From: an uncultured Acidimicrobiales bacterium
GTDB taxonomy: Bacteria > Actinomycetota > Acidimicrobiia > Acidimicrobiales > CAVXTF01
Reading direction: 5' to 3'
Assembly: GCA_963701375.1 (NCBI GenBank)
Contig: CAVOZT010000005.1
Location: 393,601 to 457,600 of the forward strand
Length of the DNA stretch: 64,000 nt
The notes under the pieces: model-generated
The model's database searches: none
Seen by the model: the letters and a program-made list of their open reading frames with translations, nothing else
Told to the model about the DNA's origin: nothing
Shown: positions 1 through 64,000 of the stretch, one piece after another
Layout of the letters: each line of letters starts with the position of its first letter
Position numbering within the stretch: position 1 is the stretch's first letter
Program-made: the position numbers and the translations under genes

Positions 1-600
1 TGGGTCCAGATTGTCCCAGGCATATCTGTTCCGCGAGAACACGACTGCATCCGCTGTGTTCGCGAAGCAGCCGAGGAACTCCCACGCCGCATAACTGAAC
101 TCGTTTGGATCGTCGGTTCCGACGTGACAGCTCCAGATCACAGCCGCACCGAGGCGGCGAATGTGAGACGCCAATCCGACTGTCTGGGGATCGTGCAGCA
201 CCACGACGTCGCCTGGTTGCACCATAGTCGTCAACTCGTTGATCTGGCGTTCAAGAGTACCCATATAGGCGCACCGTTCTTGTTCACCGAGCTCGCCACC
301 GTCTCCCTTCGATCCGTGGAGAAAGTGGTGGATACGCTTGGTGACAACGAAGAAGTCTTCGTCGCCGTCGATAACGGCCCAACGCGTAGTAACCCCTCCA
401 CCCTGTAGATAGCAGAGGACAGATTGGAGCATCTCTGCCACCCCGCCTCCGGTAGCCGTCGAATTGAGATGCCAGAATGTTCGGCCGTCGAGCGCCGAGG
501 CAGCCAGTTCCAGGTCGCTGGCAAATCTTGCTTGTTGCTCAGGTCGTAGCATCGACGCGAATCTCGTCGCGTCGAGCGGAGGTAAATCGATCTCATTCAT
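1..600 (-). CDS. GT4 glycosyltransferase, trehalose synthase (TreT)-like; N-terminal part only, the gene runs off the window
   Basis: Own minus-strand translation from the ATG at 600-598: MNEIDLPPLDATRFASMLRPEQQARF...FWHLNSTATGGGVAEMLQSVLCYLQGGGVTTRWAVIDGDEDFFVVTKRIHHFLHG... It stays open to position 1, so it has no stop and is absent from the ORF track. The NST-x-GGGVAEML and FFxVTKxxH motifs are TreT-like. Confidence 0.65.
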   Translation of the reverse strand, partial: MNEIDLPPLDATRFASMLRPEQQARFASDLELAASALDGRTFWHLNSTATGGGVAEMLQSVLCYLQGGGVTTRWAVIDGDEDFFVVTKRIHHFLHGSKGDGGELGEQERCAYMGTLERQINELTTMVQPGDVVVLHDPQTVGLASHIRRLGAAVIWSCHVGTDDPNEFSYAAWEFLGCFANTADAVVFSRNRYAWDNLDP

Positions 601-777
601 GGATCCTCCAGTCGAGGTTCTCGGCAGGCGGGTCAACACGTGAATAGTCAGACGGATGAAGTGGTGTTCGACCTTCGTCCGAGGCCCCGATGCGACGTAG
701 CCGGATCGACCTATGCGTTTTACCTTCTATTGCTGCCAACGGTGGCTCGAGCAGGCCACATCTTGGAGGACTGCACG

Positions 778-1290
778 TCAGGCCGCGACAACGCGAGTCT
801 GATTGATGGTTGGGCCGTCGACCGCAACCTCAACTCGTCGCGCCGTAGCTGTAACGCCGAATACGAATGCACCCATAAGGACCAGCAGGACACCTGGTCC
901 GAGGTTTGCACCTACCTGGTTGACCAAGTTGTGCAGGGGAGTTGCGGCACGGAAAACGGAATGGCCTGGACCTTGTAGAACCGGCCATGCGAGAGGCCCG
1001 ACGATCAGCCACGCTCCCGCCGCCACGCCCAACAAGCTTCCGATTGCCGCCCGTGCTCCCCCGAAGGTCCCCGGCAGAGCCGTGACTACAAGCATGCCAC
1101 CGAAGAAGGCTGCAGCACCTGGTGCGAGGTGCAACCAGGCGTGGTTCAAGTTCCACTCCCAAGTCCCTGTCCGGTCCACCGAGTAGCCGAAGCTCGAGCT
1201 TACGAAAACAACCATTGCGGCCCAGATCCCCATCAGTACCATGACCAGGCCCAGGAAGCTGACAGACCGGGTCGTTGAGCGGTTGATCAT
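778..1290 (-). CDS. hypothetical integral membrane protein (about 5 TM helices)
   Basis: Within ORF 778..1392. The likely start is MINRSTTRSVSFLGLVMVLMGIWAAMVVF at 1290, preceded by GGGAGG. Hydrophobic segments run throughout. No family recognised. Confidence 0.5.
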   Translation of the reverse strand: MINRSTTRSVSFLGLVMVLMGIWAAMVVFVSSSFGYSVDRTGTWEWNLNHAWLHLAPGAAAFFGGMLVVTALPGTFGGARAAIGSLLGVAAGAWLIVGPLAWPVLQGPGHSVFRAATPLHNLVNQVGANLGPGVLLVLMGAFVFGVTATARRVEVAVDGPTINQTRVVAA

Positions 1291-2367
1291 GACGAAGCCT
1301 CCCTTCGGACGCGCTTCTGTATGTAGAAGCATTCCCATATACAAGTGTCGTGAAACGGGGTCGGTCGACAACACGTAAACGAGGTGCCACACACGGTGTC
1401 CGATGCAGGATCACCTTGTGCAACGCCGATGTTGTCAACTCCACGTCATGCCGTTGTTGAGTGCGACTTCACTACAGAGAGTGACAAGGCAGTGAAGATG
1501 GGCCGGTGTCTGTCATGCAAAAATTGATCGTCGCAACTCATCCACGGTCGTCTGATCCCGCTACCTGAAAGATTTTGTGCTGAGGTCGTAGGTGCAGTTG
1601 CTCGACGCCGAACCCTGTGCGCACGAACAACGAGCACCGATACACCCAGACGCCCCCCCAGGTCTTTGAACGCTCCCGACGCTGGGCAAGGCCAAACCCT
1701 GTGACAGAACCGCTGGTACAATTTGGTGTATTTGCTTGCAGAAAAGCGGACTTTGGGCCGTGGACGCATCGTGAGAAAAGACCATCAGCCGCCATCTGAT
1801 TGCACGGACCCGACGTAGCGTGATCGTCCATGTTGGGACTAAGGCTACGGTTTGCAGCAATGACGTGTCCGCTCGGTGTCGTCCACCCGAGAGCAGGCCA
1901 TACCCTGCCCCCGCGGCGTCTATCTCCGACTCCCAAGGGTCAGCATGCCCGTCGAGAATTGCGGGTAAATAGGTTGTGTCAACACCTCAAGGGGATGATC
2001 GGATGCCCAAGACCTCGAACGTTCCTCGTTCAGCAATCTGCCAGATGCACCTCGGGACGATCCACTTTCGGACCAGTTGGCCGAGCTGGGCGCACATATC
2101 AGGGAGTGGCTTCAGGAGCAATCCAAAGAGAACTCGATCAACTATCGCCCCCTTTAGTTGGCGCTGAGGAGAGAGCCTGTCGCCTTGCAATGGGCGACAT
2201 GTCGCCTTCTCTCTGGCCATCTCGCAAACGATAACCAACGACCCTCTCAGTGGCCATCTTCGTCGGTGTTCGTGCGATTGAGCGATGTGTGGAACGTTTT
2301 GGATATGTCAAGACGCGTTCAGCTACCTTGGATGTCGCGCGGAGTATCGCCAACACGTTGCAGGACT

Positions 2368-3489
2368 ATGAGAAGAGAACTCAGAGCACCGCGCTTGGCG
2401 GACCAGTCGACGATCTCTGGGTCGCGACCTTGGCGGAAGGGTACGTGGAAGCGACCCGCCCTAGTTGTGGTTGCCTCGGTCGCGCTGCTCGCGGGACTCG
2501 CAATCATCTTACTGCTCGTTCGGAGCGTTCAAGGCACCCCGTGCGACGCCGCGATGTTCCGGGTCGGGACGTCAACCGCCAGCGCCGCGAGCTACCCCGC
2601 GCTCGGCGACCAGACCATTGCGGCACGGTTACATCGTGCGTTCCACGGCTCGTCTCCCGCAGTGTTCTGCAACGACTTTCCCGATCCTTTTGTGCTCCGG
2701 GTGGGCGGTTCGTATTACGCCTACTCGACCGGCACCGACTACATGCACATACCGGTGCTTTTGACGAGCGGTATCTTCGGGGGTGGCGGACGACACAACG
2801 CTCTGCCTGTGATGCCGTCGTGGAGCGACCATGTAATCGCATGGGCACCGTCGGTGCTTAGACGTGGCAACCGGTTCGTCATGTACTACGCGCCCGCGCT
2901 TCCAGACGGCCGTCATTGCCTGTCGATCGCTGTGTCCACCGATCCCGCCGGACCGTTCACCGACCACACTCGGGGGCCATTCGTCTGTCCACCAGGAGGA
3001 GCGATCGATCCGAGCCCGTATGTCGCGCCCGACGGGCAGCCCTACTTGGTTTGGAAGAACGGCGCTGACATCGTCGCGGCTCCGCTCACCGCCGACGGCC
3101 TGGCATTGGCCGGGAACCCTACCTGGCTGCTGAGTGCGGCCGAGCCATGGGAACACGGGATCGTGGAGGCGCCGAGCATGATCTCTAGCGGTGGGAAGGT
3201 CTACCTCTTCTACTCGGGTGGGCACTGGAACAGCGCCGAGTACGCGATCGGTTACGCAAGGTGCGCGACCCCCCTTGGGCCTTGCACCAGAGCTTCGACA
3301 AGGCCATGGCTTTCCTCCAACCGCGTGGCACAAGGACCGGGTGGCCAAGAGTTCTTTACCGATCAAGCAGGGAACTTGTGGATGGTGTTCCACGCCTGGA
3401 TTGACAACAAGATCGGGTACCCCGTCGGCGCACGCAATCTCTTCGTCGTCCGCATCACCTTCGCAAAGGGGATACCTCAAGTGACCTGA
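2368..3489 (+). CDS. glycoside hydrolase family 43 (membrane-anchored)
   Basis: ORF 2158..3489. It has an N-terminal TM anchor (ALVVVASVALLAGLAIILLLV) followed by GH43-type blocks: FPDPFVLRVGGSYYAYSTGT, WAPSVLRRGNRFVMYYA, AIDPSPYVAPDGQPYLVWKN, VEAPSMISSGGKVYLFYSGG. The start is uncertain (ATG at 2305, 2332 or 2368). Confidence 0.8.
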   Translation: MRRELRAPRLADQSTISGSRPWRKGTWKRPALVVVASVALLAGLAIILLLVRSVQGTPCDAAMFRVGTSTASAASYPALGDQTIAARLHRAFHGSSPAVFCNDFPDPFVLRVGGSYYAYSTGTDYMHIPVLLTSGIFGGGGRHNALPVMPSWSDHVIAWAPSVLRRGNRFVMYYAPALPDGRHCLSIAVSTDPAGPFTDHTRGPFVCPPGGAIDPSPYVAPDGQPYLVWKNGADIVAAPLTADGLALAGNPTWLLSAAEPWEHGIVEAPSMISSGGKVYLFYSGGHWNSAEYAIGYARCATPLGPCTRASTRPWLSSNRVAQGPGGQEFFTDQAGNLWMVFHAWIDNKIGYPVGARNLFVVRITFAKGIPQVT

Positions 3490-3715
3490 GGTTGCTCGTT
3501 CGCCAAACGACCGGGGAAAGCCGCCCGATGCCGAAGCGGGAAGCATGCAGGTTCTCGGCGCTGCGAGCTCGATGTGGCCCCAAAGTGGGCGGAATGAATC
3601 TCGTGCTCAGCGTCGTGCGCACGAGTGGTTGCGTCGCTTAGCTATCAGGCGTGGATGACTTCTCGGCCCAGGCGTCGCCCCTGAAGGCACCTAAAATTGC
3701 TATCGGACCTCTGGG

Positions 3716-4150
3716 TTGGCTCTTCTCGTCGACGTTCGGCCATCATCCTCCGTGGCTTTTTCCTTCGTTTACCTAACCTTCTGCCGCCTTTTGAGACTTG
3801 TCTGCTCTGCACGTCGCTCCGAGCCCGACAAGGAGATCAAGATAATGGTGCTCCGGCACCAGGTCCGTGTCCTGCAACGCCAGCTCCGTGCACGCGTGCG
3901 GTATCGACCGTCGGATCGGGCCATCCTGGCCGCGTTCAGCCGTTTGCTTCCTAGTAACCGGTGGCGGTCGTTCCTAGTCACCCCCGAGACCCTGCCGCGA
4001 TGGCATCGCGAGGCGGCAAACACAAGTGGCGACACTGGGGAAACAACGAGGTCGTGAGCTATCGACTCGCAAGTACACATCCTCGGATCACCGACCATCC
4101 GACCGGTGAGTTCGTCACCCAGATTGCCCGCAATTCTGATGCGTACTCCT
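3716..4150 (+). mobile_element. transposase/integrase remnant (IS481/IS3-like rve family), internally deleted and frameshifted
   Basis: ORF 3716..4057 carries a typical N-terminus: ...DKEIKIMVLRHQVRVLQRQLRARVRYRPSDRAILAAFSRLLPSNRWRSFLVTPETLPRWHRE. The next frame keeps only ...HPRITDHPTGEFVTQIARN (catalytic-core end). The whole DDE core is missing and no terminal repeats were seen. Confidence 0.6.
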
Positions 4151-4236
4151 CTTCGTCTAACGCGAGGCAGATCAGCGCATCGACACGTCGGTCTGAGTCA
4201 GTAGGCAAGTTGCGTCGATGCCCCATGGCCTTCCCT

Positions 4237-5352
4237 TCACGCGATCCGAAACCGTTCCGCGTCACTGGTTCGGAAGGTCATACCATGCCCTGGACGAGAG
4301 CGGTCGGGTTTCAGGCTGCCGCCAAAGGGGGGCAAGCAACCATCGAACAATTGTGTTTCGATGTGATGATGGTCATGGAAGTACTCGACGTGACGAATGT
4401 TCGGAACGGCAATGGCGATGTGAGCATGCAAGTTGGGTGCGCAGTGGCCGGAAATCTGCAGTTGATGAGCTGCCGCGAGATGGGCGACTTGAAACCAAGC
4501 GGTGTAGCCACCGCAACGAGTTACGTCGGCCTGAATGCAGTTGACGGCACCCGCCGAAATCATCTTGGTGAAGTACCAAGGGTTGTATCCGTATTCGCCG
4601 GCGGTGACGTCACTACGACATTGGTCACGAACCTCACGAAGGCCGTACAGGTCGTCGGACGAGACGGGTTCTTCGAACCAAACGACGTCGTAGCAATCAG
4701 ACATTGTGTGACCTAAACGAATTGCTTGCTTGCGCTGGTATGCGCCGTTCGCGTCGACATAGATCTCAACCAGATCGCCGACGACCTTTCGGGTCAGCGC
4801 AACGCGTTCGAGGTCACGAGTGGCGTTGTGGCCCCACGATTCACCTATCTTGATCTTGACGCTCGGGATATGCCATTCCTCAACCCAGGTGCGCAGTTGC
4901 GCAGTGGTCACCTCGTCGCTGTAGGTCGTGAAGCCCCCGCTGCCGTAGATAGGGACGGCGTCCGTTACTCGGCCGATGAGGTCAGAGAGGGATATTCCCA
5001 GGGTGCGGGCCTTCAGATCCCAGAGAGCGATGTCTACGGCCGAGATCGCGCACGCCGCGACGCCGGGTTGGCCGACGTTGCGACACGCTCGCGTCATCTG
5101 TTGATTACATGCGGGCACGTCCATTGGATCACGTCCGCTAATGACATCGGCCAACAGTTCGTCAACGACGGTCTTTGCGGCTCCGCTGGCATAGGTCCAG
5201 CCGACCCCTTCATGATTGCCGGCTCGCAGACGGACCAGGACCATGGTCGTCGCGGACCAGCTGAGGGTTCCATCTGCTTCGTCTTGATTGGTCGGGACCC
5301 GAAACACCTGCGCCTCGACAAGCTTGATTGCGTCCGATTCGTGGGTGCTCAT
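4237..5352 (-). CDS. enolase-superfamily enzyme (mandelate racemase/muconate lactonizing enzyme family)
   Basis: 371 aa. Contains AISAVDIALWDLKARTLG, VKIKIG, YVDANGAY, FEEPVSSDDL and IQADVTRCGG, which is the typical MR/MLE barrel metal-ligand pattern. Confidence 0.85.
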   Translation of the reverse strand: MSTHESDAIKLVEAQVFRVPTNQDEADGTLSWSATTMVLVRLRAGNHEGVGWTYASGAAKTVVDELLADVISGRDPMDVPACNQQMTRACRNVGQPGVAACAISAVDIALWDLKARTLGISLSDLIGRVTDAVPIYGSGGFTTYSDEVTTAQLRTWVEEWHIPSVKIKIGESWGHNATRDLERVALTRKVVGDLVEIYVDANGAYQRKQAIRLGHTMSDCYDVVWFEEPVSSDDLYGLREVRDQCRSDVTAGEYGYNPWYFTKMISAGAVNCIQADVTRCGGYTAWFQVAHLAAAHQLQISGHCAPNLHAHIAIAVPNIRHVEYFHDHHHIETQLFDGCLPPFGGSLKPDRSRPGHGMTFRTSDAERFRIA

Positions 5353-5354
5353 CG

Positions 5355-6065
5355 CTATGGCTCACCTCGAGAAAGGCCTTTCCGGCTGCCTGCGATGAGG
5401 TGCTCGGCTGCGCGGGCGGCCAATGCCATAATCGTGAGCGCCGGGTTGGCTGATCCCTGTGTGGGAAGCACGCTTCCATCGGTGATGTACAAATTGCCGA
5501 CCGCGAAGGAACAAAGGTTGCGATCGACGACACCTTGTGAGTGCAAGGCAGCCATGCGACATCCGCCAACCAGATGTGCATAGCGATCGATGGTGATGAC
5601 CTCTTGGGCACCAGCGGCCTTGAGGATGATCTCCATCGTGTCCTGGGCGCTACGCATGAGCTTTCGATCGTTATCGCACTGGCTGTAGGAGAAGCAAGCA
5701 ACGGGCAGACCGAGGCGGTCCTTCTCCTCAGCGAGCGTTACCCGGTTGTCCGCGAGTGGGAGGAACTCGCACAGTGAGCCAAGGCTTGCCCAGTGGACAT
5801 AATCGCGCGCTAACCCCGTGCTAGCCGTGTCCATGGATTTGCGCGCCCGACGAAGAACGTTCGCTTCTTCCTCAAGCCGGTCTGCAAGATTCTCGTCGCC
5901 ACGACATCGCAATACGTTGGCGACATCGCCAAGAGCGGCGACGGCCACAGCTAAGTGCTCAACAAGCAGCTTCCCCAGAGTGCGATGATCGCAGCCCACA
6001 AGTGGAGTTTCGTCCTTTGTCGCTCGGCGGGGATCACTGTTCGTCAACTCCGCTAATAGCTGCAT
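5355..6065 (-). pseudogene. chimeric ORF: unrelated 85-aa N-terminus fused to the C-terminal 150 aa of a GMC oxidoreductase (paralog of 11428..13056)
   Basis: RDYVHWASLGSLCEFLPLADNRVTLAEEKDRLGLPVACFSYSQCDNDRKLM...ITDGSVLPTQGSANPALTIMALAARAAEHLIAGSRKGL aligns residue for residue with the C-terminus of the full-length GMC gene. The FAD-binding N-terminal 380 aa are absent. Confidence 0.7.
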
Positions 6066-6169
6066 CAGTAAGTAACGTTGCTCATCGAGAAGATCGAGCG
6101 AGTCTCCTTGTGGACGAGTTCCGTGGCTGGGTGAGGTGAAACCGTTTCATTGGGCCGTTTCATTGATCC

Positions 6170-6602
6170 TTAATGGGATTCCGCCGACTGAGCGAGAGCC
6201 CGCCGTTCCCCTGTCGACATCTTGCGCATGAGCGGTCGAAGCAACCGCATTTCTTCGCGACGCAAGTGCTTGGGTAGATCGTTGCGCAATGCATGGAGTT
6301 GCTGCCGGGCCGCCACGGACACCTGATCATCCACCGTCTGCGACAAAATTCTCGAAGACCTGAGTCATCGCGTCATGCTCGGCTCGAAGACGGACGCTGA
6401 GATCTTGACCCTGCTTCAAGACTCTGGTCGCCCTCGTCTGCAGCTCTGAGACACGCTCTAGATGTTCCTCCCAGCTTTGTTGGAGTAACCGTAGCAAGTG
6501 CTTAAAATCGGCAGGCTCGGCCTCTGCAAGCCGTGCCACTGCCTCCAGGAGTTGGCCATCGTCGATCCTCCTCCTCTCCAGGATTCGCCAGCGGTACATC
6601 AT
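6170..6602 (-). pseudogene. small helical protein, hemerythrin/HHE-like, apparently frameshifted
   Basis: ORF 6327..6602 ends ...FENFVADGG*. The overlapping frame continues QTVDDQVSVAARQQLHALRNDLPKHLRREEMRLLRPLMRKMSTGERRALAQSAESH* (stop at 6170-6172). The family call is weak. Confidence 0.35.
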
Positions 6603-6749
6603 CAGTCCTCCTCAGTCCTCCTCCTCCCTTGATGCGGTATACCCGACCCGCTATTGCCCTAACGAGCTTGGGGTTTTCGGCCGCAGAAATCGGGTACTGC
6701 CCGAGAGGAGTATCCGCCTACCTATCCCCACCGATGTCGAGGGCCGCAG

Positions 6750-7205
6750 ATGGACACCGCTGAACACCGAGGGACCATTTTGAGCGATCCTGAGGAGTCA
6801 TCCCTAACCGCAGGCGACAAGTCGACGGCTGAACTTCTCGCCGACTTCTCCCGAGAATTGACGTCCCTGGTCCACCACGAGATCGAGCTGACCAAGACCG
6901 AAATGCTCGAAAAGGGGAAGAGGGCGGGACTCGGGGCAGGCTTTCTCGGTGCAGGCGCCGTAGCCGGCTTGCTCGCGGCGGCTTGCTTCACGGCCACGGC
7001 CATCGCAGCAATCTCTTTGGCGATTCCCGTCTGGGCAGCAGCCCTAGCCGTCGGGTTCTCCTACCTTGTAGTCGCAGGCACCGCGGCCCTTGCAGGACGC
7101 AAGGAGTTAGTCGAAGCTTCGCCGCCGATCCCCGGCCTGGCCATGGAAAGCGCAAAGGAGGATGTCGCATGGCTCAAGCTCCAGACGAAGTCCGCGAAGC
7201 GATAG
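6750..7205 (+). CDS. phage holin family protein (actinobacterial Holin-X / DUF1469)
   Basis: 151 aa. ELLADFSRELTSLVHHEIELTKTEMLEKGKRAGLGAGFLGAGAVAGLLAAA is followed by two TM helices and a KEDVAWLK tail, which is the typical Holin-X layout. Confidence 0.6.
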   Translation: MDTAEHRGTILSDPEESSLTAGDKSTAELLADFSRELTSLVHHEIELTKTEMLEKGKRAGLGAGFLGAGAVAGLLAAACFTATAIAAISLAIPVWAAALAVGFSYLVVAGTAALAGRKELVEASPPIPGLAMESAKEDVAWLKLQTKSAKR

Positions 7206-7484
7206 AGACAGACCGCGAGCAGCTGGGCGAGACCGTTCGCGCCCTGGCTGCAAAGGCCGACGTGAAGGCTCGGGTTCAACCACAAGCTCTCCGAGCGCAA
7301 GGAGCAAGTCCGCCATCTCGCGGCCGAAGTCCGATCGACCGCCACCGACCTGTCTCCAGAATCCGTTGCTTCTGGAGCAAAGCACGTCGAAAAAGCAATC
7401 ATGCGGCTATCACCACCGCAGGCACTCGCGGTCGGCCTGACACTCGGCTATGGCGTCGGGCGGCTCCGAAGACACCGCCGTTGA
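7169..7484 (+). pseudogene. DUF3618 domain protein, frameshifted near 7280
   Basis: MAQAPDEVREAIETDREQLGETVRALAAKADVKARVQ is in one frame. The C-terminus LSERKEQVRHLAAEVRSTATDLSPESVASGAKHVEKAIMRLSPPQALAVGLTLGYGVGRLRRHRR* is in the next frame (own translation). Confidence 0.6.
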
Positions 7485-7604
7485 GCCGGACCTCCGCTCC
7501 CTTCGTATGGCATGGCACTCCTCTTTCATCGTCTTCTGTATCAGATGCAGATGGAGTGGGTAGAAACCCGACCGGTCACGTCGATGAAGGAAGGAGATCC
7601 TTCA

Positions 7605-7829
7605 ATGCCCTCGAAGCAAGCGAATGTGAAAAACGAGAAGCAATACGAGGCCTTGAAGGACAAGGGGATGTCCAAGCAGCGCGCCGCCCGTATCGCCAAC
7701 TCTCCCAATGCCTCGCACAATGGCGGGAAGAAGTCCGGATCAGGTGGGAGTTCAAAGCAGGGAGGCACCACAGCGGAACACAAAGCCGCCGGCCGCAAGG
7801 GTGGCCGGGCGTCCGCGAAGTCTTCCTAG
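7605..7829 (+). CDS. small basic protein (DUF7218-like)
   Basis: Within ORF 7512..7829. The ATG at 7605 is preceded by GAAGGAAGGAG. Sequence: MPSKQANVKNEKQYEALKDKGMSKQRAARIANSPNASHNGGKKSGSGGSSKQGG... Confidence 0.6.
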   Translation: MPSKQANVKNEKQYEALKDKGMSKQRAARIANSPNASHNGGKKSGSGGSSKQGGTTAEHKAAGRKGGRASAKSS

Positions 7830-7862
7830 GTCCCGCGTCCAGGCAGTCGCCCCGAGATTGAG

Positions 7863-8381
7863 ATGGCCCTGACTGATTTGGTAGTAAACGCGCGTCAGTG
7901 GGCGCGGTCTCAACGTGACGCCTATGGCCATGGCGAGGACCGTCCTCTCGGCGCCTACCTCGGAGTGATGGCCACATACGCTGTCGTCGTCACCGCGGCG
8001 GGAAACGCAGTCCGAATCTCAAGACGATCTCTTCCTCCATCGTGGAGTTTCGGCGATGTCGTCTTGCTGAGCATCGCCACCCACAAAGTCGCTCGCCTGA
8101 TAAGCAAGGATCCCGTGACAAGTCCATTGCGCGCACCAATGACTCGCTTTGAAGGAAGGAGCGGCGAGGCGGAACTCTCCGAGGAGGTGCGTGGAACCGG
8201 GCTGCGCCACGCGCTTGGCGAACTCGTCACTTGCCCCTTCTGTCTCGATCAGTGGGTCTGCACTGCCTTGATCTTCGGGCTTATCTCGGCTCCGAAGCTC
8301 GCCCGAACCGTAATGACCGCCTTCGCCGCAGTCGCAGCCGCCGACGTCATGCATCACCTCTACGCGCAGCTCCAAGACTGA
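7863..8381 (+). CDS. DUF1360 domain membrane protein
   Basis: 172 aa. Contains LLSIATHKVARLISKDPVTSPLRAP and CPFCLDQWV, the conserved DUF1360 blocks. Confidence 0.7.
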   Translation: MALTDLVVNARQWARSQRDAYGHGEDRPLGAYLGVMATYAVVVTAAGNAVRISRRSLPPSWSFGDVVLLSIATHKVARLISKDPVTSPLRAPMTRFEGRSGEAELSEEVRGTGLRHALGELVTCPFCLDQWVCTALIFGLISAPKLARTVMTAFAAVAAADVMHHLYAQLQD

Positions 8382-8462
8382 AAGCGGATGTGCATTGTGT
8401 CCCGTCCCTACTTACTCGCCGAACTGCTCCCTAGGGCAACGGCGATCCACTAAAGGAGTCTC

Positions 8463-10269
8463 ATGAAGGCCACGGTGGCTGACTTCATCCTCGAGCGTCT
8501 GCGAGGCTGGGGCGTCGAGCACGTGTTCGCATACCCCGGCGACGGCATCAACGGACTGCTCGCCGCTTGGGGTAGAGCTGACAACCAACCGGTGTTCGTA
8601 CAAGCCCGCCACGAAGAGATGGCTGCCTTTGAGGCAGTCGGATATTCCAAGTTCTCCGGCAAGGTCGGAGTTTGCGCGGCGACGTCTGGGCCCGGGGCGA
8701 TTCACCTTCTGAACGGTCTCTACGACGCACTCCTCGACCATGTTCCTGTTGTGGCCATCGTGGGCCAAACAAGTCGCTCTGCCATGGGCGGCTCCTACCA
8801 GCAAGAAGTGGACCTGCTGAGCTTGTTCAAGGACGTCTGCCACTCGTACGTGCAGGTGGTCACCGTTCCGCAACAGCTCCCGAACGTCCTCGACCGAGCC
8901 ATTCGGACTGCACATTCTCAGCACGCTCCCACGTGCATCATCGTCCCGTCGGACGTTCAAGAGCTCAAATACGAGCCGCCGGAGCATGCGTTCAAAATGG
9001 TGCCGTCGAGCATCGGTACATCGTGGCCACGGGTGACTCCAGACGACGCTGCAGTGGCTCGAGCTGCCGACATTCTCAACGCTGGTGAGCGTGTGGCAAT
9101 TTTGATCGGGCAAGGCGCTCGCGGAGCAGGAGAAGAAATCACCGCGCTTGCCGATCTTCTGGGCGCCGGCGTCGCCAAAGCTCTGCTCGGGAAAGACGTT
9201 CTCGCCGACAATCTTCCCTTCGTCACGGGTTCCATCGGCCTGCTCGGAACACGGCCGTCGTACGAACTCATGATGGCCTGCGACACCCTGCTCTCCGTCG
9301 GCACCAACTTCCCCTACACCCAATTCATGCCCGAACTCGAACAAGCACGCGCCATTCAAGTCGACATTGACGGCAGTCGTATCGGTATGCGCTACCCGTA
9401 CGAGTTGAACATCGTCGGCGACGCGGAAGCGACCCTGCAGGCCCTTCTCCCTCTCGTCACACGCAAATCGGACCGAAGTTGGCGTGATCGCATCGAAGGC
9501 AGCATCGGTCATTGGCGAAACACCGTCGAACGCCAAGCCATGACCGACAGCGGCCGAGCAGACACCGTGAATCCAATGCGACTGGTCTGGGAACTCAGTC
9601 AACACGCTCCGTCCAACGCCATCATCTGTGCCGACTCCGGGTCCGCCGCCAACTGGTACGCACGCCATCTGTCGATGCGCGACGAGATGCGTGGCTCACT
9701 GTCAGGTACCTTGGCCACAATGGGGCCGGGCGTCCCCTACGCAATCGGCGCGAAGTTTGCACATCCTGATCGGCCGGTCATCGCTCTCGTCGGTGATGGC
9801 GCGATGCAAATGAACGGGATGGCCGAGCTCATCACCGTCGCCCGGTATTGGCGAGGTTGGGACGACCCGCGACTGGTAGTCGCCGTCCTTCACAACAACG
9901 ACCTCAACCAGGTCACGTGGGAGATGCGCGCCATGGAAGGCGCCCCCAAATTCGTCGAGTCCCAAACTCTTCCCGACGTCGACTACGCCGGATTCGCAAC
10001 CAGCCTGGGGCTCAGCGTCGCTCATGATCACTGAACACGAGAAACTCGAATCTGCCTGGAAAGAAGCGTTCTCTGCCGACCGCCCCACTGTCCTTGACGT
10101 GCATACCGACCCTGACGTCCCCCCAATCCCGCCGCATGCCGACTTCGAACAGGTCAAGAGCATGACAAAGGCGCTGATTGCCGGCGACGAGGATGCGTGG
10201 GGTGTCATACGCACCGGGGTCAAGCAGAAGGTTCAGGAATTCTTGCCTGGCCAGAAGGGGTCGTCATGA
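8463..10269 (+). pseudogene. thiamine-diphosphate enzyme, pyruvate oxidase/dehydrogenase (PoxB)-like, frameshifted near 10015-10025
   Basis: ORF 8463..10034 (MKATVADFILERLRGWGVEHVFAYPGDGINGLL...GDGAMQMNG) stops at ...SLGLSVAHDH*. ORF 10024..10269 in the next frame carries the expected C-terminus: ITEHEKLESAWKEAFSADRPTVLDVHTDPDVPPIPPHADFEQ. Confidence 0.8.
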
Positions 10270-10730
10270 ATCCACTCTTCCGCAGAACACCGCCCGGGGA
10301 ACTGAGCTCCGCAATCGAGAACATCCGAACCGGACGATTCGAACGCTCACTGGCGGCGCTTGCAGCCGCAGGAGCGGCAGTCACCACAGGCGAGATTTTT
10401 ATGTCCCACGACAGCGCCAGTTTCGGGAACAAGATGATGTGGGTCCCAATCGTCGTCGTGCCGACTGTCATACCTGCGGGAATCGCTTCGGTGTTCAGTC
10501 GCAAAGCGGCGAAAACCGTCCTCCCGCTTGCCTCTGCACTCGTGGTCGCCAACGGTCTGCAAGGAACGTATCTCCATTTCCGCGGCGCACTGCAGAAACC
10601 CGGTGGGCGCAAAAACTTGCGCTACAACCTGGAAATGGGCCCCCCAGTCTTCGCTCCCCTTCTCGCCGCAGTGGTCGGGGGCATGGGACTCCTCGCATCG
10701 CTCTTGCGTCGGGAGGGCTCCAACGACTGA
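10266..10730 (+). CDS. hypothetical 4-TM membrane protein
   Basis: The ATG at 10266 overlaps the preceding stop (ATGA). Sequence MNPLFRRTPPGELSSAIENIRTGRFERSLAALAAAGAAVTTGEIF... has four hydrophobic helices. It is translationally coupled (TGATG) to the next gene. Confidence 0.55.
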   Translation: MNPLFRRTPPGELSSAIENIRTGRFERSLAALAAAGAAVTTGEIFMSHDSASFGNKMMWVPIVVVPTVIPAGIASVFSRKAAKTVLPLASALVVANGLQGTYLHFRGALQKPGGRKNLRYNLEMGPPVFAPLLAAVVGGMGLLASLLRREGSND

Positions 10731-11428
10731 TGCCATTCCTGACACCCCATCGGCGGGCAATCACGCCGGGAGGAAAAGGACGCTTTCCCGGCTTTGATGT
10801 GCTCGCCCAATCCGACAACTGGGATGAGGTCACAGCCGGGGTGGTTCTCGCTCGCCTCGACCCGCCTCATGAATTCAGCTTCTTCTCACCCCTCGAACAG
10901 GCGACGGCCGGCGCTCTCTTCGACCAGCTCCTGGCCCAGGACGACGATCCCAAGGTACCCGTCCTCGAACTCGTCGACCGCCGGCTTGCCCTCGATGAAA
11001 CCGATGGCTGGTTCTATGCCGACATGCCCGAGGACAAAGAGGCCTGGCGCCTGACTTTGAAGATGCTCGATGACGATGCCAACGAGACATACGAAGCTCC
11101 GTTCCACCGTCTCCGGGTGGACCAGCAGGGCTGCCTGATCCAAAAGGTGCAGGATGCCGACTCCTGGCACGACTTGAAGGCAGACCATGTCTGGTCGTTG
11201 TGGACTCGATACGCATGCGCAGCTTTTTACTCACACCCCTGGGCGTGGAACGAAATCGGCTTTGGCGGACCCGCCTACCCGCGCGGCTACCGGACACTCG
11301 GCGTCGACGGCCTCGAGCCATGGGAGGTCCGTGACCAAGCTAACAACGATCCCGTACCCTGGGCCGAGCGCGTCGAAGAAGCGAAACACCTTCACGAAGA
11401 GATCGCTGGAGGATCGAACGGTCGCTGA
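10730..11428 (+). CDS. gluconate 2-dehydrogenase subunit 3 (small subunit) family protein
   Basis: In-frame ATG at 10730 inside ORF 10178..11428. Sequence: MPFLTPHRRAITPGGKGRFPGFDVLAQSDNWDEVTAGVVLARL...AFYSHPWAWNEIGFGGPAYPRGY. It sits directly upstream of the GMC flavoprotein, as in FAD-type gluconate dehydrogenases. No hydrophobic Tat/Sec signal is visible. Confidence 0.6.
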   Translation: MPFLTPHRRAITPGGKGRFPGFDVLAQSDNWDEVTAGVVLARLDPPHEFSFFSPLEQATAGALFDQLLAQDDDPKVPVLELVDRRLALDETDGWFYADMPEDKEAWRLTLKMLDDDANETYEAPFHRLRVDQQGCLIQKVQDADSWHDLKADHVWSLWTRYACAAFYSHPWAWNEIGFGGPAYPRGYRTLGVDGLEPWEVRDQANNDPVPWAERVEEAKHLHEEIAGGSNGR

Positions 11429-13056
11429 TGGCACGTCGCTGGTCTGATCGATCCATCCGCCGGCGCAACGAGTCCGCTTGGCTGCTTCCTTCGGACCAAG
11501 CGCGGAGCAATCACCGCCTGCGCAACGACATGCGCACCTTCGACGACGACGATGAACTTGATATGGTCGTCGTCGGTTGTGGTGCAGGCGGAGGGACCTT
11601 GCTCCAACGCCTTGCTCGCGCCGGGTGGCGAGTGGCAGCACTGGACGCTGGACCTTTCTGGGATCCCGATGCCGACTGGGTCAGCGATGAGCTGGGTTCA
11701 CACCGGCTGTACTGGACCGAGCCGCGAGTGATCACTGGCGACGATCCAGTGCCCCTCGGATCCAACAACTCAGGCTGTGGAGTCGGCGGGTCCATGGTCC
11801 ACTTCGCAGGCTACGTTCCTCGCTTCCATCCCTCCGACTTCCAGACCTACTCACTGGATGGTGTTGGCGCGGACTGGCCAATCTCCTACGAGGACATCCG
11901 ACCCTATTACGAGCACATTGAAGAGGAACTTCCGGTTTCGGGCCAGCCCTGGCCGTGGGGAGACCCTCACTCTTATCGGTATCACGCTCAACCGCTCAGT
12001 GGAAACGGGGAGATCCTTCTACGCGGTGCCCTGAAAGCTGGTATCGAGGCTCGAGTCGGCCCTGTCGCCATCGCCAATGGACGATTTGGTAATCGGGACC
12101 ACTGCATCTACCGGGGCTTTTGCCTCCAAGGATGCAAGGTCAACGCGAAGGCGTCCCCGCTAATCACGCACATTCCCGATGCACTCGCCCATGGTGCCGA
12201 GGTCCGGCCGCACGCGATGGTCTCGAAAATCGTCCTCGACCAGAACGGCCGAGCTTCTGGTATCGAATACTTTCGCGATGGCGTTCCACGTTTCCAAAGG
12301 GCTCGCATGATCGCTGTCGCCGGCTACTCGATCGAGAGCCCCCGCTTGCTCCTTCTCTCAGGATGCGACCGCTTTCCCGACGGGTTGTGCAATGACTTCG
12401 ATCAAGTCGGGCGCTACCTCATGGTGCAGGGTGCACCACAGACGGCCGGTCGATTTTCCGAAGAGATACGGATGTTCAAGGCACCGCCTCCAGAAGTCAG
12501 CAGTGAACAGTTCTACGAGACTGATCCAACGAAGGATTACAAGCGCGGATATTCCGTTCAGAACATCTCGCCGCTTCCCATCACCTATGCCGAGCACATC
12601 ACGGCGCAGGGCCACTGGGGGAAAGTCCTGCGGGAGTACATGCGCGACTACGTCCACTGGGCGACCCTGGGATCACTGTGCGAGTTTCTACCGTTCGCTG
12701 ACAACAGGGTCACCCTCGCCGACAAGCAGGATCGCTTCGGCCTCCCCGTGGCCTGTTTCTCTTACACCCAGTGTGACAATGATCGAAAACTGATGCGGGC
12801 GGCTCAGGCGACCATGGAGACCATTCTCCATGCCGCCGGTGCAGAGGAACTCATCACTGTCGATCGCTATGCTCACCTGCTTGGGGGCTGTCGTATGGCG
12901 ACATCAGAAACGAATGGAGTTGTCGATCGGAACCTGCGCTCCTTTGCGATCGACAACCTGTTCATTACCGATGGAAGCGTCCTGCCGACCCAGGGAGCGG
13001 CTAACCCAGCGCTCACCATCATGGCTCTGGCAGCGCGCGCGCCTCTGACTTCCTGA
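11428..13056 (+). CDS. GMC family FAD oxidoreductase (gluconate 2-dehydrogenase flavoprotein-like); last ~14 codons out of frame
   Basis: DMVVVGCGAGGGTLLQRLARAGWRVAALDAG is the FAD fold, and the C-terminus is ITDGSVLPTQGAANPALTIMALAARA. An alternative start is the ATG at 11530. After ...AARAPLTS* the +2 frame reads DFLIAGSKRGLAHD* (stop 13089-13091). This matches the paralog tail EHLIAGSRKGL, so a 3'-terminal frameshift is likely. Confidence 0.85.
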   Translation: MARRWSDRSIRRRNESAWLLPSDQARSNHRLRNDMRTFDDDDELDMVVVGCGAGGGTLLQRLARAGWRVAALDAGPFWDPDADWVSDELGSHRLYWTEPRVITGDDPVPLGSNNSGCGVGGSMVHFAGYVPRFHPSDFQTYSLDGVGADWPISYEDIRPYYEHIEEELPVSGQPWPWGDPHSYRYHAQPLSGNGEILLRGALKAGIEARVGPVAIANGRFGNRDHCIYRGFCLQGCKVNAKASPLITHIPDALAHGAEVRPHAMVSKIVLDQNGRASGIEYFRDGVPRFQRARMIAVAGYSIESPRLLLLSGCDRFPDGLCNDFDQVGRYLMVQGAPQTAGRFSEEIRMFKAPPPEVSSEQFYETDPTKDYKRGYSVQNISPLPITYAEHITAQGHWGKVLREYMRDYVHWATLGSLCEFLPFADNRVTLADKQDRFGLPVACFSYTQCDNDRKLMRAAQATMETILHAAGAEELITVDRYAHLLGGCRMATSETNGVVDRNLRSFAIDNLFITDGSVLPTQGAANPALTIMALAARAPLTS

Positions 13057-13287
13057 TCGCCGGTAGCAAACGTGGTCTCGCCCACGACTGACCATGGGAC
13101 CTCGACCCCCAACTACGCCAGTAGAAAAAGCTCTTTCCAAAGGGCCAGGGATCTTCCTCTGCTGTCCATGGCGAGTACGCCCCACTGATAGCTGACGAAC
13201 GGCGGAATCATTTCATCGATCCTGGTACGCTCCTTCGTCCCCATTGCGGACTACGCCGTCCTCGGCGATGGGCGCTCGATTGCGCTC

Positions 13288-15021
13288 GTGGCCCGTGACG
13301 GCCGGATCGATTGGTGGCCAGTGCCATTTCTTGACTCCCACCCCGTCTGCGCCGCACTTCTCGATCCCCCAGCGGGCGGCTTCTTGCTCCTGGCACCCAA
13401 CACTCCCTACGAGGTTGACCGCGCATATATTCCAGGGACCACTGTCTTGCACAGTACCTATCGCACCGCAGGGGGTGCGGTTGAGGTCGTTGACTCTCTG
13501 AATGTCGGTACTTCCGGCCCTCTGCCATGGACCGAGCTTGCGCGTCGAGTTCGTGGGTCTGAAGGCCAGGTCGAGATGACCTGGGAGTTTGTCCCGGGAA
13601 CGCGCTTCGGCGAAGCAGAACCTCGGTGTGAATGCCGTGCTGGCATTCCACTTGCTTTCATCGATGACGTCTGTCTCGCGGTGCTGACAGACCGCCTAGA
13701 GCAAGTCCAGATCGACACGGGCGCGATACGCGGCGAATTCTTGGTCAGAGCGGACGATGACGTCCTTCTCGCAATTGTTGCCAGCAGGAGCGAGCCGGTG
13801 TTCATTCCCCCCATTTCAACGATTAACGCACGGATCGAAAGGACAATCGCTACGTGGCGTAGATGGACCGAGCACATCGAACATAACGGGGACTGGGAAC
13901 ATTGGGTCGTGCGTTCGGCTCTGACTTTGAAGACCCTGCTTTGTGAACCCTCCGATGCCATTGCCGCTGCCGGCACAACCTCCCTCCCAGAACGAATCGG
14001 AGGTGACAAGAATTGGGACTACCGCTTTGCTTGGGTACGTGACTCGTCATTCACCGTCAACGCACTGATCAACCTCGAACTGCACGAGGAGGTTCACGCT
14101 GCGGTCTCCTGGCTTCTAGCTGCGATCAAACGCTCTCGCCCGGATTTACGTGTCTTCTACACCTTGGCGGGGACCGCCGCAGGGCCGTCGTCGACGCTCG
14201 ATGCTCCCGGATACCGAGGCAGCCAACCGGTACGGCGCGGCAACGACGCCGCACGCCAACGACAACTTGGAAACTATGGCGACCTGTTCGACACGATCTT
14301 TCGCTATACCGAATCCGGTCATCTCATCGACAAGGACAGCGCTCAGTGCCTGTGCGAACTCGCCGACCGCTGCTGCGAGAATTGGCGGAAGAAGGACTCC
14401 GGAATCTGGGAGCTGTCAAAACGCCGGCACTACACCATCTCCAAGATTGCCTGCTGGGTCGCTCTCGATCGAGCCACTCGTTTGGCTCGAGCAGGACAAC
14501 TGCCGCCTGACCAAGAACAGCGTTGGCAACGCGAAGCGGACGAGATCCACCAATGGATTCTCGAACACTGCTGGTCCGACACCCTCCATGCCTACACGTT
14601 CTATGCGGACAACGACCAACTCGACGCCTCGGTTCTGTTAGCGGGGCGAACAGGCTTCGATTGCGGCCCCCGTCTCTCGAGCACAATCGACGTCATCACC
14701 GACCAGCTCGGAATCCCAGGCACACCCCTCCTGTATCGCTACACCGGAATGGACCAAGAGGAGGGCGCATTTGTCGCCTGCACGTTCTGGGTCGTCGACG
14801 CTCTCGCACGGACCGGCCAGCTGGATCGAGCTCGCGACCTGATGAACCAGGCCGTAGCCATCTGCAATGAACTCGGCCTTCTCTCCGAACAGGTCGACCC
14901 CACTGACAACTCGTTCCTCGGAAACTTCCCCCAGGGCCTATCCCACCTATCTCTCATCAACGCTGCTGCGACGCTGTCGCGGGCCGGTTCGAGTACCGCA
15001 GCATCAGCCGTACTTTCGTAG
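13288..15021 (+). CDS. glycoside hydrolase family 15 (glucoamylase/trehalase-like)
   Basis: 577 aa. Contains DGRIDWWPVPFLDS, NWDYRFAWVRDSSF, VRRGNDAARQRQLGNYGDLFD, RHYTISKIACWVALDR, EEGAFVACTFWVVDAL and FPQGLSHLSLINAA. In-frame homology (VRSFVPIADYAVLGDGRSIALVA) extends upstream of the GTG at 13288; see the finding at 13192..13290. Confidence 0.85.
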   Translation: MARDGRIDWWPVPFLDSHPVCAALLDPPAGGFLLLAPNTPYEVDRAYIPGTTVLHSTYRTAGGAVEVVDSLNVGTSGPLPWTELARRVRGSEGQVEMTWEFVPGTRFGEAEPRCECRAGIPLAFIDDVCLAVLTDRLEQVQIDTGAIRGEFLVRADDDVLLAIVASRSEPVFIPPISTINARIERTIATWRRWTEHIEHNGDWEHWVVRSALTLKTLLCEPSDAIAAAGTTSLPERIGGDKNWDYRFAWVRDSSFTVNALINLELHEEVHAAVSWLLAAIKRSRPDLRVFYTLAGTAAGPSSTLDAPGYRGSQPVRRGNDAARQRQLGNYGDLFDTIFRYTESGHLIDKDSAQCLCELADRCCENWRKKDSGIWELSKRRHYTISKIACWVALDRATRLARAGQLPPDQEQRWQREADEIHQWILEHCWSDTLHAYTFYADNDQLDASVLLAGRTGFDCGPRLSSTIDVITDQLGIPGTPLLYRYTGMDQEEGAFVACTFWVVDALARTGQLDRARDLMNQAVAICNELGLLSEQVDPTDNSFLGNFPQGLSHLSLINAAATLSRAGSSTAASAVLS

Positions 15022-15048
15022 CCTCCTACCTGTTTCAAACACCCAGAG

Positions 15049-15573
15049 TTGGGCATCACGAACCGCATGCGGCGGACCTGCGCGCTCGCAACGTGGGCCT
15101 ACTTGTCCTGGATCCTGGTCACCTGGACATTCTCCCTTGAACAGCTCCTCTTTGGAGCGGTCGTCGCCATCCTCATCGCTTGCGCACTGTCCCCACTCGG
15201 AAATGCACAGGGGCCATGGTGGTTCTTGACTCCTCGACGTCTCGTCGCTTCACTCCGGCTGATCACGGTTGCCGCCGCCAAGGTTCTGGTCGCGAATCTC
15301 AGCCTGGCCAGGCGGATCTGGTCACCACGTCGCCCCCTTCAAAGCGGAATGGTGATCGTTCCAACGCACGAACGCGGCGAAGGCTCTGTCGCCGCCGTCG
15401 GCATCATCACCTCACTCATCGTCGACAACCAGGTCACCGACATCGATCGCCGACGTCATCAATTGCAGTATCACGCCGTCTCGGTTCCTCCTGAGAACAG
15501 TCGGAAAGCGCGCCAAGCAATCAACGGCCCAGTTGAAGATCTCCTCGCCCACTTCGAAAAGCAGGACCCGTGA
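15049..15573 (+). CDS. mrpE: Na+/H+ antiporter subunit E (MrpE/MnhE; MbhA-like)
   Basis: 174 aa. The N-terminal TM pair is WAYLSWILVTWTFSLEQLLFGAVVAILIACAL. It is the first of six abutting or overlapping genes. Confidence 0.7.
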   Translation: MGITNRMRRTCALATWAYLSWILVTWTFSLEQLLFGAVVAILIACALSPLGNAQGPWWFLTPRRLVASLRLITVAAAKVLVANLSLARRIWSPRRPLQSGMVIVPTHERGEGSVAAVGIITSLIVDNQVTDIDRRRHQLQYHAVSVPPENSRKARQAINGPVEDLLAHFEKQDP

Positions 15574-15830
15574 CAACCATCTATCTTGTGATCGCCATCG
15601 CTGAATTTTCACCGGTTGCGCTTCTCCTCGTGCGCATGGCCCGCGGTCCGACTGTCTCGGACCGCATCGTCGCCCTCAACACGATGTCGACCCAAGCGGC
15701 ACTGGCTGTCCTTTTCTTCGCGGCCTATGCAGATCGGACCATTGACTTGGACGTGGCGATCTGGCTCGCTTCGTTCAGCTACCTAGGCGCCATCATCTGG
15801 TCGCGGTACCTCGAGCGCGGTCTCCTCTGA
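15570..15830 (+). CDS. mrpF: monovalent cation/H+ antiporter subunit F (MrpF/MnhF)
   Basis: 86 aa, 3 TM. The motif is GPTVSDRIVALNTMSTQAALAVLFFA. Its start overlaps the mrpE stop. Confidence 0.75.
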   Translation: MTTIYLVIAIAEFSPVALLLVRMARGPTVSDRIVALNTMSTQAALAVLFFAAYADRTIDLDVAIWLASFSYLGAIIWSRYLERGLL

Positions 15831-16174
15831 TGACCGCAGCCTTCGTCATCGCCCTTGCGACCATCGGATTCGGTTTCTCACTCTCTGGTGCCGTCGGAAT
15901 CCTGCGCATGCCCGACGTCTACTGCCGCATCCAATGCTCCAGCAAGACCATCACCATGGGAGCCATCCCCGCTCTAATCGCTCTCGTCATCGGTGAAGGA
16001 CCGATCTCCTCCTACGGCAGCCGAGCTCTGATCGTCGCCACTCTGTTGGTGATCCTGAGCCCGACCGCTTCCCACGCACTCGCCCGCGCTGCTTACAAAA
16101 CCCGCGTTCCGATGTGGGACGGCGCCGTGCGCGACGAGCCAGCGCAACGTGACATCGCACAAAAATCCTCATGA
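15830..16174 (+). CDS. mrpG: monovalent cation/H+ antiporter subunit G (MrpG/MnhG)
   Basis: 114 aa. GILRMPDVYCRIQCSSKTITMGAIPALIAL matches the MnhG signature (RxPDxYxRxH/QxxxK). Confidence 0.8.
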   Translation: MTAAFVIALATIGFGFSLSGAVGILRMPDVYCRIQCSSKTITMGAIPALIALVIGEGPISSYGSRALIVATLLVILSPTASHALARAAYKTRVPMWDGAVRDEPAQRDIAQKSS

Positions 16175-16464
16175 CCGGCTTTTGGATCCTCGACTTTGCC
16201 TGCCTTGCAGCCATCCTGATCTGCGCCATATTCGTCGTGCGCCTGCGAAATCTCAACGCCTGCGTCATGGCGCTCTCGGGGATGGGGACCCTCCTCTCAC
16301 TGCTCTTCGTCATCCTCGGGGCACCCGACGACGCACACTCCGAAGTCGTCGTGGGAGCCATCGCACTACCCACCCTGTACCTCATCGCCATCGGCAAGAC
16401 GCGCACTAGCGTCTCGGACTCCGGCCAGCTTGGCGAGGACTCCACTTCTTCACCGCACGAATGA
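16171..16464 (+). CDS. DUF4040 protein (MrpA C-terminal / MbhD-like)
   Basis: 97 aa, 3 TM. Contains LGAPDDAHSEVVVGAIALPTLYLIAIGKT (APDVALTE-type motif). Confidence 0.7.
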   Translation: MTGFWILDFACLAAILICAIFVVRLRNLNACVMALSGMGTLLSLLFVILGAPDDAHSEVVVGAIALPTLYLIAIGKTRTSVSDSGQLGEDSTSSPHE

Positions 16465-16477
16465 AGATGAGTTCTGC

Positions 16478-17494
16478 ATGAGCGCCGATCCACCAATCCG
16501 TGCCGAGCGCTCGGAAGAGGAAGCCATCCACCGACCCGTCCTTGGCGCTATCATCGCCGCCTGCTTTGGCGCGCTGCTCGTTGTCGCAGCCGTCCATCTT
16601 CCACACGACGAAGCTCCGCTTCCCGCCATCGCTCGCTATGCCATGGAGGTCGCCCTCCCCAAGTGGGGGATCACTGAGCCAGTCAACGAAGTCGTCTATG
16701 GAACCCGAGGCTTCGACACATTTGGCGAGACATTTCTGCTCCTCGCCGCCGTGATCTGCGTCGTCATGCTCGCACGTCGCCGCGAGCCACGTGATGGATT
16801 CATCGGTGAAGAAGCAGCCGGCTCACGTGAACAAACCGAGGATGACCCTTCCTCGACATCCGGCTCCGCCGCCGCCCGTCGCGCCGAGAAAGAAGAGGAA
16901 GACGACGACCGCACCGACCGAGCGACGGGTCGTTCTCTTCCCGACTTCGAACTTCTGGGAACTCCCGCCCCCGAGGACGCACAAGCCATGTCAGTCATCG
17001 TCCGGGTCGCCACCAGACTGGTCAGTCCACTCCTCGCCACCATGGGCGTGTATCTCGTTGCCTGGGGTTACTCGCCGGGGGGCGGCTTCCCTGCCGGCGC
17101 CGTGATTGCTGGGATCATCCTCCTCGCCTACGCCGCATTCGGATATCGACGTGTCTCCCGACTTGTTCAACCGACGATTTTCGAGATCCTCGAACTTGTC
17201 GGCGCCCTGGCCATCATTGCCTGTGAGACCCTCGGGTTGATTTTGAAGGGATCATTTGCGGCTAACTGGATTCCCCTCGCCGAGAGCCAAACCATTCCCA
17301 GTGGGGGAATCCTCCAGTTCTTCTCGGGAAGCGAATTCATCGAAGTCAGCACCGGACTGGTCCTTGTAATTTTCGCGATTCTCGGCATGGAGCATGACTG
17401 GACTCCCGATGACGAGAGTGCTGATGACAAGACCGCTAAGAAACAAAAGCCACCGGACAGTCCCTCGCGAGGATCGAAAGCTCACACAATATGA
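16478..17494 (+). CDS. mrpB: MnhB/MrpB domain protein (MbhE+MbhF-like) with an internal acidic insert
   Basis: ATG at 16478 inside ORF 16430..17494. VVYGTRGFDTFGETFLLLAAVICVVMLAR is the MnhB motif. It is followed by a ~70-aa D/E-rich loop (EKEEEDDDRTDR) and further TM helices. Confidence 0.7.
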   Translation: MSADPPIRAERSEEEAIHRPVLGAIIAACFGALLVVAAVHLPHDEAPLPAIARYAMEVALPKWGITEPVNEVVYGTRGFDTFGETFLLLAAVICVVMLARRREPRDGFIGEEAAGSREQTEDDPSSTSGSAAARRAEKEEEDDDRTDRATGRSLPDFELLGTPAPEDAQAMSVIVRVATRLVSPLLATMGVYLVAWGYSPGGGFPAGAVIAGIILLAYAAFGYRRVSRLVQPTIFEILELVGALAIIACETLGLILKGSFAANWIPLAESQTIPSGGILQFFSGSEFIEVSTGLVLVIFAILGMEHDWTPDDESADDKTAKKQKPPDSPSRGSKAHTI

Positions 17495-19608
17495 TCGTCG
17501 TCAACTACCTCGCCGCGGGGGCTCTTCTCTCGCTCGGCCTCTTCATCGTTCTCACCCGCAGGAACCTAATCAAGATCATCATGGGCCTGTCCTTGATCGA
17601 GTCATCGAGCTACCTGCTCCTGATTTCCATGGCATACCGACGGGGCTCGACAGCGCCCGTCCTCCTCAATCCCCAGCACGGAGAGACCGTCGCGCAACTC
17701 GTCAAAGGAAACGTCGCAGATCCTGTTCTGCAAAACTTCTGTCTGACAGCCATCGTGATCGGCGTCGCAGTGACCGCGGTGTTCCTGACGATCGCCGTGC
17801 GAGTTAGTCAGCATTACCAGAGCCTCGATTCCGACCGCATGCGTGAAATCGCGCGGGTGACGACCTCCGCCCTCTCCTCTCTTCTTCCTCTTCCTGTCGC
17901 CATCCCGATCGGAGGAGCTGTCCTCGCCCCACTCGCCGCACGCCTGTCTAAGAAACTCGCCTTCGCGATCTGTGTCCTTGCCTCCGCAGGAGCCCTTACC
18001 GTCCTCATTCTCGTGGCACCCACGGTCTTCAGCGGCAACGAGGTCACCCATTTCCTCGGCCACTGGGCCCCCTTTTCCGGCCACGAACTCGGCGACACCT
18101 TCGGAGCCGATCCTTTCGGTGTGACCTTCGCCCTCGTCGTCGCTGCTGTTGGTTGTCTGCTGCTTGTCTATTCATTATCCGAACTGCGCGAGCTCGCTAA
18201 GAAAGAACTTGGTGCTTACGTCTGCCTCTTCCAGCTGCTGATTGCTGCTTTGATTGGCTCTGCACTGACCGCCGACCTCGTCAACCTCTTTGTCTGGTTT
18301 GAAGTTGCCGCGCTGGCAAGTTACGGGCTCACTGGGTTCTTCTTGGAACGGCCGATTGCGCTAGAGGCTGCATTCAAAATTGCGGTCCTTACAAACATTG
18401 CCAGCTTTGCTGTGTTCATCGGGGCGGCAATGATCTACTCGGACCACGGAGCCCTCAACTTCGGTCAGATTCACAACGCTCTCCAGTCCCACGTGCAGGA
18501 TGCGGACATTGTTGCCTTGGGCATTCTCGTCATGGGTTTCGCCACCAAGGCAGGCGTGATTCCGTTCCACGGCTGGCTGCCCGACGCGCACACAGTTGCC
18601 CCAGGACCAGTGTCGGCCCTCTTTTCTGGATTGATGGTCAATCTCGGTGTCTTCGCCATCGCCCGCCTCTCCCTCCAGATCTTCGGACCCAGCAACTCTC
18701 ACCCGCTCCTCACCCTGCTCACCGTCCTCGGGTGCGTTTCCGCCGTCACCGGCGCCTTCCTTGCTCTCGCCCAAGACGACTTGAAACGTCTCCTCGCCTA
18801 CGACACCGTCTCGCAAATGGGAGTCCTCATGGTCGCCTTCGCGAGTAACACTGCCGGTGGTGTCGCTGGTGCCACATACCATCTCGTCAACCACGCCCTC
18901 TTCAAAGCCCTGCTCTTCCTCTGCGCCGGAGCGATCGTGCACATCACGGGATTCGACAAGCTGTCCCAGATGGGCGGCCTTGCGCGCCGACTCCCCTTTA
19001 TCGCTGTGGCATTCGTGGTTGGCGTGATCGCCATTGCCGGCGCCCCTCCCATGAACGGGTACGTCTCGCTGGGCCTCATTCACGCCTCATTGCAGTTCAA
19101 TGACCCGGCCGCGTATGGGGTAATGGTGCTGGCGCAGATCATCACCGTCGCCGCACTGGCCAGAGCCACATATCTTGCGCTCTTCCGCCGGCGAAACAAA
19201 CCACTTCCCGAGTTCACACGTCTCCATCCCGGAATGATCATGGCGATGAGCACGCTCGGGCTAGGCTGCCTCGCCTTCGGAGTCTTTCCGTATGCCGTGC
19301 TCAACCACGTCGCCGCACCCGCCGCCGCAGGGCTCCTCGCTCCCAAAACGTATGCACAGGGCGTTCTGAGCCAAGGAGCACACTTTGTGATTCCTTCTGT
19401 CTCGTTCGGATACTTCTCGGTGACAGACCTCATGACTGCGCTCGGCACCGCCGGGGTTGGCGTTCTCCTCGCCATGTGGTATCTCAGGGTCTCCGAGCCT
19501 CAACCCATCACCTGGCTGCGCGGCCTCCACACCGGCTCAGTCAATGACTACGCCGCCTATCTTGCAATTGGCGGCATCCTGACGGTCACTGTCTTATTAG
19601 TGCGCTGA
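17491..19608 (+). CDS. fused MrpC (NuoK-like) + MrpD (NuoN/L-like proton-conducting subunit)
   Basis: 705 aa. Residues 1-120 (LIKIIMGLSLIESSSYLLLISMAY) are MnhC-like. The rest is Proton_antipo_M-like (LVNLFVWFEVAALASYGLTGF..., KAGVIPFHGWLPDAHTVAPGPVSALFSG). Confidence 0.8.
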   Translation: MIVVNYLAAGALLSLGLFIVLTRRNLIKIIMGLSLIESSSYLLLISMAYRRGSTAPVLLNPQHGETVAQLVKGNVADPVLQNFCLTAIVIGVAVTAVFLTIAVRVSQHYQSLDSDRMREIARVTTSALSSLLPLPVAIPIGGAVLAPLAARLSKKLAFAICVLASAGALTVLILVAPTVFSGNEVTHFLGHWAPFSGHELGDTFGADPFGVTFALVVAAVGCLLLVYSLSELRELAKKELGAYVCLFQLLIAALIGSALTADLVNLFVWFEVAALASYGLTGFFLERPIALEAAFKIAVLTNIASFAVFIGAAMIYSDHGALNFGQIHNALQSHVQDADIVALGILVMGFATKAGVIPFHGWLPDAHTVAPGPVSALFSGLMVNLGVFAIARLSLQIFGPSNSHPLLTLLTVLGCVSAVTGAFLALAQDDLKRLLAYDTVSQMGVLMVAFASNTAGGVAGATYHLVNHALFKALLFLCAGAIVHITGFDKLSQMGGLARRLPFIAVAFVVGVIAIAGAPPMNGYVSLGLIHASLQFNDPAAYGVMVLAQIITVAALARATYLALFRRRNKPLPEFTRLHPGMIMAMSTLGLGCLAFGVFPYAVLNHVAAPAAAGLLAPKTYAQGVLSQGAHFVIPSVSFGYFSVTDLMTALGTAGVGVLLAMWYLRVSEPQPITWLRGLHTGSVNDYAAYLAIGGILTVTVLLVR

Positions 19609-19631
19609 TCGGACTCAAGAACTACCCACGA

Positions 19632-20705
19632 TCACGCACTCCGTTCCGTCGTTCGTGCGCCCGCGAGCCTGCGTCTCAGGAACGCAACCACCGCAATCTC
19701 TTCACGAGACAGCTCAGAGAGATTGGCAAGTTTCTCCTCGGCTCGCCGTTCAAGGTTTTCAATCAAGGTTCCGTCGAGGTGCGCGGCTAGCACCTGTGGA
19801 TGGACATAACACTGTCGACACACCGAACGGGTGTTTCCCAGTTGCTTCGCCACAGAGTCGATCGCCCTCACAACTTGGCGCTTCGCCTCCAACTCAGACG
19901 AGTAGGCACCAAGCTCTTGAAGCGCCCATGCCGCGAGCACCGTGCCGCCCCAGGTCCGGAAGTCTTTGGCGGTGAAGTCATTCTTGGTAATGGTTCGGAG
20001 GTAGTCGTTGACATCTTGTGACTCGATGTGATGACGGTCTCCCTCATCGTCGCGATACTGGAAGAGCTCATGACCGGGGAGTTCTTGGCACTGCTTGATA
20101 ATCCGCGCCAGTCTCCGATCGTGGATCTTGACACAATGCGTCTTTCCAGACTTTCCACGAAATTCGAACGAGATGTCGGCGCTCTCGACATGCACATGGC
20201 GGGTGCGCATGGTCGTGAGGCCAAAGGACTTGTTCTCTTCGGCGTACTCCTCGTTGCCGACTCGAATGTATGTCGTGTCGAGAAGGCGCACGACCGTCGC
20301 CATCACCTTCTCTCGTGGTAGTCCGGGTCAACGTAAGTCACGCTCCACCCGGCGCCGGATGCGAGGCAATATTTCGGCAAAGGAGAGGATACGTTCATAC
20401 TTGGTAGCATCTCGCACTTCACGCCATCGCTCGTGGTACCGATACTGCTTCCGACCTTTGACGTCCCGCCCCGTCGCTTGAATGTGACCATTCGGACTAG
20501 AACAGATCCATACCTCAGTCCATGCCGGCGGAATCGCAAGCGCTTTGATCCGCGCTACCACCTTGGGATTCTGTACCCGCTGCCCGCCATCGTCCCGATA
20601 CCGAAACGACTTTCCTGCTCGGACCCGGCGTATACCGGGCCCACGGTCGTTGACATATCGCAGACCAGCCTCGTGGGCTGCTTCTATCCCTTCTTCGTCA
20701 AGCAT
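19632..20705 (-). pseudogene. DNA topoisomerase IB (poxvirus-type bacterial TopIB) with an in-frame TGA
   Basis: ORFs 20328..20705 (LRYVNDRGPGIRRVRAGKSFRYRDDGG...KGRKQYRYHERW) and 19632..20306 (RLLDTTYIRVGNEEYAEENKSFGLTTMR...FTAKDFRTWGGT...SVCRQCYVHP) are in the same frame. A single TGA (20328-20330) separates them: VERDLR*PGLPREKVMATVV. Confidence 0.8.
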
Positions 20706-20755
20706 CAGCTGTCAGCATGCGAGGTCGGTCCTCTCGCAACTCCCCACACCCGGCC

Positions 20756-20999
20756 TCAGGATTCGCCGGTCGGATCCTCATGATCGTTATCGTGCGCCTC
20801 TCCGGCATGTTCCTTATCGAGTCTTCATGTGGCGCATGCTCGTGCGCGACTGGAGCGTGGTTATGCTTGTGGTCGTGGCGAGAGCTGAGATGTTGGAACC
20901 CTCAACGGAGTGATTGTGCGTCACATGAAAATGCTCGTGGCTATGGACCATCCCCTCGTGACGATGCAACTGACCCATATGGCCGGCAGCCTCACTCAT
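20756..20999 (-). pseudogene. His-rich (HxH repeat) small metal-binding-like protein, apparently two frameshifts
   Basis: Frame a reads MSEAAGHMGQLHRHEGMVHSHEHFHVTHNHSVEG. Frame b reads QHLSSRHDHKHNHAPVAHEHAPHED. Frame c reads LDKEHAGEAHDNDHEDPTGES* (own three-frame translation). The alternative is that only the 72-aa ORF 20814..21032 is real. Confidence 0.4.
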
Positions 21000-21703
21000 G
21001 CCGACTTCCTTCAATCCAAAGCGGCGAAGCATGGGTCGTCGTTCACCGCTATGGCACTTCTACCCGTAACAGGGCCACTCAACCGGTCACCAGGACTGCG
21101 GTGGTGGATTGGAGCGTCTCTCCGTGGTTTCGGTTGGGATCGACCTCGTCCGCCAAAACCCCGTCGTTGCCATGCTTTCGAATGTCCCTACCTGCTCTAC
21201 CCCGGCCGAGATCTTGGTATCTAAGCTCTTTCCACGATGGAGACCACGAGTCGGGCGATGGGCTCGAACCGGCGCTTCTTGAGCAAGACCGTGCGTGGGT
21301 TATCCCGGGATCGGCCATCCGTAGGAGCGACACTGTATGTGCGCCCGATCGTGTCGATGCGAGGGTGGCCCGCAAGGCACGCGACTGGCCGACCTGGTCC
21401 GCCTTGTCGGAGATCGCCGTGCCTCGACGATTGATGCACAACCGGAGCCGGTGCTGAGCCAACAGCAGTTTAGGTTCAAACTGCAGCGGTCAGTGATTTT
21501 ACGGCCGTACATGCCTCGTCACGGAGCATGGTCCACCACTTTCCCCGTCGGGCACTATTGAGGCGTCACATTCGCAAAGGTCGTTCGCCGGAGCCAGTCG
21601 GGCTCTGCCAATCGACGATACAAGCAACGGGGGATAGAGGGCTATCCGCGCCTCGAATGAGTTCAAATGTAGGCGTGATCGAGGAAGACGGGGCGTGCCG
21701 GGC

Positions 21704-22194
21704 TTAGCGGCTTGACAATTCAGAAGTGTGGGTCGACTGAAGCATCAAAGCTCGAACTAGCTCCAAGACCTCATGGCAAGCGCGGCGGCAGATGGCGGCC
21801 GGATCTCCGGAGAGTTGGAGACGAGTGCTGCAAGCCCCGCCCAGTGCGCTATCAACGCAAACAAAAACGGTGCCCGGGCTCTGACCATGATCAGGACCCG
21901 GGCCGCCCACTCCAGTGATACCGATCCCAATGTCAGCTCCGGTGAGCTTGCGGACCCCCTCGGCCATTTGACGCGATGCTTGCTCGGTAACGACATTGTC
22001 TGCCGTGACTCCCAGCAAATCAAACTTTACGCTCTCAGCGTATGCAACGATGCCACCAACAAAGAAACTGCTGGCTCCCTCCATCGCTGCGAACGCGTTG
22101 CTAAGCAGTCCGCCTGTCAGGGATTCTGCAACGGCATAGTAAGCCCCGAGGATGGGAGCATGCGTGCGAGGAAATCGCCAGCCGGATCGGCCAT
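21704..22194 (-). pseudogene. CinA C-terminal domain / nicotinamide-nucleotide amidohydrolase (PncC)-like, frameshifted near 22135
   Basis: ORF 21704..22084 plus its in-frame upstream stretch read AVAESLTGGLLSNAFAAMEGASSFFVGGIVAYAESVKFDLLGV. That stretch has no start codon. The ATG at 22194 gives MADPAGDFLARMLPSSGLT in another frame. Confidence 0.7.
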
Positions 22195-22204
22195 CGGTTG
22201 TGAG

Positions 22205-22798
22205 CTAGACGTACTCTTCGCGCGCCTGTTGAGCGCGGGCGGCACCAATCTCAGTCGTCACGTCCTTCTGCTCTTCTGGCGGCGGCAACGCCGCCTTCTC
22301 GCCAAGAGCTTGAATCCAGAGCTCGCGGGCCCACCCGCGGGTGTGATACAGGTGCTTGTCTTCTTGCTCCTCAACCTCGGAGACGGCTTCCTTGAGCTGC
22401 TTGCCTTCGTCGCCTGAGACTTTGGAACTGATCGCGGCCAGAAGCTCCCAATTGAGATGGTCCTTCGTTTCTGCAAGGGTGACACACTCGGCTGCGACAA
22501 CCTCTGCTGTACCGGGCGGCCCATCTTTCAGTGCCAGCTCCATTGCCTGGACCAACGCATCACCAATCCCGCGCACCACCTTGCGCCCCGGCGTTTCGGT
22601 GGCAGGATTCAATCCGAATGTCTCGAGCAACCCCCGAACGATCTCGACGTGCCGAGCGGTCTGATCGTGGTACTTCTGCCACTCCTCTTTGAGGTCGTCG
22701 TTTTCAACACATCGAAGGGCGGTTTCGTAGACTTGGACCCCGCCATTTTCGGTCTCAAATGCCTGGTACAGCAGCTGATTCAACTGGTCTTGATCCAT
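22205..22798 (-). CDS. ferritin-like / DUF892-like four-helix-bundle protein
   Basis: 197 aa, all-helical and acidic. Contains LLYQAFETENGGVQVYETALRCVENDDLKEEWQKYHDQTARHVEIVRGLLETFG. The family assignment is tentative. Confidence 0.45.
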   Translation of the reverse strand: MDQDQLNQLLYQAFETENGGVQVYETALRCVENDDLKEEWQKYHDQTARHVEIVRGLLETFGLNPATETPGRKVVRGIGDALVQAMELALKDGPPGTAEVVAAECVTLAETKDHLNWELLAAISSKVSGDEGKQLKEAVSEVEEQEDKHLYHTRGWARELWIQALGEKAALPPPEEQKDVTTEIGAARAQQAREEYV

Positions 22799-23079
22799 GT
22801 TCCTCTCCTGACGCGCTCGCCATTCGGATACCCGGTATTAACGGCTTAAAACGGCTGGTTCTTGCGGCAACGGGCTCCGGCTGTTGCCCCCTCGACCGTC
22901 AGCTGGGCCGCGCCGCCTATGTCCGCTTGGTCCTGAGGGTGCCATGGACAAAGGCATGAGTGCCGGGTCCACACAGCATTGTCTATTTGGTACGACCGTT
23001 CAACGACGCATGACGAAGTGGTTACTGAACTAGGCCAGGCCCGGGATAGAGAATTGCCACGGACAAGAATCAGAGGCTC

Positions 23080-24054
23080 TCAGATGCCAAGCCTCGGACG
23101 GAGCTCTCGTTCATAAAACCCGATGAACCCATTGAGGTCGGTGCCGATCTGACTGATGTAGATCTCATCGAATCCGGTTTCGACAAATTCGGAAACGGCC
23201 TGAACGTGACGCTCGGGGTCAGGGCCGCAAGGTACTTGGTCCGCGACCATCCGCTCGGTGACGAGTGAAGCCAGTTGCTCAAAGTGTGACGGCATTGGTA
23301 GCTCTTGGCTCGCCTGACCTGGTATGCATTCTGTCGGCCAGAGCTGATGAACGAGCTCTTCCGCCCGTTGTTCATCGTTGTCCCAACACACCTTTAGGGC
23401 ACCAATGATTGGCCCCTTGCCGCCCGCTTCGCGGTATGAGCTGATCAAGGACGGATCGGGGTGAGTTGTCACGAGCCCGTCCCCCGTGCGAGCGGAGACT
23501 CGGGCAGATGTGGGACCGAATGCCGAGACTGGGACGGGAGGAGGGGTATCAGGACAGGAGTAGAGACGTGCATTGTCTACAGTGAAGTATTCGCCATGGT
23601 GTGTTACGAGCTTGCCCGTCCAGAGTTCTCGCATCAACATAATCGCCTCTTCCAACATCGCAAGTCGCGTCTTGAACGCGGGCCAATGCGCACCGGTGAC
23701 GTGTTCGTTCAGGGCTTCGCCAGTCCCGACGCCCAGCACGAAACGGTCTTCCAGAAGAAGTTGGCTCGTTGCGGCCGCCTGTGCGATCACTGCTGGATGG
23801 ATTCGCATGATCGGACATGTCACGCCCGTGGTTACCTTCATCCCGCTTGTTTTGCCTGCGATCGCCCCGACAACGCTCCATATAAATGGACTCTCACCTT
23901 GTTGGTCGATCCAGGGATGGAAGTGGTCGGATATAAATAAGGACCTGAAGCCCGCTTCTTCCCCACGGCACGCCTGAGACACAAGGCTTCTTGGAGAGTG
24001 CTCCTCGCTCGATAGAAAAAGACCAATCTCGGTCACTCGCTCCGTACCTCCCAA
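23080..24054 (-). CDS. LLM-class F420-dependent oxidoreductase (G6PDH-related family)
   Basis: 324 aa. Contains GFRSLFISDHFHPWIDQQGESPFIWSVVGAIA, FVLGVGTGEALNEHVTG, and the tail FVETGFDEIYISQIG. Confidence 0.8.
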   Translation of the reverse strand: MGGTERVTEIGLFLSSEEHSPRSLVSQACRGEEAGFRSLFISDHFHPWIDQQGESPFIWSVVGAIAGKTSGMKVTTGVTCPIMRIHPAVIAQAAATSQLLLEDRFVLGVGTGEALNEHVTGAHWPAFKTRLAMLEEAIMLMRELWTGKLVTHHGEYFTVDNARLYSCPDTPPPVPVSAFGPTSARVSARTGDGLVTTHPDPSLISSYREAGGKGPIIGALKVCWDNDEQRAEELVHQLWPTECIPGQASQELPMPSHFEQLASLVTERMVADQVPCGPDPERHVQAVSEFVETGFDEIYISQIGTDLNGFIGFYERELRPRLGI

Positions 24055-24275
24055 ATATTTCCCACCGTTGTTCTTAACGCTTACCCCGAAGCGACGAGGG
24101 CAATCACCCGACTTTGCTCAGATTTACAGACGGGCGTCGGGCGACCCTGACGCGAGCTTGATCATCGTGCCCTTCCACACTTAGCAAGCGCCCAGCCAAT
24201 CCACCGGCTGTGGATTACGTACCGAACTCGGTACAGATGATCACCACGTTCATGAGCAAACAAAGGAGGACGGCG

Positions 24276-24546
24276 ATGGCAACCGAGAAGCAGCTTCAGG
24301 CTGCCCGTCGCAACATAAAGAAGGCGGGTGCCACAGCCAAAACCAAGAAGTCGATCGCGGCCATGCCGAAACGAACGAGAACCGCCCTAGGCAAGCAGGG
24401 GCCTGCGGTGGCGCAGCGGAACCGCAAGGGAGCCCGCAGTCTTATGATCCGCCAAGAGTTGTACCCGGAAGCAAAAAAGCGTGACCTGCCCGGACGGTTC
24501 GAAGATGGGTCGCGCCGAGCTCGCTCCATCTTTGGGCCGTTCGTAG
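24276..24546 (+). pseudogene. small basic protein with Rho_N-like C-terminus, frameshifted near 24500
   Basis: MATEKQLQAARRNIKKAGATAKTKKSIAAMPKRTRTALGKQG...ELYPEAKKRDLPGR is followed in the next frame by SKMGRAELAPSLGRS* (own translation). There is an extra T in CGGTTCGAAG. Confidence 0.5.
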
Positions 24547-24753
24547 GGCAACGACGACCGTCACAGTCTTCGGACGGCTGGCCAATGCCCCCATGCGCCG
24601 TCCCCGATCCGATTCGGTCCCCCCGGAAGGTGAGGGAGCGTTGGATCGCCCGGTCCCACACGCCGGGGCGGCGCTCACGGACTGAACCGGACCGCCAATC
24701 GCGCACAGCTCAATGTAGGGCTGCTGACTGATGGCCAGGTTGAGGCAATCCGA

Positions 24754-25412
24754 TTGGTGAAGATAGCCAGGGATACAGCCGTGAAAGCCCAGGTCTCTGC
24801 GATAATCACCCTGAAGGCAGTGTTGGTGACCGCCTCGGATTGCCTGCGAGCGGAGCTGGAGCCACTAAGCGATTACAAGCTCGTAGTGGCTGCTTCTGCG
24901 CTCGACGCAACAGGCGACATCGCAGATCCGGAAGTTGCCATGCGTCACACCCTAAGAGCTTTGGCAATGCGCTGGCTCGAACTCCACGAGGAGGTTAAGG
25001 GGCATTCCCGACGACTCAAGGCACTGACGCGAACCGCTGCCCCTCAACTGCTCGACTCATTCGGCATCGGCTTCGACATCGCCGCACAAATGCTCATTAC
25101 CGCTGGCGACAACAGTGACCGCGTTCGAAATGAGGCTGCCTTCGCCAAGATGTGCGGCGCCTGTCCGATCCCCGCAGGTTCAGGCAAGACCAGCGGGAGA
25201 CACCGTTTGAACCGTGGAGGCAACCGCCAAGCGAATGCCGCTCTATACCGGGCAGTGATCGTGCGCATGCTTGGCACGAACCAACGATCGCCTATGTCCA
25301 ACGTCGAACAGCTGAAGGACTATCCAAGAAGGACATCATCCGCTGTCTGAAGCGTTACCTGGCGCGTGAGCTATTCCAGTTGCTGCGAGCGACTACGAAT
25401 CCGGCCTCATAG
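24754..25412 (+). mobile_element. IS110-family transposase fragment (C-terminal two thirds, frameshifted)
   Basis: FGIGFDIAAQMLITAGDNSDRVRNEAAFAKMCGACPIPAGSGKTSGRHRLNRGGNRQANAALYRAVIVRM is followed in the next frame by HEPTIAYVQRRTAEGLSKKDIIRCLKRYLARELFQLL. The N-terminal DEDD domain is missing. Confidence 0.75.
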
Positions 25413-25447
25413 AGCCTCGCCGGTTCAAGTATCTCCTGCGCGCCGAC

Positions 25448-25704
25448 TTGACGGTCTATAGGAGCATCAACGCAATGGCCGAGAGCTTCAACGGGCTTTA
25501 CAAGACCGAACTGATCTTCCACGAAGGACCGTGGAAGAACGCCGACGAGTGGAATGGGCGACGCTCACCTACGTCAACTGGTTCAACCGCCGCCGGATTC
25601 ACAACGAGATCGGCAAGATCCCACCGGCAGAGTTCGAGGAGAACTACTACCGTCAGATCGACACAGTCAACCTGGTCACTTCACAGATAACCGAGTCTCT
25701 ATGA
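25448..25704 (+). mobile_element. IS3-family transposase (rve) C-terminal fragment, frameshifted
   Basis: NAMAESFNGLYKTELIFHEGPWKNADE is followed in another frame by WATLTYVNWFNRRRIHNEIGKIPPAEFEENYYRQ...*. Confidence 0.7.
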
Positions 25705-25717
25705 AACCCGGGCCGAT

Positions 25718-26062
25718 TCAGAGAACCTTCTGTGCGAGCTTCTTCGGCGCCACCAACGTGTAAGAGGTTCGCACCCATTCCTCGACCTCGCGCCAACGTG
25801 CGGCGCCGACGCGCTTGCCGATCGTGACGGTCACCCACCCGCTTCGACCGAGGCCGTACCCCGCCGGCACCGCATGCTCATCGGTGGATACGACAGCCTC
25901 TGCCTCGTCTTTCGGCAGTTTGACGGTCAAGACGGTCGCCTCGGGATTTGAGAACACGAAGTTCTTTCCATTCACCCTGAATGTCGGCTCTCCGCCCCAG
26001 GCTTCGATATCCACGCGCAATGCTTCAGGTAGTCGGGAGACGATCTGCTCGAGCCGGTCCAT
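25718..26062 (-). CDS. MmcQ/YjbR family DNA-binding protein
   Basis: ATG at 26062 inside ORF 25718..26209. Sequence: MDRLEQIVSRLPEALRVDIEAWGGEPTFRVNGKNFVF...GYGLGRSGWVTV. Confidence 0.7.
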   Translation of the reverse strand: MDRLEQIVSRLPEALRVDIEAWGGEPTFRVNGKNFVFSNPEATVLTVKLPKDEAEAVVSTDEHAVPAGYGLGRSGWVTVTIGKRVGAARWREVEEWVRTSYTLVAPKKLAQKVL

Positions 26063-26084
26063 GTTCGCGGCCACGGCGTGACCG

Positions 26085-27275
26085 CTATGCGGTGACAGGA
26101 TCGAAGAGAACGCGCAGGCTCGGCGGCGACCTGAAAGGGATCCCCTCGACCTTGGGCGGGTCGGCGTCGGGATCGAGGCGGAGGTTGGGAAGCCGCTCGA
26201 GGACGGCACTCACGCCGACACGCAGCTCGAGCCGGGCAAGGTGCATGCCCAGGCATTGGTGGCGACCCGTCCCGAAAGCGATGTGCGGTTTTGCGTCGCG
26301 GTCCGGGTCGAACAGTTCAGGATCCTCGTACCGGCTCTCGTCGTGGTTGGCGGATCCTGTGCAGCAGATCAAAGAGGCTCCTTTCGGCACCTTGACACCT
26401 GCGATCTCGACCGGCAAGAGCGGCTCGCGGTTCACCATCGTGACGGACGTCTCCCACCTGAGCACCTCTTCGATCACGCGGTCGATCACGGTCTCGTCGG
26501 CGAGGGCGCGGTCTTTCACTCCCGGATGGGTCAGCAGAGCGAGAAGCGTGCTCCCCATGACCCTGAACGTGGTCTCGGCACCGGCCGGCAAAAGGAGCCG
26601 CAGAAATCCGTAGACGTGCTCGTCCGAAAGTCTCTCGCCGTCGATCTCGGCGTTGACGATGTCGGACACGAGGTCGTCCTGCGCGTTGGCTCGTCTATCG
26701 GCGACGATCGGCTCCAGGTATTCGCGCATCTCGCGCGAAGCGGGCATGCTCACGCCGTAGTCCTGTGGACCCTGCGAAATTGCGAGTGCCCACTTCTGGA
26801 ACTGCTCGAAGTCTTCGACCGGCACCCCGAGCACGCCCACGATCACCTGGACCGGGTAACGGCTCGTCACGTCTTCGATGAGGTCAGCACGTCCGAGCGG
26901 GGCGATCGCGTCGAGCAGGCCGTTGATCGTCGGAGCGATCAGTTCCTCGTCCCATCTGGAGAGGGCCGACGGCCTGAAGGCCTGCGCGACCAGGGACCGG
27001 TAACGGCGGTGCTCCTCGCCGTCCATGCCGAGGATGAGCGTGCCCATCACAGGCCCCATCGTCTCGTTGTTTATGTTCGACGAGAACCTGTCCGGATCGC
27101 GAAGCACCGCCTCGACGTCGTCGTAGCGGGTGACCATCCACGTACGCCTGCCCATGGTGGCGCCGTCCACCTCGACGACCGGTTGATCGCGACGGCACTC
27201 GGCCCAGAAGCCGTAGATGTCCAGGTCCATTCCGTCGAGGGCGCCTTGCTCCGATCCACCTGATCCCTTGTCCAC
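26085..27275 (-). CDS. cytochrome P450
   Basis: 396 aa. Has the AGAETT I-helix, the ExxR motif (EEVLRWETS) and the heme loop FGTGRHQCLGMHLARLE. Confidence 0.9.
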   Translation of the reverse strand: MDKGSGGSEQGALDGMDLDIYGFWAECRRDQPVVEVDGATMGRRTWMVTRYDDVEAVLRDPDRFSSNINNETMGPVMGTLILGMDGEEHRRYRSLVAQAFRPSALSRWDEELIAPTINGLLDAIAPLGRADLIEDVTSRYPVQVIVGVLGVPVEDFEQFQKWALAISQGPQDYGVSMPASREMREYLEPIVADRRANAQDDLVSDIVNAEIDGERLSDEHVYGFLRLLLPAGAETTFRVMGSTLLALLTHPGVKDRALADETVIDRVIEEVLRWETSVTMVNREPLLPVEIAGVKVPKGASLICCTGSANHDESRYEDPELFDPDRDAKPHIAFGTGRHQCLGMHLARLELRVGVSAVLERLPNLRLDPDADPPKVEGIPFRSPPSLRVLFDPVTA

Positions 27276-27317
27276 CGGTCCTCCAGGGTCGATCTCCCGC
27301 GATGCTCCAGACTCGCA

Positions 27318-28604
27318 TTATCCGTCGTCTGCCGCAGCATCCTCTCCGAGAACCCGTGGAACCTCGCGCCGAGCGATCACGTGGACGTCGATTCCTGCCT
27401 CCGAGGCGTTGCGCAGGACGCTCCTCACGATCTCCCCGCGGGTCATCTCCTGCCACCTGCTGCGTCTCGACGATCCGAGGACGATCTGGGTGATCTGGTG
27501 GTTCCGGGCGTATTCGACGATCGCTTCGGCCGGATCGTCGGCTGCGAGCGTGTCCCACTGTGCGCCGAGATCGTTGGAAAGGTTGTGCAGCGCCTCGATC
27601 GCCCTGGCACCCGCCGCGGACACCACCGCGTCTCCGGTCACATGCACCACGTGCAACTCGGTCTTGAGCCGAGCGGCCAGCCGCGCCGCGCGCCTCAACA
27701 AGGCGTCGGTGCCGGGGGCCCCCGTCACGCAGACGAGGATCCGTTCTGTCGTCTCCCAGATGTCGGTGATGTCATGACGACGCAGGTACTCCAGGAGCGC
27801 CTCGTCGGTCTCGTCTGCGAGGAAGCGGAGAGCGAGTTCGCGCAGAGCCACGAGGTTCTCCGTTTTGAAGAAGTGGGTGAGCGCCTGAGGAACCTTGTCG
27901 CGCGGGTAGATGTTGCCGTGGAGCATGCGGCGTCTCAACTGCTCCGGGGAGGAGTCGACGAGCTCGATCTGGTCGGCTGAGCGAACCACCCAGTCGGGGA
28001 CGCGCTCGCGCACTGCGACTCCCGAGATCCGCTCGACTGCGTCGGCCAGGCTCTCCAGGTGCTGGATGTTCACGGTGGTTATCACCGAGATCCCCGCCTC
28101 TATCAATTCGAGCACGTCCTGCCATCGCTTCTCGTGACGCCCCGAACCGGGAACATTGGTGTGGGCGAGTTCGTCCACGAGGGCTACCGTCGGCTTGCGC
28201 GCGAGTACTGCGTCGAGGTCCATCTCCTCGAAGGTGGCGCCCCGGTACTCGACGACGCGTCTCGGGGCCGTCTCGAAACCTAAGCACATCTCCAAGGTGT
28301 GTTCCCGGCCGTGGCTTTCGACGAAGCCGATAACGATGTCGGTTCCGCGCTCGAGCCGGCGCTTTCCCTCGTTCAGCATCGCGAAGGTCTTTCCGACACC
28401 TGCGACCGCACCCAGGTAGATCCTGAATCGGCCGGCAGCCTGGACGACACCGAGCGTGTCCTCGTCGACGAGGGTTGTCGGGGAGTCGGTCACATTCACA
28501 GTCTGGACCTGAGCATGTTCGCTTGCATATACGGTACCGGCCCCGGCGGTGGGTTCCGGAGCCGGTACCGTAACTTGCCCGCAGAGAGCGTCCACTTCAC
28601 TCAC
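27318..28604 (-). CDS. kdpD: KdpD N-terminal sensor domain + USP domain protein (no TM or kinase part)
   Basis: 428 aa. FRIYLGAVAGVGKTFAMLNEGKRRLERGTDIVIGFVESHGREHT is the KdpD-N Walker-like domain. It is followed by ILVCVTGAPGTDALLRRAARLAARL...QIVLGSSRRSRW (USP). It starts 13 nt downstream of kdpC on the same strand. Confidence 0.85.
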   Translation of the reverse strand: MSEVDALCGQVTVPAPEPTAGAGTVYASEHAQVQTVNVTDSPTTLVDEDTLGVVQAAGRFRIYLGAVAGVGKTFAMLNEGKRRLERGTDIVIGFVESHGREHTLEMCLGFETAPRRVVEYRGATFEEMDLDAVLARKPTVALVDELAHTNVPGSGRHEKRWQDVLELIEAGISVITTVNIQHLESLADAVERISGVAVRERVPDWVVRSADQIELVDSSPEQLRRRMLHGNIYPRDKVPQALTHFFKTENLVALRELALRFLADETDEALLEYLRRHDITDIWETTERILVCVTGAPGTDALLRRAARLAARLKTELHVVHVTGDAVVSAAGARAIEALHNLSNDLGAQWDTLAADDPAEAIVEYARNHQITQIVLGSSRRSRWQEMTRGEIVRSVLRNASEAGIDVHVIARREVPRVLGEDAAADDG

Positions 28605-28616
28605 GCAGGAGAGCGG

Positions 28617-29243
28617 TTACTTCATTCGTGCGAGTGCCTCGTTCAGCTGCAAGACGTCGATATAGCTCGAGCCGAGGAAGCCGAGCTGCGCCCCATGGTT
28701 CTGGCTCGATATGAGCGACCTCAAGGCGCCGGTCGAGATGCCGGTTGCGGCCGAGACCATCGGGATCTCCGCGATGGCATCCTGCTGAGTGATGTCCGGG
28801 TCGTAGCCGCTTCCCGAGGTGGTGACGAGGTCGGCTGTCGGGTTCACTCCACGGCTGTGCCAGTAGGCCACGAGCTCCTCGGTATAGGTCAACAGCTCTT
28901 TCGAACGTGGGCCGAGGTTGGTCTGCCCAGATCCGCCGTTCACACCGTTGGCGGTGAGGGGGTTGTCACCCGGGTGTCCGACGGGGCTCGTCTTGCCGCT
29001 GGCGTAAGGCCCTAGGTTGTCGGGGCGCCCCTGGAACACGCAACTGCCGAGGGGGTGCCCGGGACATTTCGTTTGGGACCAGTCCTGTCCGATGAGCGTC
29101 GATCCGTTTGCGGTGACGGAACCGTCGGCCTGACCGCGGAAGAACAACTGCGACACTCCGGTCCCCGCGAATGCGTAGGCGAAACCGAACAGCGCGAGGG
29201 AGAAGACCGACAGGACGACGGAACGGCGGAGGTGAGCAAGCAT
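28617..29243 (-). CDS. kdpC: K+-transporting ATPase subunit C
   Basis: 208 aa. It has an N-terminal TM helix, plus GSGYDPDITQQDAIAEIPMV and a QLNEALARM tail. Confidence 0.9.
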   Translation of the reverse strand: MLAHLRRSVVLSVFSLALFGFAYAFAGTGVSQLFFRGQADGSVTANGSTLIGQDWSQTKCPGHPLGSCVFQGRPDNLGPYASGKTSPVGHPGDNPLTANGVNGGSGQTNLGPRSKELLTYTEELVAYWHSRGVNPTADLVTTSGSGYDPDITQQDAIAEIPMVSAATGISTGALRSLISSQNHGAQLGFLGSSYIDVLQLNEALARMK

Positions 29244-29256
29244 GATCGGGTCCTTC

Positions 29257-31371
29257 TCAGTAGGCGTGGAGTGCGACGAGGATCAGGTCGATCAACTTGA
29301 TGAAGATGAACGGGACGATGATCCCGCCCACCCCGTAGATCCAGACGTTGCGCCTGAGGATCGCGGCGGACGTTGCAGCTCTGAACCTGACACCTCGTAG
29401 CGCCAGCGGGATGAGTGCCACGATCACGAGAGCGTTGAAGATCACAGCGGAGAGCACCGCGCTTTCCGGGCTGTGGAGCCTCATTATGTTGAGCGTCCCC
29501 AGCTGCGGATAGGTAGCGACGAACAGCGCCGGGATGATGGCGAAGTACTTGGCGACGTCGTTAGCTATCGAGAATGTGGTGAGCGATCCTCGGGTGATGA
29601 GCAACTGCTTGCCAATCTCCACGATGTCGATGAGCTTCGTCGGGTTGGAGTCCAGGTCGACCATGTTCCCGGCCTCCTTGGCCGCTGTCGTACCTGTGTT
29701 CATGGCGACTCCGACGTCCGCTTGTGCTAGCGCAGGTGCGTCGTTCGTCCCGTCACCGGTCATGGCGACGAGGTTCCCGCCTTCTTGCTCGGACTTGATC
29801 AGGTCCATCTTCGTCTCGGGGGTGGCCTCGGCGAGGAAGCTGTCTACGCCGGCCTCCTGGGCGATCGCGGCCGCGGTGAGGGGATTGTCTCCCGTGATCA
29901 TCACGGTGCGGATGCCCATCTGGCGCATCTCGGCGAACTTCTCCTGGATGCCCTGCTTGACGACGTCCTTGAGCTCGATCACCCCGAGTACCAGCGGGCC
30001 GTCTGCGACCACGAGCGGCGTGGAGCCTGCGCGTGCGACGCGGTCGACGATCCCTTCGAGGTCGGGCGGGACGGACCCGCCCTGTGAGACTGTCCACGTT
30101 TTCACGGAGTCGGCTGCGCCCTTTCGGATGCTCCGCCCGCCAAAGTCGAGACCCGACATCCTCGTGGTGGCCGAGAAGGGCACGAATGTGTGCTCCCCTG
30201 CGAGCTCGCGTTCGCGTATGCCGAAGCGATCCTTCGCCAGAACCACGATGGAACGCCCCTCCGGCGTCTCGTCGGCGAGGGAGGCGAGCTGGGCGGCGTC
30301 GGCCACCTCTTGTTCAGTGTGGCCGCCGACTGGAAAGAAGTCAGAGGCCATCCTGTTTCCGAGAGTGATGGTCCCGGTCTTGTCGAGCAGCAGGGTCTGG
30401 ACGTCGCCGGCGGCTTCCACGGCTCGCCCGCTCATGGCGAGCACGTTTCGCTGGACGAGACGGTCCATGCCCGCGATGCCTATCGCCGAGAGCAACGCAC
30501 CGATGGTCGTCGGGATGAGGCACACGAGTAGCGAGACGAGGATGACCACCGAAACCGTCGCACCCGAGTAGTGCCCGAACGGTTGGAGTACGACGACTAC
30601 CGGAAGAAAGACGATCGTGAGAACGGCGAGCAGAATCGTCAGGGCGATCTCGTTAGGCGTCTTCTGGCGATTCGCGCCTTCGACGAGAGTGATCATCCGG
30701 TCGAGGAAGGTCTGACCGCGCTCGGCTGTGATGCGCACGACGATGCGGTCGGAGAGAACCTTTGTCCCACCCGTCACCGCCGAGCGGTCGCCGCCCGACT
30801 CGCGGATCACAGGAGCGGACTCGCCCGTTATCGCCGACTCGTCGACCGACGCTACGCCTTCTACTATCTCGCCGTCCGAGGGGATGGCGTCGCCGGCCTC
30901 GCAGACCACCAGGTCGCCTTTTCGAAGCTCCGACGCGGCAACGCGCTCTTCTGTACCGTCGGGCAACAAACGCCGCGCTTCGGTCTCGGAGCGCATCTTG
31001 CGCAAAGTTTCCGCCTGCGCCTTGCCGCGACCCTCTGCCATCGCCTCCGCGAAGTTCGCGAACGCGACCGTCAGGAAGAGCCAGATTGTTATGGACCAGG
31101 TGAAGATGCCCGGGTGTGCGATCGCCTCGATGAGTGTGACGAAGCTGCCCACCAGGACGACGAACATGACCGGGTTCCTAACCTGGTCGCGCGGGTTGAA
31201 TTTCTTCAGGGAGTCAATGAGTGCCTGACGGAGTATCTGGCGGTCGAACAGCCCGCGCGATTGCGCAACGCCGTGCGCAACCGTAGGTGCTGCACTCGTG
31301 GCCGACCCGCCGGACTTCATCGTGCTCGTGGTCCCGGGAACTCCGGGTCGCTCGTTTTCGTGATCGCTCAT
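29257..31371 (-). CDS. kdpB: K+-transporting P-type ATPase subunit B
   Basis: 704 aa. Contains [11 protein letters not shown] (phosphorylation site), [14 protein letters not shown] and [18 protein letters not shown]. Confidence 0.95.
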
Positions 31372-33059
31372 CAGAAGAACTTCCCGTGGCTCAGTTGCTC
31401 GACTATCGGTCCCAGGGAGATGGCGGGGAAGAACGTGAGCCCGCCGATGATCACGATGACTCCGATCAGTAGTCCGACGAACATGGTGTTGTCCGTCTTG
31501 AAGGTGCCGAGTCCGGCAGGCACGATGTTCTTGGCGGCGAGTGCTCCGCCGAGCGCGAGCGCGGGCATCATGATCGCGAAGCGCCCGATGAGCATGTCGA
31601 CGGCGCCGACCACGTTGTAGAACGTGGTGTTCCCGGTCAGGCCTCCGAAAGCGGATCCGTTGTTGTTTCCCTGGGACGTGAGCCCGTAGAGGATCTCGGT
31701 GAACCCGTGCGGGCCTAAATTTAATGGGCCCACTTTGCCGGCATGTATAGACACGGCGATACCAGTGAGAATCAGCACGATCATCGGCATCACGAGCGCG
31801 CCCAGGCCTGCCAGCTTCACCTCCTTGGCCTGTATCTTCTTGCCTAGGAACTCCGGCGTTCGCCCGATCATGAGGCCGCCTATGAACACGGCGATGATGG
31901 CGTATATCAAGATCGTATAGAGACCGCTCCCCGTTCCACCTGGGGTGACCTCACCGAGCATCATTCCGGTGAGAAGTCCGAAGCCGCCGATCGGGGTGAA
32001 CGAGTCGTAGGACGCATCTGCCGAACCCGTCGAAGTGTTCGTCGACGCCACCCCGAACAGTCCGGTGGTGGTGTCGCCGAAGCGAACCTCTTTACCTTCG
32101 GTGTTGCCGACCGTGGAGGTGACACCGGCTGTGACTACGGCGGGGTTCTGCGTGTGCTCGGCGTAGCTGGTGAACCCCACCCAAAGCCCGAAGATGAGCG
32201 CCATTGCGGCAAGGAGTGCAGCTCCGTGCCGGATGCTCCCCACCATCTTCCCGAAGGTGTAGGTAAGGGCGAACGGTATGGACAACAACAGGTAGATGGA
32301 CAGCCAATTGGTGAGCGCGGTCGGGTTCTCGAATGTGGTCGCGGAGTTGGCATTCAAGAAACCCCCGCCATTTGTGCCGAGCTGCTTGATCGCCTCCATG
32401 AACCCGATCGGTCCCCGTGCGATGCACTGGGACACGCCGTTCATTGCGTCGTGGATGCAGACGGGGCCTGCGAAGGTCTCGACGGCTCCTTGAGCGACGA
32501 AGATGATTCCGAACAAGAACGCGGCGGGGAGAAGGATGTAGAGCATGCAGCGCGTCACGTCCACCCAGAAGTTCCCGATCGTCGGTGAATGGCGGCGCTG
32601 GAACCCGCGCACCATGGCGATGGCAACTGCGATGCCTACTGCCGGGCTCACGAACTGCTGGACGGTAAGAGCACCGACCTGGGAGAAGTACGACATCGTC
32701 GTCTCCCCCCCGTAGTTCTGCCAGTTCGTGTTGGTGAGGAACGAGGCGGCCGTGTTGAAGCTCAGCGCCGGCGGGACGTTGCTCTGGCTCTGCGGATTGA
32801 GTGGGAGGTGCCCCTGGATCCGTAGGAGGAGGTACGTGACCCCGAACGACACGGCGGAAAAGATGATGAGGGAGCCCGCGTAACGCTTCCACGTCTGCTC
32901 CTGTTCGGGAGAGGTGCCGAGCGCCCTGTAGACCGGCCGCTCCGCCCAACCGAGGAAGTGCACCCTGCCGTCGAAGACAGCGGCCATGTAAGAGCCGAGG
33001 TACCTCCAAGTGAGGCCCAGGGCGATTACGAGTGTGACAATGGTGAAGAAGAAGCCCAT
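31371..33059 (-). CDS. kdpA: K+-transporting ATPase subunit A
   Basis: 562 aa. Contains [18 protein letters not shown] and [12 protein letters not shown] (selectivity-filter-like repeats). Its stop overlaps the kdpB start. Confidence 0.95.
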
Positions 33060-33081
33060 TCAGATCCCGCTTCGGGTTTCT

Positions 33082-33171
33082 CTAGAACCACTCGGGCTTG
33101 AACATCGCCACACCCAGGTAGATGAAGACGATGATCGACAATGCGAGGAGAATTCCCTGAACGGCGGTCAT
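33082..33171 (-). CDS. kdpF: K+-transporting ATPase subunit F
   Basis: Own translation gives MTAVQGILLALSIIVFIYLGVAMFKPEWF* (29 aa, single TM), immediately upstream of kdpA. It is below the ORF-track size cutoff. Confidence 0.7.
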   Translation of the reverse strand: MTAVQGILLALSIIVFIYLGVAMFKPEWF

Positions 33172-33251
33172 ACCCGATCGAGTGCCCATATCAGGCCGAG
33201 CATCGCCGCTGCGAACACGACGATCCCGACGACGGAGAGAAAATCAGCCAT
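33168..33251 (-). CDS. second 27-aa hydrophobic peptide, ATGA-coupled to kdpF
   Basis: Own translation gives MADFLSVVGIVVFAAAMLGLIWALDRV*. Its stop overlaps the kdpF ATG (gtATGAcc). Confidence 0.4.
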   Translation of the reverse strand: MADFLSVVGIVVFAAAMLGLIWALDRV

Positions 33252-33274
33252 GAACCTGAGTGTGACCTGTGTCT

Positions 33275-33323
33275 CGTGAAAACGGTGTCTACGAGCGCGA
33301 GTAACGCGTGAAAAGAGCGTGAA
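33275..33323. promoter_or_regulatory. candidate KdpE operator in the kdpF / kdpD-kdpE divergent promoter region
   Basis: GCGTGAA occurs at 33306-33312 and 33317-33323 (11-bp phasing). A third CGTGAAAA lies at 33275-33282. These sit 25-75 nt upstream of the first kdp small ORF. OmpR-family regulators bind phased direct repeats. Confidence 0.3.
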
Positions 33324-33397
33324 TGGGCGGCCCCGGTACTCTGTCCGGTAGCGGATTTGAGCTTGAACACGGTGGTCAGTAGACCGGAGAGAGCAGG

Positions 33398-34876
33398 ATG
33401 ATCTCGGTTCGTCGCAGTGTCACGGGGTCATCGGTTGCGGTGGTACTCATCGCAGTCCTGACCGGGGTCATGGTCCCGTTCCGCGACCATCTCGCCGTTG
33501 CGACGCCTGGCCTCGTTCTCATCCTCCCCGTAGTCGTGGGCACGATGGTTGGCGGACTCGCGGCGGGATTGGTGGCCGTCGTCGTCGGATCCGTCGTCTA
33601 CGACCTGGTTTTCATCCCTCCCTACGGGACGCTCGCGGTAGCGCACGCTCAGTACTGGTTCACGCTTGCCGTCTACGCGGTCGTGATGTTGATAGTCGTC
33701 CGTCTGGTCAATGCGCTCGACTTAGCCCGGGCAGACGCAGTCGTGCACGAGACGGAGGCGAGGCGGCTCTTCGAGCTTTCGGAGCTTCTGGTACAGGACC
33801 GCACGGTTGCCGACCTGGTGCAGACCATCGTCGTGACGGTTCGTTCGGTGTTCGGAACACGCGGGGTGGCTCTTCTGCTGCCGGTAGACGACCGCCTGGA
33901 GGTGGTGGCCTCCTCGGGCGAACCGTTTTCGGACAGCGAGCTCAAAGCGCTCGCATCGTCTTCGGGGCTGCCGGTAGGGCTCGGCACGAACATGCAGGGT
34001 GGTGACGAGCCTCGCGCCGTCGCCCTCAGCACTCCCGGTGGTCCTGTCGGTCTCCTGGTCCTTCACAACGTCCCCGGTGCACTCCACGACCGCGAGCTGC
34101 TCATGACGTTCGCAAACCACCTCGCGTTGGCTCTGGAACGCGCACAGCTGCGCCAGACCGCGCTTCACGTAGACACGCTCGAAGAGGTCGACAGGCTGCG
34201 GCGGTCACTTGTAAGTGCCGTCTCGCACGACCTGCGTACCCCGCTTGCGACCATCAAGATCGCCATATCCAGTCTGCTCGATTCCGACTCGAAGCTTTCG
34301 GCCTCAGATCGGAGCGAGATGCTCGCTCTCGTCGAGGGCCAGGCCGATCGTCTCGACAGGCTTGTGACCAATCTTCTCGACATGACCCGAATCCAGGCGG
34401 GAGCGCTCGAACCGCGTCACCAGGCGGCGGGATTGGACGAGATCATCGATGACGCAGTCGGGGCCCTTGGTCCCGCAAACGGGCCGGCCAACCTTCACGT
34501 CGATCTGCCCGACGACCTACCGCTCGTCGACGTCGACAGAGTTCTCATCGGTCAGGCGCTCGCAAACCTGCTCGAGAACGCCGCAAGGTTCGCGCCTGAC
34601 GGCACGCCGGTGACCGTGCGCGCCGTCTCCACACCAACCACTGTGCGGGTGAGTGTGGAGGACCAGGGTCCTGGCGTCCCCCCCTCCGACCGCGAGGGGC
34701 TCTTCGAAATGTTCAGCCGCCGTGACGCAGGTGGACGCGCCGGTCTCGGTCTCGCGATCGCAAAGGCCTTCGTGGAAGCCCACGGCAAGCACATTTGGCT
34801 CGAGGAATCCCCGTCGGGGGGCGCCCGTTTCGCATTCGATCTTCCAAGAGCGACATCACTCGTGGCGGCTTCGTGA
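33398..34876 (+). CDS. kdpD: sensor histidine kinase, KdpD C-terminal half (DUF4118 TM domain + GAF-like + HisKA + HATPase)
   Basis: 492 aa. It starts directly with 4 TM helices, then has the H-box SAVSHDLRTPLATIK, the N-box LANLLENAARFAP and the G-box AGGRAGLGLAIAKAFVEAHGG. Confidence 0.85.
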   Translation: MISVRRSVTGSSVAVVLIAVLTGVMVPFRDHLAVATPGLVLILPVVVGTMVGGLAAGLVAVVVGSVVYDLVFIPPYGTLAVAHAQYWFTLAVYAVVMLIVVRLVNALDLARADAVVHETEARRLFELSELLVQDRTVADLVQTIVVTVRSVFGTRGVALLLPVDDRLEVVASSGEPFSDSELKALASSSGLPVGLGTNMQGGDEPRAVALSTPGGPVGLLVLHNVPGALHDRELLMTFANHLALALERAQLRQTALHVDTLEEVDRLRRSLVSAVSHDLRTPLATIKIAISSLLDSDSKLSASDRSEMLALVEGQADRLDRLVTNLLDMTRIQAGALEPRHQAAGLDEIIDDAVGALGPANGPANLHVDLPDDLPLVDVDRVLIGQALANLLENAARFAPDGTPVTVRAVSTPTTVRVSVEDQGPGVPPSDREGLFEMFSRRDAGGRAGLGLAIAKAFVEAHGKHIWLEESPSGGARFAFDLPRATSLVAAS

Positions 34877-35565
34877 GAGAAAAGCCCCGCGTGCTCGTCG
34901 TGGACGATGACCGCGCACTTCTACGCGCGTTGAGCGTCGGGCTCTCCTCTCATGGTTACGAGGTTGTGACGGCAAGCGACGGATCAAGCGGCATTACCCA
35001 TACCGCGCTAGACGAGCCGGATGTCGTGCTTCTGGACCTTGGCCTCCCGGACATCGACGGCCTCGATGTCTGCAGTCGCATCCGGCAGTGGACCGACGTA
35101 CCGGTCATCGTGCTTTCAGCCGCGGGCAGCGAGCAGCGCAAGGTCTCCGCGTTGGACGGGGGTGCGGACGACTACGTGACGAAGCCGTTCGGCATGGCCG
35201 AGCTCGAGGCGCGCATCCGCGCGGCATTGCGGCACCGCTCGAAACCCGATTCCAAGAACGAGGAAACGGAGCTCGACGTCGGCGTCATCCACATCGACCT
35301 CGTGCACCACGAGGCTCGCGTCTCCGGCAAGCTCGTCGAGCTCACCAGCAAGGAATTCGACATCCTCGCGTTCTTGGCGCGGCACGCCGGCAGGCTGTGC
35401 ACCCAACGCATGATCCTCGAGCAGGTCTGGGGCGCGGGCTACGGAACCGAGTCGCAGTATCTGCGTGTCTATGTCTACAGATTGAGGCGCAAGCTCGGTA
35501 AGGAGGGTGGGCGACTGCTTCGCACGTCTCCCGGGGTGGGCTACACGTTGGGCGACCCCGTCTGA
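34873..35565 (+). CDS. kdpE: OmpR-family response regulator KdpE
   Basis: The GTG at 34873 overlaps the kdpD stop (GTGA). Sequence VLVVDDDRALLRAL...DVVLLDLGLPDIDG...YVTKPF is followed by a winged helix (LTSKEFDILAFLARHAGRLCTQRMILEQVWG). Confidence 0.9.
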   Translation: MREKPRVLVVDDDRALLRALSVGLSSHGYEVVTASDGSSGITHTALDEPDVVLLDLGLPDIDGLDVCSRIRQWTDVPVIVLSAAGSEQRKVSALDGGADDYVTKPFGMAELEARIRAALRHRSKPDSKNEETELDVGVIHIDLVHHEARVSGKLVELTSKEFDILAFLARHAGRLCTQRMILEQVWGAGYGTESQYLRVYVYRLRRKLGKEGGRLLRTSPGVGYTLGDPV

Positions 35566-36089
35566 GTTCCGCTGACGTCCTCGCGAACAATGCCGTAAAT
35601 GAAGCTACTGCGCCACCGCCCATCCCGGAAGTGCGTACCCCGAAGTCGACCTTCCTGGCTGAACCCGCTCCGCTCGAGCGCCCGTTGCTCGGCGATGTTC
35701 TCGACCTCTGTAGCAGCCCAAACCCGGAATGCGCTCGTCGTCGAGAACAGATACTCGACCAGCAGCCGCTGCGAGGCGGCACCGGCACCGCGGCCGCGAA
35801 ACTCGGGGACGATCAGCACTCCGATCTCCCAGGCCCCTGGCCCGGGACGCTCGGTCTCGCGCCAGTCAACCCAACCGACGAGCACGTCGTCGTCGACGGT
35901 GACGACGGCGAGGCAATAGGGGCTCGACCCGAGCAGCCCGTCGTGTTCCCAGCGCTGCCGGTAGCGGCCCGACTGTTTGAACCCGGTCCACTCGAACGGC
36001 TCCGACAACGCAGGATCAGTGGCGAAACGATCGAACAGCTCCAGGTCGGGCTCGGCGAAGGGGCGAAGCCGCACGGGCAACCGGTCCAT
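35541..36089 (-). CDS. GNAT family N-acetyltransferase
   Basis: ATG at 36089 inside ORF 35541..36152. Contains IGVLIVPEFRGRGAGAASQRLLVEYLF and ENIAEQRALERSGFSQEGRLR. Confidence 0.75.
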   Translation of the reverse strand: MDRLPVRLRPFAEPDLELFDRFATDPALSEPFEWTGFKQSGRYRQRWEHDGLLGSSPYCLAVVTVDDDVLVGWVDWRETERPGPGAWEIGVLIVPEFRGRGAGAASQRLLVEYLFSTTSAFRVWAATEVENIAEQRALERSGFSQEGRLRGTHFRDGRWRSSFIYGIVREDVSGTQTGSPNV

Positions 36090-36183
36090 GCAGCATTCTC
36101 GCGCCGCACTCCCTTCACCCCATCGAAAGAGTCCGCATCGGAGGTGCCGCACTCACCGAAGTCAAAAGCGCTGGACGAGAAGT

Positions 36184-37047
36184 TTCTAGGCCAACGCGGG
36201 CATTGGGAAGATGTGCGGCTCACCTGCAGTCGCCGCCATCGCCTCGTTGCATTCTTTCTCGTCCATCGGGGACGCGCTCGCAGCTGAACGGAAGACCGCG
36301 GGCAGAAGCTCCAGATCGCCCGGAGTGCACAACGCGTGGACGCCCGGCACCGACAGGACGAACCGGATGTTGCGGTCGAGAACCTCTTCTCTGACGTACG
36401 GCTCGTACCAGGTGTCCGACGTGTGGGTCCGCTCGCCCCAGGGTCGGGCCGCTGCACTTGATGGCCATTACGCCGACGTTCCGAATCTCAGCTTCTTCGA
36501 GCAACTTCTCCGCAGAGCGGCGGTAGGCGGTATCGGCCCACAGACGCGGGTTGACGGGGAACATGACGGTGTCGAGGTCGTAACGGCGCAACGCCTCGAG
36601 GTGCGCCTCTGGCGCCGTCAGATTGTGGCCAGTTATCCCGACGAACCTGCAGAGTCCCTCGTCGCGCGAACGTAGGAGCACTTCGACGGCGCGGCCACGC
36701 GCTTCGAGCTCGTCGAGATCGGTGACAGCGTGAAGTTGATACAGGTCGAAGCTCTCGCAATGAAGAAGGCGAAGCGAGTTCTCGAGCTGAGCGCGTACAC
36801 CGTTTGGATCCTTGCGCTGCGTCTTGCATGCGACGAACAACCGGTCACGCGCCGCGCCGACCTAAGGCCCGAGGAGCTCTTCTGCGCTTCCGTAACGCGG
36901 GGCCACGTCGAGGTGGTTGACACCCGCGGCCAGCGCGGAGGCGAAGTACTCGGCAGCCTGTTCGGGGTTCGACCGCGCGAACGCCGCACCTCCGAGTATC
37001 GCGACCGAAGACTGGTGGCCCGTGCGTCCGAGGGTGCGCGTCTGCAT
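36184..37047 (-). pseudogene. aldo/keto reductase with an in-frame TAG and a frameshift
   Basis: MQTRTLGRTGHQSSVAILGGAAF...NHLDVAPRYGSAEELLGP*VGAARDRLFVACKT has a TAG at 36862-36864 where AKRs carry Trp. After ...NVGVMAIK the correct frame switches near 36445 to SAAARPWGERTHTSDTWYEPYVREEVLDRNIRFVLSVPGVHALCTPGD...* (own translation). Confidence 0.75.
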
Positions 37048-37105
37048 GGATCGAAAGTTAGACGTCTCCAGATGTTTGCGCTCGGGTCAGCGGGTGGCGC
37101 CCTTA

Positions 37106-38237
37106 TCAATTCGCAAAGCGCGCTGGTGACAGAGACGCAATCTGCTCTGGCACCGAACCCGATACAACGGATTCGGCGACCAGGGCGGCGGTGTAGGGCC
37201 CGAGGAGAAGGCCTTCCGTGCCGTGCCCCGTGGCCACGTGCACATTCGACCAGTCGGGCAGGCGGCCGAGGACCGGCCGGTCGTCCTTCGAGCTCGGGCG
37301 GAGCCCGACCCGAACCTCTGAGAAGGTCGCAGCGGCCAGCCCTGGAGCGGTGCGTAATCCCTCGCGAAGCAGCTCGTGGATGCCGCCAGCGGTCGGTCTC
37401 GTGTCGAATCCGGCGCGTGCCTCGAGGGTTCCGCCACAGGCGATTCGGCCTCCCGGCCACGGGACCAGGTAGTGGCTCATGACAGGTTGAACTATCGGCC
37501 AGCTCGCGGTGTCGGCTCCGGGAAGCGTCATGTGGAGGATTTGGCCCTTCATCGGGCTGATGGGCAGGCGCGCTCCGAGCTGATCCGCGAACTGCGAGGA
37601 CCACGCGCCGCCGGCGATGACCACCTCTCCGGCCGAGAGCGGTCCGTCGGTGGTCGCGACCCCGAGAGCACGACCCTCGACGAGCTCGAGCGAGATCACT
37701 TCTCCGTCCACGCTTCGAAGTCCCCGACTTCGGGCGGCGACCGATATCGCCTCGGTCGCCCTCCTCCCGTCTATGCGCGCCGCAATTGGGTTGAATAGGG
37801 CCGAACGCACCAGTCCGAGCGGGGAACGCGCTGACCGCCTCATCGGGACCGATCTCGGTCACGACTCCCGGCGTACGGCGGGCAGCGAGCGCGGCCCCTG
37901 CGGCGAACCACTCGTCTTCGCCCTCGGAGGTGGAGATTCGAATCAGCCCGCACACCTCGACTCCCGTCCCTCCGGCGCCATCCTCGGCCACCCGTTCGCT
38001 GAGAATGCCGTGATGTTCCCCGGCGGACCGGGCGAGCGTCGCCCAAGCGTCGTCGGGGTCTAGGAACGTCTCGGGTGACAGGATTCCAGCCCCGGCGTCG
38101 GTGGCCCTGCCCTCGTGGTGCCGATCGACCAGCGCGACGTCGAGACCCCGCGTGACCAGCTCGTACGAGAGCGCCATGCCCACGAGACCACCACCGACCA
38201 CCACGACATCGGAGGACCGCTTGCCGGCTCCAGCCAC
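37106..38237 (-). pseudogene. FAD-dependent oxidoreductase (DAO / glycine oxidase-like), frameshifted near 37840
   Basis: The N-terminus DVVVVGGGLVGMALSYELVTRGLDVALVDR (ORF 36633..38237) loses homology after ...DEAVSAFP. ORF 37106..37843 in another frame continues LGLVRSALFNPIAARIDGRRATEAI...VVIAGGAWSS...VATGHGTEGLLLGP. Confidence 0.75.
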
Positions 38238-38328
38238 TCGCCCGACGGTAGCGCCGCGTCGACCGTACAGTCGCCAAAATCTGTTACACTCCCAAAACGT
38301 AAGTGTGTAATCAAGAAATCAAGATCGA

Positions 38329-38985
38329 ATGGAGTTAAGAATGAGACACGGAGGATTCGCCCCAGGTCGCGGGCGAGGTGGTCCGAGGCGCATGAGGGGC
38401 CGTTACGGCCCTGCGCGCGAACAGAGGACGACCGCCGAGCAGCGCCAGCAGATCAAGGCATGGTTCACGGGGCGCCTGCCAGACGGTTGGTACAAGGGAA
38501 CACCGCAGGTCACGGTCGACGACGACGAGATTCTGATCGTCGGGACGCTGCCGGACCTGACGTTGGAGAAGGACACATCTGACGAAGACCGGCGCACTGC
38601 CGAGCAGGCACGCGTCACGCGCTTTCGCGAGGACACCCGCGAGGAGCGCATGCGCATAGCCGACGAGGCTCAGAACTCGTTCAACCGTCACGTGTCGTGG
38701 GGAGCGAGTGTCGGGGAGACCGACGAGCGGTTCACCACGGCGAGCGTGCCGGTCATGACGAGGCTCCGCATCGACGAGCGCCAAGTTCTCGACACGCTGA
38801 TCGACGCCGGCGTCGCCCGGAGCCGGAGCGAGGCTCTGGCGTGGTGCGTACGGTTGGTCGGCGACAACGAGTCGAGTTGGATCGCAGACCTGCGTTCGGC
38901 GTTCGAGCAGGTAGAGCGCGTCAGGGCACAAGGGCCGTCTTCTGAAGCCGGCCCCGCGGCCGAGGACAAGGGGTCTACCTCTTAA
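38329..38985 (+). CDS. conserved hypothetical protein with RHH-like C-terminal region
   Basis: 218 aa. It has an R/G-rich N-terminus, then QQIKAWFTGRLPDGWYKGTPQVTVDDDEILIVG, then ERQVLDTLIDAGVARSRSEALAWCVRLV. No enzyme motif was found. Confidence 0.45.
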   Translation: MELRMRHGGFAPGRGRGGPRRMRGRYGPAREQRTTAEQRQQIKAWFTGRLPDGWYKGTPQVTVDDDEILIVGTLPDLTLEKDTSDEDRRTAEQARVTRFREDTREERMRIADEAQNSFNRHVSWGASVGETDERFTTASVPVMTRLRIDERQVLDTLIDAGVARSRSEALAWCVRLVGDNESSWIADLRSAFEQVERVRAQGPSSEAGPAAEDKGSTS

Positions 38986-39023
38986 CCATCTCGGTTTTGC
39001 GACGCGAGTGGGTCGGCGGGAGC

Positions 39024-40031
39024 TCAGGCGTCTCGTGTGGCGGCGCGCCATGCTCCGAGCGCCAGCCATCCCGCGACCCACGCGGTGATCACGATCGCCA
39101 GGCCGAACACCGGCATGGGCGGTATTCCCAACAGACTTCCCATGTCGCCTCCACCGCCCCCACCGCCGCCGATGCCGATCAGGCCGGAGGGTTCGAGTTG
39201 CGCCATCGCCACGCCGACGAACGCGCGCTGAAGGTTGACGAGGTGCGGGATGTTCACCCCGCTCAAAAGAGGCGTGAGTATCAGCTGCATCGCGATCAGG
39301 ACTGCGATGGTCGCCGACCTCGATCCGGTCAATGAGCCGAGACCGAGACCGATCACGAACGCCACCACGACCTGAAGCATCAACCAGAGTCCGACGAGCA
39401 CCATCAGATGGATCGACGGTGCGGCCGGTTCCAGGACGACGTGCGGGAGGACGGTTATGCCCCCGTGGCTGGATGTCGCCGCCTTGATACCTGCCAGTGT
39501 TTGGATACTGCCGCTCGGTGAGAAGTAGGAGGCCACTACCGCCTCGATCGCGTATGCGAAAGCAGTGATCGGGATGATGAGCATCAGTCCCGCAGGAACT
39601 TTGGCGATGAACAGGGCGAGGCGCGAACGGCCGGTCGCTACGAGGTGGCGGAACACCCCGTCGGACAGATCGGTCGATCCCGCGGCGGCACCAACCAGCA
39701 CGGCGGAGATCCCGAAGAGCTGGATGAACGCGAGGCTGAGCCCCCTGAACTTGCGCAATCCGCCGGCAGGCCCGTAGGTGTTCGGGTCCGCGGCGTGCAG
39801 GATCAGGAATATCGCATCGATCACGACGAGGATGCCGAGCGACAGTATGAGCACCGCGACTATCAGGCCGCGCCGCTTGCGAAGCTCGAGCAGCTTGGAG
39901 GAGATGAGCCTCCAGGGAGGCACGATCGATCCCCGCGGGTCGCGTCCTACGGCGACGGGCCTTCGTGGCGACGGCGCAACGGTGGCCACGGTGTCGACCG
40001 CCCCGGCCTGAGGTGTGCCAGCGTCGCTCAT
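39024..40031 (-). CDS. ABC-2 type transporter permease
   Basis: The ATG at 40031 overlaps the ATPase stop (ATGA). It has six hydrophobic segments and a G-rich loop (GGGGGGGD). Confidence 0.65.
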   Translation of the reverse strand: MSDAGTPQAGAVDTVATVAPSPRRPVAVGRDPRGSIVPPWRLISSKLLELRKRRGLIVAVLILSLGILVVIDAIFLILHAADPNTYGPAGGLRKFRGLSLAFIQLFGISAVLVGAAAGSTDLSDGVFRHLVATGRSRLALFIAKVPAGLMLIIPITAFAYAIEAVVASYFSPSGSIQTLAGIKAATSSHGGITVLPHVVLEPAAPSIHLMVLVGLWLMLQVVVAFVIGLGLGSLTGSRSATIAVLIAMQLILTPLLSGVNIPHLVNLQRAFVGVAMAQLEPSGLIGIGGGGGGGGDMGSLLGIPPMPVFGLAIVITAWVAGWLALGAWRAATRDA

Positions 40032-41095
40032 GACGTGGACCCTGGCCCTTCCTCGGTGCCCGGCGCGCCGAGTCGAGTGGTCACCGACAGGAACCAATCC
40101 TCGAGCGATGCGCGAACCGGCTGAAGCCGGTAGACCGAAACGCCCTCTGCGACGAGGCGCCGGTTGATCTCTGCCACGTGATCACGGGACGATCCGGCGG
40201 TGAGCGTCACCCCGAGCCCCTGCGGCCCGGCCTGAATCCCGGCCACGACGGGGACGCCCGCCACCTCGCGGATTGCCGCAACCACCTGGTGAGCGCGCTC
40301 CACCTGGTCGCATTCGATCTGGAGCCCTACCGTCGTTGCCTGGAGGAGCTCGTCGATCGTTCCCTGACGAACGATCCGGCCCCGATCGACGATCGCCACC
40401 GCGTCACACGTCCGCTGGATCTCGTCGAGAAGGTGTGACGAGAGCACGACGGTCCGTCCTTCGCTCACGAAATCGAGGATCATCTGTCGCATCTCGCGCA
40501 TGCCCGCCGGATCGAGGCCGTTCATCGGCTCGTCGAGCACGAGTAGCTCGGGATCCCCGAGGAGGCAGGCGGCCACACCGAGTCGCTGGCGCATACCCAT
40601 CGAGTAGCGCGAGACCCGGTCATCGGCCCTCTCGGCAAGCCCGACGCGCTCTAGAGCGGGCCCGATGCGGCTCCTAGCTTCGGGTTCGCGAGCGGACGCG
40701 ATCACAATCAGGTTCTGGCGACCGGTCAGGTGGCGGTGGAATCGCGGCTCGTCAACGATCGCGCCCACTCGTGCTAGAGCGGTTGCACGTTGCTCCGGGA
40801 CGGGTAGGCCGAGAAGCGCCATCGAGCCCGCGTTTGCGCGGGTCAGTCCGAGAAGTAGTCGGATGAGCGTGGTCTTCCCCGCCCCGTTCGGACCGAGGTA
40901 GCCAAAAGCGCTACCACGTGGCACCTTCAGGTCCACCGAGTTGACGACCGTGTTGGAGCCGAAGCGCTTGGTGAGACCCCGTGTCTCGACAGCGAGCGAT
41001 TCGTCCGGGTGACCGTCAGCGAAGCCGCGGTCGAGTGCGACTGATTTCGTTGCGATTGTCAAAGCGCTATCCAATCCCCCGGCCGACGTCTGCAA
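40028..41095 (-). CDS. ABC transporter ATP-binding protein
   Basis: Walker A is GPNGAGKTT, the signature is YSMGMRQRLGVA, and Walker B is LLVLDEPMNGLD. There is an extra ~100-aa C-terminal domain. The start is uncertain (41095 or the TTG at 41062). Confidence 0.85.
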   Translation of the reverse strand: MQTSAGGLDSALTIATKSVALDRGFADGHPDESLAVETRGLTKRFGSNTVVNSVDLKVPRGSAFGYLGPNGAGKTTLIRLLLGLTRANAGSMALLGLPVPEQRATALARVGAIVDEPRFHRHLTGRQNLIVIASAREPEARSRIGPALERVGLAERADDRVSRYSMGMRQRLGVAACLLGDPELLVLDEPMNGLDPAGMREMRQMILDFVSEGRTVVLSSHLLDEIQRTCDAVAIVDRGRIVRQGTIDELLQATTVGLQIECDQVERAHQVVAAIREVAGVPVVAGIQAGPQGLGVTLTAGSSRDHVAEINRRLVAEGVSVYRLQPVRASLEDWFLSVTTRLGAPGTEEGPGSTS

Positions 41096-42635
41096 CGATC
41101 ACAGACGGTCCGGGTTCGGCGAACGATCGGGCGAGCATCGAAGTGAGGTCCTCGGAGCTTTCGGCGCGCTCGGCCGGAACTCCCATGCCGCGAGCGAGCG
41201 AAACGAAGTCGAGAGGTGGCGGGTCGAGCGCAAGCATGGACTTCGCGACGGGACCGGCAGCCTCTGCGCCGACCCTCGACAGCTCGAGCTCCAATATCGC
41301 GTAGGAGCGATTCTCCAAGATGACGGTCGTCACGTCGAGGGATTCGCGCGCCTGCGTCCACCATGACTGGAGCGTGTACATCGCGCTCCCGTCCGCCTCG
41401 AGACAGACCACCCTGCGGTCCGGAGCTGCGACTGCCGCACCCGTGCCAACGGGAAGGCCCTGCCCGATCGCTCCGCCAGTTAGGCACAACCACTCGTGCG
41501 GCGGGCAACCCACGGTCGCGCCGGACATGTAGATGCCGGCTGTGTTGGATTCGTCCGACACGATCGCACCCTCGGGGAGGGTCGCACCGATTGCATCGGC
41601 GACGGACCTGGCGGTGAGCGGCCCGGTGGGGGGCGCCGGCCGCTGTTCGGCGGCACCAACTGCGCCGCGGGGTGCGCCGACGAGATCCGCCAAGGATTCG
41701 AGAGCGGCCGGTGCGTCTTCCGGACCCGCAGCGAGCACGTACACGGCGCACCCAGGTGGTACGAGGTCACTCGGCTTTTCCGGGTAGGCGAAGAAAGAGA
41801 CCGGGGAGGCGGTGTCGACGAGGACTAGGGTCGTCACCCCTTCGAGTTGCATGGCGGCGAGCTCGGCGAAGTAACCGAGACGCTCCACCTCCGGGATTCC
41901 TGCGCCTCGTTCGAGCACTGCGGGGAATGTCTCGCACAGCAGCTTGGCGCCGGTCGCCTCGGCGACGCGGGTTGCCGCGACAAGGCCTCTATGTCGTGTG
42001 GCGGTGCCCCCCACCATGAGAGCAGCGCGCCCGGGCGCTCGAAGTGCTTTCGCGACCGCCTCGACGGTGCCGAATTCGACCTCCGAGTACGCAACGGCAG
42101 GCTTGCGCCTCCCGGGACCGACGGAGGGTTCCTTGGCATCGAGCCACGACAGGTCTGCCGGGACGATGAGCGTAGCGACGCGACGCGGCGGCCCCCAAGC
42201 TGCGTCGAGGGCGGATTCGACGTCGGCTCCGAGGTCGTCGAGCTCGGCGCATCGGTGCACCCAGCCCGACATCGGGGAAGCAAGCGACTCGATGTCGGAT
42301 TCGAGAGGAGCGTCGAATCGCTTGTGGTAAGTCGCATGATCGCCCACCAGGTTCACGATCGGCGTCTTGGCGCGCCTCGCGTTGTGGAGGTTGGCGAGAC
42401 CGTTGGCGAGGCCGGGTCCTAGGTGCAGCAGTGTGGCGGCCGGTTTCCCGGCGATCCTTCCGTACCCGTCGGCCGCACCGGTCACTACTCCCTCGAACAA
42501 GCCGAGAACACCTCGCATCTCGGGGACGCTGTCGAGAGCGGCGACGAAGTGCATCTCGGAGGTACCGGGGTTGGCGAAAGTCACGCCGACGCCGTTCGCG
42601 ACGAGGGTGGAGATAACGAGCTCCGCTCCTTTCAC
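41067..42635 (-). CDS. thiamine-diphosphate-binding enzyme (acetolactate synthase large-subunit-like)
   Basis: 522 aa. Contains MKGAELVISTLVANGVGVTFANPGTSEMHFVAAL, LHLGPGLANGLANLHNARRAKTPIVNLVG and EADGSAMYTLQSWWTQ. The GTGA start overlaps the upstream gene. Confidence 0.85.
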   Translation of the reverse strand: MKGAELVISTLVANGVGVTFANPGTSEMHFVAALDSVPEMRGVLGLFEGVVTGAADGYGRIAGKPAATLLHLGPGLANGLANLHNARRAKTPIVNLVGDHATYHKRFDAPLESDIESLASPMSGWVHRCAELDDLGADVESALDAAWGPPRRVATLIVPADLSWLDAKEPSVGPGRRKPAVAYSEVEFGTVEAVAKALRAPGRAALMVGGTATRHRGLVAATRVAEATGAKLLCETFPAVLERGAGIPEVERLGYFAELAAMQLEGVTTLVLVDTASPVSFFAYPEKPSDLVPPGCAVYVLAAGPEDAPAALESLADLVGAPRGAVGAAEQRPAPPTGPLTARSVADAIGATLPEGAIVSDESNTAGIYMSGATVGCPPHEWLCLTGGAIGQGLPVGTGAAVAAPDRRVVCLEADGSAMYTLQSWWTQARESLDVTTVILENRSYAILELELSRVGAEAAGPVAKSMLALDPPPLDFVSLARGMGVPAERAESSEDLTSMLARSFAEPGPSVIVADVGRGIG

Positions 42636-44080
42636 CGGGATCGGCTCACAATGCCGCCGCCTCTGAGGAGAGCGCGACCCTCGCGGAGTCCGGTCGGGAT
42701 GAGGGAAGGCCGGGAAGGTTCCCCGGTCCCGAGAATTCCGTTCGGGTCGAACGCCTGCTTCACCCTCTGCATGAGAGCGATCGCCACGGGGTCAGCCATT
42801 TCCAGAAAGAACTTGGCCTTGGCCCGCCCGAGACCGTGCTCACCGGAGATTGCTCCTCCTGCCTCCACACCTTCCGCGAGAAGCTCGCGCACCAATGATT
42901 CGCGGATCGCGGGGTCGGGTTGGAACACCGTCAGGTGGACGTTCCCGTCACCGGCGTGCCCGCATCCGACCACGAGCGAGTTGTACTTGCCGGCGAGTGC
43001 CCCGGCCATCGCAAGATAGGCAGCTATCGCGGCGCGAGGGATGACGACGTTGACGATGTCGTTAGAGCCGGCCGCCTTTGCGACGAAGAACGCTCGCTCC
43101 CGCGCCTTTATCAGTTGCTCTCCGGCAGTAGGCGGCAGGACGAAAACGTCGATCGCGCCGAGCGAGTCGAGCAATGTGGCAACGACCTCGGCGTCCTCCT
43201 CCACGCGCTCCAGGCGCGAGCCCTCGAGAACGACCACTAGGTACGCAGCCGTGGCGTTCTTGACCTCTTCAGAGATCCCGAGGTCGAGCCCCGCGGCCCG
43301 AGTGATTCCGGTCATGGTGATCTGGTCGATGTACTCGAGCATGAGAGGACCGGTCCCGCTCGAGACGATTCGGGGGACCGCCTCCGTGACTTCTTCGAGC
43401 GTCTTGAAAGGAGCGAGAAGCGTCGCACGATGCTCGAGCAATGGAGCCAGCTTTAGAGTGATCTCGGTTACGAGTGCGAGCGTTCCCTCGGATCCGATCA
43501 GAATCTGGGTGAGGTCGTAACCGGTCGACGACTTGACGAACTTGCCCCCCGTGCGGATCACGTCGCCGCTTGCCAGCACCGCCTCGAGGCCGAGAACGTG
43601 ATGGCGCGTCACTCCGTACTTGACCGCACGCATCCCTCCGGCGTTCGTCCCGACGTTGCCACCGAGGGTCGCGCTGCTCTCGCCGGGGAACACGGGATAG
43701 ACGAAACCGCGCGGAGCGAGCGCTTCGTTCAGCTGGCCGAGGGTCACGCCCGGTTGCACGACCGCAACGTGATTCGCGGCATCGATCTCGATTATTGCGT
43801 CCATCCGCTCGAACGAGATGACGATGCCGTCGGGCGTGGGTGTGCAGCCTCCTGACAGCCCCGTGGCAGCACCGCGCGCCGTCACACCAACGCGTTGCTC
43901 GTCGCACGCTCGAAGGATGCCGGCGACCTCGCCGGTGGATGCGGGGCACACGACTGCGAGGGGGACCACGCCGCCTACGGTGAGGCACTCGTCATGGGTG
44001 TGATCTTCCGGAATCGCGTCACCGACGCTGACGTGCTGCTCACCGACGATCCCGATCACGACCTCGATGATGTCGCCCAT
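42632..44080 (-). CDS. FAD-linked oxidase (GlcD / D-lactate dehydrogenase-like)
   Basis: ATG at 44080 inside ORF 42632..44848. Contains GVTARGAATGLSGG, GESSATLGGNVGTNAGG, GYDLTQILIGSEGTLALVTEITLKL, GHAGDGNVH and GEHGLGRAKAKF. Confidence 0.85.
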   Translation of the reverse strand: MGDIIEVVIGIVGEQHVSVGDAIPEDHTHDECLTVGGVVPLAVVCPASTGEVAGILRACDEQRVGVTARGAATGLSGGCTPTPDGIVISFERMDAIIEIDAANHVAVVQPGVTLGQLNEALAPRGFVYPVFPGESSATLGGNVGTNAGGMRAVKYGVTRHHVLGLEAVLASGDVIRTGGKFVKSSTGYDLTQILIGSEGTLALVTEITLKLAPLLEHRATLLAPFKTLEEVTEAVPRIVSSGTGPLMLEYIDQITMTGITRAAGLDLGISEEVKNATAAYLVVVLEGSRLERVEEDAEVVATLLDSLGAIDVFVLPPTAGEQLIKARERAFFVAKAAGSNDIVNVVIPRAAIAAYLAMAGALAGKYNSLVVGCGHAGDGNVHLTVFQPDPAIRESLVRELLAEGVEAGGAISGEHGLGRAKAKFFLEMADPVAIALMQRVKQAFDPNGILGTGEPSRPSLIPTGLREGRALLRGGGIVSRSR

Positions 44081-44166
44081 CCCAACCTTTCCCCAGCGGG
44101 TCGATCCTTCACCCGGCGGTCGCTCCCACAGTAGGCGCGACGACCGGAGAGGCTGACCCGGGGCTC

Positions 44167-45636
44167 TCAAGCCTGGTAGCCGGCGGTGGGAGGCGCAGGC
44201 GCCTGGCCCCTCATCCATCTTGCGGGGCCGGCGACCTGCCTCGCCGTGCGCGCCCTCTCTGCTTGCACGTCGAGCATGGAACGACCCTCGGACGAGTCTC
44301 GGTGTGCGGCGCGCACACGGACCGGTCCGCGCGTCGAGTCGAGATGCAACGTGACGAGTCCGAAGACTCTCTGCCAGGGGCCCGCTCTCAGATGCACACT
44401 CTGCGTCCTGGCGTTCGGTACGACGTCGATCGTGGGCGCCAGCAGTCCGTGGCGGCTGACGAACACCTGCTCGTTGCTTCCCGCGTGCATTGCGCGCCAC
44501 CACAGCGGTGAGCAAAGCGCGGCGCGTCGCGGCGGGCGTGTCACTTGAACTGAGTCGAGCTGCACACCCCCGAGGACGTATTCGACGAGATTGCGTGCTA
44601 CGTGCAGAGGTGCGACGGGCAGGAGCGTCCGGCTCGAGAACTGCGAGCGACCGACGACGCCCGCCACGTTCATGTGCACCGTCGCCCACCCGAAGGGCCG
44701 CCAGAAAAGCGGTTGCCGGACCCGAAGAGCCTGGATTCTCCCAGGCGGCACCGTCTGCGCCCTCGTGGAGAGAAGACCAGAGCGAAGACGCAGGCCGTCG
44801 GGTGAGTCGGCCACGGTGAATTGCCACGAGGCGTTTAGCCGGCGCCAAACGTCTCCTCCGACCACGAACAGAAGCGGGATGAACGTGACCAGGCCGACGC
44901 CGACGGCAGTCGAGGATCCGGATCGGTCTCCGGCGGTCAGGGCTGCGACGACCGGAACCACGAAGAGCAGCACTCCGCGAATCGAGGCGAGATCGAGAAG
45001 CGTGGAGCCGATGAGCGCCCCCGGCGACACGACGACAAGCGGCCGCTCTGGTGCCTCTGCGACACCCGGACCCAGTCCTGCCGCGCGGCCGAGCAGCTCG
45101 GCGCGCAATTGTTGTGCGGTGTCCGACGGGAGGTAGCGGAGTCTCACGGATGTGTGCTCGGTCCCACCAGTTGTCAGGCGCAGCTCCGCCAGACCGAAGA
45201 TGCGCGCGACGAGAGGACGGAGCACGTCGACGCTCTGGAGCCGGTCGAGCCTGAGACGCTTCGACTGGCGACGAAGAAGTCCCGAGTCGACTCGCAGTTC
45301 CCCTTGCTCAACGCGATAGCGCGTCACGAGCCAAGAGACGACCCCGCCGAGCATGACGACGAGAGCGATCGCTCCGTATATGGCAATCGTGATCCCGCCT
45401 CCGTTGGATTTGCCGCTCGACGACCGGAGATTTGCGATCGCAACGAAGATAAGGACGCCTACGAGGCGCGCACCGGTGACCAGAGGGGTGAGCGGGTGCA
45501 GCCGGTGAAAGCCGCCGTGCAATTGGCCCGAATGATCCATCCCCGAAGGCGCGGGTGGTGGCGGAGCCAGAGGCGGCGGCGAGAAACCGGGCGGCGGTGG
45601 CGGAGGGAAACCCTCGCGGTCAGAGTCCGGCCGCAT
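44167..45636 (-). CDS. YdbT-like membrane protein with repeated bacterial PH (bPH_2/DUF304) domains
   Basis: 489 aa. It has a Pro-rich N-terminus and TM hairpins alternating with three RLxLDRLQSVDV / RIQALRVRQ-type bPH modules. Confidence 0.65.
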   Translation of the reverse strand: MRPDSDREGFPPPPPPGFSPPPLAPPPPAPSGMDHSGQLHGGFHRLHPLTPLVTGARLVGVLIFVAIANLRSSSGKSNGGGITIAIYGAIALVVMLGGVVSWLVTRYRVEQGELRVDSGLLRRQSKRLRLDRLQSVDVLRPLVARIFGLAELRLTTGGTEHTSVRLRYLPSDTAQQLRAELLGRAAGLGPGVAEAPERPLVVVSPGALIGSTLLDLASIRGVLLFVVPVVAALTAGDRSGSSTAVGVGLVTFIPLLFVVGGDVWRRLNASWQFTVADSPDGLRLRSGLLSTRAQTVPPGRIQALRVRQPLFWRPFGWATVHMNVAGVVGRSQFSSRTLLPVAPLHVARNLVEYVLGGVQLDSVQVTRPPRRAALCSPLWWRAMHAGSNEQVFVSRHGLLAPTIDVVPNARTQSVHLRAGPWQRVFGLVTLHLDSTRGPVRVRAAHRDSSEGRSMLDVQAERARTARQVAGPARWMRGQAPAPPTAGYQA

Positions 45637-46123
45637 GGGCCTCGCCGAGAGCAGCGAGCCGGTCGCGCAACATGCCGGCGTCGTCAGGCCTCAACCCGCG
45701 TATCCGGGCGTCGGTGGAGGCTGCAGCGGTGTGCAATTTCACGTTCACCAGTCCGAAGGAACGCTCGATCGGACCCGCGACCACGTCGACGAGTTGCATG
45801 CGGCCATAGGGGACGACGACGAGGGTCTTGAAGAGTGCGCCGTGCACCACGAGCAGATCGTCGAGCCGCTCCGCGTACCCCCACGACCGCCAGTTGCGAC
45901 CGATCATCCACCACGTCCAGACAAGTAGTGCGATCGTGCCGGCTCCGACGCCGATCGAAGCCGCGGTGCTCACGGTCGCGAGCCCGGCGGCGACCCCACC
46001 ACCGACGACGAGCAGGAATACCGACACCATCACCCTGCGCATCGAGCGCAAGCGCGGTGACACGGGGGTCCACGAGGTTCCGGGAGGCGCCTCGAACGCT
46101 CCCACCTGTGCGACGCCCCCCAT
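45620..46123 (-). CDS. YdbS-like PH-domain membrane protein
   Basis: ATG at 46123 inside ORF 45620..46231. It has two TM helices, then VVPYGRMQLVDVVAGPIERSFGLVNVKLHTA. It overlaps the YdbT-like gene by 17 nt. Confidence 0.6.
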   Translation of the reverse strand: MGGVAQVGAFEAPPGTSWTPVSPRLRSMRRVMVSVFLLVVGGGVAAGLATVSTAASIGVGAGTIALLVWTWWMIGRNWRSWGYAERLDDLLVVHGALFKTLVVVPYGRMQLVDVVAGPIERSFGLVNVKLHTAAASTDARIRGLRPDDAGMLRDRLAALGEAHAAGL

Positions 46124-46151
46124 CGAGCCAGAGCGTACGTCGCTCAAGCGA

Positions 46152-46844
46152 TCACCTATGACCCTGGCGGAGCTGTTGCGCGAGCGCCGCAAGCCTGACG
46201 TCGACAACGACTGTCCGAGCCGCTTTGTCATGCAGCGATTGGCGCCTCTTGTCCCAAAGAGGCCATAGGAGGTCTACGAAGAAGCCCGAGGCCCCGACCA
46301 AGATGACGCTCCTCAGCGTCGCGCGCCCGACGCTCACCTGACCTCCGCCGGCGTCGTCGCGCACGGCTATGCCGTAGAGCATCATCCCGATCGTCTGACC
46401 GCGCCGCGAGCTGGCGAAGAGGGTCAGGTACCCGACCCACACGAGTGCGGAGACGGCAAGGAAGGACATCACCTGACTGCTCGGAGCCGACTTGTTCGTC
46501 GAGGACAGGACGAGAGGAAAGACCTCGCGGCCGAACTCGCTCAACGCGAACGAGAGCACCAGGAAGTCCACTGCAATAGCAAGTGCCCGCTTGAAAAACG
46601 AAGCGAGAGGCCTGCCGAGAACGTCGAGCGGCGCGGAGCGGACCAGGCGCGCTATGACCGGCTCTTTTTGACTCGGATGCCATTCGGGCTGACTCGGATG
46701 CCATTCGGGCGGGGGAGGCGGCCACAACGGGACAGGCGCGGCGACGGGTGCCGGCGGACGCTCGGCGGCTCCAGGTTCTCCGGGAGCGAGGTTGGACCCG
46801 CCATCGGGGTCGGTGTGGGTCGGTTGATCGTCGAAGTGGGGCAC
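46152..46844 (-). CDS. RDD family membrane protein with Pro-rich N-terminus
   Basis: 230 aa. Contains RALAIAVDFLVLSF...GQTIGMMLYGIAVRDD...LHDKAARTVVVD. The N-terminus contains the duplicated heptad EWHPSQP. Confidence 0.7.
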   Translation of the reverse strand: MPHFDDQPTHTDPDGGSNLAPGEPGAAERPPAPVAAPVPLWPPPPPEWHPSQPEWHPSQKEPVIARLVRSAPLDVLGRPLASFFKRALAIAVDFLVLSFALSEFGREVFPLVLSSTNKSAPSSQVMSFLAVSALVWVGYLTLFASSRRGQTIGMMLYGIAVRDDAGGGQVSVGRATLRSVILVGASGFFVDLLWPLWDKRRQSLHDKAARTVVVDVRLAALAQQLRQGHR

Positions 46845-46996
46845 CGCAGCTCTCTCCCCACCGGGCGAAACCCGGCAGTGGCACGCGGGGCACCAATCTT
46901 CCCACGACGAACGGTCACACGGGAATCGGGCGCCAACGGCACGGGCCCGAAAGGCCCCTAGTGGCGCAAGCCCTGAAACGCCCGAGTGGCACGGAG

Positions 46997-48187
46997 ATGC
47001 AAGGATCTCCCCGCGTGAACTGGGTGGATGTCGCAGTGCTGGCGATCGTGGCGATCTCTGCCGTGAGCGGGCTGAAACGCGGTGCCGCGCTCCAACTCTT
47101 CTCGTACGGCGGTTTCTGGGGTGGCCTTCTTCTCGGTGCCGTGCTGACGCCGGTGATCGCGACGCACATCCACTCGTCGACGGGCAAGGCGGTAGTCGCC
47201 ATCTTGCTCGTCCTCGGTTTCGCGTTCGTTCTCGGCACCGTCGGCAGCGTGGTCGGCCTTCACTCGGGCGCCGCCTTGCGGCGTTTCAAGCTCGGGCCGG
47301 TGGACTCCGGGCTCGGCGTCGGGGTCGCCGTCATCGCGACGCTTCTCGTCGTCTGGCTCGCCGGAAGCCTGATCGGGGCCTCGAGCTTCACGAGTCTTGC
47401 GTCCGCGATGCAGAACTCGCGCATCGTCCGTGCTCTCGACAACGTGCTGCCTCAGCCGCCCTCGATCTTCGCGAAGGTGGAGACCTTTCTCGGGCACGAG
47501 GGGTTCCCGATCGTGTTCAGCGGGCTCCCGCCAGCGATCGCCGGCTTCGTGCCTTTGCCGAACACCTCGGCGGTGAACGAGGCGGCCAACGCCGCGGGAC
47601 CCTCCACCGTCAAGATCGAGGGTCAAGCCTGCGGGCTCACTCAGGAGGGTTCGGGATTCGTCGTCGCGCCGGGACTCGTGGTGACCAACGCGCACGTCTT
47701 GGCGGGAGTCGGGCGTCCGCTCGTGATCGACGGCAAGGGGGTTCACGACGCGTCAGCGGTCGTCTACGACCCGGTGCTCGACATCGCGGTACTCCGCGTT
47801 GCCGGGCTCACCGACCCGTCTGTTCGACTCGATCCCAACATGGTCGGACGGGGTAAGACAGGAGCGGTTCTCGGGTATCCGGGGGGTGGGCGATTCACGT
47901 TCGGACCCGCCGGCGTGATGGCCGCGTTCGAGGCGACGGGCTGGGACATCTACGGCAACGTCGAAGCCACCCGTTCGATCTACGAGATCGACGCGGTCGT
48001 GCGCCCGGGAAACTCCGGCGGGCCGCTCGTCGAACCGAACGGCGAGGTGTTCGGGGTCGTGTTCGCCCGGTCGACGGCGAACGATAGCGTGGGATACGCG
48101 CTTGCGACACCGGCCGTCATCCAGCGGGTGAAGACTGCAGAGTCGAGCAGCGCAACCGTGTCGACCGAGGGCTGCACCTCGGGTTAG
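46997..48187 (+). CDS. marP: MarP-type membrane serine protease (CvpA-like 4-TM domain + S1/trypsin domain)
   Basis: ATG at 46997 (or GTG at 47015) inside ORF 46748..48187. The TM region is WVDVAVLAIVAISAVSGLKRG... The triad contexts are VVTNAHVLAG, DIAVLRV and PGNSGGPLV. Confidence 0.8.
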   Translation: MQGSPRVNWVDVAVLAIVAISAVSGLKRGAALQLFSYGGFWGGLLLGAVLTPVIATHIHSSTGKAVVAILLVLGFAFVLGTVGSVVGLHSGAALRRFKLGPVDSGLGVGVAVIATLLVVWLAGSLIGASSFTSLASAMQNSRIVRALDNVLPQPPSIFAKVETFLGHEGFPIVFSGLPPAIAGFVPLPNTSAVNEAANAAGPSTVKIEGQACGLTQEGSGFVVAPGLVVTNAHVLAGVGRPLVIDGKGVHDASAVVYDPVLDIAVLRVAGLTDPSVRLDPNMVGRGKTGAVLGYPGGGRFTFGPAGVMAAFEATGWDIYGNVEATRSIYEIDAVVRPGNSGGPLVEPNGEVFGVVFARSTANDSVGYALATPAVIQRVKTAESSSATVSTEGCTSG

Positions 48188-48207
48188 GTCCCGGCCGCCG
48201 ATAGGTT

Positions 48208-50153
48208 GTGCCCGTGACTCTGCGCATCGAGGACTACGGGATCATCGGCGACACCCACACCGCCGGCCTCGTCGGTCGAAACGGCTCGATCGACTGGCTG
48301 TGCCTGCCGCGATTCGACTCCGACGCCTGCTTCGCGAACCTCCTCGGATCAGAGGAGAACGGCTACTGGCAGATCGCCCCTTCCGAGCCCGTGCTAACGA
48401 CCACACGCAGGTACCGAGACGACACGCTCGTCCTCGAGACCGAGTTCACGACTGCGGGCGGGACCGTCAGGATCACCGACTGCATGCCGATCCGCGAGAA
48501 CCATCCCGAGGTGATCCGGTTGGTCGAAGGCGTTAAGGGCACAGTCGCGATGCGCATGTGCCTCGCCATCCGGATGGGTTACGGCTGCACAGTTCCGTGG
48601 GTGAGATACCAGGACGGGCTTCTCACGGCGATCGCGGGTCCTGACGCCCTCGCGCTGTGGACCCCGGTCACCACGCGTGGCGAGGATTTCCAGACCCTCG
48701 CGGACTTCACGGTCACCGAGGGCCATGGGATCCCGTTCATCCTCACCTGGTACCCGTCGCACGAACCGGCCCCTCGCCCGACTGACGCACGATTCTCCAT
48801 CGCCGACACGGTCTCGTGGTGGGAGGGTTGGTCCGCGCTCTGCACGATCCAAGGGGAGTACCGACCCGCGGCGCTCCGCTCACTCATCACGTTGAAGGCG
48901 CTCACGTACGAACCGACCGGAGGCATCGTCGCGGCCGCGACGACCTCGCTACCCGAGACTCTCGGAGGAGTGCGGAACTGGGACTACCGATACTGCTGGC
49001 TCCGCGACGCCACGCTGACGCTTGCCGCTTTGATCCGCGGGGGATACCACGAAGAAGCGATGGCGTGGCGTGACTGGCTTCTTCCGCGGTTGCCGGCAAC
49101 ACGTCTGAGCTTCAGATCATGTACGGGCCCGCCGGCGAGCGGAGGCTCGACGAATGGGAGGTCGACTGGCTGGCCGGCTATGAGGGGTCCAAGCCGGTGC
49201 GCATCGGAAACGCCGCGGCGGGCCAGTACCAACTCGACGTCTACGGCGAGGTGATGGCAGCACTCTTCCAGGCCGCACGTGTGGGCGACATGCCGTCGGC
49301 ACCGGCGTGGGATCTGCAGAAGTCGCTCATGAACTTCCTCGAGACCGGCTGGAAGGAACCGGACGACGGCATCTGGGAGGTGCACGGCCCGCGCCGGCAC
49401 TTCACTCACTCCAAGATGATGGCCTGGGTGGCGGTCAACCGTGCCGTGCGTTCGGTCGAAGAGTTCGGGCTCGATGGACCGGTCGACAAGTGGCGCAACA
49501 TACGTGCCGCGATCCACGACGAGGTTCTCGAGAAGGGATACAACTCCAAGGTCGGAGCCTTCACCCAGTACTACGGCTCGGACGCGCTCGACGCAAGCTT
49601 GTTGATGATGCCGCTCTTCGGATTCCTGCCGGCCACCGATCAACGGGTCAGATCGACGATCGAGAAGATAGAGAAGGATCTGACGGAGGACGGATTCGTC
49701 CTTCGCTACCGAGCGGAGGAGGCGAGCCAGGTCGACGGGCTGAGCGGTCGCGAGGGAGCGTTCATCGCCTGCTCGTTCTGGATGGCTGACTGCCTCGGCA
49801 TGATCGGGCGCACCGAAGACGCGCGCACACTCTTCGAGCGGCTGTTGGGTTTGCGCAACGACCTGGGGTTGCTCGCAGAGGAGTACGACGCCGTCGCGCA
49901 ACGACAAGTCGGCAATTTCCCTCAGGCTTTCTCACACGTGTCGCTCGTGAACGCCGCCTGCAACCTGAGCGGTCAAACGCTCGAAGACCTGGTCCCGAGC
50001 CCGGACATCGTCCAGGCTGTGCGACGGTCGATGCGGGGCAACCGGGGCTTGTCACGGAGTCGCCTGTTCATGCCGGCCAAGCGCCAGCGCGAGAAGTACC
50101 CCGACCGCTCGTCTAGGGATCGCACGACGAGCAAAAGGAGGTCCGAAGGATGA
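48208..50153 (+). pseudogene. glycoside hydrolase family 15 (second copy), frameshifted near 49083
   Basis: ORF 48208..49254 (IEDYGIIGDTHTAGLVGRNGSIDWLCLPRFDS...NWDYRYCWLRDATL...WRDWLL) loses homology. ORF 49119..50153 plus its in-frame upstream codons continue AVAGNTSELQIMYGPAGERRLDEWEVDWLAGYEGSKPVRIGNAAAGQYQLDVYGE...FPQAFSHVSLVNAA. Confidence 0.8.
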
Positions 50154-51205
50154 AGGCGCTCCGTGTCACACCTTTGAAGGCGGGGTCTGCGGGGCTGGAA
50201 GACGTTCCCGAGCCTCCCGAATCCGACGGCCCGGTCCTCGTGGAGACGATCGCGATCGGGGTCTGCGGCACGGATCTCGAGATCATCTCGGGCGCCTACG
50301 GTTGGCCGCCGCCGGGCTCGGATCGCCTGGTGCTCGGGCACGAGTCGCTCGGTCGAGTGCTCGAAGCGCCCATCGCCGGTCCTGTGGCGAAAGGCGATCT
50401 CGTCGTGGGCATCGTCCGACGACCCGATCCGGTGCCGTGCATCAACTGCGCTGTGGGCGAATGGGATTTCTGTCGCAACGGGCAGTACACCGAGCGCGGG
50501 ATAAAGGAACACGACGGTTACTGCTCCGAGCGTTACCGCATCACTCCCGACTTCACTGTGAAGGTGGACCCGAAGCTCGGGCTGCTCGGCGTCCTGCTTG
50601 AGCCGACGAGTGTCGTCGCAAAGGCATGGGAACAGGTCGAGCGAATTGGAAGTCGCGCCACCTTCGACCCGAAGAGGGCGGTTGTGACCGGAGCGGGCCC
50701 CATAGGACTTCTTGCCGCTCTCATCGGAGTCCAGCGCGGCCTGGACGTCACGGTCATCGATCAGGTGACGTCGGGGCGGAAGCCCAAACTGGTCGCCGAC
50801 CTCGGTGCCCATTACCACACCGGCACCATCGAGTCGTCGGGCCCACCGCCCGACGTGGTGATCGAGTGCACCGGCGTCGACTCTCTGGTCTTCGACGCAA
50901 TGGACCACCTTGGCCCCGGCGGAGTTGCGTGCCTTACGGGTGTGTCGTCAGGCGGGAGGTCTATCGCGATCGACGCCGGACTACTGAACAGGAACATGGT
51001 CTTGGAGAACGAGGCGATCGTGGGGTCGGTCAACGCCAATCGGCGTCACTACGAGGCGGCAGCAGCCGCGCTCGCCAAGGCCGATCGCTCGTGGCTCGAA
51101 CGCGTGGTCAGCCGGAAGGTCCCCCTCGAACAGTGGTCGCAGGCGTTCGACCGACAACCCGACGACGTGAAGGTCGTCATCCAGATCGGGTCGGCACCGG
51201 ACTGA
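50150..51205 (+). CDS. glucose 1-dehydrogenase (zinc MDR family, archaeal type)
   Basis: 351 aa. Contains IAIGVCGTDLEIISG, LGHESLGRVLE, PDPVPCINCAVGEWDFCRNGQY and VVTGAGPIGLLAA. The ATGA start overlaps the GH15 stop. Confidence 0.75.
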   Translation: MKALRVTPLKAGSAGLEDVPEPPESDGPVLVETIAIGVCGTDLEIISGAYGWPPPGSDRLVLGHESLGRVLEAPIAGPVAKGDLVVGIVRRPDPVPCINCAVGEWDFCRNGQYTERGIKEHDGYCSERYRITPDFTVKVDPKLGLLGVLLEPTSVVAKAWEQVERIGSRATFDPKRAVVTGAGPIGLLAALIGVQRGLDVTVIDQVTSGRKPKLVADLGAHYHTGTIESSGPPPDVVIECTGVDSLVFDAMDHLGPGGVACLTGVSSGGRSIAIDAGLLNRNMVLENEAIVGSVNANRRHYEAAAAALAKADRSWLERVVSRKVPLEQWSQAFDRQPDDVKVVIQIGSAPD

Positions 51206-51207
51206 CG

Positions 51208-52140
51208 ATGCCCACGACTCTCATTGCACCCGGGATAACTCAGATCGACACTCTCCTCGGCGGCTGGGAGCGGATGACGGCGGGGTACCTGGTGGACGGG
51301 GACGCACCGCTTCTGATCGAGACGGGTAGCCAGAGCTCGGTCCCCGTGCTTTTGGAGGCGCTTGCCGAGCTCGGGGTCTCGCCGGGCGAGCTGGCAGGGG
51401 TCGCGGTGACCCATATCCACCTCGACCACGCCGGCGGTGTCGGCGACGTGTCACGCGTGTTTCCCTCCGCGACCGTGTACGTGCACGAGAAAGGTGCGCG
51501 TCACCTGGTTGACCCGACACGGCTCGTGGACTCGGCGAGCAGGGTCTACGGCTCTCTTCTCGACTCGCTCTACGGCAGGCTCGATCCGACTCCCGCCGAA
51601 CGGATCCACGTTCTCGCCGACGGGGAAGAGATCCGCACCGGCAGCGACCACGTCCTCACCACCGTCGATTCCCCCGGGCACGCGAAGCACCATCTGGCGC
51701 TCCACGACTCGGCAAGTGGGATCCTCTTCGCAGGGGACGCCGTCGGAGTCCGGCTCCCCGACGCTGGGGTGCTCCGGCCGGCGACTCCTCCTCCCGACTT
51801 CGACCTCGATCAGGCGGTCAACTCGTTGCACCGATTCGCGCAACGCCATCCGACCGGTCTTGCGCTGGCGCACTACGGGCTCGTGGGCGACGCCGAGCCT
51901 GTCCTGGTCGAAGCAGAGCAGACGCTTCGCGCGTGGGCAGAGGTGGCGGAGCAGGCTTGGAAGTCTGGAAGGGATATCGCGACCGCGTTGGCGGAGTCGT
52001 TCGCAACCGATTATTCGGCGCTCGACTCAGCCGAGCGTTCGAAGCTCGAGACCCTGAACGGCGTGCACTCGAACGCTGCGGGCTTCCGCAGATGGTTGGA
52101 GAAACGCTCGACCGATGGAGCTCAGGAAGTCAGCGTGTAA
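51208..52140 (+). CDS. MBL-fold metallo-hydrolase
   Basis: ATG at 51208 inside ORF 50626..52140. Contains VAVTHIHLDHAGGVGD (HxHxDH), SPGHAKHH and AGDAVG. Confidence 0.8.
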   Translation: MPTTLIAPGITQIDTLLGGWERMTAGYLVDGDAPLLIETGSQSSVPVLLEALAELGVSPGELAGVAVTHIHLDHAGGVGDVSRVFPSATVYVHEKGARHLVDPTRLVDSASRVYGSLLDSLYGRLDPTPAERIHVLADGEEIRTGSDHVLTTVDSPGHAKHHLALHDSASGILFAGDAVGVRLPDAGVLRPATPPPDFDLDQAVNSLHRFAQRHPTGLALAHYGLVGDAEPVLVEAEQTLRAWAEVAEQAWKSGRDIATALAESFATDYSALDSAERSKLETLNGVHSNAAGFRRWLEKRSTDGAQEVSV

Positions 52141-55100
52141 GTGGTCGACGCAGCCACCGTGTGCGAGTGAGGAACCTTCGCGACGACGGTGTGCGCGCCG
52201 GGTGCACCTGCCACGCGGAGCCCGCGAATATGACCGATGCAGCTGAACGTTCCGTCGCTCCCGACCGTCGCAGTGCAGATCTTGAATCTCGGCTTCGTCG
52301 GCACGCCCGTCTTGTAGATGATCTTCACGCTCGTCCCCGGGGTGAAACCTTCTCCTAACACGGTGACCTTGGTGCGGGGTGGACCTGTCGAAGGGGAGAT
52401 CACGAGCTTTATTCCGGTCACCGTGAGGTCGGCGACTCCGAGCACGCCCGAGGACGTGTCAGTGGCGGTGACGACGACGTCACCTGTTGCGACGCCGGTG
52501 GCGACGCCCTGTGAGCCCGCGGCGTTGGAGATCGTGGCGTCGCCGGTGTTCGAGGTAGACCAGGTGACCGAGTCCGTGATGTTCCGGGTGCTCAGGTCCG
52601 AGTAGTGGCCCGTCGCGGTGAACTGCTTCGACCCGTGCAGTGCGACCGAAGCCTGTGTGGGCGAAACCGTTATCGCCAACAGCACGGCAGGCAAGACGGT
52701 CACCACGGCCGTCCCGTTCAGAACAGACGATGTGTCGGTGGCGGTGATCGTGGCGACACCGGTCCCGACGCCCGTCACCTCACCCTGTGAGCCGACGGAG
52801 TTAGAGACGGAAGCAACCGATGTGTCCGACGACGACCAGGTGACTACATCGGTGAGGTCCTTGGTGGTCCCGTCGGAGTAGTGACCCGTCGCGCTGAACG
52901 GCTGCGTCTCGCCGTTGGGTACTGACGCTGCTGTCGGCGAAACGGTGACGGCGACGAGCACGGCGGGGAGCACCGTCACCACGGCCGTCCCGTTCAGAAG
53001 CGAGGAGGGGTCGGTGGCGGTGATGGTCGCCGCTCCGGTACCCGTCCCGGTGACGAGTCCCTTTGACCCCGAGCTGTTGGAGACGGTCGCGACCGACGTA
53101 TCAGACGACGACCAGGTCACCACGTCGGTCAGGTCTTGAGTGGTCCCGTCGGAGTAATGACCGGTTGCCGTGAATTGCTGAGTCTCGCCGTTGGGCACGG
53201 AGGCGGCCAAGGGTGAAACCGTCACCGCGACGAGCACGGCGGGAAGAACCGTGACGACCGCGGTCCCGTTCAGAACAGACGATGGGTCGGTGGCGGTGAT
53301 GGTCGCTGCTCCGGTACCCGTCCCGGTGACGAGTCCCTGCGACCCCGAGTTGTTCGAGACCGTCGCGACCGACGTGTCAGACGACGACCACGTGACGACG
53401 TCTGTCAGGTTCTTCGAGCTCAGGTCGGAGTAGTGCCCGGTGGCGGTGAGCTGTGTGGTCTTGCCATTGGCCACCGAAGCCGTCAAAGGCGAAACGGTGA
53501 CCGCCACGAGCACGGCGGGAAGAACCGTGACGACCGCGGTCCCGTTCAGAACAGACGACGGATCGGTGGCGGTGATGGTCGCTGCTCCGGTACCCGTCCC
53601 TGTGACGAGTCCCTGTGAGCCCGCGCTGTTGGAGACGGTCGCGACCGACGTGTCAGACGACGACCACGTGACGACGCCTGTCAGGTTCTGAGTGCTCAGG
53701 TCGGAGTAATGGCCGGTCGCCGTGAACTGCTGCGTCTCGCCATCGGGTACGGACGCGGCCGTCGGCGACACGGTTATCGCCAATAGAACGGCGGGGAGAA
53801 CGGTCACGACGGCCGTGCCGTTCACCAGTGACGACGGATCGGTAGCGGTTATGGTCGCCCCCCCGGTGCCCGTGCCGGTCACCTCACCCTGGGAGCCTGA
53901 GGTGTTCGAGACCGTGGCGATCGTGGGGTCGGAGGTCGACCAGGTGACGACGTCGGTCAGGTCCTTCGTGGTCGCATCGGAGTAGTGACCGGTGGCGAGG
54001 AACGGGGCTGACTCTCCTACGGGGACCGAGGCTGCCAAAGGAGAGACGGTGATCGCGACCAAGACTGCGGGGAGAACGGTTACGATTGCCGTACCGTTCA
54101 AAAGGGAAGACGGGTCGGTTGCCGTGATCGTTGCGGCCCCCGTCCCGACTCCGGTAACCAATCCTTGCGAGCCGGACGCGTTCGACACGGTCGCTGCGGT
54201 CGTGTCGGACGACGACCAGGTGACGGTATCGGTGAGATCCTTGGTCGTCCCGTCCGAGTAGCGGCCTGTGGCGGTGAGTTGCTCGGATTCTCCGCTCGGC
54301 ACGGATGCCGCAACGGGTGAGACCGTGACTGCGATAAGCACCGCGGGGAGAACCGTCACGAGTGCCGTACCGCTCGAAAGGGATGACGGGTCGGTTGCGG
54401 TGATGGTCGCTGCGCCCGTACCAGTGGCGGTGACCAGTCCTTGCGAGCCGGATGCGTTCGAAACTGTGGCGACCGAGGTGCTCGACGACGACCAGGTCAC
54501 CGTCGAGGTCAGGTCGCTCGTGGTTCCGTCGGAGTAGTGACCTGTCGCCGTGAACTGATGGTTCTCACCATTGGGCACTGATGCAGCCGCGGGCGACACC
54601 GTGACCGCGACGAGAACAGCGGGGAGAACGGTGACCAAGGCAGTTCCACTGAGTAGCGACGACGGGTCGGTGGCGGTGATGGTCGCCGCGCCGGTACCCG
54701 TTGCCGTGACGTGCCCCTGCGAACCCGACGCGTTGGAGACCGTCGCGATGGAAGTGCTCGAGGACGACCACGTCACTGCGGACGTCAGGTCGGACGTCGC
54801 CCCGTCGGAGTAGTGGCCGGTTGCAGCGAACGGAAGAGTGTCGCCGTTCGGTATCGACGTGGCCGGCGGCGAAACCGTGACCGCCACGAGAACAGCGGGG
54901 AGAACGGTGACTAGGGCAGTTCCACTGAGTAGCGACGACGGGTCGGTGGCGGTGATCGTCGCAGCCCCGGTTCCCGTGGCGGTGACCAGTCCCTGCGATC
55001 CCGAAGCGCTGGAGACGGTCGCGACGGAAGTGCTCGACGACGACCACGTGACGGAGTTCGTGAGGTTGAGCGTGCTCAGGTCGGAGTAGTGGCCCGTTGC

Positions 55101-56666
55101 AGTGAACTGCTGGGTCTCTCCTTTCGGGACCGACGCTGCCGTCGGCGACACGGTTACGGCGACGAGAACGGCCGGCAGCACCGTCACCGCGGCCGTCCCG
55201 TTCAACAGCGACGAGGGGTCGGTTGCGGTGATAGTCGTCGCGCCTGTACCCGTGGCGGTGACGAGTCCGTGCGATCCCGAAGTGTTGGAGACGGTGGCAA
55301 CCGTTGTGCTCGAGGACGACCACGTGACGGAGTTCGTGAGGTTGAGCGTGCTCAGGTCCGAGTAGTGGCCCGTCGCGGTGAACTGCTGGGTCTCGCCCTT
55401 CGGAACCGACGCCGCCGTCGGCGACACGGTTACGGCGACCAGAACGGCCGGCAGCACGGTGACGGCGGCCGTTCCGTTCAACAGCGACGAGGGGTCGGTT
55501 GCGGTAATGGTGGCCCCGCCGGTACCCGTAGCGGTGACGAGTCCCTGCGATCCCGAGGCGTTGGAGACGGTGGCAACCGTTGTGCTCGACGACGACCACG
55601 TGACCGTGCCAGTCAGGTTCTGGGTCGTCGCGTCCGAGTAATGACCCGTTGCGGTGAACTGCTGGGTCTCGCCCTTAGGAACCGACGCCGCCGTCGGCGA
55701 CACGGTTACGGCGACCAGAACGGCCGGCAGCACGGTGACGGCGGCCGTTCCGTTCAACAGCGACGAGGGGTCGGTTGCTGTAATGGTCGTCGCGCCCGCC
55801 CCGGTTGCCGTCACGAGTCCCTGGGAGCCAGAGGAGTTGGAGACGGATGCCACAGAATTGCTCGAGGACGACCACGTGACCGTGTTCGTGAGGTTCTGAG
55901 TGGTCGCATTCGAGTAGTTACCCGTGGCGGTGAACTGCTGAGTCTCGCCTTTGGGCACGGAGGCTGCGGTCGGCGACACGGTGACTGCGACAAGGACGGC
56001 GGGGATCACGGTCGCAACGGCGGTACCGAATACCGACCCGACGGTGGCAGTGATCGTTGCGACACCTGTCCCGACGGCGGTTGCCTGGCCCTGCGAACCG
56101 GATGCGTTGGAGACCGTGGCAACCGTTGTGCTCGACGACGACCAGGTGACGTTGCTCGTGAGGTTCTGCGTGCTCAGGTCGGAGTAATGCCCGGTTGCGA
56201 GGAACGCCGCGGACTCGCCGAGCGGAATGGACGCGGCCGCGGGTGAAACCGTGATCGTGAGAAGCACGGCGGGGAGCACGGTCATAGCCGCCGTGCCGGA
56301 TACTGCAGTCCCTTCGGCGGCGGTGATCGTGGCCACCCCGGTTCGGATCGCAGTGGCCAGTCCCTGCGATCCGGTCGTGTTCGACACCGTCGCGACCGAC
56401 GAGCTCGAGGTTGACCAGGTGGCGGTGTTCGTGATGTTCTGCGTGCTCAGGTCGGAGTAGTGCCCGGTAGCGGTGAACTGCTCGGTCTCGCCGATCGGCA
56501 CGGACGCAGTGGTCGGCGAGACGGTTATCGACAACAGGATCGGGCTTCCGAGCGCTGTTGCCGGCACCACACTTGCTGCAATCGCAGTCAGCGCCGCCAA
56601 CACCGCCATGACGACGAGCAGCAAACGACCGCCCACTTTTCGCGGCCCCGCCAGGTGCGTCCCCAT
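52122..56666 (-). CDS. secreted giant protein: signal peptide + 15 tandem Big_2 (bacterial Ig-like) repeats + C-terminal IPT/TIG-like domain
   Basis: 1514 aa. The N-terminus is RKVGGRLLLVVMAVLAALTAIAASVVPATALG. There are 15 units of ~92 aa of the form VTVSPxxASVPxGETQQFTATGHYSD(L/G)(S/T)TxxLTxxVTWSSSxTSVATVSNxSGSQGLVTGTGTGAATITATDPSSxLNGTAVVTVLPAVLVA. The tail is KLVISPSTGPPRTKVTVLGEGFTPGTSVKIIYK... No LPXTG motif or C-terminal TM helix was seen. Confidence 0.85.
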   Translation of the reverse strand: MGTHLAGPRKVGGRLLLVVMAVLAALTAIAASVVPATALGSPILLSITVSPTTASVPIGETEQFTATGHYSDLSTQNITNTATWSTSSSSVATVSNTTGSQGLATAIRTGVATITAAEGTAVSGTAAMTVLPAVLLTITVSPAAASIPLGESAAFLATGHYSDLSTQNLTSNVTWSSSSTTVATVSNASGSQGQATAVGTGVATITATVGSVFGTAVATVIPAVLVAVTVSPTAASVPKGETQQFTATGNYSNATTQNLTNTVTWSSSSNSVASVSNSSGSQGLVTATGAGATTITATDPSSLLNGTAAVTVLPAVLVAVTVSPTAASVPKGETQQFTATGHYSDATTQNLTGTVTWSSSSTTVATVSNASGSQGLVTATGTGGATITATDPSSLLNGTAAVTVLPAVLVAVTVSPTAASVPKGETQQFTATGHYSDLSTLNLTNSVTWSSSSTTVATVSNTSGSHGLVTATGTGATTITATDPSSLLNGTAAVTVLPAVLVAVTVSPTAASVPKGETQQFTATGHYSDLSTLNLTNSVTWSSSSTSVATVSSASGSQGLVTATGTGAATITATDPSSLLSGTALVTVLPAVLVAVTVSPPATSIPNGDTLPFAATGHYSDGATSDLTSAVTWSSSSTSIATVSNASGSQGHVTATGTGAATITATDPSSLLSGTALVTVLPAVLVAVTVSPAAASVPNGENHQFTATGHYSDGTTSDLTSTVTWSSSSTSVATVSNASGSQGLVTATGTGAATITATDPSSLSSGTALVTVLPAVLIAVTVSPVAASVPSGESEQLTATGRYSDGTTKDLTDTVTWSSSDTTAATVSNASGSQGLVTGVGTGAATITATDPSSLLNGTAIVTVLPAVLVAITVSPLAASVPVGESAPFLATGHYSDATTKDLTDVVTWSTSDPTIATVSNTSGSQGEVTGTGTGGATITATDPSSLVNGTAVVTVLPAVLLAITVSPTAASVPDGETQQFTATGHYSDLSTQNLTGVVTWSSSDTSVATVSNSAGSQGLVTGTGTGAATITATDPSSVLNGTAVVTVLPAVLVAVTVSPLTASVANGKTTQLTATGHYSDLSSKNLTDVVTWSSSDTSVATVSNNSGSQGLVTGTGTGAATITATDPSSVLNGTAVVTVLPAVLVAVTVSPLAASVPNGETQQFTATGHYSDGTTQDLTDVVTWSSSDTSVATVSNSSGSKGLVTGTGTGAATITATDPSSLLNGTAVVTVLPAVLVAVTVSPTAASVPNGETQPFSATGHYSDGTTKDLTDVVTWSSSDTSVASVSNSVGSQGEVTGVGTGVATITATDTSSVLNGTAVVTVLPAVLLAITVSPTQASVALHGSKQFTATGHYSDLSTRNITDSVTWSTSNTGDATISNAAGSQGVATGVATGDVVVTATDTSSGVLGVADLTVTGIKLVISPSTGPPRTKVTVLGEGFTPGTSVKIIYKTGVPTKPRFKICTATVGSDGTFSCIGHIRGLRVAGAPGAHTVVAKVPHSHTVAASTTYTLTS
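52420..56530. repeat. 276-bp tandem repeat array (15 copies) inside the Big_2 gene
   Basis: The periodicity is visible in antisense shadow ORFs spaced exactly 276 nt apart (55102, 55378, 55654). Units 4-6 are near-identical over their first two thirds. Confidence 0.85.
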
Positions 56667-56857
56667 TCCCCCTACCTCCTGTGCTGATCGCCACTTTTCC
56701 CCGTAAAAAGACTTACGAAACTAAAGTTCTTTAATAGTCGGAGACAAACCTCCGGATCCATTCGGAGATGGTTCAGGTGGGGAAGAATCGAGTAGGTGAA
56801 GCTAAGTGACTCCTCAATTTTGAGGAGGAGAACGATCCGTCGAGGAGGGAGCATGCG

Positions 56858-57307
56858 ATGACCGATCCACACGAAACGGCGAGAGACATAGCCGAGGCGC
56901 GTGCGAGGCTTCTGGCGTTTGCTCGAGGATGTTCAGCGGAGCAATGGTGCTCGAGCCCGCTCGGTGACGCAGATCCCCGCTCCGTTTCTGTGATCGTCGA
57001 CCATGTCGCAGACGCGTACGACTACATCGCCGGGTGGCTGCGAGCACTCGTTGGCGGCGCCGCGCTCGAGGTGAACTCGGACATGGTGGACGAGTTGAAC
57101 GCGAAGCACGCGAGCGGCGCTGCAGTGATAGATCGCGACGAGGTGAGCGCGCACCTGCAAACCAGTGGTGACGCTTTGATCGGGTTCATCGAGGAGCTCG
57201 AGCCCGATGACCTCGTCATCGAGAACGGGCGCGTCCAACGCCTTGCGGAGATCGCAGCGCGCCACGCTGACGGCCACAGATCAGAGCTCGAGGCCGCCTT
57301 CGGTTGA
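56858..57307 (+). CDS. DinB-like / mycothiol-maleylpyruvate-isomerase N-terminal domain protein
   Basis: 149 aa, four-helix pattern. Candidate metal ligands are SVIVDHVADAYDYIAGWL and AARHADGHRSELEAA. The family call is moderate. Confidence 0.55.
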   Translation: MTDPHETARDIAEARARLLAFARGCSAEQWCSSPLGDADPRSVSVIVDHVADAYDYIAGWLRALVGGAALEVNSDMVDELNAKHASGAAVIDRDEVSAHLQTSGDALIGFIEELEPDDLVIENGRVQRLAEIAARHADGHRSELEAAFG

Positions 57308-57461
57308 CGGACCTACGAGCACCCGGGCCGGGGCGCCCGCCTCATGCGACCGTCTAACCGGCCACCGCCACCTGGCCCGGGTGAACCTGAGAAAGTGAAC
57401 ACCCGTTCAGTATGCGCCACTAGTCCTTTTCTTACAAGGTACTCACGGTGCGTACGCAAGG

Positions 57462-58389
57462 TCAGCGGAGCGGCTCGTACCGGACGTCAGTCAGCTCCTC
57501 CGAGATCTCCCACAGGCGCCTGGCGGTATCGCGATTCCTTGCCGCTCTGACGAAATGCACCTGCTTCGGATATCCGCGCATTCCGAAGAGTTGATCCGGC
57601 CCGTAGTACCGGGCGCCCGCGACGTCGGGGGAGGTGGCGGCATACAGGGCCGGAAGAGCACCCATCGCCGCAGTCTGCGCAAAGACCGCGTTCTCCAGGT
57701 TGGTCACCTTCTCCATGATCTTCGACCCGCTCATCTGAGGCCCGACACCCTGCAGGTTGGTCGCGGCGTAGCCGGGATGAGCGGCGACGCTCACGATGTC
57801 TTTGGATGAAACCCTCCTGTCGAGCTCGAGGGTGAAGAGTTGGTTCGCGAGCTTGGACTGGGCGTAGGCGGTCCACTTTCCATAGCGTCTCTGTCCCTGC
57901 AGGTCGTCGAACCTGATGCGTCCTATCCTCGCGACCTCACTGGAGATCGTGACGACCCGGGCACCGGGTCGCGCGATCAGCCTGTCTACAAGCAACCCGG
58001 TGAGCGCGAAGTGACCGAGGTGGTTGGTGCCGAACTGCATCTCGAAGCCGTCGGCGGTCTCGCGAACGCGGGATGGCCATCACCCCCGCGTTGTTCAAGA
58101 GGATGTCGAGACCCTCATACCCGGCGGAGAATTCCGCAGCGAAGGTGCGTACCGAAGCCAGATCGGAGAGATCGAGATGTTCGAGGCGCACGTCCGAGCC
58201 CGGCGCACTCTCGAGGATCCGTTTCACGGCGGCATCGCCCTTTGCCTGGTCTCGGCACGCCAGCACGACGCGCGCACCGGCTGTCGCCAAAGCGAGTGAT
58301 GCTTCGAACCCGAGACCGCTGTTCGCCCCGGTGACGAGAGCGGTGCGGCCTTTTTGATCCGGGATGTCCTTTGTGGTCCACCGTGCCAT
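57462..58389 (-). pseudogene. short-chain dehydrogenase/reductase (SDR), frameshifted near 58060
   Basis: ORF 57937..58389 (TALVTGANSGLGFEASLALATAGARVVLACR...LLNNAGVMAIP) is followed in another frame by RVRETADGFEMQFGTNHLGHFALTGLL...YAQSKLAN (ORF 57462..58040). The lesion looks like one C missing from a C-run. Confidence 0.8.
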
Positions 58390-58862
58390 CAGCCGTGCCT
58401 TCCCGCCGTGAGCTCCTCTATGCGCTCGAGGGTCTTGACCATGTTCGAGCGGGTCTTCTCCGGGAATCCGCCCAGTTTGAGGAGCACGCGCTGATGGTCC
58501 TTCGTCAGGTCCCAGCTCTCTCTCACCAAAGTGGCGTCACCGTCGACGGGATCCAGCTCGTAGCGCCAGATACGACCCGCCGAGATACGACCCATGAATC
58601 CGGGGGGCCGCGCCTGCCAGGCGATGCGCCGGTTCTCCTCGAACTCCACGACAGTGTTGACCATCGAATAGCCGATTCCGAGCTTCATCGACATGCCGAA
58701 GGTCGAGCCGAACGTCAGGCGTTCGGGGGCACCGGACTTCACCTGCTTCACCGTTCCCGACCCGTCGAAAGTCGGATGCGCCGATGCGTCAGCCAACAGG
58801 TCGAAGATGGATTCAGGTGATGCCTTTATGACCTTCTCCACGGTCACTACATCGCCTTGCAT
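58389..58862 (-). CDS. SRPBCC family (polyketide cyclase/dehydrase-like) protein
   Basis: ATG at 58862 inside ORF 58389..59048. Sequence: MQGDVVTVEKVIKASPESIFDLLADASAHPTFDGSG... Its stop overlaps the SDR start. Confidence 0.65.
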   Translation of the reverse strand: MQGDVVTVEKVIKASPESIFDLLADASAHPTFDGSGTVKQVKSGAPERLTFGSTFGMSMKLGIGYSMVNTVVEFEENRRIAWQARPPGFMGRISAGRIWRYELDPVDGDATLVRESWDLTKDHQRVLLKLGGFPEKTRSNMVKTLERIEELTAGRHG

Positions 58863-58914
58863 CGCGTCCTTCCTTCCGGGCGGCAGGTTTCGACCGCCTT
58901 CAGTGCGGTGACGT

Positions 58915-59332
58915 TCAACTCGCGGGGGTGAGCTCGACAACTGGGATAACGCGGGACGTCTTCTCCTGGTACTCACCAAACCCCGAATAGCGCCGTGCCT
59001 GCTCGGCATAAATCCGGTCGCGATCGGGTCCGACCACAGGCGCCGCATCCGCCTCGTAGGTCTCGACTCCGACTTCGGCGGTCACCCGGGGGTTGGCGAC
59101 CAGATTGCGGTACCAATCCGGATTCGTGTCGGCGCCGGCCTTCGAGGCGAAGACGAAGCGCCGTCCGTCTAGATCGAGATACATCATCGGATTGACCCGC
59201 TCCTTACCGGTCTTCGCTCCGGTGGTGTGTAGCAACAGAACGGGCGCGTCTTTGAAGGGGCCACCCACCCGACCTTGGTTCGCCGCGGAACTCGTCGATG
59301 ATCTTGCGGTTCCAGTCCACAACTTCGCTCAT
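58915..59332 (-). pseudogene. deazaflavin (F420)-dependent nitroreductase family (DDN-like), frameshifted near 59280
   Basis: The ATG at 59332 gives MSEVVDWNRKIIDEFR. The next frame continues ANQGRVGGPFKDAPVLLLHTTGAKTGKERVNPMMYLDLDGRRFVFASKAGADTNPDWYRNLVANP (ORF 58915..59322). Confidence 0.75.
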
Positions 59333-59359
59333 TTCCTACCTCCGCTTCTTCGGCTGACG

Positions 59360-60502
59360 TTAATGGTTCGGCGCCTGCCAGTGGACCAGATCCTTACTGC
59401 GCGCGATGCCGATCTTTGCATGTCCCCAACCGCCGAAAGCGGTGAGCTCGTTGCTGCCGGCGTAGAGAAGGTAGTAGTACCCGCCGTTGGCGCGGTCGTT
59501 GCAAAGGAAGGCGGAGTTCGCCCATTCGTAGTTCACACTCGATATTCCACTTGCCGAGTCCCAGGGGGCCTTCGGGACGTCCAGTTCGTAGCCGCCTTTC
59601 CAGTCGAGCCATCCAGAGGGTCGGTCGGGGTTGCCGGCAAGCGTGTAGAGCCATGGCTGGTCGAGGACGTTGGAGGTGGCCATCAACCGCCACGTCCCGT
59701 CAACTGACAAGAACTCGTCGCGTTCGATCGTGTCTCCGTTGACACGGATGTCCGGCTTGCCGACGTATCGCCACGGCCCGCTCGGTGAGCCGTCGGGAGA
59801 CCACGCAATCTCGAAGGCCTGCTGGTTTCCGGCGACTCCTGCCTTGAACCCGAGCATCAACCCGTCAGCTGTCCACGCCAGAGAGCCATCGATCATCCGA
59901 TCAGTCGGGCCGGGAGCGAGGTTCTGTGCCAATGGATGCGGAGGCGACCACGTGACGAGATCGGTGGAGGTGCGGTAGTAGAGGCGGTCTTGCTCGCCCC
60001 CCGATTGTCCGGGGTCCGACTGGTAGGTCACGACGAACAGGCCTTCTGGGTCCCGGACCACCTCGGGCGAAGCGACGCCCAACGTGCCCGGTTGGGCCGG
60101 CCAGGCGACGGGAGCGGTCCAGTGGCTCAGGTCTTCACTAGTCGATGTGGCGATGTCCCAGTAGACGCCCCCCGGGATGGAGCGGTCGTACCTCACGTAG
60201 CTGAACAGCATGTGCCAACGATCGGCGTACCAGATCAACGCCTCGTCCTTCTCACCTGCTGAAGGAGACGAGAGGATCGGGTTGTGCAGGCTCGACCAGT
60301 CGATGGCGAGCGAACCCTTTGCACCTATTACGCACTCGTGGTCAGCGCCGGCCGCAACGACGACACCGGGCTTCGGAGATGTCGGCGACGATCCGTGGTT
60401 GGTGTTGTCCGCGCACGAAACGCATGCCAGGGAGATGAGTGCGGACAGGACGGTAAGTTTGGCTCCGCTCGAGTAGCGCCTTGCGCGGCCGCTACGCATC
60501 AC
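59360..60502 (-). CDS. lipoprotein with five-bladed beta-propeller glycosidase-like fold (GH43/32 clan; family uncertain)
   Basis: 380 aa. The lipobox-like signal is LTVLSALISLACVSC. Repeated blade motifs are WYADRWHMLFS, GLFVVTYQS, DGLMLGFK, DGTWRLMATS and YYYLLYAGS...IGIARSKDLVHW. It overlaps the patatin gene by 11 nt. Confidence 0.5.
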   Translation of the reverse strand: MMRSGRARRYSSGAKLTVLSALISLACVSCADNTNHGSSPTSPKPGVVVAAGADHECVIGAKGSLAIDWSSLHNPILSSPSAGEKDEALIWYADRWHMLFSYVRYDRSIPGGVYWDIATSTSEDLSHWTAPVAWPAQPGTLGVASPEVVRDPEGLFVVTYQSDPGQSGGEQDRLYYRTSTDLVTWSPPHPLAQNLAPGPTDRMIDGSLAWTADGLMLGFKAGVAGNQQAFEIAWSPDGSPSGPWRYVGKPDIRVNGDTIERDEFLSVDGTWRLMATSNVLDQPWLYTLAGNPDRPSGWLDWKGGYELDVPKAPWDSASGISSVNYEWANSAFLCNDRANGGYYYLLYAGSNELTAFGGWGHAKIGIARSKDLVHWQAPNH

Positions 60503-62042
60503 CGTGGATCACGTCGTGGCTCAGAACATGAACCGCGTGAAGAGCCAGGTGTCCGAGCTCGACTTTGTCGGCCACGGACAGTTGAGCGAGTTGCGCGCCA
60601 CTAAGCCGGACGCCGTTCCAGCCGAGTCGGTCGTATTCGGCGTCGACTTTCTCGAGCGCGCCTCCGAGGTCGACGCCGGGCAGGTAGGCGGCCAGGCAGT
60701 GCTCCAGCCAGTACCTCATGTTTCGATAGCCGAGCGCGAAGTCGCTCTGGCGGAACCTGATGTCGAAGAATCCACCGAAATGAAAGAGAAACGATCCGGC
60801 CAACTGCTTCGAAGGGGGTTCCGTAACCGAGGGGTCGAGCGTCGGTGACACGACCTCGACCTTGATCGGGTCTTTCGACTGGAGGCCGGTGGCCTCACGC
60901 ACAAGCGCGTCGAGAACGGACTCGCAGTCGCCTGAGTCGACTGACGGCGGATTCTTCGGGGCTCGATTCGCTTGACTCGTAACGTTTGCCTGCCCGTCTC
61001 GAACCTGTCGCAAGGCCGAACCCACAGATGCGATGACGGCATCGCGTACGGCGGCGGCCTGGTCGTCCGAAAGCTCTGCGGCGGAGATACCTTCGTCGAT
61101 CCCTTTGCACACGGCTGGAGCCACGAATTTCACCCATTCCAAGTGAGAGTTCGTCTTCTGGAGCCGCTTCAGATCCTGATATATCGATTGCGACCGGCTC
61201 ATGCTGAATGAGTGAGTTCCTGTCCGGACCCAAGGAGGCAACGGGGCATCTCCGCCCCAGACCGGAGACGGGGTGGGGGCGGGAAAGGCGGGGTCCGGAT
61301 GAATGAGGACGTAAACCCGCTCGTCGTCGCTCTCGATCCCTTGGGCCAGGTCGATCGTGCGTCCGAGCGGCTCGTTGTCGACCGTCCCGCCGTCGGTGTA
61401 CCAGAACAGGCCGTCGGCCGGGAAGCCCTGAAGGCCGGCTTGGTCGTAACTCGTCTTGTCGGCCAGCCGGTTCAACTGCTTCGCCGGAAAACCGATGGCG
61501 TTCGACCCAGACGCGATTGCCGCTTCTGCGTGCCTCAGGAAGTCATCGGATCCTTCGGATGACGTGAGCGTCACGCCGTACCAGTCGAGGAAGGTCGACG
61601 CGTTCACCGTTGTGTTGCGGACGAGATCAGGTAGTGAGTAAGTGAGACCGGCAAGGCTCGCGAGCGCCATCGACAGCCTGACGGGCTCCTTTTGCCAGTT
61701 CGCCTGAGGCCCTTCGGGAACACCGTCTTTTCCGAGAACCTTCGAAGCCATCTGGGTCAGCGCCGCAGAGGAAAGCGGCGAATCGGTCGAATGGGTCGTC
61801 ATCGCCTTGAACGACACGTTCTCCACCCACGCCGCCGACATCAGGTCTACGCCGTCGACATCTCGAAGAAGCGATCGTGCTGTCAGCAGACCGGTGATCG
61901 ATCCCGCCGATGCAGATGCGATCGAATCGATGACGACGACATCTTCGCCGAGCACCTTCGCGGCAACGATCAGAGCCGCAAGCGCGCCTCCTTCATATGC
62001 ACCAAGTGAGACCGCGCCGGGAATCGTGAGGGAGAGACGCAA
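60492..62042 (-). CDS. patatin-like phospholipase with ~250-aa uncharacterised C-terminal region
   Basis: 516 aa. The N-terminal strand and oxyanion region is LTIPGAVSLGAYEGGALAAL. The nucleophile elbow IASASAGSITG is SxSxG rather than GxSxG. The Asp motif is WYTDGGTVDNEPLG. Confidence 0.75.
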   Translation of the reverse strand: MRLSLTIPGAVSLGAYEGGALAALIVAAKVLGEDVVVIDSIASASAGSITGLLTARSLLRDVDGVDLMSAAWVENVSFKAMTTHSTDSPLSSAALTQMASKVLGKDGVPEGPQANWQKEPVRLSMALASLAGLTYSLPDLVRNTTVNASTFLDWYGVTLTSSEGSDDFLRHAEAAIASGSNAIGFPAKQLNRLADKTSYDQAGLQGFPADGLFWYTDGGTVDNEPLGRTIDLAQGIESDDERVYVLIHPDPAFPAPTPSPVWGGDAPLPPWVRTGTHSFSMSRSQSIYQDLKRLQKTNSHLEWVKFVAPAVCKGIDEGISAAELSDDQAAAVRDAVIASVGSALRQVRDGQANVTSQANRAPKNPPSVDSGDCESVLDALVREATGLQSKDPIKVEVVSPTLDPSVTEPPSKQLAGSFLFHFGGFFDIRFRQSDFALGYRNMRYWLEHCLAAYLPGVDLGGALEKVDAEYDRLGWNGVRLSGAQLAQLSVADKVELGHLALHAVHVLSHDVIHGDA

Positions 62043-62052
62043 CGAGACGTCC

Positions 62053-62775
62053 TCAGCCTATGTACCACTTGCCGTTTATCTGCTGGAGCGGGACAGGACT
62101 AATCGAGTTGTTGGCTGCGACTGCCGCCGCGTAGGCCTGGTCGAAACTGACGCCGTTTCCCGGCATTCCCGTGCTGGCCGAAGAGTTCGACTCGCAGTTG
62201 TTGCTGGTCGTGATGAAAGGGGCGCACAGTTCACCCGTGACCGCCACAAGCGCCTCGTTGCCCTGAACGACCTGGTTTACGACCGTCCCGCTCCCCGTCG
62301 CGCCGGTGAACGATGACTCGTGGCTCACGCACACCGCCTGCGAAGAGGGAACCGGGAAAGTGCAAACTTGCGCACCGTTGTTGGCGAGGACCGCCGAGAT
62401 GAATCCGTTCACCGTGGAGGTGGGTGAGTTCCCGCCCCCGCCGACGAGGACGACGATGAGCACGACCACCACGACGACAACAGCCACTCCTCCGCCGATC
62501 ATGGCGAGCATCTTGTTATTGAGCCCTGAGCGCGCCGGACCTTGCGCGGGGAAGCCGTAAGGAGGGACACCCCCTTGACCCTGGTAGGGCGGTGATTGCC
62601 CCGGCGGTGCGTACGGAGGTGGGGTCCCTCCGTAGGGCGGAGGAGTGCCACCGTAGGGAGGCGCCGAAGGTGCGCCGTAGGGAGGCTCGGAGGGGTTTCC
62701 GTAGGGTGGCACCGAGGGGTCGCCGCCGTAAGGCGGCGGCTGGGGATTCTCGTTCCCACCAGGATTAGAGTCCAT
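62053..62775 (-). CDS. single-pass membrane protein: PPYG-repeat N-terminus, TM helix, Cys-containing extracytoplasmic domain
   Basis: 240 aa. About 10 (P/A)PPYG(G/N) repeats are followed by MLAMIGGGVAVVVVVVVLIVVLV, then a ~110-aa domain with 4 Cys ending in INGKWYIG. Confidence 0.6.
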   Translation of the reverse strand: MDSNPGGNENPQPPPYGGDPSVPPYGNPSEPPYGAPSAPPYGGTPPPYGGTPPPYAPPGQSPPYQGQGGVPPYGFPAQGPARSGLNNKMLAMIGGGVAVVVVVVVLIVVLVGGGGNSPTSTVNGFISAVLANNGAQVCTFPVPSSQAVCVSHESSFTGATGSGTVVNQVVQGNEALVAVTGELCAPFITTSNNCESNSSASTGMPGNGVSFDQAYAAAVAANNSISPVPLQQINGKWYIG

Positions 62776-62909
62776 CTTCGTCTCCCTCAGCCTGCATGTT
62801 CCGGGACCGGAATGGTCCTCGGACCGCCGGGAATACAGTAGGCGACCGCTGGTCGTGGGAGGTGAGCCCAGACCGAGAGCCTGCTCTTTTGCCGATCATC
62901 TCCTCACGA

Positions 62910-63703
62910 TCAGAGAGAGATCAGCCCCTCGAGGTGTTGCGCGATCACGGGCCACGATTCGCACGCCGGATCAATCAGTTCTCGGTGGCCAAGGCCTTTG
63001 AGCGGTACGTACGACACGTCGTCGCCGAGCCCGCATCCCAGCTTCAGGTAATCGCTGCTCATCGACGGCGGCACAACCGTGTCAGACAACCCGTGCACGA
63101 GTACCTGGGGGACCCCGATCGGCAGGATCGCGGCGGGCGACCCCGCTCGATACGGTTCGGGTCTCTCCTCAGGTGATCCTCCGAGGAACCGTGAGACCGC
63201 GCCGTTGCCGAGCCAGAGCTCGTGGCCTCGAACCAGGTCTATGACACCCGCGAGCGAGACCGCGGCGGCGGGCCGCACGATCGGCTCAAACCCCGTCGCA
63301 CGTCAACGAGCCTCGGGCCCGGCGGCAGCCCAAAGCGCGAAACAACCACCGACCGAGTGACCGCAGGTGACGAGCCGTCGCGCGTCGACTCCAGGAAGTC
63401 GTTCGACGTGGTCCACTGCTCTGCTGATGTCGTCGAAGGTCAACGGCCATCCGCCACCACCACCGAGCAAACCTACGCGTCGGTACTCGATGTTCCAGGC
63501 CGCCCAACCACGTTCGACTGTCGCCCGGGCGAGCCCGTTCATCAGAGCCTTCGTATAGATTGACCGCCAATACCCTCCATGGATCAACACACGACCGGGA
63601 TGGCGCGTCCTTCCGGAATATCGGGGAGCCACGATCCCCGACCTGGCATCTCAGGTTGCCATATCGATGCCTGGTGCGCCTCACGGCTGAACGGTACCGC
63701 CAA
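62910..63703 (-). pseudogene. alpha/beta hydrolase (HGGYW / GHSxGG esterase-formamidase type) with a frameshift and an in-frame TGA
   Basis: ...FSREAHQASIWQPEMPGRGSWLPDIPEGRAIPVV is in one frame and LIHGGYWRSIY...LVTCGHSVGGCFALWAAAGPEAR* in the next (shift near 63590). After the TGA at 63303-63305 the same frame continues RATGFEPIVRPAAAVSLAGVIDL...VLVHGLSDTVVP...GHRELI. The start is uncertain (the TTG at 63703 is a candidate). Confidence 0.7.
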
Positions 63704-63759
63704 GCGTCTGAAGTGCGGTTGTGCACGCCGGTTGCTGATCGATCGCGGAAGGAAAAGAG

Positions 63760-64000
63760 ATGGGCAGCACTGAAGACGACGACTCGCCGGATGACGTGTC
63801 GAGAAACCCCACAGGCGAGTCGGCACTTAGAGAGCGTCTCGAGCTAGTGAGTAAGGTCCTTGCCTCACCCCCCACGATCCACAGGCATGGCACAGGGGTC
63901 TGGAGTACCGAGCAGTCGTGCTACGAGTTCATGGCCCGCAAGGTGGGTCCGGGATCGCGAACCCTGGAGACCGGCTGCGGGGTGTCCACGGTCTTGTTCG
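63760..64000 (+). CDS. class I SAM-dependent methyltransferase, N-terminal part (runs off the window)
   Basis: Own translation from the ATG at 63760: MGSTEDDDSPDDVSRNPTGESALRERLELVSKVLASPPTIHRHGTGVWSTEQSCYEFMARKVGPGSRTLETGCGVSTVLF. LETGCGVST resembles motif I. There is no stop in the window. Confidence 0.5.
   Translation, partial: MGSTEDDDSPDDVSRNPTGESALRERLELVSKVLASPPTIHRHGTGVWSTEQSCYEFMARKVGPGSRTLETGCGVSTVLF

Follow-up and report, generated by a model that had tools for sequence, protein, structure and literature searches.

How might a very long, apparently exported protein be held on a cell when it carries none of the familiar anchors? This question is raised by a gene in a 64-kb stretch of DNA (the window) from an uncultured member of the Acidimicrobiales, which a sequence-only reading had described as encoding a giant secreted protein of 15 Big_2 repeats with no recognisable anchor. 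Here we describe the gene, its repeats, its two termini and its family, and we weigh several ways in which the product could be placed at the cell surface.

The gene and its upstream region

The gene (52122..56666, minus strand) was delimited from the ORF list, from an identical protein in public collections (P0001) and from a start that is conserved in orthologs, where the ATG codon and the N-terminus MGTHL are both kept. It forms a single, intact frame of 1514 codons followed by a stop codon at 52122-52124, and it is the longest ORF of the window, as had been claimed. We conclude that this is a real, intact gene, the product of which is predicted to be exported and rod-shaped.

The intergenic region upstream (56667..56857), which also borders a divergent DinB_2 gene, had been singled out as an unusually AT-rich stretch of about 190 bp, and this proved correct: its GC content of 49.7% is lower than that of any other 191-bp stretch of the window (mean 62.7%, sd 4.1%). 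A strong Shine-Dalgarno sequence (AGGAGG) lies upstream of the gene at 56675-56680, and the final ~45 nt of the region, including this site, are conserved in comparison with the L003 ortholog. Rfam (0 matches) and folding (z -0.68) gave no sign that the AT-rich leader contains a riboswitch or other regulatory RNA, and this reading was rejected. A scan made for other than actinobacterial promoters returned neither a sigma-70 consensus nor an intrinsic terminator.

A stalk of 15 diverged Big_2 units

Fifteen stretches of the protein matched Big_2 (Pfam PF02368; E 6.5e-176, 571 bits against a gathering cut-off of 22.8), and neither Pfam nor NCBIfam returned a further family on the whole protein or on its terminal domain. 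Matches of KH_GLD-3, PDGLE and ArsN1b to the whole protein were rejected as repeat-driven noise with zero independent stretches. The head-to-tail unit length of 92 aa reported earlier holds for 13 units but not for unit 1 (91 aa) and unit 2 (90 aa); TRF gave a period of 276 bp, 13.9 copies and 77% matches. From the N-terminus, the array consists of the divergent units 1-2 (residues 42-222; 56001..56543, minus strand), units 3-8 or the 'SSS' block (residues 223-774; 54345..56000, minus strand), units 9-14 or the 'SSD' block (residues 775-1326; 52689..54344, minus strand), both blocks being set by pairwise unit comparison, and the divergent unit 15 (residues 1327-1418; 52413..52688, minus strand), which adjoins the C-terminal domain (CTD). 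The stalk is acidic, and Thr and Ser make up 34% of its composition.

An AlphaFold2 model of unit 15 together with the CTD (pLDDT 93.7) showed two domains separated by a 2-residue linker, with the Big_2 unit folded as an Ig-like beta-sandwich. The closest solved structures in Foldseek were the Big_2 domains of LigA and LigB; the model matched LigB12 (2mog) with 42% identity, a TM of 0.79 (target-normalised) and an rmsd of 2.3, and LigA (8gyr) was matched at E 1.4e-13. The Pfam profile upholds the assignment of 15 Big_2 units, and the model of unit 15 upholds their Ig-like fold.

The description of the repeats as near-identical, and of units 4-6 as almost identical in DNA, did not survive comparison. 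Across all unit pairs, DNA identity was 59-88% (mean about 70%) and protein identity 51-92%, and no two units had an in-register exact DNA match longer than 54 bp; units 4-6 showed DNA identities of 88% (4/5), 85% (5/6) and 81% (4/6). Units 3-8 shared 73-92% protein and 71-88% DNA identity among themselves, and units 11-13 had a mutual DNA identity of 82-86%. Protein identity to the other units was 56-72% for units 1-2 and 51-63% for unit 15. Nine of the 14 adjacent pairs reached at least 80% protein identity, with a maximum DNA identity of 88%. The segments PxGETQQF, D(L/G)(S/T)T and SSS/SSD do vary, as had been noted; however, variation is not confined to them, since columns 39-40, 55-56, 62-68 and 81-87 of the unit alignment vary too.

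Age and turnover of the repeats

Between units, pS was 0.25-0.77 and pN 0.05-0.35, giving a pN/pS of about 0.1-0.3. The youngest unit pairs had a pS of 0.25-0.29 and most pairs 0.4-0.7, values comparable to the pS of 0.46-0.59 against the nearest relative, which represents species-level divergence. Because pS is near saturation while pN is low, the units are old copies under purifying selection; i.e., the repeats are old and diverged rather than fresh. Selection on the gene had been proposed on the grounds that it stayed intact among pseudogenes; the proposal holds on the basis of pN/pS, not on that argument.

Unit 1 was nearest to unit 1 of the orthologs (74-76% identity) and not to its own paralogs, and unit 15 shared 76% protein identity with its counterpart at the end of the L003 array. 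Each of units 3-8 was nearer to some paralog than to any ortholog unit, and the same analysis was applied to units 9-14. These comparisons indicate that the end units are positionally orthologous, and that the internal units are paralog-like, having been amplified or homogenised in each lineage. Stalk length therefore varies, as internal units would be slowly gained, lost and homogenised lineage by lineage; the range of DNA identity and the near-saturated synonymous sites point to turnover on a species-level scale. The earlier suggestion of recent expansion or concerted evolution is accordingly half right: even the lowest pS values are too high for a recent event, whereas the internal units do show a lineage-specific, concerted-like pattern.

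Repeats are classic assembly traps, and the source assemblies of this clade carry single-base frameshifts; both points speak for a collapsed or expanded, mis-assembled array, or for a decaying gene that happens to be open. We consider this very improbable. A 4.5-kb open frame with such a pN/pS is not a product of chance, and the orthologs share architecture and locus. In addition, the units differ by 12-41% at the DNA level and have only short exact runs in common; therefore, the earlier worry over a collapsed or wrong copy number is largely removed.

Locus and family

The gene occupies a fixed position in the order F420H2 quinone reductase, SRPBCC, SDR, the Big_2 gene, MBL, glucose dehydrogenase, GH15, CvpA/trypsin and bPH_2, which is kept in four Acidimicrobiales genomes (the window, L003, L017 and L018). 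The orthologs at this locus, which belong to different species, contain 15, 11, 13 and 11 units, respectively, and unit number across the family is 8-19. A partner, anchor or secretion gene nearby was ruled out, the neighbours being metabolic and conserved regardless. Of 8000 candidate proteins scored in a homolog search, 4360 reached E <= 1e-10; among the best 120 of these, long Big_2 arrays predominated, and the named entries belonged to several phyla. The host probably lives in soil, like its closest relatives.

The window had been called pseudogene-rich, a view that the Pfam scan contradicts: 18 of the 20 large ORFs scanned cover their profiles end to end, and among the neighbours only GH15 (around 49085-49131) and SDR (around 58064-58069) are broken, by a single 1-bp frameshift each. 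Since the broken genes differ from one related assembly to the next, these frameshifts may reflect assembly indels.

The predicted signal peptide

Residues 1-38 (56553..56666, minus strand) have the layout of a signal peptide, in which a basic n-region is followed by a 20-residue hydrophobic core and P-A-T-A, with cleavage predicted before L39. Residues 15-34 form the hydropathy maximum of the whole protein. An AxA or small-x-small motif lies 2-4 residues ahead of unit 1 in all 12 family members that we compared for cleavage site, anchors and charge. Processing at A38|L39 is the likely outcome judged from these features, and the predicted signal peptide, together with the 15 Big_2 units, supports the claim of a giant secreted protein.

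A terminal Ig-like domain related to TIG domains

The CTD (residues 1419-1514, 96 aa; 52125..52412, minus strand) was defined by its model, a CTD profile, Foldseek and charge. It was modelled as a 7-strand Ig-like sandwich (pLDDT 95.2). The only two cysteines of the protein, Cys 1464 and Cys 1476, form one pair within it, the first 1463 residues being Cys-free. The domain has a net charge of +9; across the family, CTDs carry +5 to +17 as opposed to -22 to -92 in the repeat regions, and both this polarity and the location at the extreme C-terminus were seen in 12 of 12 members.

The terminal domain had been called IPT/TIG-like. Pfam did not make this call directly, as it assigned no family to the CTD, TIG (PF01833) included, even at E <= 10, but the profile and the fold do connect the two. 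The CTD profile matched Pfam-called TIG stretches over its full length (i-E 1e-6 to 1e-12), and the matched stretches coincide (1269-1351 vs 1272-1347 in P0140; 311-396 vs 314-394 in P0184). Foldseek placed the CTD with neocarzinostatin-family proteins (TM, query-normalised, 0.66-0.74), the NF-kB IPT domain (about 0.6) and MG domains. Comparison with PDB sequences gave only weak similarities to the Ig superfamily, neocarzinostatin and plexin IPT. A word-indexed homolog search with the CTD alone retrieved 2 fragments only, and a profile search found more. The model and profile thus indirectly support the CTD being an Ig-like domain homologous to TIG domains.

All 6 representatives of the high-scoring CTD subfamily have the domain at their extreme C-terminus, and the subfamily also occurs behind unrelated passengers, namely a Vgb-lyase-type propeller (P0199) and a repeat region that by eye looks RCC1-type (P0281). 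More distant CTD relatives on other proteins, e.g., on P0199, are not cationic; therefore, the positive charge characterises this clade rather than the domain type as such. Outside the orthologs, neither the window nor 20 fetched loci contained a further CTD copy, and the Big_2 proteins of Planctomycetota and Acidobacteriota in the fetched loci are without a CTD.

Possible modes of surface retention

The claim that the protein has no recognisable anchor was confirmed and extended: none of the 12 family members has an LPXTG-type or other sortase motif, a lipobox or a C-terminal hydrophobic helix. In this protein, the last 60 residues contain no sortase motif and reach a maximum 19-residue hydropathy of 0.67, and Pfam found no anchor domain or recognised adhesive domain but only Big_2. 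GW modules of Listeria InlB and Ami, which are basic and C-terminal, are proposed to hold their proteins non-covalently on anionic wall polymers.

The best explanation overall, which we favour with some reserve, is that of an exported Big_2 stalk with a cationic CTD cap, forming a fibrillar adhesin-like or Lig-like surface fibre held by the CTD. The protein would be exported by Sec and processed by signal peptidase to a monomer in which 15 Big_2 domains, arranged end to end, probably form a long, extended stalk, capped at its C-terminus by the small, disulfide-bearing, strongly cationic, TIG-related Ig-like domain. The stalk would act as a spacer, leaving the CTD as the only candidate binding module; the CTD may bind anionic polymers of the producer's own envelope and so retain the protein non-covalently, in the way proposed for the GW modules of InlB, with the acidic stalk pointing outward from the cell. 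The family is fixed at a single chromosomal position in a group of uncultured Acidimicrobiales, and its end modules, comprising units 1-2 and 15 together with the CTD, show position-by-position conservation. The GW comparison is a functional analogy only, given that the fold is SH3-like in GW modules and Ig-like in the CTD, and that binding by the CTD is a proposal. Against it, we count the non-cationic CTDs of more distant relatives and the absence of a conserved neighbour that would point to a partner. The CTD might just as well be a distal ligand-binding tip or an oligomerisation domain, and the hydrophobic core could serve as the membrane anchor instead.

The latter arrangement would give the polarity of Lig or intimin: an uncleaved N-terminal segment would act as a tether in the cytoplasmic membrane, with the stalk crossing the wall and the cationic CTD as the distal tip, for which anionic polysaccharide, mineral, eDNA or another cell would be candidate ligands. 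We regard this as unlikely, if worth keeping in view. The hydrophobic core has membrane-spanning length, orthologs conserve the n-region MGTHL.G.R to an unusual degree and the structural matches are to LigA and LigB. However, immediately ahead of unit 1, all 12 family members keep a Pro at -4 to -6 and then small-x-small, the hallmark of signal peptidase I cleavage, and actinobacterial signal peptides are typically long. Moreover, there is no linker between the hydrophobic segment and unit 1; therefore, a tethered first domain would sit directly on the membrane. Lig, intimin and invasin, which do set a precedent for the tether, are anchored N-terminally and have their functional end at the C-terminus (PMC7821625; PMC8286594).

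Alternatively, the protein could be released and form a matrix or biofilm scaffold, or an S-layer-like lattice or sheath, through self-association of the CTD. The lack of a known anchor in all 12 members would suit this model, and the strong Shine-Dalgarno sequence and AT-rich upstream region are compatible with high expression. In addition, Foldseek matched S-layer Ig arrays (SbsC, EA1 and Haloferax csg; E about 1e-5 to 1e-6), and the NF-kB IPT domains matched by the CTD fold are dimerisation domains. The S-layer matches, however, reflect generic similarity among tandem Ig folds (TM 0.3-0.4), lattices are not typically built from linear rods of 15 domains, and the variable unit number is better suited to a spacer than to a lattice of fixed geometry. 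We therefore consider release distinctly unlikely, and we retain the CTD-held fibre as our working explanation.

Comparison with known repeat proteins

Lig proteins are N-terminally lipidated; the lipobox Cys that anchors them is absent from all 12 members of the present family. Leptospira LigA and LigB resemble our protein in their tandem ~90-aa Big_2 domains (12-13 in Lig), very short linkers and elongated fibre, and LigB likewise has a non-repeat C-terminal extension (PMC7821625), although this comprises 772 aa as compared with the single 96-aa TIG-like CTD here. Lig domains are only moderately identical to one another (PMC7821625), whereas adjacent internal units here share 76-92%. Lig proteins are outer-surface proteins of pathogenic spirochaetes that bind host matrix, in contrast to the uncultured Acidimicrobiales host here. 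Orthology to ligA, ligB or ligC was ruled out, as the similarity is at the domain level only (25-42% identity) and the source and its relatives are Acidimicrobiales.

With fibrillar adhesin-like proteins, our protein shares a signal peptide and, behind it, many tandem copies of a known stalk domain; Big_2 is named as one (PMC8286594). The missing anchor, which had seemed remarkable, is not so within this class, about half of which lack a known one (Monzon et al. 2021, PMC8286594). The usual layout in Gram-positive phyla places an adhesive domain at the N-terminus and a sortase anchor at the C-terminus (PMC8286594); here, by contrast, there is no recognised adhesive domain or sortase motif, and the sole non-stalk module is C-terminal. 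Of the LPXTG-type motif, hydrophobic helix and basic tail that end sortase-anchored Gram-positive proteins, the motif and the helix are absent.

Periscope Proteins are defined by tandem repeats >50 aa with at least 80% identity (PMC8201768), and in them, high DNA identity drives rapid recombination between strains, coupled with cell-surface attachment (Whelan et al. 2021, PMC8201768; PMC9704523). Our protein shares the rod of tandem domains >50 aa and a repeat number that differs among homologs (11-15 at the locus, 8-19 in the family), but differs in its lower DNA identity (59-88%), its slow turnover and the lack of a known attachment motif. Similarly, the CTD resembles IPT/TIG (PF01833) and neocarzinostatin-type domains in its 7-strand sandwich and full-length profile matches, yet it falls below the Pfam TIG threshold, and its subfamily is strictly C-terminal, with a conserved pair of hairpin cysteines and, within the present clade, strong positive charge. 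Taken as a whole, this is a fibrillar adhesin-like, Lig-like protein, and nothing out of the ordinary among bacterial surface or adhesin-like proteins.

Significance

The gene adds a well-defined family of Ig-repeat surface fibres, syntenic, variable in stalk length and under purifying selection, from a poorly known order of uncultured actinobacteria. Its C-terminal Ig-like module has no Pfam assignment, and its conserved position and charge make it a candidate anchoring domain; with so many fibrillar adhesin-like proteins lacking a known anchor, such a domain would be useful to identify. More speculatively, this Cys-paired, TIG-like terminal domain might be an undescribed module for non-covalent retention or sorting in Acidimicrobiales, used by secreted proteins with passengers as unrelated as Big_2 stalks, a Vgb-lyase-type propeller and an RCC1-like propeller (the last judged by eye), an idea to which we give only a small chance. 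If it were true, the CTD would play the part that SLH, GW or WxL domains play elsewhere, and it would help to explain how 'anchorless' fibrillar proteins are retained on cells. Apart from this family and its terminal module, the gene is a routine case of the very common Big_2-array architecture.

Architecture of the Big_2 gene

The Big_2 gene, at 52122..56666 (-), is a single open frame of 1514 codons with an ATG start and an AGGAGG sequence eight bases upstream of it; it is the longest ORF of the whole 64-kb window, as the sequence-only reading had held. A Pfam search of the whole protein returned 15 Big_2 stretches (571 bits, E 6.5e-176), confirming the proposed domain assignment, and beyond Big_2 there was no credible match in Pfam and no further domain in NCBIfam. 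Tandem Repeats Finder (TRF) detected a period of 276 bp in the gene, with 13.9 copies and 77% matches. Units were delimited by splitting at the conserved T(V/I)SP motif and are numbered from the N-terminus; their lengths were 91, 90 and then 13 x 92 residues, preceded by a 41-residue leader and followed by a 96-residue non-repeat C-terminal domain (CTD). Because the ORF, the Pfam stretches, the TRF period and the unit split agree, the layout described earlier (leader, 15 Big_2 units and terminal domain) is real. Antisense to the gene, at 52318-56706 (+), we observed periodic ORFs of 75-95 aa, one per unit, with GC3 of 0.80-0.86; we attribute these to the repeat itself and to shared third codon positions, with no evidence of genes.

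The 191-bp upstream intergenic region is a divergent promoter region common to the Big_2 gene and a DinB_2 gene. Its GC content was 49.7% against 62.7 +/- 4.1%, the most AT-rich stretch in the window, as had been noticed; an AT-rich intergenic region is normal in a high-GC genome. The last ~45 nt, with the Shine-Dalgarno sequence, were kept in the related locus L003, and no RNA-structure signal, Rfam match, sigma-70 consensus or terminator was found in the region.

Synteny and state of the locus

The exact sequence of the window protein occurs once in public data, where its contig measures 557 kb. A genome scan found a syntenic ortholog with 67% identity in L003 (uncultured Acidimicrobiales MAG MFD05512.bin.2.148), and contig look-ups found orthologs in L017 (P0004, 68% identity, 13 units) and L018 (P0060, from an Acidimicrobiales bacterium MAG, 11 units). 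All four loci, including the window, share the order F420H2 quinone reductase, SRPBCC, SDR and the Big_2 gene, followed by MBL hydrolase, glucose dehydrogenase, GH15, CvpA/trypsin and bPH_2. The Big_2 gene thus belongs stably to the chromosome rather than to an island. The gap between the SDR and Big_2 genes is a variable slot, holding the DinB_2 ORF in the window (56858-57307, +) and a Pyridox_ox_2 gene with a 366-aa secreted PPC-domain protein in L003 (8113-9828), and empty in L017 and L018.

The window had been called pseudogene-rich; however, 18 of the 20 large ORFs covered Pfam profiles end to end, and two genes carried one frameshift each. The GH15 glucoamylase/trehalase-like gene (48208..49254 + 49119..50153, +) has a 1-bp deletion near 49.09 kb (~49085-49131), and the SDR gene (57937..58389 + 57462..58040, -) has a 1-bp insertion near 58.07 kb (~58064-58069); both were otherwise 81-83% identical to intact orthologs. 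In L003, one of the Nanopore MAGs of Microflora Danica (PMC12313526), GH15 and SDR were intact, yet the Big_2 gene contained two frameshifts. The glucose dehydrogenase and GH15 genes were fragmented in L017, and all genes of the locus, GH15 and SDR included, were intact in L018. Because related long-read assemblies break different genes, this pattern of random, assembly-specific single-base indels suggests that consensus errors are a better fit than gene decay.

A second, intact GH15 paralog lies at 13288-15021 (+), with 35% identity to the frameshifted one. The window also shows a step in base composition, from 57-62% GC in the first ~26 kb (1-26000) to 61-68% GC at 26001-64000. The genes on the low-GC side appear intact (GH43, MR/MLE enolase, TPP enzyme, GMC oxidoreductase, GH15, Mrp antiporter and luciferase-like monooxygenase), and the step may reflect acquisition of this region or a join in the assembly.

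Divergence and evolution of the repeat array

The units had been described as near-identical, with units 4-6 almost identical in DNA. When all units were compared, DNA identity was only 59-88% and protein identity, which was systematically higher, 51-92%; units 4/5, 5/6 and 4/6 shared 88%, 85% and 81% DNA identity, respectively. The longest exact in-register DNA match between two units was 54 bp. Assembly collapse is therefore no serious concern, and it is unlikely that the repeat array is an assembly artefact. Units 5 (about 55169-55444) and 15 (52413-52688) shared a 40-bp exact in-register match, yet were 67% identical overall; this may be a small gene-conversion tract.

Nei-Gojobori counts between unit pairs gave pS of 0.25-0.77 (mean 0.57, near saturation) and pN of 0.05-0.35, and dN/dS was about 0.08-0.35 for adjacent pairs, consistent with the earlier suggestion that the gene is under selection. 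The yardstick was the divergence from the closest relative, L003, for which housekeeping genes nearby and the gene's own end modules gave pS of 0.46-0.59. Unit-pair pS was mostly comparable to this divergence, which argues against the recent expansion that had been proposed; only units 4/5 (pS 0.25) and 11/12 (pS 0.29) were clearly younger than the L003 split. The array is old, and purifying selection maintains each unit. Per-site entropy peaked at alignment columns 11, 17, 19-22, 32-36, 39-40, 47-50, 55-56, 62-68 and 81-87. The three variable segments named in the sequence-only reading were all among these peaks, but variability was broader, and most of the peak columns, judged by position, fall between strands in the DSSP assignment of the unit-15 model.

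Each window unit was then compared with all units of five homologs. Unit 1 best matched the first units of the orthologs (74-76%) and unit 15 their last units (up to 76%), whereas each of the internal units 3-14 had its best match within its own protein (82-92%) and reached only 65-75% with any ortholog unit. In the identity matrix the internal units fell into two blocks, 3-8 ("SSS") and 9-14 ("SSD"). This pattern is the mark of end modules that stay fixed while stalk units are amplified or homogenised within each lineage. Concerted evolution had thus been proposed correctly in qualitative terms, with a time scale matching that at which species or genera diverge. The orthologs agree with this in their TRF matches (83% in L003, 80% in L017, below detection in L018). 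In the wider family, the layout of leader, Big_2 units and CTD spans 8-19 units and 880-1813 aa. One metagenome protein from ENA, P0108 (960 aa), has nine Big_2 units virtually identical at the protein level and then a CTD of the same type; therefore, recent amplification occurs in the family, though not in the window gene.

The C-terminal domain

The CTD matched no Pfam family even at E <= 10. An exhaustive search with a profile built from 12 CTDs gave 4712 matching representatives (E <= 0.001); its best-scoring matches were giant proteins in which as many as 73 stretches were hit. These stretches are IPT/TIG by Pfam, with coinciding coordinates (CTD profile 1269-1351 and Pfam TIG 1272-1347 in P0140; 311-396 and 314-394 in P0184). 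AlphaFold2 predicted a seven-strand sandwich (pLDDT 95.2, pTM 0.86). Its matches in the PDB by Foldseek were no more than modest, with E of about 1e-4: query-normalised TM was 0.66-0.74 for neocarzinostatin and macromomycin and about 0.6 for the dimerisation (IPT) domains of NF-kB, and MG domains of complement were also among them. The CTD is therefore IPT/TIG-like by transitive homology and fold only; the earlier label stands in this sense and not as direct Pfam membership.

CTD domain scores were bimodal, separating a true subfamily (58-129 bits) from generic TIG repeats (<=46 bits). In six of six representatives the true subfamily formed the extreme C-terminus, and two of the six are non-Big_2 proteins, in which the domain follows a Vgb-lyase-type beta-propeller (P0199, by Pfam) or a repeat region that looks RCC1-type by eye (P0281). 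The same C-terminal Cys-paired TIG-like domain is present in one or two copies in P0199, P0281 and P0226, a 174-aa two-domain protein, and is not cationic there. The two conserved Cys of the CTD are the sole Cys residues of the window protein. The model places them on two successive strands (44-51 and 57-63 in model numbering; DSSP), roughly equidistant from the connecting loop, a placement that would allow a candidate extracytoplasmic disulfide.

Export, retention and relation to known systems

The absence of a recognisable anchor, reported earlier for the window protein, extended to the family: 12 of 12 members lacked a lipobox and a C-terminal hydrophobic segment, and their last 60 residues contained no sortase motif. 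Close to half of the fibrillar adhesin-like proteins that have been detected lack any known anchor (PMC8286594), and its absence is in itself unremarkable. In all 12 members, the hydrophobic leader ends with Pro and small-x-small, 2-4 residues before unit 1 (PATA|LG, PASA|LG, PAAA|LG and similar), a putative signal peptidase I site; no Tat-like consensus was conserved across them. If the leader were left uncleaved, it would tether the protein to the membrane at its N-terminus and leave the CTD as the distal tip, the polarity found in Lig and intimin; we consider this improbable.

In 12 of 12 full-length members, net charge was -22 to -92 for the repeat region and +5 to +17 for the CTD of about 96 residues, and almost all CTD fragments were also cationic. 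Charge is the single striking conserved property bearing on anchoring. The gene product is an exported, selected, stalk-like Big_2 array with conserved end modules and variable length. It would form an extended fibre, for which generic Ig-domain dimensions suggest roughly 50-60 nm for 16 domains, with the CTD as its probable functional end. In the reading we prefer, the cationic CTD would attach non-covalently to anionic polymers of the producer's envelope, and the acidic stalk would project outward from the cell. The more remote relatives of the CTD, found on other proteins, lack its positive charge, which makes a universal charge-based anchor less likely. A released protein that takes part in a matrix or lattice and self-associates through the CTD seems to us slightly less probable still than the N-terminal tether.

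The nearest solved structures were LigA (8gyr, E 1.4e-13) and LigB12 (2mog, 42% identity); however, membership of the Lig family was ruled out, as the window protein has neither a lipobox nor orthology to Lig. The protein probably also falls outside the Periscope Proteins in the strict sense, given the low DNA identity among its units (59-88%, with nine of 14 adjacent pairs at 80% or more in protein identity) and the lack of a known attachment motif. The window gene is a genuine but ordinary fibrillar adhesin-like or Lig-like protein of an uncultured Acidimicrobiales bacterium. Its single mildly novel element is the CTD, a strictly C-terminal, Cys-paired, cationic, TIG-like domain without Pfam assignment, which is worth considering as a candidate retention module.

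Follow-up and report, generated by a model that had tools for sequence, protein, structure and literature searches.

An operon-like trio of PPYG membrane protein, patatin and beta-propeller genes in Acidimicrobiales: probable recent adjacency of independent genes

Three closely packed genes in the window (the whole 64,000-nucleotide stretch of Acidimicrobiales DNA analysed here) raise the question of whether their products act together. The first encodes a membrane protein with a PPYG-rich tail, the second a patatin and the third a lipoprotein-like beta-propeller, and the original prediction was that they plausibly form a coherent envelope-remodelling or conflict system. Our analysis, which rests on sequences, predicted structures and gene neighbourhoods, favours a different answer, to which we give a probability of roughly 0.75: the trio would consist of three independently functioning genes that recently became adjacent in one narrow Acidimicrobiales lineage and form no dedicated system.

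An ORF map of the window confirmed three intact genes on the minus strand (Table 1). The flanking genes encode an esterase, an F420H2-quinone reductase and an SDR, and a search of the rest of the 64-kb window for further copies of the three genes found none.

Table 1. Features of the three-gene locus, in positions of the window
Feature	Position	Strand	Details
PPYG bitopic membrane protein gene	62053-62775	-	240 aa, ATG start, SD-like GGGAGA upstream
Patatin gene	60492-62042	-	516 aa, TTG start
Beta-propeller gene, putative lipoprotein	59360-60502	-	380 aa, GTG start
4-Cys ectodomain of PPYG protein, C-terminal	62056-62439	-	phmmer matches, alignment A3
Codon of predicted nucleophile Ser45 in SASAG	61908-61910	-	invariant column S45, alignment A1
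Codon of predicted catalytic Asp217 in WYTDGG	61392-61394	-	D217 in at least 90% of sequences, alignment A1
Intergenic region upstream of PPYG gene	62776-62909	-	134 nt, ORF map and sequence

The close packing that had been described was borne out. A gap of 10 nt separates the PPYG stop from the patatin TTG, and the patatin stop overlaps the propeller gene by 11 nt from its GTG start, or by 8 nt from the ATG at 60499 used in the public gene call (379 aa). TTG is the sole possible patatin start, since the frame is closed by a TAG 6 codons upstream; among homologs this TTG falls on the conserved Leu of 'MxxLRLSLTIPG'. The GAGGA Shine-Dalgarno sequence of the patatin gene overlaps the PPYG stop codon, and together with the gene overlap this makes the spacing compatible with co-translation, as had been proposed. 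A promoter and terminator consensus scan found neither type of site between the three genes, which is weak evidence in a high-GC actinobacterium; it gave no promoter-like site elsewhere either, and its single terminator-like site lies upstream of the trio, in the BD-FAE region, an outcome that is uninformative in such a genome. Only one non-coding gap is sizeable, the one upstream of the PPYG gene, which is thus the likely promoter region if the trio is co-transcribed; no sigma-70 consensus was found there, a negative result that is uninformative for the host phylum. The trio is probably transcribed as a unit in the window's lineage, with translational coupling of the downstream genes. Such co-transcription, though plausible in this genome, does not demonstrate a common function.

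The PPYG protein begins with a Pro/Tyr/Gly-rich tail (about residues 1-85). A TM helix occupies about residues 89-112, and about residues 113-240 form an extracytoplasmic 4-Cys domain at the C-terminus, in which C138, C149, C184 and C194 are invariant (alignment A3). A Cys-containing extracytoplasmic domain behind a PPY-rich tail had been correctly foreseen; the '~10 PPYG repeats' ascribed to that tail were a slightly generous count, as there are 8 PPY motifs, 6 of these PPYG. No family was assigned to the protein from Pfam, NCBIfam or PADLOC, and scanning 14 members of the PPYG family against Pfam at E ≤ 1 returned noise only. Like the proline-rich-tail bitopic membrane proteins of Actinomycetota, which have no curated family, it is N-in: its cytoplasmic tail is of low complexity and rich in Pro/Tyr/Gly, and one TM helix separates this tail from a small extracellular domain that contains Cys. 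It differs from them in its 4-Cys ectodomain, which has no Pfam model and recurs C-terminally on kinases, fn3 proteins and hydrolases. The ectodomain alone gave 322 phmmer matches (clusters at 50% identity) at E ≤ 1e-3 and 98 at E ≤ 1e-10 in a database of 1.84 billion representatives. It is mostly C-terminal in proteins of 100-1000 aa and fused to varied N-terminal modules, among them protein kinase, fn3 and alpha/beta hydrolase. By these matches the ectodomain is an extracellular module that is widespread and promiscuous in actinobacteria and has no annotation; the PPYG protein would be one membrane-anchored carrier of it, possibly with a ligand-binding or scaffolding role. The reuse of this unannotated module on kinases and other membrane proteins is of modest residual value.

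The patatin carries S43-A-S45-A-G47 and D217-G-G, with 'PGAVSLGAYEGG' where GGGxRG is expected, and matched Pfam PF01734 over residues 5-226 (1.9e-10, 41.7 bits against a cut-off of 27.7). Sequence and alignment A1 both agreed with the earlier description of a patatin that keeps SASAG and DGG and lacks GGGxRG and the first Gly of GxSxG. Across the 28 homologs in A1, down to 38% identity, S45, W214, Y215, G218 and G219 are invariant and D217 is present in at least 90%, so that the predicted catalytic Ser45/Asp217 dyad is conserved family-wide. The window protein has S-A-S-A-G in place of the canonical G-x-S-x-G elbow. The first elbow position is S or A in close relatives and G in distant ones: S-A-S-A-G in the window clade, A-A-S-A-G in some relatives and G-A-S-A-G in distant members. 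This distribution points to SxSxG as a conservative lineage variant of GxSxG in a large conserved family and not as a peculiarity of the window locus. The block I oxyanion/anion-binding box of patatins is G-G-G-x-K/R-G (PMC7517356); the window patatin has P-G-A-V-S-L-G-A-Y-E-G-G, with no basic residue, and positions G9, A10, L13 and G14 of this box are nearly invariant across the family.

With the PF01734 family (potato patatin, Pseudomonas PlpD/ExoU, Legionella VipD, CBASS CapV/CapE) the window patatin shares the N-terminal alpha/beta patatin fold, the Ser of the nucleophile elbow and the Asp of DGG. An AF2 model (pLDDT 83) matched CapE, CapV, PlpD, VipD and iPLA2-beta in Foldseek over its N-terminal part only; patatin structures were recovered by this fold search alone, as a sequence search of the PDB with the family profile gave no meaningful match. 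The protein departs from the family in its oxyanion box (G-A-V-S-L-G) and in an extra C-terminal helical domain with an invariant 'HFGGFxDxxxRxxDFxLGY' and no solved-structure match. It also differs from known members in having no secretion signal, autotransporter domain, cyclic-nucleotide partner or toxin context.

The C-terminal region had been called unassigned over ~250 aa. No Pfam assignment was found above threshold, as stated, and the region is somewhat shorter, at about 230 residues. The region weakly matched DUF3376 positions 318-384 (E 0.019, 14.7 bits against a cut-off of 25), only 9 of the 28 family members matched DUF3376 at E ≤ 0.1, and the only named match of the whole protein was NCBIfam TIGR03607 (E = 1.6e-21, 77 bits against a cut-off of 262). 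TIGR03607/DUF3376 'patatin-like proteins' (about 730 aa, actinobacterial and proteobacterial) likewise have a patatin domain followed by a C-terminal region, but the window patatin is about 200 aa shorter and scores far under both curated cut-offs. Membership was therefore rejected in favour of a sister subfamily, and the helical domain may be distantly related to DUF3376. A literature search combining DUF3376 and patatin found nothing. Rv3091 of M. tuberculosis (564 aa, Ser214, canonical patatin motifs; PMC7517356) was considered as a relative and rejected as a close homolog on its canonical motifs and different architecture.

From these features the window patatin is a predicted cytoplasmic lipid acyl hydrolase. 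It would be one of a large subfamily of actinobacterial proteins, vertically conserved, about 515 aa long and without a signal peptide, with a likely role in membrane or storage-lipid turnover feeding fatty-acid catabolism. A ~515-aa subfamily with a non-canonical oxyanion box and a conserved helical C-terminus, often found beside fatty-acid catabolism or MMPL genes, retains some modest interest of its own.

The structural matches bear on the conflict half of the original prediction. Spelled out, such a system would use the patatin to attack membranes, either as an effector like CapV/CapE of CBASS or as a secreted toxin, and the envelope proteins would be its sensor or immunity partners. The best PDB matches of the patatin domain were indeed the CBASS effectors CapE and CapV, at a level (E about 1e-4, TM 0.25-0.47, 14-18% identity) that indicates generic patatin-fold similarity. 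PADLOC gave no match for the patatin or the propeller and a chance-level match for the PPYG protein (PD-T4-6, E = 0.024). No cyclase, secretion or immunity-type gene adjoins the trio, and the locus shows neither the defence model match nor the adjacent CD-NTase or other signalling partner of a CBASS system. The patatin has no signal peptide and its family is uniform in length; family members lie among acyl-CoA dehydrogenase, trpD-like, GHMP kinase, ABC transporter and MMPL genes and not in defence islands, and GC content is even across the region. An anti-phage or inter-bacterial conflict role is on this evidence extremely improbable.

The description of the third protein as a glycosidase-like propeller with a lipoprotein-type signal was upheld. 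Its N-terminus carries a signal- or lipobox-like 'LISLAC'. Against the bacterial pattern used, [LVI][ASTVI][GAS]-C, the N-terminus MMRSGRARRYSSGAKLTVLSALISLAC-VSC, with its S-L-A-C, fits a relaxed lipobox only; L-A-G-C or L-A-S-C is present in many homologs, and the Cys is missing from some (alignment A2). The AF2 model (pLDDT 79) is a five-bladed beta-propeller, and Foldseek matched it to GH130, GH43, GH159, GH32, GH62 and GH117 (12-17% identity, TM 0.5-0.65), with GH130, GH43 and GH159 ranked equal to or above GH32. The Pfam GH32N match (4.8e-6, 26.8 bits against a cut-off of 22.1) was partial, covering profile positions 14-142 of 307; GH43 and BNR_2 matches fell under the cut-off, and the BfrA score was 28 bits against 900. 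Residues D86, D205, E260, E263 and C57/C334 are invariant in the family (alignment A2). K-D86-E, R202-x-x-D205 and E260/E263 are analogous to GH32 positions, and the canonical WMNDPN, RDP and EC motifs are absent. The propeller resembles the five-bladed glycosidases and phosphorylases in its predicted fold and in its acidic residues, with D86, D205 and E260/E263 in the same blades (1, 3 and 4) as the Asp/Asp/Glu catalytic sets of those clans. It differs from them in its low identity to any solved member and in having no assignable CAZy family, and from GH32 in lacking the C-terminal beta-sandwich, for which its 380 aa leave no room. The model and the conserved residues argue for a secreted or lipoprotein glycoside-hydrolase-like protein of the GH32/43/130 superfamily, which would be an exported, probably lipid-anchored carbohydrate-active enzyme acting on an extracellular or cell-envelope glycan. 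The family comprises more than 600 homolog clusters, most without Pfam annotation, and its place in carbohydrate-utilisation neighbourhoods of soil Acidimicrobiales with no CAZy assignment gives it modest residual value.

Two results had been named beforehand as arguing against a coherent three-gene system: a neighbourhood that is not conserved in related genomes, and homology of each gene to independent functions. Both were found. The propeller gene lay within 5 kb of the patatin in 0 of 78 species-level patatin loci from species-representative genomes. Patatin orthologs at 58-72% identity on seven independent contigs had entirely different neighbours, and tblastn at these contigs found neither the PPYG nor the propeller gene. 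Among 80 metagenome loci of the propeller gene (52-75% identity), a patatin was present in one (L092, 75% identity) and a PPYG gene in none, and the combination was absent from 79 more distant propeller loci. Each family keeps other company. The usual propeller neighbours are GH4 (34/80 loci) and an acetyl-xylan/glucuronyl-esterase-like hydrolase (31/80), together with a Glucosamine_iso-like gene and GH5. Patatins of a 65-70% clade lie near acyl-CoA dehydrogenase, a trpD-like gene and WhiB, and those of a distant clade are preceded, at a distance of 20 nt, by acyl-CoA dehydrogenase and followed by an MMPL transporter gene.

The trio was found only in the window and its closest relatives, L010, L091 and L092, whose patatins are about 71-78% identical; with no PADLOC model either, the proposed envelope-remodelling or conflict system was left unsupported. 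Other relatives show partial states. In L089 and L090 the PPYG gene is directly followed by the propeller gene (77% identical) and the patatin is absent; L172 has PPYG, then GGDEF/EAL, then the propeller gene; and L174 has PPYG followed by MFS, with neither patatin nor propeller. The spacer after the PPYG gene is homologous between L089 and L091/L010, which makes the patatin a clean indel. The spacers of the trio are 33 nt each in L091 and L010, compared with 10 nt and an overlap in the window, suggesting that the tight spacing in the window is derived.

These states are consistent with an otherwise collinear backbone that has an indel-prone stretch where the trio lies. Its order would be Pro-kumamolisin-like peptidase, BD-FAE esterase, [GGDEF-EAL], PPYG, [patatin], [propeller], [cupin, MFS, epimerase], F420H2-quinone reductase and SDR, with variable genes in brackets. 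The PPYG gene would be a backbone resident, and the propeller and then the patatin variably present. The window's lineage would then have shortened the two spacers; such shortening is what makes co-transcription and coupling of the trio probable, and these would reflect local compaction and not a common mechanism. The locus offers a clean small example of indels and spacer compaction giving an operon-like arrangement of unrelated genes.

Several observations run counter to the reading of three independent genes. A Shine-Dalgarno sequence overlapping the upstream stop and an 8-11-nt gene overlap are expected under selection for co-expression, and the clade keeps the trio in at least four of the genomes or contigs sampled. 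The window's genome may also hold a second patatin at the ancestral position, the trio copy having been recruited to a new role. In addition, the sister pair L013/L019 independently places the patatin beside a bitopic protein whose ectodomain is homologous and whose cytoplasmic part has a 'WYPPE' motif, which could hint at a link between patatin and membrane protein. These loci are the only ones of the 78 with a distant ectodomain homolog, which lies on the opposite side of the patatin. An iterated HMM search over all ORFs of about 170 loci, which tested for a general link between patatin and ectodomain, returned only this pair and a weak match at L104, a propeller locus used as a control; the link did not exceed background and was rejected.

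On the strength of the compacted spacing with its likely translational coupling, the retention of the trio in the window, L010, L091 and L092, and the L013/L019 arrangement, the genes could be read as a young lineage-specific module that remodels an envelope glycolipid: the PPY tail would dock or regulate the lipase at the membrane, and the exported propeller would act on the glycan of the same glycolipid. We consider this unlikely. Close relatives keep PPYG and propeller without patatin, or PPYG alone, and the partners are absent at about 85 further loci of the patatin and at 79 of the propeller. The ectodomain is common and recurs weakly near the control locus, so the single extra adjacency in L013/L019 is within chance, and the cytoplasmic tails of the PPYG and L019 proteins are unrelated. 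A more specific proposal, a newborn lineage-specific glycolipid-remodelling operon with a captured patatin recruited or gated by the PPY tail at the inner face of the membrane and a propeller trimming the sugar head-group, is quite doubtful; if true, the operon would have been caught during assembly and L013/L019 would be a second instance of a lipase-anchor pairing. Under the preferred reading of independent genes, each is an uncharacterised member of a known superfamily and, in this soil Acidimicrobiales genome, the trio makes up an ordinary gene neighbourhood, not a new system. As an incidental recent juxtaposition, it should be dropped from the candidates for a defence or envelope-remodelling module.

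The surroundings of the trio also bear on whether the region is decaying, with the tight packing and disrupted neighbours marking ongoing gene loss and at least one of the three genes non-functional. The GGDEF/EAL, MFS, cupin and epimerase genes that sister lineages carry on this backbone have been lost in the window, and three flanking genes are disrupted in the assembly, the F420H2-quinone reductase and SDR by frameshifts and the BD-FAE esterase by an in-frame stop. We regard decay of the trio itself as very improbable: the flanking frameshifts may be long-read assembly errors, and the three genes themselves have full-length ORFs that match their homologs from one end to the other and keep all catalytic and invariant residues intact.

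The original prediction combined three minus-strand genes, for a PPYG-repeat membrane protein, a patatin and a beta-propeller lipoprotein, into a single system, and intact ORFs for all three were found exactly where it had placed them. Reading of the DNA put the patatin TTG 10 nt after the stop codon (TGA) of the PPYG gene, with a GAGGA Shine-Dalgarno sequence overlapping that stop codon. With an in-frame TAG six codons upstream, no other patatin start is usable, and in comparison with homologs this TTG falls on the conserved Leu of their 'MxxLRLSLTIPG' N-terminus. The patatin stop codon (TAG) falls within the start region of the propeller gene (GTGATGCGTAG), so that the two genes overlap by 11 nt with the GTG start and by 8 nt with the ATG at 60499 used in the public gene call, which gives 379 aa. 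GC content was flat across the region. A scan for promoter-like or terminator-like consensus between the three genes found none, a result that carries little weight for a high-GC actinobacterium. The genes are probably co-transcribed in this genome, with the 134 nt that precede the PPYG gene as the starting region, and their spacing suggests that the patatin and propeller genes are probably translationally coupled.

Coordinates of features in the window and in genomic loci (L numbers) fetched for neighbourhood comparison
Sequence	Feature	Coordinates	Strand	Remarks
Window	Repeat ORF	52122-56666	minus	1514 aa
Window	SDR	57462-58389	minus	frame change near 58066
Window	F420H2-dependent quinone reductase	58915-59332	minus	frame change near 59283; residues 1-17 in one frame, 17-138 in another
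Window	Propeller gene	59360-60502	minus	380 aa from GTG; intact ORF
Window	Patatin gene	60492-62042	minus	516 aa; TTG start; intact ORF
Window	PPYG gene	62053-62775	minus	240 aa; ATG start; intact ORF
Window	PPYG ectodomain	62056-62439		
Window	BD-FAE-type esterase	62910-63632	minus	in-frame stop at 63303-63305
L013	Bitopic protein	6588-7370		
L019	Bitopic protein	6665-7396		
L054	Acyl-CoA dehydrogenase	3695-4978		
L054	Patatin	5001-6557		
L054	MMPL-family transporter	6583-9684		
L095	Carbohydrate-gene neighbourhood	1-9137		
L172	Propeller homolog	8808-9900		split by frameshift near 9460

The patatin matched PF01734 over residues 5-226 (41.7 bits; gathering score 27.7) and showed the fold, profile and dyad of that family, with the canonical GxSxG and GGGxK/RG motifs absent. 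The predicted lack of GGGxRG and of the first Gly of GxSxG was borne out. In an alignment of 28 patatin sequences with identities down to 38%, S45 was invariant, as was the C-terminal motif HFGGFxDxxxRxxDFxLGY, and at least 90% of the sequences kept D217, inside W-Y-T-D-G-G. The N-terminal 'PGAVSLGAYEGG' box was nearly invariant, so that the missing GGGxRG is a trait of the whole family. At the first elbow position close relatives had S or A and distant relatives had G, and 'SxSxG' is therefore a conservative lineage variant. DUF3376 was touched weakly (E = 0.019), and the sole NCBIfam match, TIGR03607 'patatin-like protein', scored 77 bits where the curated cut-off is 262. Because these scores are far under the cut-offs, the protein is a distant sister of the TIGR03607/DUF3376 proteins and not a member. 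A word-indexed search returned 388 homolog clusters, nearly all of 510-560 aa, from MAGs of Acidimicrobiales and other Actinomycetota. In an AlphaFold2 model (pLDDT 83) a long helical domain comes after the patatin alpha/beta core; only the core matched PDB structures by Foldseek (CapE, CapV, PlpD, VipD and iPLA2-beta, 14-18% identity), and a profile search of PDB sequences gave no matches. Neither a signal peptide nor a TM segment was found, and the protein is therefore predicted to be cytoplasmic.

The propeller protein begins with a predicted signal peptide and a putative lipobox of the relaxed type. Pfam gave a partial GH32N match (E = 4.8e-6) and matches below threshold to GH43 and BNR_2, and the family comprises more than 600 clusters, the majority of them lacking a Pfam annotation. 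D86, D205, E260 and E263 were invariant in the propeller alignment, and the Cys pair C57/C334 was conserved. The AF2 model (pLDDT 79) was a five-bladed propeller with Foldseek matches to GH130, GH43, GH159, GH32, GH62 and GH117 at 12-17% identity. Sequence and model together point to a glycosidase-like exported enzyme of the five-bladed glycosidase superfamily that cannot be assigned to GH32 or any other CAZy family.

The PPYG protein matched no family in the Pfam, NCBIfam and PADLOC libraries. About ten PPYG repeats had been predicted in its cytoplasmic tail: the repeat tail is present, but the count is eight PPY motifs, six of them PPYG. Close homologs formed only 14 clusters and have in common four invariant cysteines in the C-terminal domain. 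Exhaustive phmmer with this ectodomain alone reached 322 clusters at 50% identity, in which the domain is usually C-terminal in proteins of 100-1000 aa, including a Ser/Thr protein kinase (P0335), an fn3 protein (P0269) and an alpha/beta hydrolase (P0300). The ectodomain is thus a common, unannotated and promiscuous extracellular module. Pfam has no model for this 4-Cys domain, a candidate new domain family among the matched proteins P0255-P0403.

Gene neighbourhoods elsewhere differed from that of the window. Patatin orthologs of 58-72% identity on seven independent long contigs had wholly different neighbours, including ABC transporters, GDSL lipase, GH4, Usp and GHMP kinase, as well as trpD-like, acyl-CoA dehydrogenase and WhiB genes, and tblastn found neither the PPYG nor the propeller partner on those contigs. 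With one genome taken per species, none of 78 patatin loci had a propeller gene within the 5-kb flanks, and a distant ectodomain homolog (28-34% identity) occurred only in the sister MAGs L013 and L019. A metagenome scan yielded 80 propeller loci (52-75% identity); a patatin lay upstream in L092 (75%) only, and no PPYG gene was nearby in any.

Recurrent propeller neighbours were GH4 (34/80 loci), an acetyl-xylan/glucuronyl-esterase-like hydrolase (31/80), a Glucosamine_iso-like gene directly upstream, and GH5, which is a carbohydrate-utilisation context; the propeller protein itself would be an exported carbohydrate-active enzyme. At L095 and 30-40 other loci among L093-L171, propeller homologs were surrounded by GH5 cellulase-like, GH4, Glucosamine_iso/6PGL-like, acetyl-xylan/glucuronyl-esterase-like and TauD-family dioxygenase genes, a neighbourhood suggestive of an uncharacterised locus for glycan utilisation that is typical of peat/soil Acidimicrobiales.

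In a patatin clade of 36-38% identity (L046-L083), an acyl-CoA dehydrogenase gene ends approximately 20 nt upstream of the patatin and an MMPL-family transporter follows on the opposite strand, in more than a dozen genomes (for example L054). Compared with the arrangement in the window, this one is better conserved and hints more strongly at lipid metabolism. Acyl-CoA dehydrogenase was also seen near the patatin in the 65-70% clade. The patatin is probably a cytoplasmic Ser-Asp lipid acyl hydrolase in lipid turnover, a role to which the neighbours in these clades lend weak support. The conflict or defence role raised in the original prediction is contradicted by the metabolic contexts, by the PADLOC result and by the absence of partner genes for such a system, and is hardly credible.

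The complete trio was confined to the nearest relatives, namely L010 (patatin 78% identical), L091 (patatin 78%, propeller 75%, PPYG 60%) and L092. These are collinear with the window over the whole region, from the BD-FAE esterase through the F420H2-quinone reductase to the SDR, and the common gene order is therefore explained by shared descent. Loci L089/L090 carried the PPYG gene (60%) followed directly by the propeller gene (77%), with no patatin; L174 had PPYG followed by MFS genes, with neither patatin nor propeller; and L172 had PPYG, a 192-aa ORF, PAS-GGDEF and EAL genes before the propeller gene. The spacer 3' of the PPYG gene was homologous between L089 and L091/L010, so the patatin is a clean indel. 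Both spacers measured 33 nt in L091 and L010, and the 10-nt gap and overlap of the window are therefore derived compaction. The probable co-transcription and coupling would be a consequence of local deletion and compaction. In addition to the split propeller homolog, the PPYG gene call was truncated in L172 and the PPYG gene of L174 also appeared interrupted, suggesting indel errors in long-read MAGs or frequent accessory-gene decay.

Given the lack of neighbourhood conservation (0/78 patatin loci with a propeller gene; 1/80 propeller loci with a patatin) and the independent gene functions, the proposal of a dedicated three-gene system was not upheld, and we put the probability that the genes are independent at about three in four. 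A lack of conservation in related genomes was an outcome that the original prediction had itself named as refuting it. Nothing here is categorically new: each gene is of a known kind, itself uncharacterised, and their coming together is incidental. The PPYG protein probably carries a common extracellular module on a membrane anchor.

Downstream of a 65%-identical patatin, L013 and L019 encode a bitopic protein with a cytoplasmic 'GWWQASDGKWYPPE' motif, one TM helix and the distant ectodomain homolog. This second adjacency of patatin and ectodomain protein, in opposite order, would fit a recently formed functional module with the PPY tail as docking site for the lipase, as would the spacer compaction in the window. 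Against this, the ectodomain is widespread, and near a propeller locus that served as a control (L104) there is a weak homolog as well, so one extra adjacency is within chance, and we consider such a module unlikely. A nascent glycolipid-remodelling operon is more doubtful still.

A further alternative is decay of the region as a whole. It is suggested by three flanking genes (the esterase, quinone reductase and SDR) that are disrupted in the assembly, but the focal genes are intact, and regional decay is very improbable as an explanation. The flanking disruptions reflect either genuine pseudogenes, in a region undergoing decay, or errors of long-read assembly.

Further along the window, the 1514-aa ORF is built up almost wholly from some 17 near-identical repeats, each roughly 85 aa long ('VTVSPTAASVPxGETQQFTATGHYSD...ATITATDPSS...'), with an N-terminal signal/TM segment and a distinct C-terminal domain. 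The repeats account for strong GC skew over this ORF, which looks like a Big_2/Ig-like repeat surface protein.
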